Positions 1-33,907 of a DNA stretch of 33,907 bases are shown here, piece by piece. Position 1 is the stretch's first letter. Every line of letters starts with the position of its first letter. Below the pieces are notes generated by a model. The model was not told where the DNA came from. It did no database searches and saw only the letters and a list, made by a program, of their open reading frames with translations. The stretch is taken from NCBI GenBank assembly GCA_021204765.1, contig JAJPYU010000233.1, positions 1 through 33,907 on the forward strand, written 5' to 3'. Source of the stretch: Clostridiales bacterium (GTDB lineage Bacteria; Bacillota; Clostridia; Lachnospirales; Lachnospiraceae). The position numbers were made by a program, and so were the translations under genes.

Positions 1-562
1 GCTCCTGGGGCAGTCCGGTCACATCCTTTATGGCGTCTATGTACCAGCGGCCCTGGAACTTCAGGTTATGAATGGTGAACACCGTCCTGATATACTTATA
101 GAAAGGATCATTTCTGTAAAATGCCGTCAGAAATACAGGTACCAGCCCGGTATGCCAGTCATTGCAATGGATGATATCCGGCTGGAAATCGATTATAGGG
201 AGAATGGTCAACACTGCCCTGGAGAAATAGGCGAACTTCTCCGCATCCTGATAAATCTCTCCATAGGGATGGGGTCCGGCGAAATAGTATTCGTTGTCGA
301 TAAAATAGAAAGTGACTCCGTCATGAACGAGCTTCAATATGCCGGCATACTGCCTGCGCCAGGAAAGCTGTACCTGGCATTCAGACACCAGTTCCATGCC
401 CTCGCAGTATTTTGGATCCATGCAGGCGTATTTCGGCAGGACCACACGGACATCGTATTCGTCTTTGGGGAAATATTTGGGCAGGGAACCAACCACGTCA
501 GCCAGTCCGCCGGTCTTAATAAAAGGAACTACCTCAGATGAAGCAAATAAAATTCTATTCAT
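1..562 (-). CDS. glgA: Glycogen synthase, 5' part (runs off the window edge; not in the ORF track)
   Basis: Manual translation from ATG at 562 gives MNRILFASSEVVPFIKTGGLADVVGSLPKYFPKDEYDVRVVLPKY, containing the KTGGL ADP-glucose motif. GGAGG SD at 570-574. Confidence 0.93.
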   Translation of the reverse strand, partial: MNRILFASSEVVPFIKTGGLADVVGSLPKYFPKDEYDVRVVLPKYACMDPKYCEGMELVSECQVQLSWRRQYAGILKLVHDGVTFYFIDNEYYFAGPHPYGEIYQDAEKFAYFSRAVLTILPIIDFQPDIIHCNDWHTGLVPVFLTAFYRNDPFYKYIRTVFTIHNLKFQGRWYIDAIKDVTGLPQE

Positions 563-591
563 ATCGACACCTCCGCACACGTCATAGAGTA

Positions 592-620
592 ATTTTATAA
601 TAAAACTAAGACAGTATCAA
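592..620 (-). promoter_or_regulatory. Putative sigma-A promoter of glgA
   Basis: TTGATA (620-615), 17 bp spacer, TAAAAT (597-592). Confidence 0.5.
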
Positions 621-661
621 GGATTAAATATGAAATTTAAGGGTTACTTTTAGGACTATAA

Positions 662-1276
662 TTATAAAAATCGGAACACACCCATAACTTTACCGAGTAT
701 CGCTATTTCAGTTACAATTATCGGATCCATGAAGTCGTTCTCTGGCTGGAGGCGGATGTGGTCTCCCTCATTGTAGAATGTCTTCACTGTCGCGGAGTCG
801 TCGACAAGAGCGACTACTATGTCGCCGTCACGGGCGACATTCTGCTGTTCGACAAGAACCATGTCACCATCAAGGATACCGGCATTGATCATGCTCTCTC
901 CCTTTACCTTCAGCATGAAAGTCTGGACATTCGGCATGAACTCGGTGGGGATGGGGAAGTAGCCGGTGATATTCTGAGCCGCCAGGATAGGCTCTCCGGC
1001 GGCCACCTGGCCGACAATTGGGACATTCACCATCTCCCGGCGGGTCAGGGCATACTCATCATCCACTATCTCGATGGCACGGGGCTTCGTAGGGTCACGT
1101 CGGATAAAGCCGTTCCTCTCCAGTGTCTCCAGGTGAGCGTGAACCGATGAAGTCGATTTCAGATGGACCGCTTCGCATATCTCTCTCACTGCCGGAGGAT
1201 ACCCTTTCGCCAGTATCTCAGAACGTATAAACTCCAGTATCTCTTTCTGCTTATCGCTGATTCTTCCTTTTGCCAT
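662..1276 (-). CDS. lexA: SOS repressor LexA
   Basis: N-terminal winged helix ([32 protein letters not shown]), VAAG cleavage site, S24 peptidase motifs GESM and ATVK. Confidence 0.98.
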
Positions 1277-1351
1277 GAATAACCCCTCCTGTGAAGTAGA
1301 ATAATAGTCTCCCCATAATCATAAGCACATGATCCAGGGGCTGTCGTCCTC

Positions 1352-1409
1352 GAATCTCTGTTCTAAATACAGTCTAACATACTTTCCCGAATAATGCAAA
1401 CACATATTC
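1352..1409 (-). promoter_or_regulatory. lexA promoter with two LexA (SOS/Cheo) boxes
   Basis: TTGCAT (1399-1394), 17 bp, extended -10 TG-T-TAGACT (hexamer 1376-1371). GAAC-N4-GTTC-like sites GAACAGAGATTC (1363-1352) and GAATATGTGTTT (1409-1398) overlap the start region and the -35. Confidence 0.75.
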
Positions 1410-1525
1410 GGACTGATCCGGCACAATTTACGTTACTTTTCACACGCAGGGCTATTCACTCATTCTCACAGCGCCGGCAGCGGAGTGCCTGACGCGGGCC
1501 CGAAAAAAGTAACCACGCAGGTGCC

Positions 1526-3583
1526 TTATAGGTTTAGTAATGCATATTCATCGCCGGCATATTGCCTGAGTCTCTCCCGCAGTACCGCATGTGCGGCGTC
1601 TGCAAGAGCGGGATCATCCTGCATCAGCACTCCGACCTCATAGGACGCACGGCTCATGACCTCAGCGTCCTGGTAGACGTCGGCCAGCCTGAAGCGGAAA
1701 TCCCCGCTCTGGCGTATCCCGAAGAAGTCCCCGGGACCACGTAGCTTAAGGTCTTCCTCCGCGATAAAGAAGCCGTCGTTGCTCTGGTTTAAGATCTCCA
1801 GCCGTCGGTTCTTTTCTTTTGACCCGTCTCCCTGCATCAATATGCAGTAGGACTGGGCGTCGCCCCGGCCCACCCGGCCTCTCAGCTGGTGGAGCTGGGC
1901 TAAGCCAAAGCGCTCCGCATTCTCTATCATCATCACTGTGGCATTGGGCACATCCACTCCCACCTCCACCACAGTGGTGGATACCAGTATCTGGATCTTG
2001 TTCTCAAGAAAATCCTCCATGACCTGATTCTTCGCCTCTGCCTTCATCCGACCGTGGAGTGTCCCTATCTTGATCCCATCCGGAAAAATGCCACGCAGCC
2101 TCTCGGCGTAGTCCGACACATTCTCCCCTTCTGATCCTTCCGTCTCCTCCACCAGGGGACAGATGATATATACCTGATGTCCCACCTTTATCTCCTTTTC
2201 CATAAAGCGGTAGGCCGTTTTTCTATACGAAGTGTCCACCACGCAATTTTTGACGGGCAGTCTCTTCGCCGGCACTTCATCTATAACGGATATATCCATA
2301 TCCCCATACAGTATTATAGCCAGGGTCCTGGGTATGGGAGTGGCGCTCATTACCATGATGTGGGGTGCCGCTCCCTTAAAGGACAATGCCTCCCGCTGCT
2401 TTACTCCGAAGCGGTGCTGCTCGTCGGTGATGACCAGGGCCAGTCCCTTATAATTTACTTTATCCTGGAAAAGGGCATGGGTGCCTATGATAAGAGCTGA
2501 TGGCTCATTTTCCAAAACGGCGCAGGCCTCTCTCCTCTCTTTGGCCGTGAGCGACCCGGTCAGCAGCACCACCGGGTAGTCCAGGCCAAAGTCATAGCAC
2601 ATTTTTACCATCTTCTGGTAATGCTGCCTGGCCAGCACGTCCGTAGGTGCCATTATAGCTGACTGGTATCCGCTGTGGGCGCAATCCAGCATGGCGAGAA
2701 ATGCCACTACCGTCTTGCCGGATCCCACATCGCCCTGTATAAGCCTCTGCATGACTTTCTCAGAGCGCATGTCAGCCTGCACCCGGGCGATGGTCCTCTC
2801 CTGAGCCCCGGTCAACTTATAGGGGAGCTGCTTCTTCAGCGACTCGGCAAAAGAAGTATCACCAAAAGAAAACGTATTCTCCAGAGCTTCTGCCGAATCC
2901 TTTGTCAGCTGCATGCAAAGGATAAAAAAGAAAAACTCATCAAAGACAAATCTCTCCCTGGCGGTGATACAGGAAAGCTCATCTTCAGGGAAATGCATAT
3001 TACTAAGAGCAAAATTATACTCACTCAAATGATTCCTGACCCTGATATCCTCCGGCAGATATTCCATCTCAAGGGGAATGTCCTCCAGAGCATTTGCCAC
3101 GGTCTTTCTTATCAATTTCTGGGAAACACCTTTAGTCAGGCTGTAGATGGGGCGCAATCCGTGACGCAGCTCATCGTAAGCATCCGCTGACATGACCTCC
3201 GGCTGCTCCATATAGTACTGTTCATTTTTCACGGAAACCCTGCCATAGAATACGTAGGTGCCGCCGGCTTTTACAACAGAGCGTATAAAGGGCGCACGAA
3301 ACCAGATGAGCCTCAGCTTTCTCACATCGCCGCGGACATCCAGTACCGCCGTCTTAAGACGCGAATGGGTGTTTACAGACGGCGTTTTTATCACAGTGAC
3401 GCAGATGGCATTTTTTCTGCCCTCCTTCACCTCGTCTATCTCACATATCTCAGGGCAGTGCTCATAATCCCTGGGAAAATACAGGAGTATATCACCGACC
3501 GTGTATACTCCCATAGCGTTAAATGCCTGTTCCGTTTTCGTTCCTATCCCCTTTATCTCTCTCAGGGGAGAATCCAGTCTCAT
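1526..3583 (-). CDS. recG: ATP-dependent DNA helicase RecG
   Basis: QGDVGSGKT, DEQHRFG, MSATPIPRT, QLHQLRGRVGRG and DLKLRGPG motifs; 685 aa. Confidence 0.98.
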   Translation of the reverse strand: MRLDSPLREIKGIGTKTEQAFNAMGVYTVGDILLYFPRDYEHCPEICEIDEVKEGRKNAICVTVIKTPSVNTHSRLKTAVLDVRGDVRKLRLIWFRAPFIRSVVKAGGTYVFYGRVSVKNEQYYMEQPEVMSADAYDELRHGLRPIYSLTKGVSQKLIRKTVANALEDIPLEMEYLPEDIRVRNHLSEYNFALSNMHFPEDELSCITARERFVFDEFFFFILCMQLTKDSAEALENTFSFGDTSFAESLKKQLPYKLTGAQERTIARVQADMRSEKVMQRLIQGDVGSGKTVVAFLAMLDCAHSGYQSAIMAPTDVLARQHYQKMVKMCYDFGLDYPVVLLTGSLTAKERREACAVLENEPSALIIGTHALFQDKVNYKGLALVITDEQHRFGVKQREALSFKGAAPHIMVMSATPIPRTLAIILYGDMDISVIDEVPAKRLPVKNCVVDTSYRKTAYRFMEKEIKVGHQVYIICPLVEETEGSEGENVSDYAERLRGIFPDGIKIGTLHGRMKAEAKNQVMEDFLENKIQILVSTTVVEVGVDVPNATVMMIENAERFGLAQLHQLRGRVGRGDAQSYCILMQGDGSKEKNRRLEILNQSNDGFFIAEEDLKLRGPGDFFGIRQSGDFRFRLADVYQDAEVMSRASYEVGVLMQDDPALADAAHAVLRERLRQYAGDEYALLNL

Positions 3584-3667
3584 GGTGTATCCCCATTAAT
3601 TTCTATCACCGCACCGGGCATCCCGCTGCCGGTTCGGGAAGAACGCATAAATTAATCCAAAGCATCA

Positions 3668-5413
3668 TCACTCAACAGAAATGATGTAATAATAAACCGG
3701 CTGGCCTCCGGGCTGCACCTCAACCTCGCACTCCGGGTGCCGCTCTGTCAAAATACCAGCCAGCGCATTGGCATCCTCCTCAGATATTTCCTCTCCGTAG
3801 TATATGCAGATAAAGGATGAATCCGCATCAACCATGGCTGCGACCATGTCACTTGCTACCTCAGTCATATCCTTCCCTGCGGAAAGCAATCCGGAATCAC
3901 CCAGACCCATAAAATCCCCCTTTTTGATATCCAGGTCGTCTATTCTCGTATCACGGACAGCGTAAGTGACCTCGCCGGTCTTTACCGTGGAGATGACCTC
4001 ACAGAGAGCATCCCTGTTATTCTCTACGCCTGACTCCTCGATATAATTGATGATAGCCGTAATCCCCTGGGGGATCGATGTGGTGGGAATGACTATGACC
4101 TGTCTGTCCTTTGTCATATCCGCCGCCTGGTTCGCCGCCATGATGATATTTTTATTATTAGGGAAGATGAAGACCGTCTCAGCGTTTACCATCTCTATGG
4201 CATCCAGCATATCCTGGGTGCTGGGATTCATGGTCTGCCCACCCTCAATGATAAAGTCGGCACCATATTCGGTAAACACCTCCCGAAGTCCGTCTCCTAC
4301 AGCCACTGCTATAAATCCAACAGCCTTCATGGGCACGGTCTCAGTCTCTGGACCGGCAGATTCGCTGTCTGCACCGCTCTGAACTGCTTCCCTCTCATGT
4401 GCCCTTGCCTCCTGCTCGTCAGCCTGCTCCTTCGCCAGCCTGTCGGCATCGTGGATAAGCTTCTCCTCGTGCTCCTCACGCATATTGTCTATCTTGATCC
4501 TGCTTAAGGAACCGTAAGACAAAGCTTTCTGCAGCACCAACCCCGGATCATTGGTGTGGACATGAATCTTAACAATGTCATTTACCGCTACCAGGACTAT
4601 GGAATCACCCAGATCATTCAGGAAAGATCTGAAAGCATCCTCCTCGTCCTCCGACATTTCATTATTAAGATTAATGATAAACTCAGTGCAGTAGCCGAAT
4701 TTAATATCGTCTGTATCCAGTTTCTTATCGCTTAAGTCCACACAGGGAATCTCCGGTGCCTCATCCCCGGAAAGCACACTGTAGTCTATCTCTTTTCCCC
4801 TGTAAGCATCCCTGGAGCCTTTTAAGATTTCTACCAGGCCCTGGCCTCCGGCATCTACCACCCCGGCCTGTTTGAGTACCGGCAGCATATCCGGAGTCCG
4901 CTCCAACACCCTCTCCATCTCGGCGATAATGGCATCAATATAGGCATCCATATCGCAGCTATCATCACAGGAAAGCTCCAGTGCCTTGTCAGCCCCGCCT
5001 CTGGCCACAGTAAGAATAGTGCCTTCCTTCGGCTTCATGACCGCCTTATACGCTGTATCACAGGCTTTCTGCATGGCCTCACAGAGAACCAGCTTGTCTA
5101 TGACATCATAATTCGCGATGAGCCTGGCAAAGCCACGTATGAGCTGGGAGAGGATGACACCTGAATTGCCCCTGGCACCACGCAGTGATCCCGACGAGAT
5201 GGCTCTGGAGACAGCCTTCATATCACGGGCTCCGGTCTTCTTCATCTCATCTACAGCGGAAAAGATGGTCATGCACATATTGATGCCGGTGTCTCCGTCG
5301 GGCACTGGGAAGACATTGAGAGAATTGATCCACTCTTTCTTCGCATCCAGGCTCGCCGCCCCGGCACAGAACATCCGTGCAAGCAGTTTTGAATCTATGG
5401 TCTTACTATCCAA
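3668..5413 (-). CDS. fakA: DAK2-domain protein / fatty acid kinase catalytic subunit (FakA/YloV family)
   Basis: LNVFPVPDGDTG, GARGNSGVILSQ, YCTEF, HVHT, GGQTMNPS and GGQPVYYY motifs; TTG start with AGGAGG SD; Asp23-DAK2-recG synteny. Confidence 0.93.
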   Translation of the reverse strand: MDSKTIDSKLLARMFCAGAASLDAKKEWINSLNVFPVPDGDTGINMCMTIFSAVDEMKKTGARDMKAVSRAISSGSLRGARGNSGVILSQLIRGFARLIANYDVIDKLVLCEAMQKACDTAYKAVMKPKEGTILTVARGGADKALELSCDDSCDMDAYIDAIIAEMERVLERTPDMLPVLKQAGVVDAGGQGLVEILKGSRDAYRGKEIDYSVLSGDEAPEIPCVDLSDKKLDTDDIKFGYCTEFIINLNNEMSEDEEDAFRSFLNDLGDSIVLVAVNDIVKIHVHTNDPGLVLQKALSYGSLSRIKIDNMREEHEEKLIHDADRLAKEQADEQEARAHEREAVQSGADSESAGPETETVPMKAVGFIAVAVGDGLREVFTEYGADFIIEGGQTMNPSTQDMLDAIEMVNAETVFIFPNNKNIIMAANQAADMTKDRQVIVIPTTSIPQGITAIINYIEESGVENNRDALCEVISTVKTGEVTYAVRDTRIDDLDIKKGDFMGLGDSGLLSAGKDMTEVASDMVAAMVDADSSFICIYYGEEISEEDANALAGILTERHPECEVEVQPGGQPVYYYIISVE

Positions 5414-5428
5414 AGGTATATCCTCCTA

Positions 5429-5788
5429 CTAGTCAATCACTCTGACGCCCTCGACGAATACATTGATCTTCACGACCTTCATCCCGGTGAAACCCTCCAC
5501 CCTGTATTTCACGGTCTCCATGAGATTCTCCGTCACAGTGGCAATATTCGCGCCGTAAGAGACAATGACATGAAAATCCAGTGTAATCCGATCCCCATCC
5601 TCTATATTCACGGAAATGCCATGGTGCAGATAATCCTTTTTAAGCAATTTCACCAGTCCATCTTTGACATTGACGGCGGCCATTCCCACTATACCAAAAC
5701 ACTCTACCGCCACAGATCCGGCGTAGGTGGCAACCACCTGCGAATCTATGCTGACAGTCCCCAGTGAACTTTCCAATCTGCCTTTCAT
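5429..5788 (-). CDS. Asp23/Gls24 family protein (YloU-like)
   Basis: ECFGIVGMA..DG..KLL and VKYRVE..TG..V..INVFVEGVR; directly upstream of the DAK2 gene. Confidence 0.93.
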   Translation of the reverse strand: MKGRLESSLGTVSIDSQVVATYAGSVAVECFGIVGMAAVNVKDGLVKLLKKDYLHHGISVNIEDGDRITLDFHVIVSYGANIATVTENLMETVKYRVEGFTGMKVVKINVFVEGVRVID

Positions 5789-5824
5789 ACCTTACCTCCT
5801 GCGAAATTGCGAACTATTTGAAAT

Positions 5825-5853
5825 ATTATAACTGATACTCATATAAAAGGCAA
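5825..5853 (-). promoter_or_regulatory. Putative sigma-A promoter of the Asp23-DAK2(-recG) unit
   Basis: TTGCCT (5853-5848), 17 bp, TATAAT (5830-5825). Confidence 0.6.
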
Positions 5854-5854
5854 C

Positions 5855-5882
5855 AGAAAAAGAACCTGCCGCATTGGCAGGT
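5855..5882 (-). terminator. Rho-independent terminator of rpmB
   Basis: ACCTGCC-AATGC-GGCAGGT hairpin followed by TCTTTTTCT on the minus strand. Confidence 0.7.
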
Positions 5883-5897
5883 CCCTTAATGGTCGTA

Positions 5898-6083
5898 CTA
5901 GATTCTCTCCACTTTATTGCTCTTCAGGCAATTGGTGCATACATACACTCTCTTGTGGGTGCCGTTGTCATTGATCTTGACTCTCTTTAAATTCGGCTTC
6001 CACTGCCTGTTAGTCCTGATATGTGAATGGCTGATCTTCTTGCCAAACTGTACGCTCTTTCCGCAAACAGCACATTTTGCCAT
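5898..6083 (-). CDS. rpmB: 50S ribosomal protein L28 (CxxC/CxxC zinc-type)
   Basis: MAKCAVCGK..FG..ISHSH..TNRQWKPNL..VYVCTNCLKS; 61 aa; GGAGG SD. Confidence 0.97.
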   Translation of the reverse strand: MAKCAVCGKSVQFGKKISHSHIRTNRQWKPNLKRVKINDNGTHKRVYVCTNCLKSNKVERI

Positions 6084-6144
6084 GATAACACCTCCTTAAG
6101 GCATATTAAGTCATGGGACTTCCTCCCCGACTCGCAACATGAGT

Positions 6145-6173
6145 ATTCTAACAGAACAAATCTGATATTGCAA
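6145..6173 (-). promoter_or_regulatory. Putative rpmB promoter
   Basis: TTGCAA (6173-6168), 17 bp, extended -10 TG-T-TAGAAT (hexamer 6150-6145). Confidence 0.6.
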
Positions 6174-6286
6174 CACATAAAATAAAAAATTTGAACGCCC
6201 TGAATTCTCACCGTGTGAAAAGTAACTTCTCACAGATCATATAGTACAATAAATGCATCAAAACCGCATTTAAAACTATATTTATG

Positions 6287-6727
6287 CTACTCCTCAATAT
6301 TCAGCTTCTCTTTAATGTCCTCCGCGGCCGCCTCCCTAGCCTCTTCTTTCGCCGCAAAGCCCTCGGGATCCCGTTTTTCATCAATCTTTTTCATGAACTT
6401 ATTCACAAAGTCAGGTATCATATCGATAAGCTTCATGATGCCGTCCTGGCTCTTGACACTGACCATCTTCACCACGTCGTCCTTTATGACCAGGACCGCG
6501 CTGGGGGAGATCTTCGCACCCACACCGCCGCCGCTGTTTTTCTTCTTCTCGGCGATGAAGGCACCGGCGGCCATACCGAAAGTCACATCCACCAGAGGCA
6601 GTATGATGGCCCCCTCGATATTGACAGGCTCACCTATCACCGTGCTGCTGGAGATGAAACCATCCATATCCTTCATCAGTGCGTCCACTGTCTTCTGAAA
6701 TGTACCGTTTGAATTGACCTCTGCCAT
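6287..6727 (-). CDS. GerW/YtfJ family sporulation protein
   Basis: TVIGEPV..IILPLVDVTFGM.AG and GGGVGAKISPSAVLVI motifs; paired with a YtfI-like gene. Confidence 0.88.
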   Translation of the reverse strand: MAEVNSNGTFQKTVDALMKDMDGFISSSTVIGEPVNIEGAIILPLVDVTFGMAAGAFIAEKKKNSGGGVGAKISPSAVLVIKDDVVKMVSVKSQDGIMKLIDMIPDFVNKFMKKIDEKRDPEGFAAKEEAREAAAEDIKEKLNIEE

Positions 6728-6782
6728 TTTATATATCCTCCTGTCCTATGCTGTATAAGCTATTATACTCTCCGGCCGTCTG

Positions 6783-7493
6783 TCACCCCGACACAACAGC
6801 TGTTTTTGAGTTCTTCTTATCCCTGTGCCTTATAGCTCCTATAAATACTCTCACGCCTTTCTGTCCGATGAGCCCCACAGCCAGGATAATGACTGCCATG
6901 AGCCTCATATGTCCGGCGGCGTGGAGATTCCCCTTCACATAAGTCTCATCCGTCTCGAAATCCGGTGTCACCGCCAGATCTGTCTGATACACTATCGGCA
7001 GCACCGCTATTGCTCCGGTGACGTATCCCGTGGTGGAGGGATCCTTAAATCCGAATCCGACCTGCCCTTTTATCTTCCTGGGCCGACATTTAAAGAGAAA
7101 CTTCTTTACCGGCGGCATCACTGCCTCTATAAGGCTGTACTCACCGATCGTCCCGAGTACCCGCTTCGCAGTGGCCAGTCCATCCCTTATCTTCTGGGGG
7201 CGGCTGCGCCCATCCGGCTTTTCCTCCTTTTTCTTTTTGCTTTTGCTTCTGCTCTTTTGCAGGAATTTGAAAATGTCCAGCTTAAAGAAAAATATTTTAA
7301 GTATAGCCTCTATCTCTTCATCATAGGATAAACAAAAGCGGATAAAGCCAAGGTATTTTATTTTAAAAAACACTTTTTTCCCATCTATGTCCGCGTCAAG
7401 CCCATACTTTATCGGTAAAAACAATACCAGGATGACCAGGACCACGATGATCAGCAAAATGATACTGATGATCATTCCCACTGCACTGCTCAT
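6783..7493 (-). CDS. DUF2953 (YtfI-like) membrane protein
   Basis: N-terminal hydrophobic helix, FGFKDPSTTGYVTG and VTPDF motifs; adjacent to the ytfJ-like gene. Confidence 0.8.
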   Translation of the reverse strand: MSSAVGMIISIILLIIVVLVILVLFLPIKYGLDADIDGKKVFFKIKYLGFIRFCLSYDEEIEAILKIFFFKLDIFKFLQKSRSKSKKKKEEKPDGRSRPQKIRDGLATAKRVLGTIGEYSLIEAVMPPVKKFLFKCRPRKIKGQVGFGFKDPSTTGYVTGAIAVLPIVYQTDLAVTPDFETDETYVKGNLHAAGHMRLMAVIILAVGLIGQKGVRVFIGAIRHRDKKNSKTAVVSG

Positions 7494-7825
7494 TCCCTGC
7501 TCATCTCCCGCTCATGAGTGCTGCCCAGATAGGCTGCCACATCGGCATCGCCCCGCTTTATCACGGCAGCGGCAGCCAGTTCAGCCGCTATGTCCACGGC
7601 TTCCTTACGGGTAAGGGCCATGCCGATGACTGTGAGATCATCCAGAGGATAATTCTCCTGCAGGAGCAGGGTGCTCGGAATTATCTCCAGGACCTGATGC
7701 TCGAATCGGGGCAGGATGACGAGCCAGACCCCCACGTGAGCCTTCCTGTGGCTGATCCGATATCTGATCATCTTCTCTTTTGATGCCAGGCCCCGTCCCA
7801 GGACCATGTGCCCATACCAGACCAT
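7490..7825 (-). CDS. Hypothetical protein
   Basis: 111 aa ORF with a GAGGTG SD; stop overlaps the next start (ATGA); no family recognised. Confidence 0.7.
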   Translation of the reverse strand: MVWYGHMVLGRGLASKEKMIRYRISHRKAHVGVWLVILPRFEHQVLEIIPSTLLLQENYPLDDLTVIGMALTRKEAVDIAAELAAAAVIKRGDADVAAYLGSTHEREMSRE

Positions 7826-7904
7826 CTCTCACCTCATCATAAATCTCTGAATATCCCAAAATCCATAATTACCGTGCCAGGTATTCCAGTCCATCAGTCC
7901 ATCA

Positions 7905-8357
7905 CTAAAAATACTTTTTACTTCCCCAGAGATTGCTCCGCTTCAGATCCAGATATTCGTCGTATGCACGCTCCAGTATCTGCTTCTCATTGGGAAACTT
8001 AAGCAGATGCCATGCCTCGTGATACTTGTAATATCCGGAATCTGTAAAATACTCCTCCCTCTGCGGCTTGCTGTAATAGCTGTCAGCCATCATCAGATAC
8101 CAGTGGACGGTCTTGTCCACCACGTCATCGGGGATATTGAAAGTATAACTGCTCTCCCCCACATACTTGATGATGACCGCCCTGGCTCCGGTCTCCTCTC
8201 TCACTTCCCTGATGGCGGTGTCCTTGTGCTCTTCGCCGGCCTCCACAGTTCCCTTGGGGAGGACCCATCCATCGTACCTGTTGCGGTAATTCTTGTACAA
8301 CAGTAAAATCTTTCCGCGAAATATTACCACACCACCACAGCTGGTAGCCTCAATCAT
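7905..8357 (-). CDS. NUDIX hydrolase
   Basis: Nudix box GTVEAGEEHKDTAIREVREETG; GGAGG SD; candidate promoter TTGCAG-17-TATACT at 8422-8394. Confidence 0.93.
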   Translation of the reverse strand: MIEATSCGGVVIFRGKILLLYKNYRNRYDGWVLPKGTVEAGEEHKDTAIREVREETGARAVIIKYVGESSYTFNIPDDVVDKTVHWYLMMADSYYSKPQREEYFTDSGYYKYHEAWHLLKFPNEKQILERAYDEYLDLKRSNLWGSKKYF

Positions 8358-8424
8358 TGCATTCCCTCCGATGTGGTCTCAAAAACTGAGTCAAGTATAC
8401 ACGAGATGTCAGGATTCTGCAAGT

Positions 8425-10053
8425 TTACTTATTAAAATAAGTATCAAAAACTTTTTTTGCCACCGGAACCGCACTGGAACTGCCGCTTCCGCCATCCTCG
8501 ACTATGACCGCTATGGCTATGTCCGAATATCCATCCTTTGAGGCGAATCCCACGAACCAGCCGTGGCTGTTCCCGGCACTGTCGTACTCTGCGGAACCGG
8601 TCTTGCCATAGGCGTCATAGCTCTGGCCGGAAAGCGCTGATGCCGTGCCCCTGGCTGTCACCTGCCCCATGAATTCCCGCATGATCTGGGCATCCGAGGA
8701 GGACATTATCGTCCCGGCCTCCGACTTTCTGTATCTCTTTACCACTCTCCCGCTGTCGGACTCAGTGTGGTCCACCACGTAGGGTGCGTATACCGTCCCT
8801 CCCTCATCGATGGCTGCGGCTACCATTGCCATATGAAGAGGCGTCACCGTAGTGTCCCCCTGGCCTATGGCCGTCTGCATTATCTTCCCGGTGGAGGCGT
8901 CGTCTGTGAGCGTAAAGCTGCTCTTAGCCCCGGAGAGAGTCCCGGGCAAGCTCTGGTTAAACATCATGTCGTCAAGCAATGAGGAAAACTTGTCGATATT
9001 CAGGCTCAGTCCTATATTGGAATAGGAGGTGTTGCAGGAATTGGCAAAGGAGTCCACCAGGCTCTCCTGCCCATGCACTGAGTTGTGATAGCAGTGTATA
9101 GTGGTATCTCCCACAGTATACTCTCCATTGCAGGTAAAGCTGTAGGAATCGTAGTTCGGATTTTCGTGAATATACTCCAGGGTGGTAAATATCTTAAATA
9201 CCGACCCCGGCGGGTAGGTTCCCGAGGTGGCGCGGTTTAAAAGCACCGAGCTGTCATCATCATTAACTATGGAATCCCAGTTGGCCTCCAGGGTATTCGG
9301 GTCGAAATCCGGCTTTGAGACCATAGCCAGCACCTTTCCGGTATCGGCCTCCAGGACCACAACGGCTCCATTATTGCTTCCCAGGGCATTGTATGCCGCC
9401 TCCTGCACGTCATAGTCCAGTGTAGTGACCACATTATCCCCCTGATTCTTCTGATCTGTAAGATCATTGTACAACTGGGTCAGGAAAAATGAGTGGGACC
9501 GCAGCAGATTGAAATTCATGGATGACTCCACCCCGGCTTTGCCGTTATTTACATATCCCACCACGTGGGCAAACATCCGGCCATAAGGGTATTCTCTGGT
9601 CTCGCCCCCATCGGGGCTGACATCTGTAGCCGCCAGGACTTTCCCGTCGGAGGACAGTATATCCCCGCGGATCACGTGCTCTGCGTAGAGATCCTGTCTG
9701 GAGTTGTAGGAGCTGCTGATGACGGTCTCGCTCTTAAATACCTGAAAGTACACCAGATAGCCTATCATCAGTATGAACACCGCCAGAAATACGTAGGTGA
9801 TGATCATAAAATCCCGGCTTCTCACCGGCTTCTCGGCTGCGCTGGTGGCCTGCTTACCAGAGCTCCTCCATGTCTTCCCATCTGGTCTGTTCTTCGATTT
9901 TTTTGCTGAGCTCGTCCTCGTCTGATTCGACGCCGGTTCGGACTGCCTGCTGGCGGGTCTGGCTTTGGTCTGCTTTTTTTCCGTCTTCCCATCCAGATCG
10001 ATTATCTCGGGACCCTCCGCTCTGCTGTTTTGATTTTTCCCTTGCCTGGACAT
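8425..10053 (-). CDS. Class B penicillin-binding transpeptidase (PbpA-like)
   Basis: Single TM helix, then SxxK (GSVFK), SxN (SCN) and KTG motifs; GAAGGAG SD before ATG 10053. An alternative start at MIITY is possible. Confidence 0.92.
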   Translation of the reverse strand: MSRQGKNQNSRAEGPEIIDLDGKTEKKQTKARPASRQSEPASNQTRTSSAKKSKNRPDGKTWRSSGKQATSAAEKPVRSRDFMIITYVFLAVFILMIGYLVYFQVFKSETVISSSYNSRQDLYAEHVIRGDILSSDGKVLAATDVSPDGGETREYPYGRMFAHVVGYVNNGKAGVESSMNFNLLRSHSFFLTQLYNDLTDQKNQGDNVVTTLDYDVQEAAYNALGSNNGAVVVLEADTGKVLAMVSKPDFDPNTLEANWDSIVNDDDSSVLLNRATSGTYPPGSVFKIFTTLEYIHENPNYDSYSFTCNGEYTVGDTTIHCYHNSVHGQESLVDSFANSCNTSYSNIGLSLNIDKFSSLLDDMMFNQSLPGTLSGAKSSFTLTDDASTGKIMQTAIGQGDTTVTPLHMAMVAAAIDEGGTVYAPYVVDHTESDSGRVVKRYRKSEAGTIMSSSDAQIMREFMGQVTARGTASALSGQSYDAYGKTGSAEYDSAGNSHGWFVGFASKDGYSDIAIAVIVEDGGSGSSSAVPVAKKVFDTYFNK

Positions 10054-11365
10054 TTGAATCTCCTTCGTCCTGTCTCAATATGTATAAGCCCTGTATGATC
10101 GCAAACATCACGATGGTACAGAGTATCGAACTTCCTCCGTAACTGACCAGTGGCAGGGTAAGCCCTGTCGAGGGTATGAATTTGATGACGCCTCCAACAT
10201 TTAAGATGACCTGTATCCCATAGACACAGCCCAATCCCAACGCGATCATCTTGTAAAAAGGATCCTTTATCTGCATTGCTATATTCAAAAACATGATAAA
10301 GCAGGAAAAGCACACCAGTATGATACATATCCCGAAAATGATGCCCATCTCCTCACAGATGGCTGAGAAGACGAAATCCGAGCTGGCCACCGGGATTTTA
10401 TTGGGAAGACCCTGATAGAGTCCCATGCCGAACCAACCGCCGGTGCCTATGGCAAAGAGGGACTGAGCCACCTGCCATCCGCTGCCGTCAATATTTGCAA
10501 AGGGATCCCTCCAGGCCTCCACCCTTACCCTCACGTGGGAAAAAAGCCTGTCCGCCGCAAGGGCAGCCAGGACTCCAACGCCAATTCCCGCGAAAAGGTA
10601 AGACGGTTTCCTGGTCGCTGCCCAGAGCATGATGACGTAAGTGATGAAAAATATCAGCGCCGAACCCAGATCCGTGGATAATACCAGGATGATCACGTGC
10701 AGCGCCGCCACCACCGTGGTAATGCAGATCTGCTTAAATGTGGTGGATCTGTAAAACATGCAGGCCACGTAGAAGACGAATATTATCTTCACGAACTCCG
10801 AGGGCTGCAGGGTGATCCCTGCTATGGTAAAGGAAATATTGGCGCCGCCTGATACCCTTCCGAAAAGGAGTACCGCAGCCAGGGCGACTATCCCCACCCC
10901 GGCGTAAATCCAGGTAAACTTCCTCAGGGCGTGGAGCTTTCTGATAAGCTGGGGGATGAACACTGTCACCACTATGGCTATGGCCGCGATAGAGAACTGC
11001 TTCACCGCTGAGGAGTAGTCCAGGCGAGTCAGGATGATGAAACCTATCATCAACAGCATGCACATGTGGTTTACCACCAGTCGGGCTGACTTCTTATAGA
11101 TGAGCCGGTAAATTATAAATACAACAATGAAGAACACCAGCTGCATAGCATAGAACATCAGGTATTTTATCTCCTGCTGGTTCCCGAAAATGACAATGTA
11201 TGCGTCCAGGTGGATCAGGAACATACAGGTGGTCTGCGTGCGAAACATCCTCTTCTGCCGTTTGCCGCCTTCCCTGGCAGCCAGAACGGTGAAGCTGTAG
11301 TAGGCATAAAAGGCGAAAAGTATGATCATCAGATATTTGGATAATTCGGTTATGAGATGTATCAT
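9854..11365 (-). CDS. FtsW/RodA/SpoVE (SEDS) family peptidoglycan glycosyltransferase
   Basis: Polytopic membrane protein with QPSEFVK, DLGSA, SDFVFSAICEE and TGLTLPLVSYGGSS motifs. Confidence 0.94.
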   Translation of the reverse strand: MIHLITELSKYLMIILFAFYAYYSFTVLAAREGGKRQKRMFRTQTTCMFLIHLDAYIVIFGNQQEIKYLMFYAMQLVFFIVVFIIYRLIYKKSARLVVNHMCMLLMIGFIILTRLDYSSAVKQFSIAAIAIVVTVFIPQLIRKLHALRKFTWIYAGVGIVALAAVLLFGRVSGGANISFTIAGITLQPSEFVKIIFVFYVACMFYRSTTFKQICITTVVAALHVIILVLSTDLGSALIFFITYVIMLWAATRKPSYLFAGIGVGVLAALAADRLFSHVRVRVEAWRDPFANIDGSGWQVAQSLFAIGTGGWFGMGLYQGLPNKIPVASSDFVFSAICEEMGIIFGICIILVCFSCFIMFLNIAMQIKDPFYKMIALGLGCVYGIQVILNVGGVIKFIPSTGLTLPLVSYGGSSILCTIVMFAIIQGLYILRQDEGDSNVQAREKSKQQSGGSRDNRSGWEDGKKADQSQTRQQAVRTGVESDEDELSKKIEEQTRWEDMEELW

Positions 11366-11439
11366 GCTCTTACCTCATCTGCATTTTCGTGCCGGGCGCT
11401 GTATAATCTTTCCCGAAAAATGCCTGTCTGTCTGTTTTC

Positions 11440-13803
11440 TCACTGCACTCCCCTGTGGAAGTGTCCGTTGGTGAAGCTTCCGCTGTCTGCGGGAGGATCA
11501 ATGCTCTCTCCCAGTATAAACGCCCGGACGAATGTGTCAAGTATGCGGCCGCATTCCAGCGCGGACTCCGTGGTAAAGGAGATCCTGTATGAGCCAAAGC
11601 CCAGGTCTGCTATCTCTCCCGCCCTGTGAAGGAGATTTAACGGGCGGCTGTTATAAATGATATTAAGGCCGTCCCTGCAGCAGCGCCTCACAAAAAATTC
11701 TCGTCCCGTCCTGTCTGAGAGATAAAATTCCTTCTGATCTGCGCTTCCTTTCTGGCAGCCGAAATAATTCTTGTGGAGGCAGTTTGCGGTAACCATCACG
11801 GGCTGGTAACCGTATAGGGTAAATTCTGCTGCATCATTCGGCATATGGGACAGTTCTCCGCGGTTAAGCTCAGGGGAAGCTGTATAGCCGCTTATACCCG
11901 TCTCTGAAAAGGCCTGCCAGGCCCGGGGCGAAAAGACATATGCACTGCCATCCAGACGGATATGCTCTCTCCTGTCAGGCAAATGCGTCAGGCAATAGCC
12001 AAGGCTGTCATAGCTTCTGGCCCATAGCAGGTCGAATCGTGAGTAAATCTCATCCCAGGCGGGGCTGTCAAACACTTCCTGCGGCTCACTGCCAAACACA
12101 TAAGGAAAACAGAAACCGCTCTGCCTGCCTGCGGAGACTGTGCGTCGGCGATATTCTTCTATATCATTTAAAAACTTTTCACTCCGGTAAATCCCCTTCT
12201 CAAAATATTTTTTCTCATTCGTTCCCAAATCAAGGGATACCATATCCACGACAGGGGATGCCAGGACGATTTCCAACTGTGTGATGTCAGAGACCACGGC
12301 ATTGAGAAGGGGACGCTTTTTTTCTGAATATGCAGGTGAGATCAATTGTTTATCAGCACCTGATCTTTTATCTCCACGACTGGCATGGTCCACATTATCA
12401 AGAGAGATCCCCTCCATATTATTTTTTGGTACAGCAGCTTCAGGGGCAGTCCGCCTGAAGCAGTGTAACATTCCCTCCCGCAATTGAAAAAGAGCAGTCC
12501 TGCGAAGCTCATTTATCTGCCCGATGGGGACGAAACAGTTCTCTTCCGCTTCGACTTCAAGTTTTGAGAAAGCAAAGGAAGTATCACCGGTCTTTTCTAT
12601 TCTCCTTTTTATCCCGGCTGCCTCAACCGGACGGCTTTTAGCGATCTGCGCTACAGGGCCTGTGACAGCCACTGATCGACACACAGCAGATGCCCTACCT
12701 TTATTTGGCAGTCCGTTTACTTTTTCTGATGATGCATTGATATTTTCATCATCTGCGACAGAAACCGTCAGTTCCACAGCCTCATCTGATTTTATTTTAA
12801 TTTTTCCCTCTATGGGAATGGGCAAAAGCGGCCAATTATTCTTTTCATCTGTTCCCGGAGCTGTGTGGGATGATGCCTCCGGAGTCACCATCTCTCTCCC
12901 GCTCCACTCCCCATAATAGCCTTTAGTGAAGCCGCTGCGGTTTCCTAAAGCCATGAGGGTATCAATATCCTTTTTTGACACATGGAAATCTGCCGGCCCC
13001 TCCTCATATATGTCCATATATTTTCTGTAAATGGCGGTGACTCCCGCGGCATACTCCAGGGATTTCATCCGCCCCTCTATCTTAAAAGAGTACACTCCTG
13101 CCTCGCTAAGCTTCGGGATCAGCTCTATGGCGCACAAGTCTTTAAGACTTAAAGGATATGATCCCCTGCCGGGATAGACTGTCCCATTCTGATCCATTAC
13201 CTTATAAGGCAGACGGCAGGGCTGGGCGCAGCGTCCTCTGTTTCCGCTCCTGGCTCCAATGAGACTGCTCATAAGGCAATCCCCTGAATAGCAGTAACAG
13301 AGAGCTCCATGGATAAAGCATTCCAGCTCCATCCCGGTCTTATCATATATGTCGCGGATGTCTGTCAGGGTGAGTTCCCGGGCAGGAATGATGCGCTTTG
13401 CGCCCATATTTTTGAGAAATTTAGCGCCATAGGCAGAAGCCACGGACATCTGGGTACTGACATGTATTGGCAGATCCGGAAAATATTTTTTGATAAAGGA
13501 AAACACGCCAAAATCCTGAACGATAATGGCATCAAGCCCTCTCTCATAGAAAGGCAGAATATAATCATGGAGTTCTCGGCCCATCTCCTTACCTTTAAGG
13601 AGGGTATTAACCGCAAGAAAGACTTTCCGGCCGTATAAATGAGCCAGGTCGATGGCGTCAAGTATTTCCCCAGGGCTGAAATTAGGCGCAAGAGCCCTGG
13701 CGCTGTAACGGTCGCCGCCTAAGTAGACAGCGTCAGCTCCGGCGGCGAGGACAGCCTTAAAGACGGGAAATGACCCTGCCGGAGACAGAAGCTCGTGTTT
13801 CAT
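11440..13803 (-). CDS. Peptidase U32 family protein, long form (RlhA-like / DUF3656)
   Basis: ELLSPAG, GADAVYLG, HGALCYCYSGDC, NRGRCAQPCR and KIEGRMK motifs; 787 aa. Confidence 0.9.
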   Translation of the reverse strand: MKHELLSPAGSFPVFKAVLAAGADAVYLGGDRYSARALAPNFSPGEILDAIDLAHLYGRKVFLAVNTLLKGKEMGRELHDYILPFYERGLDAIIVQDFGVFSFIKKYFPDLPIHVSTQMSVASAYGAKFLKNMGAKRIIPARELTLTDIRDIYDKTGMELECFIHGALCYCYSGDCLMSSLIGARSGNRGRCAQPCRLPYKVMDQNGTVYPGRGSYPLSLKDLCAIELIPKLSEAGVYSFKIEGRMKSLEYAAGVTAIYRKYMDIYEEGPADFHVSKKDIDTLMALGNRSGFTKGYYGEWSGREMVTPEASSHTAPGTDEKNNWPLLPIPIEGKIKIKSDEAVELTVSVADDENINASSEKVNGLPNKGRASAVCRSVAVTGPVAQIAKSRPVEAAGIKRRIEKTGDTSFAFSKLEVEAEENCFVPIGQINELRRTALFQLREGMLHCFRRTAPEAAVPKNNMEGISLDNVDHASRGDKRSGADKQLISPAYSEKKRPLLNAVVSDITQLEIVLASPVVDMVSLDLGTNEKKYFEKGIYRSEKFLNDIEEYRRRTVSAGRQSGFCFPYVFGSEPQEVFDSPAWDEIYSRFDLLWARSYDSLGYCLTHLPDRREHIRLDGSAYVFSPRAWQAFSETGISGYTASPELNRGELSHMPNDAAEFTLYGYQPVMVTANCLHKNYFGCQKGSADQKEFYLSDRTGREFFVRRCCRDGLNIIYNSRPLNLLHRAGEIADLGFGSYRISFTTESALECGRILDTFVRAFILGESIDPPADSGSFTNGHFHRGVQ

Positions 13804-14135
13804 TTTCTCCTCTTTCCCTCATAGCGCTCCAGGCGAAGCTCGGCGTCCACCAGGCGCTGTTTCGTCTCGGAAAGCTCATTCTCACGCAGCTGCAGGTCGG
13901 CTTCCAGCTGTTCCTCCTTCTCCTGGGCAGCGATGAGCTCCTCAGCGATATTCAGCTCAATGAGCAGGGGCTTCATGTCCGTGGGCAGGGCGTGGTAGGC
14001 CTCCGTGCCCTCCATCTTGCGTATCATACGGTTGACGCAGGATGCCACCTTCTGAATATGGAGCTCGTCCTCGGCCCCGCTCATGGTAAGGACTTTGCCG
14101 CCTATGACGACCTGCACCTCATTCTTTTCGTTCAT
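13800..14135 (-). CDS. zapA: Cell division protein ZapA family
   Basis: V.IGGKV.T.SG.E.E.HIQKVA..VN head plus C-terminal coiled coil; start moved to ATG 14135 because of the GAGGTG SD. Confidence 0.8.
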   Translation of the reverse strand: MNEKNEVQVVIGGKVLTMSGAEDELHIQKVASCVNRMIRKMEGTEAYHALPTDMKPLLIELNIAEELIAAQEKEEQLEADLQLRENELSETKQRLVDAELRLERYEGKRRK

Positions 14136-14182
14136 GATATTCACCTCGTGAAAAAATGGTTTTATTATATAATTATTTATGT

Positions 14183-14267
14183 GAGGTAGCTTCGTAAGGT
14201 AATATAGTGGTTTTCACAAATCAGCTGAATGATTTGTGAAAACAATATTACCTGACTCAGCCACCGC
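14183..14267. repeat. Long intergenic palindrome between ruvB and zapA
   Basis: Perfect 14-bp arms GTTTTCACAAATCA (14210-14223) / TGATTTGTGAAAAC (14230-14243), extended by AGGTAATAT/ATATTACCT. Confidence 0.75.
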
Positions 14268-14377
14268 TAAGTTTATCTATGACAGCTGATTATATATTTA
14301 CATTTACACATGCGATAAAACTTTATTTTCTCCCTGGGTGGGTGAAATATCACTCTCTCGATGGGCGGTTTTGAATT

Positions 14378-15373
14378 TCAATCTCTGGGGAGGCCAAAAT
14401 GCGCATAAGCCAACTCTGTTGCAACCCTGCCCTTAGGCGTTCGATTAATGAATCCATTTTTCACTAAATACGGTTCATAGACTTCCTCGATGGTACCCGA
14501 GTCTTCCCCTATGGCAGCGGCAAGGGTATCCAGTCCGACAGGGCCGCCGGAGAACTTCTGTATGATGGTCAAAAGTATCATGCGGTCGTTCTGGTCCAGG
14601 CCCAGACTGTCTACTTCCAAAAGGTTCAGGGCAAAGGCAGCGACTTCCCTGGTAATGATGCCGTCGTATTTGACCTGGGCAAAGTCGCGAACCCGCTTAA
14701 GGAGGCGGTTAGCCAGCCGGGGTGTGCCACGGGAACGGCTGGCCAGCTCTACGGCCCCTTCCTCTTCTATCTCCACGGAAAGCTTCGCCGCGGACTGCAG
14801 GATAATGGTCTTAAGCTCCTCCACCGTATAGAACTCCAGATGCTGTATAACGCCGAAGCGGTCTCTCAAAGGAGCGGTCAACAGGCCGGCTCTGGTGGTG
14901 GCTCCCACGAGGGTGAAATGGGGCAGGTCAAGGCGGATGGAGCGGGCGCTGGCACCCTTTCCTATCATTATGTCTATGGCGTAATCCTCCATAGCCGGAT
15001 AAAGTACTTCCTCCACCTGGCGGTTTAAGCGGTGTATCTCGTCCACGAAGAGGAGATCGTTCTCCTGGAGATTGCTTAAGATAGAGGCCATCTCTCCGGG
15101 CCTGGCTATGGCCGGACCGGAAGTCACTTTCATGTGGACGCCCATCTCGTTGGCAATAATGCCGGCCAGAGTGGTCTTTCCCAGTCCGGGAGGACCATAA
15201 AAGAGGACGTGGTCCAGGGGCTCTTTCCTTTGGCGGGCCGCCTCGATGTAGACCCGCAGGGTGTCCTTTATCTTCTCCTGCCCGATATATTCGGAAAAGG
15301 TAGTCGGCCGCAGGCTGTACTCCGTGCGGACATCCTCCTCCTGTATCTGTGTGGAAATAACTCGTTTTTCCAT
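14378..15373 (-). CDS. ruvB: Holliday junction branch migration helicase RuvB
   Basis: [30 protein letters not shown] and [12 protein letters not shown] motifs. Confidence 0.98.
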
Positions 15374-15397
15374 TTGGTACTCCCAATTTATATATTT

Positions 15398-15565
15398 TAA
15401 GGCGCTCGCGTGAAAATGAGTTCATTTACGGGCACGCAGCTAACGTATACACTCTCACAGCTGCGCACGCTTTCACACTAAGTTAGAAAAAACCTCGCTA
15501 GGTATTCAATGTGTAAGCTCGCCAAAACTCGCTGAGCGTTCGCAGCACTCCGCTCTCGCCGTCAA
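15398..15565 (+). repeat. Dispersed MITE/REP-like element, long copy (between ruvA and ruvB)
   Basis: Both ends match the reverse complement of 18343-18407: TAAGGCGCTCGCGTGAAAATrAGTTC..TTACG and CTCrCTGAGyGTTCGC..CGCCGTyAA. Confidence 0.7.
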
Positions 15566-15571
15566 GCTTTC

Positions 15572-16183
15572 CTACATTATAGCCATATTTTTAAGTGCCT
15601 GTTTAAGTATAGTCTCTACATCATCTTCGTCCGTGATCTCTATGCCCGCCAGGACATGAGCTGCGTCCGAGGCAGAATACCCCAGAGCAGTGAGAGCCTC
15701 GATGGTCTCCTTTCTGACCACACTGTTCCCGGAATACACAGATACAGGAGCTTCGGTGGACGCCGTCTCCAGGGCGTCGTCCAGGCTCACCTTGTCCTTC
15801 AGCTCGATAATAAGGCGCTGCGCCGTCTTCTTCCCGACGCCCGGAGCCCGGGAAATAGTCTTATCGTCATCGCTGACCACAGCGAAGCGGATGTCATTGG
15901 CGGAGAGGGACGAGAGTATGGCTATGGCTCCCTTGGGCCCTATTCCGGACACGTTTATCAGCAGCAGGAACATGGATAGTTCGTCTCTGGACACAAATCC
16001 ATAGAGCATAAAGGCGTCCTCCCTGACATAGAGATAGGTGTAAATCTTTACCTGATGCCCCGTCCCGGGCAGCTCATCCATCAGACGCAAAGGCACATAG
16101 ATCTGATAGCCTATGCCCTGATTGTCCACCACTATGTAATCTTCTCTGACCTCTTCCAGGGTCCCGCTTATATAACTGTACAT
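15572..16183 (-). CDS. ruvA: Holliday junction branch migration protein RuvA
   Basis: MYSYISG, VRED..LYGF, VSGIGPK, PGVGKKTAQR and EALTALGY motifs. Confidence 0.98.
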   Translation of the reverse strand: MYSYISGTLEEVREDYIVVDNQGIGYQIYVPLRLMDELPGTGHQVKIYTYLYVREDAFMLYGFVSRDELSMFLLLINVSGIGPKGAIAILSSLSANDIRFAVVSDDDKTISRAPGVGKKTAQRLIIELKDKVSLDDALETASTEAPVSVYSGNSVVRKETIEALTALGYSASDAAHVLAGIEITDEDDVETILKQALKNMAIM

Positions 16184-16282
16184 GATTACCTTTCTCTTAC
16201 TCAGATTTTAATTTAAAAACTATCCCTCAGTTTGGCGCTGATAAATATATACATGCATCTTTCAGCAGATCCCTTTAAAGAG

Positions 16283-16678
16283 CTACTGCACAATTGCATC
16301 AAAATCGGCTTCCTCATCAGAAGATATTACTTCTACCACTATCTTATTCGGCAGGCAGATGATGGTCTCTTTTTCCGCCGATATAGGTGACATATTCACG
16401 CATATCTGATCCGGGCAGTCGGCCTCGATCATATCCGCTTCACCATCCTCGATGACCAGCGTATTTGTGACCTTACCGCCGCTTACTATCTCTATCTCCT
16501 GATCCTCAGTAAGGTCATAATCCCCGAAGGTCTCACCATCCACAGTGACTCTTACCACATTCCCCGAGTCCCGATCCCTTAAAACAAAGATCAGCAGCAC
16601 CATCAGCAGCACCGCAAAAATCACGGCCAGCAATATGATCTCTTTTCTGCCGATTTTCTTATCATTCACCATAATCAT
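16283..16678 (-). CDS. NusG domain II-containing membrane-anchored protein (Lin0431/DUF1312-like)
   Basis: N-terminal TM helix, ADCPDQICV and IICLPNKIVV motifs; candidate promoter TTGTAA-17-TATAAT at 16719-16691. Start may be 16672. Confidence 0.85.
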   Translation of the reverse strand: MIMVNDKKIGRKEIILLAVIFAVLLMVLLIFVLRDRDSGNVVRVTVDGETFGDYDLTEDQEIEIVSGGKVTNTLVIEDGEADMIEADCPDQICVNMSPISAEKETIICLPNKIVVEVISSDEEADFDAIVQ

Positions 16679-16728
16679 CGACCCCAGAGAATTATAGCAA
16701 ACATTCTACCGCATTACAATCAAAACAA

Positions 16729-18336
16729 CTACATCATCATTGATCCTATATAATAAAATCCCCTGCACTTGTCTAATCTCACCGGCACAATCTTTCCTAT
16801 AAGACTATCATCTCCCGGAAGATGAACTACAGAGTTATTGCCCAAACGTCCCGTGACCAGGCTGGCATCCTGCTTATTTATGCTCTCCACTAATACGTCC
16901 TGAATCTGTCCGGTGAGTTCAGCAGACTTCTCTGCGGCTATGCTTTGCACTTCCTTTAAAAGTCTGTCAAATCGTTCCTTGGCTACAGCCTCCGGAATCT
17001 GGTCCTCCATGGCAGCCGCAGGCGTCCCGCTTCTCTTTGAATAGAGGAAGGTGAAAGCACTATCGTAGCGCACTTTTCTTACAACATCTAATGTCTCCTC
17101 GAAATCCTCCTCCGTCTCCCCGGGGAAGCCCACTATAATGTCTGTAGTAATTGCAATATCCGGCACGGCCGCCCGTATCTTCTCAACCAACTCCAGATAA
17201 TGCTCCCTGGTGTACTTTCGGTTCATTATCTTAAGCAAACGACTGCTCCCGGACTGAAGCGGCAGATGCAGATGATGGCAGATCTTCTTTGACTTTCCCA
17301 TGACCTCTATCAGCTCGTCGGAGAGATCTTTTGGATGGGAAGTCATAAAGCGTATACGCTCCAGGCCGTCGATCTCCTCTATCCGCCTTAGAAGCTCAGC
17401 AAAAGATACAGGCTCATCCAGATTCTTTCCATAGGAGTTCACATTCTGTCCCAGCAGCATGACCTCAATGACTCCGTCAGCGACCAGAGCTTTTATCTCG
17501 TCGATAATCTCCTCGGGCCGTCTGCTTCTCTCCCGTCCCCTCACGTAAGGAACTATACAGTAGCTGCAGAAATTATTGCATCCGAACATGATGTTGACGC
17601 CGCTCTTGAATAAATATTTACGCTCATTTGGCAGCTGCTCCACCACCTGGTCCGTGTCCTGCCAGATATCCACAACCATGCCGGATCTTACATGAACAGT
17701 TTTATTTTCTTTTATTTTCCGGGCCGGAACATCTTCGGCTTCTCCCTGATTCACTCTAAAGGCATATCCTTTTTTTGCTTCCTCATACCCAGGCTGCTCC
17801 TGACCTCCCCCTGCAGGCTGCGCATCTGTTATATTATATTCTCTATTCTCATACACTTCGACCAACAGCTCCGGCAATTTGAAAATATTATGCGTCCCGA
17901 AGATCAGATCCACGAAGCTGTAACTCTTTTTTATCTTCTCTACGACCTGGCTCTCCTGCATCATGCAGCCGCAGAGCGCCACTATCATGTGCGGATTTTT
18001 CCTCTTATATCCATTCAGGTATCCTAACCTGCCGTAGACCCTGAGGTTCGCGTTCTCCCTCACCGTGCAGGTGTTGTACAGGGTAAAATCCGCGTCCTCG
18101 CTTACAGTCTGTTCATATCCAATGGCCTTTAAGATCCCGCAGAGCTTCTCCGAGTCCCTGGCATTCATCTGACATCCGAATGTGCAGACGCAGAAAGTCA
18201 GCTTCCGCCCGACTTCCGCCTCGAGGTGCCCCAGATACGCTCGCGCCCGCGCAATGAAGTAATACTGCCGCTCGGGCTCCGCTACAGGCGCATCTCTGCT
18301 AATATTTATTTCATCAAAATTAATGTTATTAACCAT
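16729..18336 (-). CDS. miaB: tRNA-2-methylthio-N6-dimethylallyladenosine synthase MiaB
   Basis: TFGCQMN, NTCTVRENA, GCM, radical SAM CNNFCSYC, DIIVGFPGET and a C-terminal TRAM-like region. Confidence 0.96.
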   Translation of the reverse strand: MVNNINFDEINISRDAPVAEPERQYYFIARARAYLGHLEAEVGRKLTFCVCTFGCQMNARDSEKLCGILKAIGYEQTVSEDADFTLYNTCTVRENANLRVYGRLGYLNGYKRKNPHMIVALCGCMMQESQVVEKIKKSYSFVDLIFGTHNIFKLPELLVEVYENREYNITDAQPAGGGQEQPGYEEAKKGYAFRVNQGEAEDVPARKIKENKTVHVRSGMVVDIWQDTDQVVEQLPNERKYLFKSGVNIMFGCNNFCSYCIVPYVRGRERSRRPEEIIDEIKALVADGVIEVMLLGQNVNSYGKNLDEPVSFAELLRRIEEIDGLERIRFMTSHPKDLSDELIEVMGKSKKICHHLHLPLQSGSSRLLKIMNRKYTREHYLELVEKIRAAVPDIAITTDIIVGFPGETEEDFEETLDVVRKVRYDSAFTFLYSKRSGTPAAAMEDQIPEAVAKERFDRLLKEVQSIAAEKSAELTGQIQDVLVESINKQDASLVTGRLGNNSVVHLPGDDSLIGKIVPVRLDKCRGFYYIGSMMM

Positions 18337-18342
18337 AATATT

Positions 18343-18407
18343 TTAACGGCGCAATCCCGCGAACACTCAGTGAGCGTAAGCGAACTTATTTTCACGCGAG
18401 CGCCTTA
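18343..18407 (-). repeat. Dispersed MITE/REP-like element, short copy (immediately upstream of miaB)
   Basis: Consists of the two ends of the 15398-15565 element without its middle; inverted orientation. Confidence 0.7.
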
Positions 18408-18423
18408 TATACTTTTACAGAAC

Positions 18424-18449
18424 ATGCGCCGGGAGTATTCCCGGCGCAT
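18424..18449 (-). terminator. Hairpin downstream of hydA, probable operon terminator
   Basis: Perfect 11-bp stem ATGCGCCGGGA/TCCCGGCGCAT with a 4-nt loop, 20 bp after the hydA stop; U-tract is weak. Confidence 0.6.
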
Positions 18450-18469
18450 AAACTATATTTGAGCAATTA

Positions 18470-20224
18470 CTATTTGTTTATCACCCTCGGCACATAGCTG
18501 GTGTGCAGCAGCTCGTGGGCTCTGGGGCTGCCCGGCTTCTCCAGATAATTGTCATAGAGCTCAATAATGGCCGGATTCTCGTGGGACATGCGGAACACGT
18601 TCGCCTCATCCAGTCCGTAAAGCACCTGCGCCCTCTTGCCGCGGATATCCACGGTATTGCGTATGTATGCCGGCTGCTGGGGCTGTCCGCCTCCGTTGAC
18701 GCAGCCGCCGGGGCAGGCCATGATCTCGATGAACTGGTAATCCGCCTCGCCGGACCTCACCTTTTCCAGTATCGCCCTGGCATTGGTAAGTCCGCTGGCC
18801 ACAGCCACTTTCACGTCAGTACCGCCCACATGGTAAGTTGCCTCCTTTATGCCGGCCGTGCCTCTGACCTCCTTGAAATCAGGGGAAGGGAGGGTATCGC
18901 CGGTCATGGTCTCCACAGCGGTACGAAGAGCCGCCTCCATGACGCCGCCGGTAGCGCCGAAGATAACGGCTGCACCGGTGGAAAGTCCCAGAGGACGGTC
19001 AAACCTCTCATCGGGCAGGGCATCGAACTTGATGCCGGCCTCGTTGATCATGCGGGACAGCTCCCTGGTGGTGATGGCGATATCCACATCTGGCACCCCG
19101 TTGGCAGCCTGATGATCTCTGTCGATCTCAAACTTCTTGGCAGTGCAGGGCATGACGGATACGACCACTATTTTCTTCTTATCTATACCAATCTTCTCAG
19201 CATAGTAGGACTTGGTGATGGCTCCGAACATCTGCTGGGGAGACTTGCAGCTGGACAGATGGGGGATCAGATCCGGGAAATAATGCTCACAGTACTTGAC
19301 CCAGCCCGGTGAGCAGGAAGTGATCATGGGAAGCACTCCGCCCCCCGTCACTCTCTCGATAAATTCGTTGGCCTCCTCCATAATAGTGAGATCTGCACCG
19401 AAATTCGTGTCAAACACTTTGTTAAATCCGAGCCTGCGAAGCGCTGCGGCCAGCTTGCCCTCCACGTCAGTGCCGATGGGGTAATCAAAAGCCTCACCCA
19501 AAGCGGCACGGACTGCCGGGGCGGCCTGGACGATCACATATTTATCCGGATCGTTGATAGCATCAAAAACTTCCTGGGTATTATCCTTCTCATAGATGGC
19601 TCCGACAGGACAGGCGGTAATGCACTGGCCACAGGATACGCAACTGGTCTCTCCCAGTCCCATATCAAAAGCGGAACCAATGAAAGTCTTAAATCCACGC
19701 TTGTTGGGTCCTATAACCCCGATGCCCTGGGTCTTTTCGCAGACAGACACGCAGCGGCGGCAGAGAATGCATTTGTTATTATCCCTGACCATATGCGGTG
19801 CGGAAGTATCCAGCTCGAACTTATTCATCTCGCCGTCGTAGAGATTCTCATCGTCTACCTTGTAATCATGGCAGAGCTTCTGCAGCTCGCATTTCCCGCT
19901 GCGGACGCAGGTCAGGCATTTCCTGTCATGGTCTGACAGAAGCAGCTGCAGGGTCTTTCTCCTGGAAGTGACAACCTTCGGGGTGTTGGTGTAAACTTCC
20001 ATTCCCTCATTGATAGGATAGACGCAGGCGGTGACCAGGGATTTGGCTCCCTTTACCTCAACCACACATATCCTGCAGGCTCCGATCTCGTTGATGTCTT
20101 TAAGGTAACATAAGGTAGGTATCTCCACTCCTGCGATACGGGCTGCCTCCAGAATAGTGGAACCTGCCGGGGCGGAAATCTCCATACCGTTAATCTTGAT
20201 ATTTACATATTCCATACCTGACAC
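18470..20224 (-). CDS. hydA: [FeFe]-hydrogenase catalytic subunit, group A3 bifurcating type (HydA/HndD)
   Basis: N-terminal 2Fe-2S, His-ligated 4Fe-4S and 2x4Fe-4S motifs; H-cluster motifs TSCSPGW, MPCTAKKFE and EIMACPGGCVNGGGQP. Confidence 0.96.
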   Translation of the reverse strand: MSGMEYVNIKINGMEISAPAGSTILEAARIAGVEIPTLCYLKDINEIGACRICVVEVKGAKSLVTACVYPINEGMEVYTNTPKVVTSRRKTLQLLLSDHDRKCLTCVRSGKCELQKLCHDYKVDDENLYDGEMNKFELDTSAPHMVRDNNKCILCRRCVSVCEKTQGIGVIGPNKRGFKTFIGSAFDMGLGETSCVSCGQCITACPVGAIYEKDNTQEVFDAINDPDKYVIVQAAPAVRAALGEAFDYPIGTDVEGKLAAALRRLGFNKVFDTNFGADLTIMEEANEFIERVTGGGVLPMITSCSPGWVKYCEHYFPDLIPHLSSCKSPQQMFGAITKSYYAEKIGIDKKKIVVVSVMPCTAKKFEIDRDHQAANGVPDVDIAITTRELSRMINEAGIKFDALPDERFDRPLGLSTGAAVIFGATGGVMEAALRTAVETMTGDTLPSPDFKEVRGTAGIKEATYHVGGTDVKVAVASGLTNARAILEKVRSGEADYQFIEIMACPGGCVNGGGQPQQPAYIRNTVDIRGKRAQVLYGLDEANVFRMSHENPAIIELYDNYLEKPGSPRAHELLHTSYVPRVINK

Positions 20225-20228
20225 CTCC

Positions 20229-22019
20229 TTATTCCTTGTAGATAGCGCCGAAACGGCAGTTGTCCATACAGGTACCGCACTTGATGCACCTGGTCATGTC
20301 GATGCTGTGAGGTGACTTGATGGCACCATCTATGGCATCCACAGGGCAGTTCCTCTTGCACAGTGTGCAGCCCTTGCACTTCATGGGATCGATCTTGTAA
20401 ACAATCAGCTTCTTGCAGACACCCGCGGGGCAGTGCTTGTTGACCACGTGCTCCATGTACTCGTCGCGGAAATATCGGAGTGTGGAAAGTACCGGGTTCG
20501 GGGCTGTCTGCCCTAAACCGCACTGGGCGTTTTCCTTGATATAGTAGCAGAGCTCCTCCATCTTATCCAGGTCTTCCACTGTACCGCGGCCGTCGGTGAT
20601 CTTTTCCAAAATCTCCAGAAGCCTGCGGGTGCCTACACGGCAGGGTGAGCATTTTCCGCAGGACTCATCCCCGGTAAACTGCAGGAAGAATTTCGCTATA
20701 TACACCATTCAGGTATACTCATCCATAACGATGAGTCCGCCGGAACCCATCATGGAGCCGATGCTTATCAGGTTATCATAATCGATGGGAATGTCAAAAT
20801 GCTCAGCCGGGATGCATCCGCCGGAAGGGCCGCCTGTCTGGGCAGCCTTGAACTTCTTTCCATTAGGAATGCCTCCGCCAATCTCCTCGATGACTTCCCT
20901 CAAGGTAGTGCCCATGGGAATCTCCACCAGGCCGGTATTATTTATCTTCCCTCCCAGGGCGAAGACCTTGGTACCCTTGGACTTTTCTGTGCCCATGGAT
21001 GAGAACCACTCAGCACCGTTTAAGATAATCCTGGGGACATTCGCCCAGGTCTCGACGTTATTTAAAATAGTAGGGCTCTCGAACAGACCCTTTACAGCCG
21101 GGAAAGGAGGCCTCGGACGGGGCTCACCGCGATTTCCCTCGATGGAGGTCATAAGTGCTGTCTCCTCACCGCAGACGAAAGCACCGGCACCGAGACGAAG
21201 CTCGATGTCGAAATCAAAGCCGGAGTCGAAAATATTCTTACCTAAGAGACCGTACTCCCTGGCTTGCTTAATGGCGATGCCGAGGCGTTTGACAGCGATA
21301 GGATACTCGGCACGGACGTAAATGTAACCCTGATTGGATCCGATAGCGTATCCGGCGATGGCCATGGCCTCCAGGACCACGTGGGGATCGCCCTCAAGGA
21401 CTGAACGGTCCATGAATGCTCCCGGGTCACCCTCATCAGCGTTGCAGCAGACATATTTCTGGACATTCCCCCTGTTGCCGGAGGCAAATCTCCATTTCAC
21501 TCCGGTGGGGAATCCGGCACCGCCGCGGCCTCTCAGTCCGCTGTCTGTGATGACCTTAATGACCTCATCGGGAGTCATCTCCGTCAGCACCTTTCCAAGA
21601 GCCTCATATCCGCCGGTACCGATGTACTCATCTATATTCTCCGGATTAATGACTCCGCAGTTTCTCAGGGCGATACGCAGCTGCTTCTTATAGAAAGGCG
21701 TCTCCTCCAGAGACTCGACGGTATTGTCCTCAGTGGTCTCCTGATAGACCAGCCTCTTTACCACACGGCCCTTTAAAAGATGCTCTGAAACTATCTCCGG
21801 CACATCGTCGACCGTGACATGGGTGTAGAACACGCCATCCGGGTATACAACCATGACCGGCCCCTCGGCACAGAGACCGTGGCAGCCGGTCTGAACCACG
21901 CAGATCTCAGAATCCAGATGGTTCTCCTTTAACTCTTCATTCAGCCTGTCGATGACCTGCAGACTCCCCGAGGAAGTACAGCCGGTACCACCGCAAACCA
22001 GAACATGTGCACGATACAT
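20229..22019 (-). CDS. hydB: NuoF-like diaphorase subunit HydB/HndC, interrupted by an in-frame TGA at 20709-20711
   Basis: The two track ORFs are contiguous and in frame (596 codons with read-through). Motifs: GLRGRGGAGFPTG, NADEGDPG, GAFVCGEETAL, ESCGKCSPCR and C-terminal 2x4Fe-4S. May be a pseudogene or a sequence error. Confidence 0.9.
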
Positions 22020-22033
22020 ATATTTCCCTCCCT

Positions 22034-22408
22034 CTATTTCGTTTCATCCAGATGCAGCAGATACTGGGTGCAGACCCTGCCGCCTACCAGATGTCTCTCA
22101 ACTATATCCATGGCCTTGTCCTCATTTACCTGGACATAGGTGACTTTCTCCTTGCCGGGCTCGAAGACCTCAACTATGGGCTCGAACTGGCACAGTCCGA
22201 TGCAGCCGGTCTGGGTCACCATCACATTGTCAAGGTGCCGCTCCTGCACTTCTTTTACCAGGATATTAAGCACCGGCCTGGCACCGCTGGCGATGCCGCA
22301 GGTAGCCATACCTACTACCACACGGGTCTTCTCTTCGTCCGCAGCGCGAAGACCTATCTGGCCCTGCATCTTCTCACGGATTGATTTTAATTCTTCTAAT
22401 GATTTCAT
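22034..22408 (-). CDS. hydD: Thioredoxin-like (2Fe-2S) ferredoxin subunit HydD/HndB
   Basis: MKSLEELK..VVGMATCGIASGAR..TGCIGLCQFEP; start reassigned to ATG 22408 with a GGAGG SD. Confidence 0.9.
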   Translation of the reverse strand: MKSLEELKSIREKMQGQIGLRAADEEKTRVVVGMATCGIASGARPVLNILVKEVQERHLDNVMVTQTGCIGLCQFEPIVEVFEPGKEKVTYVQVNEDKAMDIVERHLVGGRVCTQYLLHLDETK

Positions 22409-22436
22409 CTTCCCTCCATGCGGCTCACTTGCCGCT

Positions 22437-22982
22437 TCATGAAATAAGTTCTCTCTCGTTTTCTTCAAGATAGCCCCTGATAAACTGTGAGACCTCCGGC
22501 TCATCAAAGGGCACCTCTCCCAATATCTCCCGAAATTCCCCGGTGTCCAGGACAAATGAATTCTCATCCACAACCCTGGTGTAACAGAAATCTATCGCAG
22601 TATTCATGGTTACCAGTGAATGGATGGTCGCGCCTATATCTCCCAGAGGCATACAGTCGATATTGTCCGTCTTAAACAGCGCTGTTACTGTGGTCCCAAC
22701 ACCCGGTTCTGACTCTATGGAAAAATCCCCTCCGGTGCATTCCGCTTCCTGCTTTAAAAAAGGAATGCCCAATCCTACATTTCTGGTAGTCCTGGTGGTG
22801 TAAAAAGGATCTGTCACATGCTCCAGAGTCTCAGCGCTCATGCCGCAGCCGTCATCAGCAATGATCACTTTTAAGCTGTGATCTCCGACCTGCTCATCTA
22901 CCGTGATGCGGATAAGCTTCGCCCCTGCTGAAATGGAGTTCTGCGCTACATCCAGGATATTTAAGGAAATCTCCGGCAGCAT
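22437..22982 (-). CDS. Stand-alone HATPase_c (GHKL) histidine-kinase-like protein within the hyd operon
   Basis: QNS..AGA (N box), DDGCGM (G1), PFYTT (F box), GLG (G2); TGATG coupling to hydC. Confidence 0.88.
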   Translation of the reverse strand: MLPEISLNILDVAQNSISAGAKLIRITVDEQVGDHSLKVIIADDGCGMSAETLEHVTDPFYTTRTTRNVGLGIPFLKQEAECTGGDFSIESEPGVGTTVTALFKTDNIDCMPLGDIGATIHSLVTMNTAIDFCYTRVVDENSFVLDTGEFREILGEVPFDEPEVSQFIRGYLEENERELIS

Positions 22983-23473
22983 CAGTTATACTTTGCCAGT
23001 ATGCCGTCGATATCATCGGTGGTCAGACGTCCGTAGACCTCACCGTTTATCATCATGACCGGTGCCAGGCCGCAGGCACCGACACAGCGGCAGGCATCCA
23101 GGGAAAACTTCCCATCAGCCGTACACTGTCCGCCCTCGATACCGAGCTTTTCCTGAAGCTTTTCGTAAATATCCCCGGAGCCCTTGACGTAGCAGGCCGT
23201 CCCAAGGCATACCGAAATCTGATACTTTCCCTTTGGATAAAGACTGAACATGGAGTAGAATGTAGCCACTCCGTAAATCTTCTCCAGGGGGATCCCCATC
23301 TCATCGGATATCATCTTCTGGACTTCATAAGGCAAATATCCATAAATGTCCTGTGCCTGCTGCATTATAGGCATCAGGGCACCTTTGGTGTCCTTAAGCT
23401 CGGCGATGATCTCCATGAGCTGCGCTTTCTGTTCCTTTGTCCCATTAAAAGGGACACGATTTGCAGTTCCCAA
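22982..23473 (-). CDS. hydC: NuoE-like 2Fe-2S subunit HydC/HndA
   Basis: GVATFYS.F, CLGTAC and CVGACGLAP motifs. Start is TTG 23473 (7 nt after AGGAGG) or ATG 23479, not 23518. Confidence 0.93.
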   Translation of the reverse strand: MGTANRVPFNGTKEQKAQLMEIIAELKDTKGALMPIMQQAQDIYGYLPYEVQKMISDEMGIPLEKIYGVATFYSMFSLYPKGKYQISVCLGTACYVKGSGDIYEKLQEKLGIEGGQCTADGKFSLDACRCVGACGLAPVMMINGEVYGRLTTDDIDGILAKYN

Positions 23474-23553
23474 AACCATACCTCCTGTAAAAAAATAAAT
23501 AAAAAACTCTTGCGTCAATCCCGAAATAACCTTTCAGCACTCCAGAATGGTCA

Positions 23554-23590
23554 TTGTTTTTATTTTAACAAACTAAGTATTTAAAATCAA
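23554..23590 (-). promoter_or_regulatory. hyd operon promoter overlapped by a Rex-like operator
   Basis: TTGATT (23590-23585), 17 bp, extended -10 TG-T-TAAAAT (hexamer 23567-23562). TTGTTTT-TATT-TTAACAA (23554-23571) matches the clostridial Rex consensus TTGTTAA-N4-TTAACAA at 12/14. Confidence 0.65.
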
Positions 23591-23666
23591 TGCAAAAAAA
23601 CATGGATTATTGATCATTTATTGTACTTTGTTAGCAACAATGTTGTGTTAAATCTCATCAAAGCGT

Positions 23667-25136
23667 TTACCGCTTAAACGCCTCGCCAATCCTGTGCATG
23701 GAGAAGTCCTCCATTGGATAATTTGCGAGATTATCCAGTATATTTCTCCCATCAGCCGCAGCTATCATAGTATCCCGGTCCTTTTTGAATTCTTTCACAG
23801 TTTTATTCTTGCTGGGTCCCCCGACACATCCTCCCTCACAGGCCATTCCCTCGATGAAATCCCCGGGCAGGCGTCCGAGCTTTAAGAGAAGTAAAGCTTT
23901 TTTGCACTCCGCAGCGCCGTCGCAGCGGCACACATTGATATCTGCCTCCTCTCCCCTCTCTTTCATACACTCAAGAACGGAAGCCGTCACTCCTCCGCTG
24001 TTGCCGAAACGTTTACCGAAAACCGAACTCTCCTGATACTCCGTTTTCGACAGCTCCAGCTCAATACCTTTGCCGAATAAGAGAGAACGGATCTCTCCGA
24101 AGGTCAGTGCATAATCAGCGTTGCCCTCAATGCTCAGATCCAGGCACTCGCTTTTCTTCGCTATACAGGGGCCGATGAAAACAGTGACCGCCTCAGGATC
24201 CTTACTCTTGATCATGCGGGACACGCCGCACATGGGTGAGACCGTCGTGGACATATTGTCCAGGAGCTCCGGGAAATGCCGCTTTATCATATTTACAAAG
24301 GCCGGGCAGCAGGAAGTAGTCATCTTTTTGCCTTCTTTGTAAGCCTCGGACCACTCTAAAGCCTCTGAGGCCGCGGTCATATCTCCACCCAGTCCTACTT
24401 CCACCATGTCTGCAAAGCCGACTTTCATCAACGCCTCTCTCCAGCTGGCCATGGTGATTTCCGGGCCGAACTGTCCCTCTGCGGAGGGAGCCACCATAGC
24501 TACCACACGTTTCCCGGCTTTAATCAATTTGATAACATCCACGGCAAATGTCCTGGTGCCCACAGCTCCGAAGGGGCAGCTGTGAATGCAGGCGCCGCAC
24601 TGAATGCATTTATCCTCATTTATCACGCAGATACCGTAGTCATCATAAGTGATGGCATCGACAGGGCAGACTTTTTTGCAGGGTCTCTCCAGATGGGCAA
24701 TGGCGTTGTAAGGGCAGGCATCCATGCACTTGCCGCACTCTTTACATTTGTTCGGATCTATATAGGCGTGATCCCGGCTCATGCTCACCGCTCCGAAAGC
24801 ACAGGAATTCTGACAGGCCTGACCCATACATTTGCGGCAGTTGTCCGTGACCACGTATGAAGCAATGGGACATTCCTCGCAGGCTGAATTAATGACCTGG
24901 ACCACACTGTTGCTGTTCCTGTCAGAAGGGCATTTGCCCTCCGAAAGCCGCACACGCTGGCGGATGATCTCCCTCTCCTTGTATATGCAGCAGCGGTAGG
25001 TAGCCTGCGGTCCGGGAATAATCTTGTAAGGGATCTGATCCCTGTCAGCATCAAGGGTTCCGTTCCAGGCTGATTTTGCCACCTCGTACAAGACTCTGTG
25101 TTTCAGTTTCAGGATAGTCATGTCATTTGTGACCAT
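23667..25136 (-). CDS. Monomeric [FeFe]-hydrogenase, group B-type (HfsD-like)
   Basis: YRCC N-terminus, multiple 4Fe-4S motifs, and H-cluster motifs TSCCPAF, GPCIAKKSE and EGMACEGGCVGGP. Confidence 0.9.
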   Translation of the reverse strand: MVTNDMTILKLKHRVLYEVAKSAWNGTLDADRDQIPYKIIPGPQATYRCCIYKEREIIRQRVRLSEGKCPSDRNSNSVVQVINSACEECPIASYVVTDNCRKCMGQACQNSCAFGAVSMSRDHAYIDPNKCKECGKCMDACPYNAIAHLERPCKKVCPVDAITYDDYGICVINEDKCIQCGACIHSCPFGAVGTRTFAVDVIKLIKAGKRVVAMVAPSAEGQFGPEITMASWREALMKVGFADMVEVGLGGDMTAASEALEWSEAYKEGKKMTTSCCPAFVNMIKRHFPELLDNMSTTVSPMCGVSRMIKSKDPEAVTVFIGPCIAKKSECLDLSIEGNADYALTFGEIRSLLFGKGIELELSKTEYQESSVFGKRFGNSGGVTASVLECMKERGEEADINVCRCDGAAECKKALLLLKLGRLPGDFIEGMACEGGCVGGPSKNKTVKEFKKDRDTMIAAADGRNILDNLANYPMEDFSMHRIGEAFKR

Positions 25137-25147
25137 TTATACTCCTC

Positions 25148-25294
25148 CTAATAATATTGTACCGTTACGTCCTTACCAAGCTTCTCCAGGCAGGTGCAAA
25201 GCTGTCTTACCAGATTCTGGCGGATACCCATACTGAAAGGAAGCCCCGGATTATGATAAGCTACGTTGGTGGCTTTACCCACATAGAGGCGCAC
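25148..25294 (-). pseudogene. C-terminal relic of a SpoIIE/PP2C-family phosphatase (HfsC-like)
   Basis: Manual translation VRLYVGKATNVAYHNPGLPFSMGIRQNLVRQLCTCLEKLGKDVTVQYY* resembles, from memory, the C-terminus of hydrogenase-associated SpoIIE phosphatases. It lies in the expected position and the catalytic part is absent. Confidence 0.75.
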
Positions 25295-26123
25295 TTTCCT
25301 GTGCCTCCGTATGTCCCGAGATGAACTTTATCAGGGTCAATCCCGCTTTCTCTGTCGGCATCCGCATTTTCCAGCAGGGAATCACAGAGCCTGTTTAAAG
25401 TCACCTGGGTTTCAGCTGTGGTCTCGCCCAGCAGTCCGGCTATCTCCTGAACCACCGTCATCTGTTTACTGATGATATTCTGAGCAAGCCTGGCAGTCTC
25501 CAGCTTCTGTTCATACTCCCTCTGCTCCCGCTCCTCGTCCCGGGTGATATCCACGAAAATACCCATGACGCCGTTTATCTTCTCTATATATACTATGTTC
25601 TGCAGCGTGACCAGATGATATTCGTCGTAAGTCACTCTTCTGCCCTGTATCGCCTGATGAGTCTTAAGCACCCATCGAAAATCATCCGCATCTATCATCT
25701 CGTCCAGATACATCTCCAGAGCCTGTGTGCGTGTCTTTCCGAAGCATTTCTCTGCGGCGGCTGAATATTCCAGTATCTTCATGTCCGCATCGGTGACTAT
25801 GATGACATCAGGGGAAGTGTCTAACACCAACCAGATTCGACAGGGACTCCGCCCGCTCGTGCAGGAAAGGTATGCACATGGTGACCTCAGCCTTTCCCCG
25901 AAAGACCGCAACTGCTTTCTCCCGGCAGGTCGGATAGCCGCAGGCCCCGCAGTTAAGCTCGTCCTCAGGATTATATTTGTTTGTCATGTGCAGGATTTCT
26001 TCTATCTGCCCCTCCCGCGGCCAGGCTCTTACACATATCAATACAGTCGGCAGAACCATGGACGAAAATCTTACGGTAAGTTCGTTTTTGTTCACCAGGA
26101 TCTCCATTGTCCATACCGGTCAT
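25261..26123 (-). pseudogene. Relic of a PAS-domain sensory [FeFe]-hydrogenase (group C, HydS/HfsB-like)
   Basis: Three fragments in different frames: YRKIFVHGSADCIDMCKSLAAG; FeS domain DELNCGACGYPTCREKA; PAS region plus KQMTVVQEIAGLLGETTAET. Ferredoxin and H-cluster motifs are absent, and there is a 4-bp duplication at 25826-25833. Confidence 0.85.
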
Positions 26124-26362
26124 GATAATCTTCCCATGATCTCTTTTTCAAAAAAATCTGACGTACTCTCAGGCTGTAAATAGAAATGATCGTCGCCTAT
26201 TGTGACATGAACATTGTCCCCGCAGTGCCCACTGCAAAAAGTACCGGTAAGTTCCACTTTATCGGAAAGTCCGTTTACATTGACCAGGTGCTGCAGCTGC
26301 TCGATGACCAGACGTGACCCTTTCAAATGACAGGCACTGCCGATACAGATAGTAACTTTCAT
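26120..26362 (-). CDS. Small thioredoxin-like (2Fe-2S) ferredoxin (HfsA-like)
   Basis: MKVTICIGSACHLKGS..GTFCSGHC; start reassigned to 26362 on the basis of the AGGGGG SD and the promoter position. Confidence 0.88.
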   Translation of the reverse strand: MKVTICIGSACHLKGSRLVIEQLQHLVNVNGLSDKVELTGTFCSGHCGDNVHVTIGDDHFYLQPESTSDFFEKEIMGRLS

Positions 26363-26396
26363 CAGAAATTCCCCCTGCGATTCCTTTATTTCGGAC

Positions 26397-26425
26397 ATTA
26401 TAAGTTATATGAAATACCACGTCAA
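26397..26425 (-). promoter_or_regulatory. Near-consensus sigma-A promoter of the hfs-like operon
   Basis: TTGACG (26425-26420), 17 bp, TATAAT (26402-26397). Confidence 0.75.
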
Positions 26426-26553
26426 TATAGGCAGAGAATTAGGGATGTGCTATTATTGAAACAATATAAAATACACACGTCTACGTTTCTCATGGTATTC
26501 GGGACAGGTAGATATACATTGCAAGCTTGCTTGCACATGTATATTTAGCTGTT

Positions 26554-26632
26554 CCGGTAACTGTGAAACAGTTACCGGCCACATTTATGAGTAATCCGCA
26601 TCGAAAGATGCGGATTACTCATAAAATATGGC
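26554..26632. repeat. Tandem perfect palindromes in the divergent intergenic region (REP-like)
   Basis: CCGGTAACTGT-GAA-ACAGTTACCGG (26554-26578) and TTTATGAGTAATCCGCATC-GAAA-GATGCGGATTACTCATAAA (26584-26625). Confidence 0.8.
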
Positions 26633-26653
26633 AGGTACCATGAGAATAATTAC

Positions 26654-26682
26654 TTGCTTTCCGCCGGGATATCATTTAAACT
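26654..26682 (+). promoter_or_regulatory. Putative promoter of the DRTGG operon
   Basis: TTGCTT (26654-26659), 17 bp, TAAACT (26677-26682). Confidence 0.5.
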
Positions 26683-26733
26683 GTTTGTTGTGAAACAGCG
26701 AAACCCGAACCGAAATCAGGGAGGTTTTTACCA

Positions 26734-27066
26734 ATGACAATCGGAAAAGTTATAGAATTACTGGACGCCGAGCCTATAGGCGAGGTGGACAGAAATGTTG
26801 AGATTGATACTATCTGCGGCTCCGACATGATGAGCGACGTCCTGGCCTTTATCAAAAAGGATGCCCTGCTGCTTACAGGCCTTGCGAATCTCCAGACCAT
26901 CCGCACCGCCGAGATGATGGACATAGTCTGCGTCTGCTTTATCAGGGGCAAGGAGCCCAGCGACGAGATGATAGAGATGGCCGCCGACTGCGGCGTTTAC
27001 CTCATTAAGTCAGACCTTCGCATGTACGATGCCTGCGGCATACTCTACAGGGAAAGGGGCTACTGA
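26734..27066 (+). CDS. DRTGG-domain protein
   Basis: GSDMMSDVLA..LLLTGL.N.QTIRTAEMMDI..V.F.RGK.P; GGAGG SD. Confidence 0.88.
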   Translation: MTIGKVIELLDAEPIGEVDRNVEIDTICGSDMMSDVLAFIKKDALLLTGLANLQTIRTAEMMDIVCVCFIRGKEPSDEMIEMAADCGVYLIKSDLRMYDACGILYRERGY

Positions 27067-27067
27067 C

Positions 27068-27487
27068 ATGAACGGCATCCATTATACCTTTCAGGTGGAC
27101 GGTGAAGATTTCACCCGTGCCGGTGAGGCCAGCAGCCGCCTGAAGTCGAAATTAAAACAGATGAACCTGCCTCCTGACGCCGTCCGCAGATGCGCCATCG
27201 CCATATATGAGGGAGAGATCAACATGGTGATCCATGCAAACGGCGGCGTCATTGATGTGGATGTCATGCCGGATCACGTTCAGATGGTCTTAAAGGATGT
27301 CGGCCCCGGCATCCCGGATATAGATCAGGCCATGCAGGAGGGATTTTCCACAGCGGACGGCAAGGTAAACGAGATGGGCTTCGGTGCCGGCATGGGACTG
27401 CCCAACATGAAGCGGGCTTCCGATGAGATCCGTATTGATACCGAGCTGGGTGTCGGCACCACGGTGACTATGAGAATTGATTTCTGA
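27068..27487 (+). CDS. Anti-sigma regulatory factor / RsbT-like Ser/Thr kinase
   Basis: DFTRAGEAS, YEGEINMVIHA.GG, DVGPGIPDI..AMQEGFST and GFGAGMGLPNMK motifs; start reassigned to ATG 27068. Confidence 0.9.
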   Translation: MNGIHYTFQVDGEDFTRAGEASSRLKSKLKQMNLPPDAVRRCAIAIYEGEINMVIHANGGVIDVDVMPDHVQMVLKDVGPGIPDIDQAMQEGFSTADGKVNEMGFGAGMGLPNMKRASDEIRIDTELGVGTTVTMRIDF

Positions 27488-27569
27488 CGCGAGATCACAG
27501 TGTGACAGGAAATGATCTCTCACAGTTGTTTTTGCCGCTAAATTGCAAAGGCGGCGGAATGGAGTTTCC

Positions 27570-28841
27570 ATGAACAAATTTTACCATTCAGTATATTTAA
27601 GTGAGGACAGATGCGGAGGATGCTTTACCTGCCTGAAACGCTGCCCTACACAAGCCATACGTATACATAACAGAAAAGCTTCCATCATTCCTGAGTTCTG
27701 CATTGACTGCGGGGAATGCTGCAGGCACTGCCCCCATCACGCCAAACGCGCCCGCAGGGATCATCTGGATGAATTCAAAGAGGATTTCTCATATCTGGTA
27801 GCTCTGCCAGCTCCCGCACTCTACAGCCAGTTCAACCACATGGAGGACGTGAATATCATCCTCTCCGCCATTCTGCTCTCCGGTTTTGACGATGTCTTTG
27901 AGGTAAGCGCCGGAGCTGAGGTGGTATCCATGTCCACCAGGAAGTATATCGCAGAGCATCAGGACCAGTGGCCGCTTATCAGCACAGCCTGTCCTACCAT
28001 AGAGAGGCTTATCAGAGTACGTTTCCCGAACCTTATCCCTCATCTTCTGCCTATACTGCCTCCCATGGAAGTGGCTGCTAAGCTGGCCAGGGAGAGAGCC
28101 ATGAAAAAGACCGGTCTTTCCTCCGATGAGATAGGCATAGTCTTCATCTCCCCCTGTCCCTCAAAGGTTGCTTTCCTCCGCTCCCCTCTGGGCCTGGAAA
28201 AAAGCAATGTGGACAGAGCCATAGCCATTAAAGACTTTTATCCTCTCCTGCTCTCCCACATGAATGAGGCTGAAAAGGATATTAAAAAGCTCTCACTTTC
28301 CGGACGGATCGGCAAGGGCTGGGCAATCAGCGGAGGGGAATCTGTCGGCATAGACTCGGGCGAGTACCTGGCTGCTGACGGCATAGAAAATGTTATCAGG
28401 GTTCTGGAGGATCTGGAAGATGAGAAGTTTGAACACAGTCTCCGCTTCGTGGAATTGAACGCCTGCAGCGCCGGCTGTGTCGGAGGCGTCCTCACAGTTG
28501 AAAATGCGTATTTAGCCAAAACCAAGACCACCCGCATGACACGCCGTGAAGCCATCACCAGGCCGGCTCATGAACTCATCGCAAAACGCGACCTTACCAC
28601 CTTTGACTGGTCCTCTCCCATCACTTACGAGAATGTCTACAGCCTGGGAGAAGACATCTTCGAAAGCATGGAGAATATGGAAAAGGTGGAAACCATCCGG
28701 GATCAGCTTCCCAAACTGGACTGCGGCTGCTGCGGAGCCCCTACCTGCATGGCCCTGGCCAAGGACATAGTCATGGGAAGGGAAAATGCCTGTATTGAAG
28801 ACTGTATATTTTTAGAGACATCATCAGACAGGGAAGAATAA
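27570..28841 (+). CDS. Atypical, putatively sensory [FeFe]-hydrogenase-like protein (group C/D type)
   Basis: N-terminal 2x4Fe-4S; variant H-cluster motifs STACPTI, SPCPSK and ELNACSAGCVGG; C-terminal FeS domain LDCGCCGAPTC; start ATG 27570 with a GGAG SD. Confidence 0.87.
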   Translation: MNKFYHSVYLSEDRCGGCFTCLKRCPTQAIRIHNRKASIIPEFCIDCGECCRHCPHHAKRARRDHLDEFKEDFSYLVALPAPALYSQFNHMEDVNIILSAILLSGFDDVFEVSAGAEVVSMSTRKYIAEHQDQWPLISTACPTIERLIRVRFPNLIPHLLPILPPMEVAAKLARERAMKKTGLSSDEIGIVFISPCPSKVAFLRSPLGLEKSNVDRAIAIKDFYPLLLSHMNEAEKDIKKLSLSGRIGKGWAISGGESVGIDSGEYLAADGIENVIRVLEDLEDEKFEHSLRFVELNACSAGCVGGVLTVENAYLAKTKTTRMTRREAITRPAHELIAKRDLTTFDWSSPITYENVYSLGEDIFESMENMEKVETIRDQLPKLDCGCCGAPTCMALAKDIVMGRENACIEDCIFLETSSDREE

Positions 28842-28897
28842 TATGATAATACACAAATTTATATCACCAACAAAAAGGTGACAGAATGGAGTTTATT

Positions 28898-29227
28898 ATG
28901 ACTGTAAAAGAAATTATCGACAAACTGGATCTGGAAGTTATTAATCCCGGCGACCTTGACGCCAAGGTTAACGAGCCCTACTGCTGTGACCTCTTAAGCG
29001 TCGCCATGGGAAATGCCCCCGCAGGCTGCGCCTGGTGCACCGTGATGTCCAATATGAATACCCTGGCAGTGGCAAGCCTGGCGGACTGCGCCTGCATTAT
29101 CCTGTGCTGCCACGCCAATGTGGATGACAATATGAAGCTTAAAGCGGTGTCCCAGGACATCTGTCTGCTCCGCACAGACAAGGCCATCTTCGACACTGCC
29201 CTTGCCATCTATCAGCTGATCAAATGA
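28898..29227 (+). CDS. Second DRTGG-like protein
   Basis: YCCDLLS.AM..AP...AW.TV..N.N.LAVA.L pattern; start at 28898 with a GGAG SD. Confidence 0.82.
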   Translation: MTVKEIIDKLDLEVINPGDLDAKVNEPYCCDLLSVAMGNAPAGCAWCTVMSNMNTLAVASLADCACIILCCHANVDDNMKLKAVSQDICLLRTDKAIFDTALAIYQLIK

Positions 29228-29940
29228 CCAGGCTCTCCTACGACCTGCACATCCATTCCTGCCTTTCGCCCTGCGGAGACGACGAGAGCACGCCGGCGAA
29301 CATAGTGGGAATGGCAAAGGTAATAGGCCTGGATCTCATCGCCCTGACAGACCACAGCTCCTGCAAAAACTGTCCCGCCTTCGCTGCGGCAGCGGACGCC
29401 TACGGCATGCGGGTACTCTTCGGCATGGAGCTTACCACTGCGGAGGAAGTCCACGTCCTCTGCTATTTTGCGACCCTTGACGATGCCATGGCTTTCGACG
29501 CTTATGTCTACGGTCATCTCCCGGACATTCCCAATGTGCCTGCTTTCTTCGGGAATCAGTATATATATGGCTCCGATGATACCATCACGGGGACGGAGCT
29601 GAAGCTTCTTATCTCCGCGACAGACATACCCTTCGATGCGGTCTACGACCTGGTCTGCTCCTACCACGGCATCATGGTGCCGGCCCACATCACGAAGGCG
29701 ACGACCAGTCTCCTCGGAAACCTGGGATTCATACCGGACGGGTCAAAATTCACCTGTATCGAATTAAAAAACAAAGCCGAATGGAGTGTATTGCAGAATA
29801 CTTATCCTCATTTAAAACATTGCAATATGATAACCAGCTCAGATGCACATGATCTGAACTCGTTAAATGAACCTGTAAACTTCCTCGAGGTCAAAGACAA
29901 ATCAACCATATCTATTTTAGAATCTATTGCTCTCGCGTGA
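29224..29940 (+). CDS. PHP-domain phosphoesterase
   Basis: DLHIHSCLSPC, ALTDH, EEVH, PAH and SSDAH metal-binding motifs. Confidence 0.92.
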   Translation: MTRLSYDLHIHSCLSPCGDDESTPANIVGMAKVIGLDLIALTDHSSCKNCPAFAAAADAYGMRVLFGMELTTAEEVHVLCYFATLDDAMAFDAYVYGHLPDIPNVPAFFGNQYIYGSDDTITGTELKLLISATDIPFDAVYDLVCSYHGIMVPAHITKATTSLLGNLGFIPDGSKFTCIELKNKAEWSVLQNTYPHLKHCNMITSSDAHDLNSLNEPVNFLEVKDKSTISILESIALA

Positions 29941-29950
29941 GCACCCTAAA

Positions 29951-30166
29951 TCATCTTTTCTTATTATGCATCTCGCCTAAATTCTCTACTGTCCCGTCAG
30001 GCCTCACCACATCAATGTTGTCCAACTGAGTCTTTACATTATTTTTGAAAGCGTCTATGAATTCCGCACGGAGCATGGCCTGTTCATCCTTCTCTTCGAC
30101 GGTAAGTCCTTCCGCTTTAGATTTATGGTAGAGCTCGTTTATACGGGCGATCTTTTCTTCTGTCAT
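29951..30166 (-). CDS. DUF896 / YnzC (UPF0291) family protein
   Basis: KIARINELYHKSKAEGLT.EEK.EQ..LR.EFI signature. Confidence 0.9.
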   Translation of the reverse strand: MTEEKIARINELYHKSKAEGLTVEEKDEQAMLRAEFIDAFKNNVKTQLDNIDVVRPDGTVENLGEMHNKKR

Positions 30167-30182
30167 ATACTCTCTCCTGATA

Positions 30183-30287
30183 AAGGGAAGCGACGCTGCT
30201 AAGCTCAGTCTTCGCTTCCCTTGACTTCGCTAAACGCCGCATACATGAGAAAAAACACCAATCAGTCTTCGCCCCTGGCTTGACTTC
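30183..30287. repeat. Hairpin plus a duplicated bipartite motif upstream of the DUF896 gene
   Basis: AAGGGAAGCGA/TCGCTTCCCTT arms (30183-30193, 30212-30222); TCAGTCTTCGC-N4/N6-CTTGACTTC occurs twice (30205-30228, 30262-30287). Confidence 0.6.
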
Positions 30288-30298
30288 CTGGGCTTTTA

Positions 30299-30328
30299 CA
30301 TAAAAGCGGGGTCGTATGACCCCGCTTT
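30299..30328 (-). terminator. Rho-independent terminator of the rnf operon
   Basis: AAAGCGGGGTC-ATAC-GACCCCGCTTTTATGT, 18 bp after the rnfB stop. Confidence 0.78.
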
Positions 30329-30346
30329 AAGTTTAAATAGCTGCTC

Positions 30347-31138
30347 TCAGAAGATGATCTTCTTCGGGCACTTCTCTGCGCACTTGCCGCAGCCCGTGCA
30401 CTTGTCCTGATCAATGTGGGCGATATTATTCTCCACCGTGATGGCGTCGAACTCGCAGACCTTCTGGCACATCTTACACCCGATGCATCCGGCCTTGCAG
30501 GCCTGCATGACCTTCTTACCCATATCCTGGGAAGAGCACTGTACCATGTGGGTGGCGTCGTAGGGCACCAGCTCTATGATGTGCTGCGGGCACACATTGA
30601 TGCACTTGCTGCAGGCCTTGCAGTTATCCTTGTCCACTACTGCCACACCGTTTCTTACATGGATGGCGTCAAAGGGGCAGGCCATAGCGCACTCGCCGAA
30701 GCCCAGACAGCCATAGTTACAGGTCTTGGGACCTCCGTTGGAGATATTCTTCACCATGGCGCAGGACATCTCCCCGATGTAATTGTAGTCGAAGTGGGCC
30801 ATGTCGCTGGTGCCGGAGCACTTGACGAAAGCCACCATGCGCTTGGCGTCTCCGACCTCCTCGCCCATTATGGCGCCGATCTTCGCCGCCACCGGCGGAC
30901 CTCCCACAGGACAGCCGCTCACCTCAGCCTCACCCTTTACGATGGCCGCAGCCAGGCCTGAACAGCCGGGATATCCGCAGCCTCCGCAGTTATTTCCGGG
31001 AAGGACCCCGATGATCTCTTCCTCCCGGGGATCCACTTCCACCTTGAACTTCTCACCGGCGATACCCAGGACGATACCGATGACGATACCTACTACAGCT
31101 ACGACTACAGTCGCGATTATGATAGCCTGTACATTCAT
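30347..31138 (-). CDS. rnfB: Rnf complex subunit B
   Basis: TM anchor, [25 protein letters not shown] and multiple 4Fe-4S motifs; start ATG 31138 after GGAGGTG. Confidence 0.95.
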
Positions 31139-31151
31139 CTGCTGCACCTCC

Positions 31152-31727
31152 TTATATCACGCCGGAGAAGCCCATGAATGCAATGGACATAAGTCCCGCA
31201 GTCACCAGGACGATGGCTGAGCCCCTAAAGGGGTTCGGGACGGCATTGTACTCCATCTTCTCGCGGATGCTGGCCATGATGACGATGGCAATGCAGAAGC
31301 CCACTGCCGTCGCCAGGCCGTTGACGGTGCTTACCCCGATGCCATAGCCGTACTGCACGTTATTAAGGGCAACTCCCAGCACTGCGCAGTTCGTAGTGAT
31401 AAGGGGAAGGAAAACGCCCAGAGCGTTGTACAGACTCGGCACGGACTTCTTCAGGAACATCTCAACAAACTGCACCAGAGCGGCGATAACCAGTATGAAG
31501 ACGATGGTCCGTAAGTATACCAGGTCAAATTTCTGTAAAATAAACTTATCTAATACGCTGGTCACGAAGGACGCGATGGTGATAACGAAGATAACTGCCA
31601 CGCCCATTCCGGCGGCGGTATTGGTCTTTTTTGATACGCCGAAGAAAGGACACAGACCCAGGAACTGGCTCAGCACGACGTTATTTACAACCGCGGAACC
31701 TATTGCGATCAAAAGAACTTCTTTCAT
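31152..31727 (-). CDS. rnfA: Rnf complex subunit A
   Basis: [14 protein letters not shown] and [12 protein letters not shown] motifs; start reassigned to ATG 31727 (191 aa, GGAGGTG SD). Confidence 0.95.
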
Positions 31728-31740
31728 CTGAACCCACCTC

Positions 31741-32487
31741 CTATTCTTTATCGTCGGTACCGGCGGTGATGACTTTCTTCTCCTCATCCACTGCGCAGAC
31801 ACCCTCGCTGCATGAACCACAGTCGCCTGCCAGGCAGCCGGCTGACTTCTTCACCTTCAGACCCCTATTCTTTCTGGCCTGTCTGTAAGCATTCTGGATG
31901 GCAATGAGCATTGCCAGCACGAAGAATGCGCCGGGTGCCAGAACGAAGATGGTGATAGGTGTGTATCCGTGCATACCCCAGGCGGAGTCAGCCAGAGGCA
32001 GAAGCTGGAAACCGAAGATCTGTCCGGATCCCAGGATCTCACGGACGATACCGATGCAGGTGAGGCCTAAAGTAAAGCCTAAGCCCATGCCGATACCATC
32101 GAACACGGAAAGGACGGGACCGTTCTTGGAGGCGTAGCTCTCAGCACGGCCCAGGATGATGCAGTTGACCACGATCAGGGGGATGTATATGCCCAGTGAA
32201 TCGTAGAGGCTGGGTACAAAGCCCTCTAAGAGCAGCTGCACTATGGTGACCAGAGACGCGACCACCACTATAAATGCGGGGACGCGCACCTTGTCAGGTA
32301 TGATCTTTCTAAGCAGGGAGATGATCAGGTTGGAGCAGACCAGCACCAGGGTGGTGGAGAGTCCCATTCCCACGCCGTTAATTGCGGATGTGGTGACAGC
32401 CAGTGTGGGGCACATACCCAGCATCAGCACAAAGGTGGGATTTTCCTTGATCAGACCGTTGTATACACGTTCAATATATTTATTCAC
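31741..32487 (-). CDS. rnfE: Rnf complex subunit E
   Basis: ENPTFVLMLGMCPTLAVT, IPLIVVNCIILGRAE and LAPGAF motifs. Confidence 0.95.
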   Translation of the reverse strand: MNKYIERVYNGLIKENPTFVLMLGMCPTLAVTTSAINGVGMGLSTTLVLVCSNLIISLLRKIIPDKVRVPAFIVVVASLVTIVQLLLEGFVPSLYDSLGIYIPLIVVNCIILGRAESYASKNGPVLSVFDGIGMGLGFTLGLTCIGIVREILGSGQIFGFQLLPLADSAWGMHGYTPITIFVLAPGAFFVLAMLIAIQNAYRQARKNRGLKVKKSAGCLAGDCGSCSEGVCAVDEEKKVITAGTDDKE

Positions 32488-33112
32488 TGATCAGTTCACC
32501 TCCTGTCTCATCTATCAGATATCTGTAATAGACCAGGGTGGAATTCACCGCGTTGGTCACAGCACGTGAGGTAATGGTGGCGCCGCTTATGGCATCGATC
32601 TCCTCATCGGAGGTGGAACCTGTCTTGGTGACCACGAAAGCATCCACCTGCTTTCCGGCGTACTGGGAGGAGAAATCCTCATCCTTGGACTTCATGCCCA
32701 GGCCGGCGGTATCACTGATATCTGTTATGGAATATCCGTTTACTGTGCCGTCAAGCTGTATACCCACGGACAGAGTGACGTCTCCGCCGTAGCTGTTCGG
32801 GTCTGTGGCGGAAATGACGTAACCCAGCATATTGCCGGAGGAGTCCACCGCCTGTACACAGCTGTCTATGGTATCGTCTGTGTACCCCTCCGCATCTATG
32901 ACTGTCTGGGCATCCTCAGTTGTGAAATCAGGATAATCAACAAACTCGGTGGCATCAGGGAACACAGCCTGATAAGCCTCAGCCAGAGCCTCCGCCTCGG
33001 CCGCAGCTATGGGCTCAAGAGTGATCTCGTGCACTGCGCCCAGGCCGAAACCGGCCACCAGGGTGATGACGAAGAGTATGAGGGCATCTTTCATGATAGA
33101 CTTCTTATTCAT
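32480..33112 (-). CDS. rnfG: Rnf complex subunit G
   Basis: N-terminal anchor, TAGLG, and the FMN attachment motif DAISGATITS. Confidence 0.94.
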   Translation of the reverse strand: MNKKSIMKDALILFVITLVAGFGLGAVHEITLEPIAAAEAEALAEAYQAVFPDATEFVDYPDFTTEDAQTVIDAEGYTDDTIDSCVQAVDSSGNMLGYVISATDPNSYGGDVTLSVGIQLDGTVNGYSITDISDTAGLGMKSKDEDFSSQYAGKQVDAFVVTKTGSTSDEEIDAISGATITSRAVTNAVNSTLVYYRYLIDETGGELISE

Positions 33113-33907
33113 TACTTGTCCCCTCCTTTCTTCGCCTTCTCAGGCTTCACGTAACCGAAATGCTTCGGCACGGTGAAACGCTCGATGAGCGGGACCAGCA
33201 TGTTGGCGAAAATGATGGAGTAGGAGCATCCCTCTGCAGAGGCACCGAAGAGACGGAAGATACCCAGCAGGCATCCGCAGATGATGCCGTAGATGATCTT
33301 GCCTCTCGGCGTGATAGGCGAGGTGACATAATCCGTGGCCATGAAGAAGGCACCCAGCATCAGGCCGCCGCCGCAGAGCTCCTGGATCACGAAGGGAAGC
33401 AGGTCCCCACTGGTCAAGTGTCCGCCGAAAAGGATGATAAACACCGCGAAGGTGATGATGTAAGCGAAGGGGATCTTCAGGTCAATGATGCCGCGGGCCA
33501 CCAGTATGATAGCCCCAATAAATATAGCTATGACCGAAGTCTCACCGATAGTACCGGAAATGCGGCCGGTAAACATGGCCATGGTATTGCTGTAGAGCTC
33601 GCCGTTTGCCAGATAGGAAAGGGGCGTAGCACTGGAGGCGGTATCCACTCCCACCGATGCGAAGGTGGTCATGGGGCCGGTAAAGGCCAGCAGCAAAAAG
33701 CACCTGGCGCCCAGGGCCGGGTTCATGAAATTCTGTCCCAGTCCTCCAAAGAGCATCTTCACCACGATGATGGCGAAGCCGCCGCCTATCATGCAGATCC
33801 AGAAGGGGATCTGGCTTGACAGGTTAAGAGCCAGCAGCAGGCCGGTGACTATGCAGCTTAAATCTCCCACGGACTGCTTTCTGTGGGTGATCCTGTTAAA
33901 CAAGAAC
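33112..33907 (-). CDS. rnfD: Rnf complex subunit D, 3' part (start lies outside the window)
   Basis: FGGLGQNFMNPAL, SSATPL FMN site, GTIGETS and FFMATDYVTSP motifs. Confidence 0.95.
   Translation of the reverse strand, partial: FLFNRITHRKQSVGDLSCIVTGLLLALNLSSQIPFWICMIGGGFAIIVVKMLFGGLGQNFMNPALGARCFLLLAFTGPMTTFASVGVDTASSATPLSYLANGELYSNTMAMFTGRISGTIGETSVIAIFIGAIILVARGIIDLKIPFAYIITFAVFIILFGGHLTSGDLLPFVIQELCGGGLMLGAFFMATDYVTSPITPRGKIIYGIICGCLLGIFRLFGASAEGCSYSIIFANMLVPLIERFTVPKHFGYVKPEKAKKGGDK

What the first reader, a model, noticed from the sequence alone, without database searches (positions are those of the whole stretch)
20640..20730. In-frame TGA at a conserved Cys of bifurcating hydrogenase HydB: recoding, split gene or error
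Seen: minus strand GAT GAG TAT ACC TGA ATG GTG TAT ATA GCG AAA reads DEYT*MVYIAKFFLQFTGDESC, and the frame continues intact for 159 codons. Known: HydB/NuoF-like proteins read DEDxCMVDIAKFFLEFTVDESC here, so the TGA replaces the Cys. As I recall, this Cys joins the downstream H..C..C (here EHVVNKHCPAGVC) in a metal site. Inference offers three options. (a) Selenocysteine: a weak hairpin TTCC(T)GCAG..CTGCGGAA with a G-rich loop starts about 22 nt downstream. (b) A two-polypeptide HydB, since ATG follows the TGA directly. (c) A local error burst or decay, since neighbouring D>Y, D>Y and V>G are also single transversions within about 45 bp. Option (c) is the most parsimonious.
Basis: partly seen in the sequence, partly recalled or inferred. 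Interest (0 to 1): 0.72.

Follow-up and report, generated by a model that had tools for sequence, protein, structure and literature searches.

The report
Sequencing error in a hydrogenase gene
A stop codon interrupts an otherwise ordinary hydrogenase subunit gene in one draft genome, but it sits in a short cluster of odd base changes that no relative shares and is most likely a sequencing error rather than selenocysteine or a split gene.

Summary
The TGA is in the assembly (20711-20709, minus strand). It is codon 437 of a 596-codon hydB and aligns with Cys438 of A. mobile HydB, a ligand of the Zn/B2 site. It is most likely a base-call error burst in a fragmented draft genome. All 24 congener orthologues aligned have Cys. 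Three more radical changes (D>Y, D>Y, V>G) lie within 47 bp, in a stretch nearly invariant in the genus (permutation P about 0.001), while both flanks look normally conserved. The changes fit the A/C and G/T confusions of four-colour Illumina chemistry. The same assembly has five more internal stops (TAA, TAG, TGA), two of them in single-copy dnaE and pyrG; a congener control has none. Selenocysteine fails: no selA or selB, selD is Cys-type beside yqeC, no consensus SECIS, and no TGA at this site in a scan of 185,579 species genomes. A split gene has no ribosome-binding site and would lose the ligand. Two unrelated metagenome hydB contigs do carry TGA here, neither with a SECIS. No reads were available, so a real recent mutation is not excluded.

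The parts
20229..22019 (-). hydB (HydB/NuoF-like flavin subunit of a HydABC-type [FeFe] hydrogenase), 596 codons plus TAA, with one in-frame TGA
   Evidence: 85-88% identical to intact congener orthologues
20709..20711 (-). in-frame TGA, codon 437, in place of the Cys that ligates the Zn/B2 site
   Evidence: aligns with Cys438 of PDB 7t2r_B, named as a ligand in PMC8880783
20715..20717 (-). codon 435 TAT (Tyr); congeners have Asp in 23 of 24; G>T at 20717
20700..20702 (-). codon 440 TAT (Tyr); congeners have Asp in 24 of 24; G>T at 20702
20697..20699 (-). codon 441 ATA (Ile, silent); congeners ATC 18, ATT 6; weak member of the cluster because ATA is common in this genome
20670..20672 (-). codon 450 GGG (Gly); congeners have Val in 24 of 24; T>G at 20671
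20229..20708 (-). 159-codon frame after the TGA, beginning with ATG, without a ribosome-binding site; holds the B1 cluster cysteines, His524/Cys530/Cys535 and the two C-terminal 4Fe-4S motifs
20415..20450 (-). His524 (20450-20448), Cys530 (20432-20430), Cys535 (20417-20415): the other ligands of the same site, all intact
18470..20215 (-). hydA, NADH-dependent [FeFe] hydrogenase catalytic subunit, open frame, strong ribosome-binding site
   Evidence: NF040763 905.7 bits, cut-off 765
22034..22408 (-). small 124-aa gene similar to the N-terminal thioredoxin-like 2Fe-2S domain of HydB (inferred HydD/HndB-like)
   Evidence: 40% identity to HydB residues 7-90, E 2.5e-10; frame; no NCBIfam hit at 1e-20
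22437..22982 (-). HATPase-domain gene inside the operon
   Evidence: PF02518
22982..23518 (-). hydC/NuoE-like 2Fe-2S subunit, open frame (start as listed by the ORF tool)
   Evidence: PF01257 E 2.8e-53

Best explanation
The TGA replaces a conserved metal-ligand Cys codon in the assembled hydB and is most likely a base-calling error, one of a burst of four or five wrong bases within 47 bp. Shown: the TGA and its neighbouring changes are private to this assembly, clustered, and accompanied by other internal stops elsewhere in the genome. Inferred: the living organism has an ordinary one-piece 596-aa HydB with Cys437, and the contig was carried across this stretch by very few reads, one of them of low quality, so that its miscalls entered the consensus. 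The enzyme would then be a normal NADH/ferredoxin-linked HydABC-type [FeFe] hydrogenase (activity untested).
For: (1) Cys at this codon in 24 of 24 congeners aligned and in 52 of 53 motif matches in 31 genus genomes, the exception being this site (counted by hand). (2) Of 6 radical changes at 493 genus-conserved columns, 4 fall in codons 435-450: permutation P 0.0008, or 0.0012 given the stop; none of 24 congeners has two such changes in any 16 codons. (3) pN against congeners is 0.106 in 435-450, where congeners differ from each other by 0.007; it is 0.004 in 400-434 and 0.070 in 451-535 (congeners 0.007 and 0.046, maximum 0.107). (4) Three changes are G/T swaps; the TGA is C>A if the true codon is TGC, which makes up 2627 of 3610 Cys codons counted in this genome. 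A/C and G/T are the pairs confused by four-colour Illumina chemistry (PMC4381044, passages) and substitutions tend to cluster (PMC4787001, passages). (5) Six internal stops in 213,758 aligned residues of this genome (TAG 2, TAA 2, TGA 2) against 0 in 222,933 for congener G009, Fisher P 0.014 (one antisense shadow row dropped on each side). They hit dnaE, pyrG, hemZ, prephenate dehydrogenase and cysT orthologues; dnaE and pyrG have no second copy in the assembly. All six fit an A/C or G/T change and none is a transition-type nonsense change (P 0.058 with equal rates, 0.008 with a four-fold transition bias). (6) The assembly is fragmented: 299 contigs, N50 7,508. (7) hydA, hydC, hydE and hydF frames are open.
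Against: No reads could be laid on the site, so the error is not shown directly. The site lies well inside the longest contig, whereas 3 of the 5 other stops are within 75 bases of a contig end. Congeners use TGT in 20 of 24, and TGT>TGA is not an A/C change. The sequencing platform is unknown. With a wider alignment of 68 sequences only codons 435 and 437 pass an 85% conservation filter (P 0.05), although Tyr440 and Gly450 are seen in none of the 68. A three-genome test on 53 genes showed only a weak excess of radical A/C-G/T changes (10 here, 5 and 3 in the two congeners). The stop-rate control is a single genome. No second assembly of this species was found.
Confidence: 0.88

Rival explanations
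1. The changes are real and recent: the sequenced strain, or a minor variant that won the consensus, carries a nonsense mutation and a local cluster of damage-type transversions, so hydB is a very young pseudogene and the enzyme is lost.
For: G>T, C>A and T>G are also the changes expected from oxidised guanine (recalled, no call). The site is inside a long contig. The genome has a second, intact HydB/NuoF-like gene at C47 (58-59% identical).
Against: No relaxation outside 16 codons; hydA, hydC, hydE and hydF are open; four lesions in 47 bp with none comparable in the other 1.7 kb; equivalent stops in single-copy dnaE and pyrG, which established knowledge says a living cell is unlikely to tolerate, show that this assembly holds false stops. 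The C47 paralogue sits in a different gene set.
Confidence: 0.08
2. UGA is decoded as selenocysteine, giving a HydB with a selenium ligand at the Zn/B2 site.
For: The TGA aligns exactly with a conserved Cys and the frame stays open. selD is present (394 bits). The genome is 92% complete, so genes can be missing. One of 31 genus genomes has selA (G046). Two unrelated metagenome hydB genes have TGA at the same codon and no hydB had TGG (L184, L185). The T>G change at codon 450 adds a pair to the most stable hairpin after the TGA (read from the fold).
Against: No selA; the best selB match is EF-Tu; no tRNA-Sec above cut-off, the best match being a tRNA-Ser (weak, as only 28 tRNAs are assembled). 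selD has Cys and lies beside yqeC, the selenium-cofactor marker. No hairpin meets the bacterial SECIS consensus of PMC13188914, while 15 of 24 Cys-coding congeners pass the same loose test by chance. In 401 genomes of the phylum of a selA-bearing Desulfobacterales genome: 0 with TGA, 263 with Cys. D435Y lies upstream of the TGA and a SECIS cannot explain it. HydB/NuoF is not in the table of 119 prokaryotic selenoprotein families.
Confidence: 0.02
3. hydB is naturally split: translation stops at UGA and restarts at the adjacent AUG, giving 436-aa and 159-aa chains that assemble.
For: ATG follows the TGA directly and the break falls just before the PF10589 Fe-S region (441-524). Another gene of the operon (start 22982) also lacks a ribosome-binding site and abuts the previous stop, so coupling without one seems to occur here.
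Against: Met438 is simply the conserved residue of all 29 relatives. Anti-SD pairing is -3.1 kcal/mol, against -12.4 for hydB and hydA. The split deletes the Cys ligand itself. No congener is split. Among 120 short database homologues of the C-terminal piece, starts fall at any nearby Met (25 at 432, 20 at 369, 17 at 438, 12 at 423), as for broken contigs. It does not explain the other three changes.
Confidence: 0.02

Closest known systems
HydB of electron-bifurcating HydABC hydrogenases (Bfu family): PDB 7q4v_B 'Iron hydrogenase HydB', 7t2r_B (A. mobile NiFe-HydB), 8a6t_B, 7p5h_B
   Same: Full-length match (E 5.5e-282 and 6.7e-269), same domain order, AFM and GGPSG motifs, B1 cysteines, His524/Cys530/Cys535, hydA and hydC neighbours.
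   Different: As assembled, the Cys438-equivalent is TGA and three nearby residues are changed. The metal at this site is disputed in print: Zn (PMC9499530, PMC10021017) or a 2Fe-2S cluster (PMC8880783).
Bacterial selenoproteins with metal-ligand Sec (FdhA, [NiFeSe] hydrogenase large subunits, MvhD/VhuD, HdrA)
   Same: In-frame UGA at a Cys column of a redox metalloprotein, open frame behind it.
   Different: No selA/selB, no SECIS, no relative with UGA, damaged flanks; HydB is not among the 119 families listed in PMC13188914 Table 1.
False internal stops in low-coverage metagenome-assembled genomes
   Same: Private to one assembly, all three stop codons, single-copy housekeeping genes hit, A/C and G/T type changes.
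   Different: Not confirmed by reads; this site is inside a long contig rather than at an end.

Membership tests
HydB of bifurcating HydABC (Bfu) | Domain order: thioredoxin-like 2Fe-2S, FMN-binding, SLBB, 4Fe-4S helix bundle, C-terminal 2x4Fe-4S | tested here: met
   Pfam on the read-through product
HydB of bifurcating HydABC (Bfu) | AFM, Phe (282 in A. mobile) and GGPSG motifs that mark bifurcating enzymes (PMC8880783) | tested here: met
   AFM at 201, GAFVCGEE at 279, GGPSG at 396; motif list from passages
HydB of bifurcating HydABC (Bfu) | Zn/B2 ligands His525, Cys531, Cys536 equivalents | tested here: met
   His524, Cys530, Cys535
HydB of bifurcating HydABC (Bfu) | Zn/B2 ligand Cys438 equivalent in one continuous chain | tested here: not met
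   TGA in the assembly. The assembled sequence is therefore not filed as a functional member; the failure is attributed to a likely error.
HydB of bifurcating HydABC (Bfu) | Adjacent hydA and hydC | tested here: met
   NF040763 over cut-off; NuoE-like subunit
HydB of bifurcating HydABC (Bfu) | NAD- and ferredoxin-coupled activity | not testable with these tools
   needs purified enzyme
Bacterial selenoprotein | In-frame UGA aligned with a conserved Cys | tested here: met
Bacterial selenoprotein | selA and selB in the genome | tested here: not met
   no selA match; best selB match 187 bits, cut-off 242, is EF-Tu; genome 92% complete; selA in 1 of 31 genus genomes
Bacterial selenoprotein | tRNA-Sec (selC) | tested here: inconclusive
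   none over cut-off, but the tRNA set is incomplete, 28 found
Bacterial selenoprotein | selD | tested here: met
   present, Cys-type, beside yqeC and a cysteine desulfurase, which points to a selenium-cofactor role
Bacterial selenoprotein | [quoted passage not shown] | tested here: not met
   no conforming hairpin (rules); the review notes that some selenoprotein genes lack a consensus element
Bacterial selenoprotein | UGA shared by relatives, flanks conserved | tested here: not met
   two sporadic metagenome contigs
Naturally split subunit | Own translation start signal and the same split in relatives | tested here: not met
Established pseudogene | Relaxed selection and scattered lesions over the gene or operon | tested here: not met
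   pN normal on both sides of codons 435-450; partner frames open
Assembly base-call error | Low depth or low quality under the changed bases, true base in other reads | not testable with these tools
   no run was available to lay on the site

The most novel reading that the evidence does not exclude
Selenocysteine replaces the Cys ligand of the Zn/B2 hinge site in some HydB/BfuB subunits, making a first selenium-containing electron-bifurcating flavin subunit; this window, L184 and L185 would be three independent cases at the same codon.
Probability: 0.02. Interest if true: 0.75.

Novelty: not a real feature. Interest (0 to 1): 0.07.

Why it matters
As an error it matters only as a caution: this draft genome carries false stops even in dnaE and pyrG, so split genes and radical substitutions in it should not be trusted without reads, and annotation will cut its hydB in two. 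Had selenocysteine been real, it would have offered a natural probe of the disputed Zn versus 2Fe-2S site thought to gate electron bifurcation.

Tried and rejected
Raw reads: no sequencing run was listed for window 19700-21700; this blank is not evidence. Same-species copies: a 30-base flank found nothing in metagenome contigs, the best protein homologue is 89% identical, and neither fragment is in the protein collection by exact sequence. The 120 homologues all have Cys (118 by pattern, two read), but a protein search can only return stop-free products, so this was given no weight. Genome-wide TGA reassignment rejected: TGA ends 242 of 604 matched genes with a complete stop codon. The records of L184 and L185 are not held as genomes, so their Sec machinery could not be checked. 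L183, the third metagenome match, is not a hydB. G046, the one congener with selA, has its hydB cut by a contig end at residue 405, so its codon is unknown. Absence of a full-length hydG here is not a sign of decay: only 2 of 31 genus genomes have one over cut-off. The three-genome substitution test covered only 400 kb of the third genome and was weak. No structure prediction was run, since solved homologues already define the site. The earlier-findings index held nothing on this genome or on a TGA in hydB.

Full report
Observation. The minus strand of 22019-20229 translates as 436 residues, TGA, 159 residues and TAA in one frame. Read through, the product is a 596-aa protein with the Pfam domains of HydB. 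Its best solved relatives are 7q4v_B and 7t2r_B. In the 7t2r_B alignment the TGA codon 437 pairs with Cys438, and His524, Cys530 and Cys535 pair with His525, Cys531 and Cys536. PMC8880783 (passages) names these as ligands of the B2 cluster and says three of the cysteines and the His are conserved in bifurcating FeFe HydB. PMC9499530 (passages) and PMC10021017 (passages) assign Zn to the three-Cys, one-His site. The gene lies between a NuoE-like hydC, a HATPase gene and a small thioredoxin-like gene upstream and a group A6 hydA downstream. Source names of the nearest homologues point to Lachnospiraceae-like Clostridia. The window is the longest contig of a 299-contig, 92% complete genome with N50 7,508.

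Relatives. A six-frame search of 40 relatives, which reads through stops, showed no stop in the best match of any relative listed, including all 24 congeners. I aligned the 29 for which loci were returned: all have Cys, TGT 24 and TGC 5. A motif search of all 31 genus genomes gave 53 matches, 52 Cys and this one TGA (counted by hand). A looser motif in 401 genomes of the phylum of a selA-bearing Desulfobacterales genome found TGA in 0 and Cys in 263. These motifs need particular flanks, so divergent HydB genes are not covered.

The local cluster. Against 24 congeners the gene has 16 differences at 493 conserved columns; six are radical and four of those are codons 435, 437, 440 and 450 (P 0.0008 by permutation, 0.0012 given the stop). 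No congener has two such changes in 16 codons. pN is 0.106 in 435-450, where congeners differ by 0.007, and is within the congener range on both sides. In a wider set of 68 sequences ten residues of this protein are seen nowhere else and four of them are these; with an 85% conservation filter only two remain and P is 0.05, because 440 and 450 vary in distant homologues. Tyr at 435 occurred once among 120 distant Cys-motif matches. At base level the changes are G>T (20717), T/C>A (20709), G>T (20702), T>G (20671) and a silent T/C>A (20697) that may be genuine, since ATA is frequent here. PMC4381044 (passages) describes A/C and G/T cross-talk in four-colour Illumina chemistry; PMC4787001 (passages) notes that substitutions cluster and rise towards read ends. 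The platform of this genome is unknown, so this is a fit, not a proof.

The assembly as a whole. ORFs from about 2.0 of 2.2 Mb of congener G009 were aligned to this genome and the reverse. After dropping one antisense shadow frame on each side, this genome has 6 internal stops in 213,758 residues and G009 has 0 in 222,933 (Fisher P 0.014). The other five are TAG in dnaE, TAA in pyrG, TAA in hemZ, TAG in prephenate dehydrogenase and TGA in cysT. dnaE and pyrG have no second copy in the assembly. All six fit an A/C or G/T change and none is a Gln, Trp or Arg transition (P 0.058 to 0.008 depending on the transition bias assumed). Three of the five lie within 75 bases of a contig end; dnaE, hemZ and hydB do not. 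A polarised test with a third genome covered only 53 genes and gave a weak trend (10, 5 and 3).

Selenocysteine. There is no selA, the best selB match is EF-Tu, and no tRNA-Sec passes the cut-off, though only 28 tRNAs are assembled. selD is present, has Cys, and lies beside yqeC; that this marks a selenium-cofactor use rather than Sec rests on the NCBIfam name and on recall. selA occurs in 1 of 31 genus genomes. The proposed hairpin has a 17-nt loop and is shared by Cys-coding congeners. No hairpin satisfies the consensus given in PMC13188914 (passages), though 15 of 24 congeners pass the same test by chance. HydB/NuoF is absent from that review's Table 1 of 119 families (section 7, parts 1-2 of 3 read); PMC13326102 (passages) has no mention of NADH or hydrogenase in its main text, and its supplementary family table was not read. 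The term NuoF had no occurrence in the 20 papers listed by search. I ran no other search for a Sec-containing HydB.

Against this reading stands one result. The metagenome scan gave three matches; one is not hydB, and two are HydB homologues with TGA at the same codon. L184 is mid-contig with no other change in the motif; its 93%-identical relatives have Cys with the same or nearly the same flanks, and the nearest named ones are Bacteroidales. In L185 the TGA is 41 bases from the contig end. Neither has a consensus SECIS. The number of Cys matches in that collection was not counted, so no rate can be given. I read them as sporadic stops, but they keep the novel case at a small non-zero probability.

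Split gene. Met438 is the conserved residue. The internal ATG has no ribosome-binding site (-3.1 against -12.4 kcal/mol), although one other gene of the operon also lacks one. The split would remove the ligand. Short database homologues start at any nearby Met.

Decay. A long-standing pseudogene is excluded by normal conservation outside the cluster and by open hydA, hydC, hydE and hydF frames. A very recent real mutation cluster cannot be excluded without reads.

Verdict. The likely truth is an ordinary HydB with Cys437 and a short run of miscalled bases in a draft assembly (0.88). Real recent damage 0.08, selenocysteine 0.02, split gene 0.02. Interest 0.07.

Noticed in passing
L184 (Ga0105102_10000278, 2873-4911) and L185 (Ga0105106_10097562, 1099-2163): Two unrelated metagenome hydB genes with TGA at the same Cys codon, no consensus SECIS; L184's 93%-identical relatives have Cys, L185's TGA is 41 bases from the contig end.
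   Followed up: partly
G000 C242:10441, C222:75, C233:1511, C279:7606, C298:24: Internal stops in dnaE, pyrG, hemZ, prephenate dehydrogenase and cysT orthologues; a quality flag for the whole assembly.
   Followed up: yes
G000 C120:957-1949 and the genus: Only 2 of 31 genus genomes have a full-length hydG over cut-off; 26 of 31, this one included, have a roughly 420-aa radical SAM frame matching only the first 380 of 470 model positions, although hydE and hydF are present here. Whether it is a short HydG or a ThiH-like protein was not tested.
   Followed up: partly
L011 (G000 C193:4110-8018): Cys-type selD between a MocA-like/YqeC fusion and an EF2568-type cysteine desulfurase: a likely selenium-cofactor cluster without Sec genes.
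   Followed up: partly
window 23667-29940: Two further Fe-hydrogenase-domain genes (23667-25136 minus, 27543-28841 plus), a PAS gene, a HATPase gene and a PHP gene upstream of hydC, partly on the opposite strand; earlier notes describe such sensor cassettes as common.
   Followed up: no
window 30347-33903: Rnf complex genes (Fe-S subunit, two Rnf-Nqr membrane subunits, FMN-binding subunit, RnfD-like) next to the hydrogenase region.
   Followed up: no
L307 (G000 C47:418-2693): Second, intact HydB/NuoF-like gene (584 aa, Cys at the site) between a NuoE-like gene and a NuoG/NfnA-like gene cut by the contig end.
   Followed up: partly
G046 C23:16649-18013: The only genus genome with selA; it is also one of two with full-length hydG, and has 5% contamination.
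   Followed up: no
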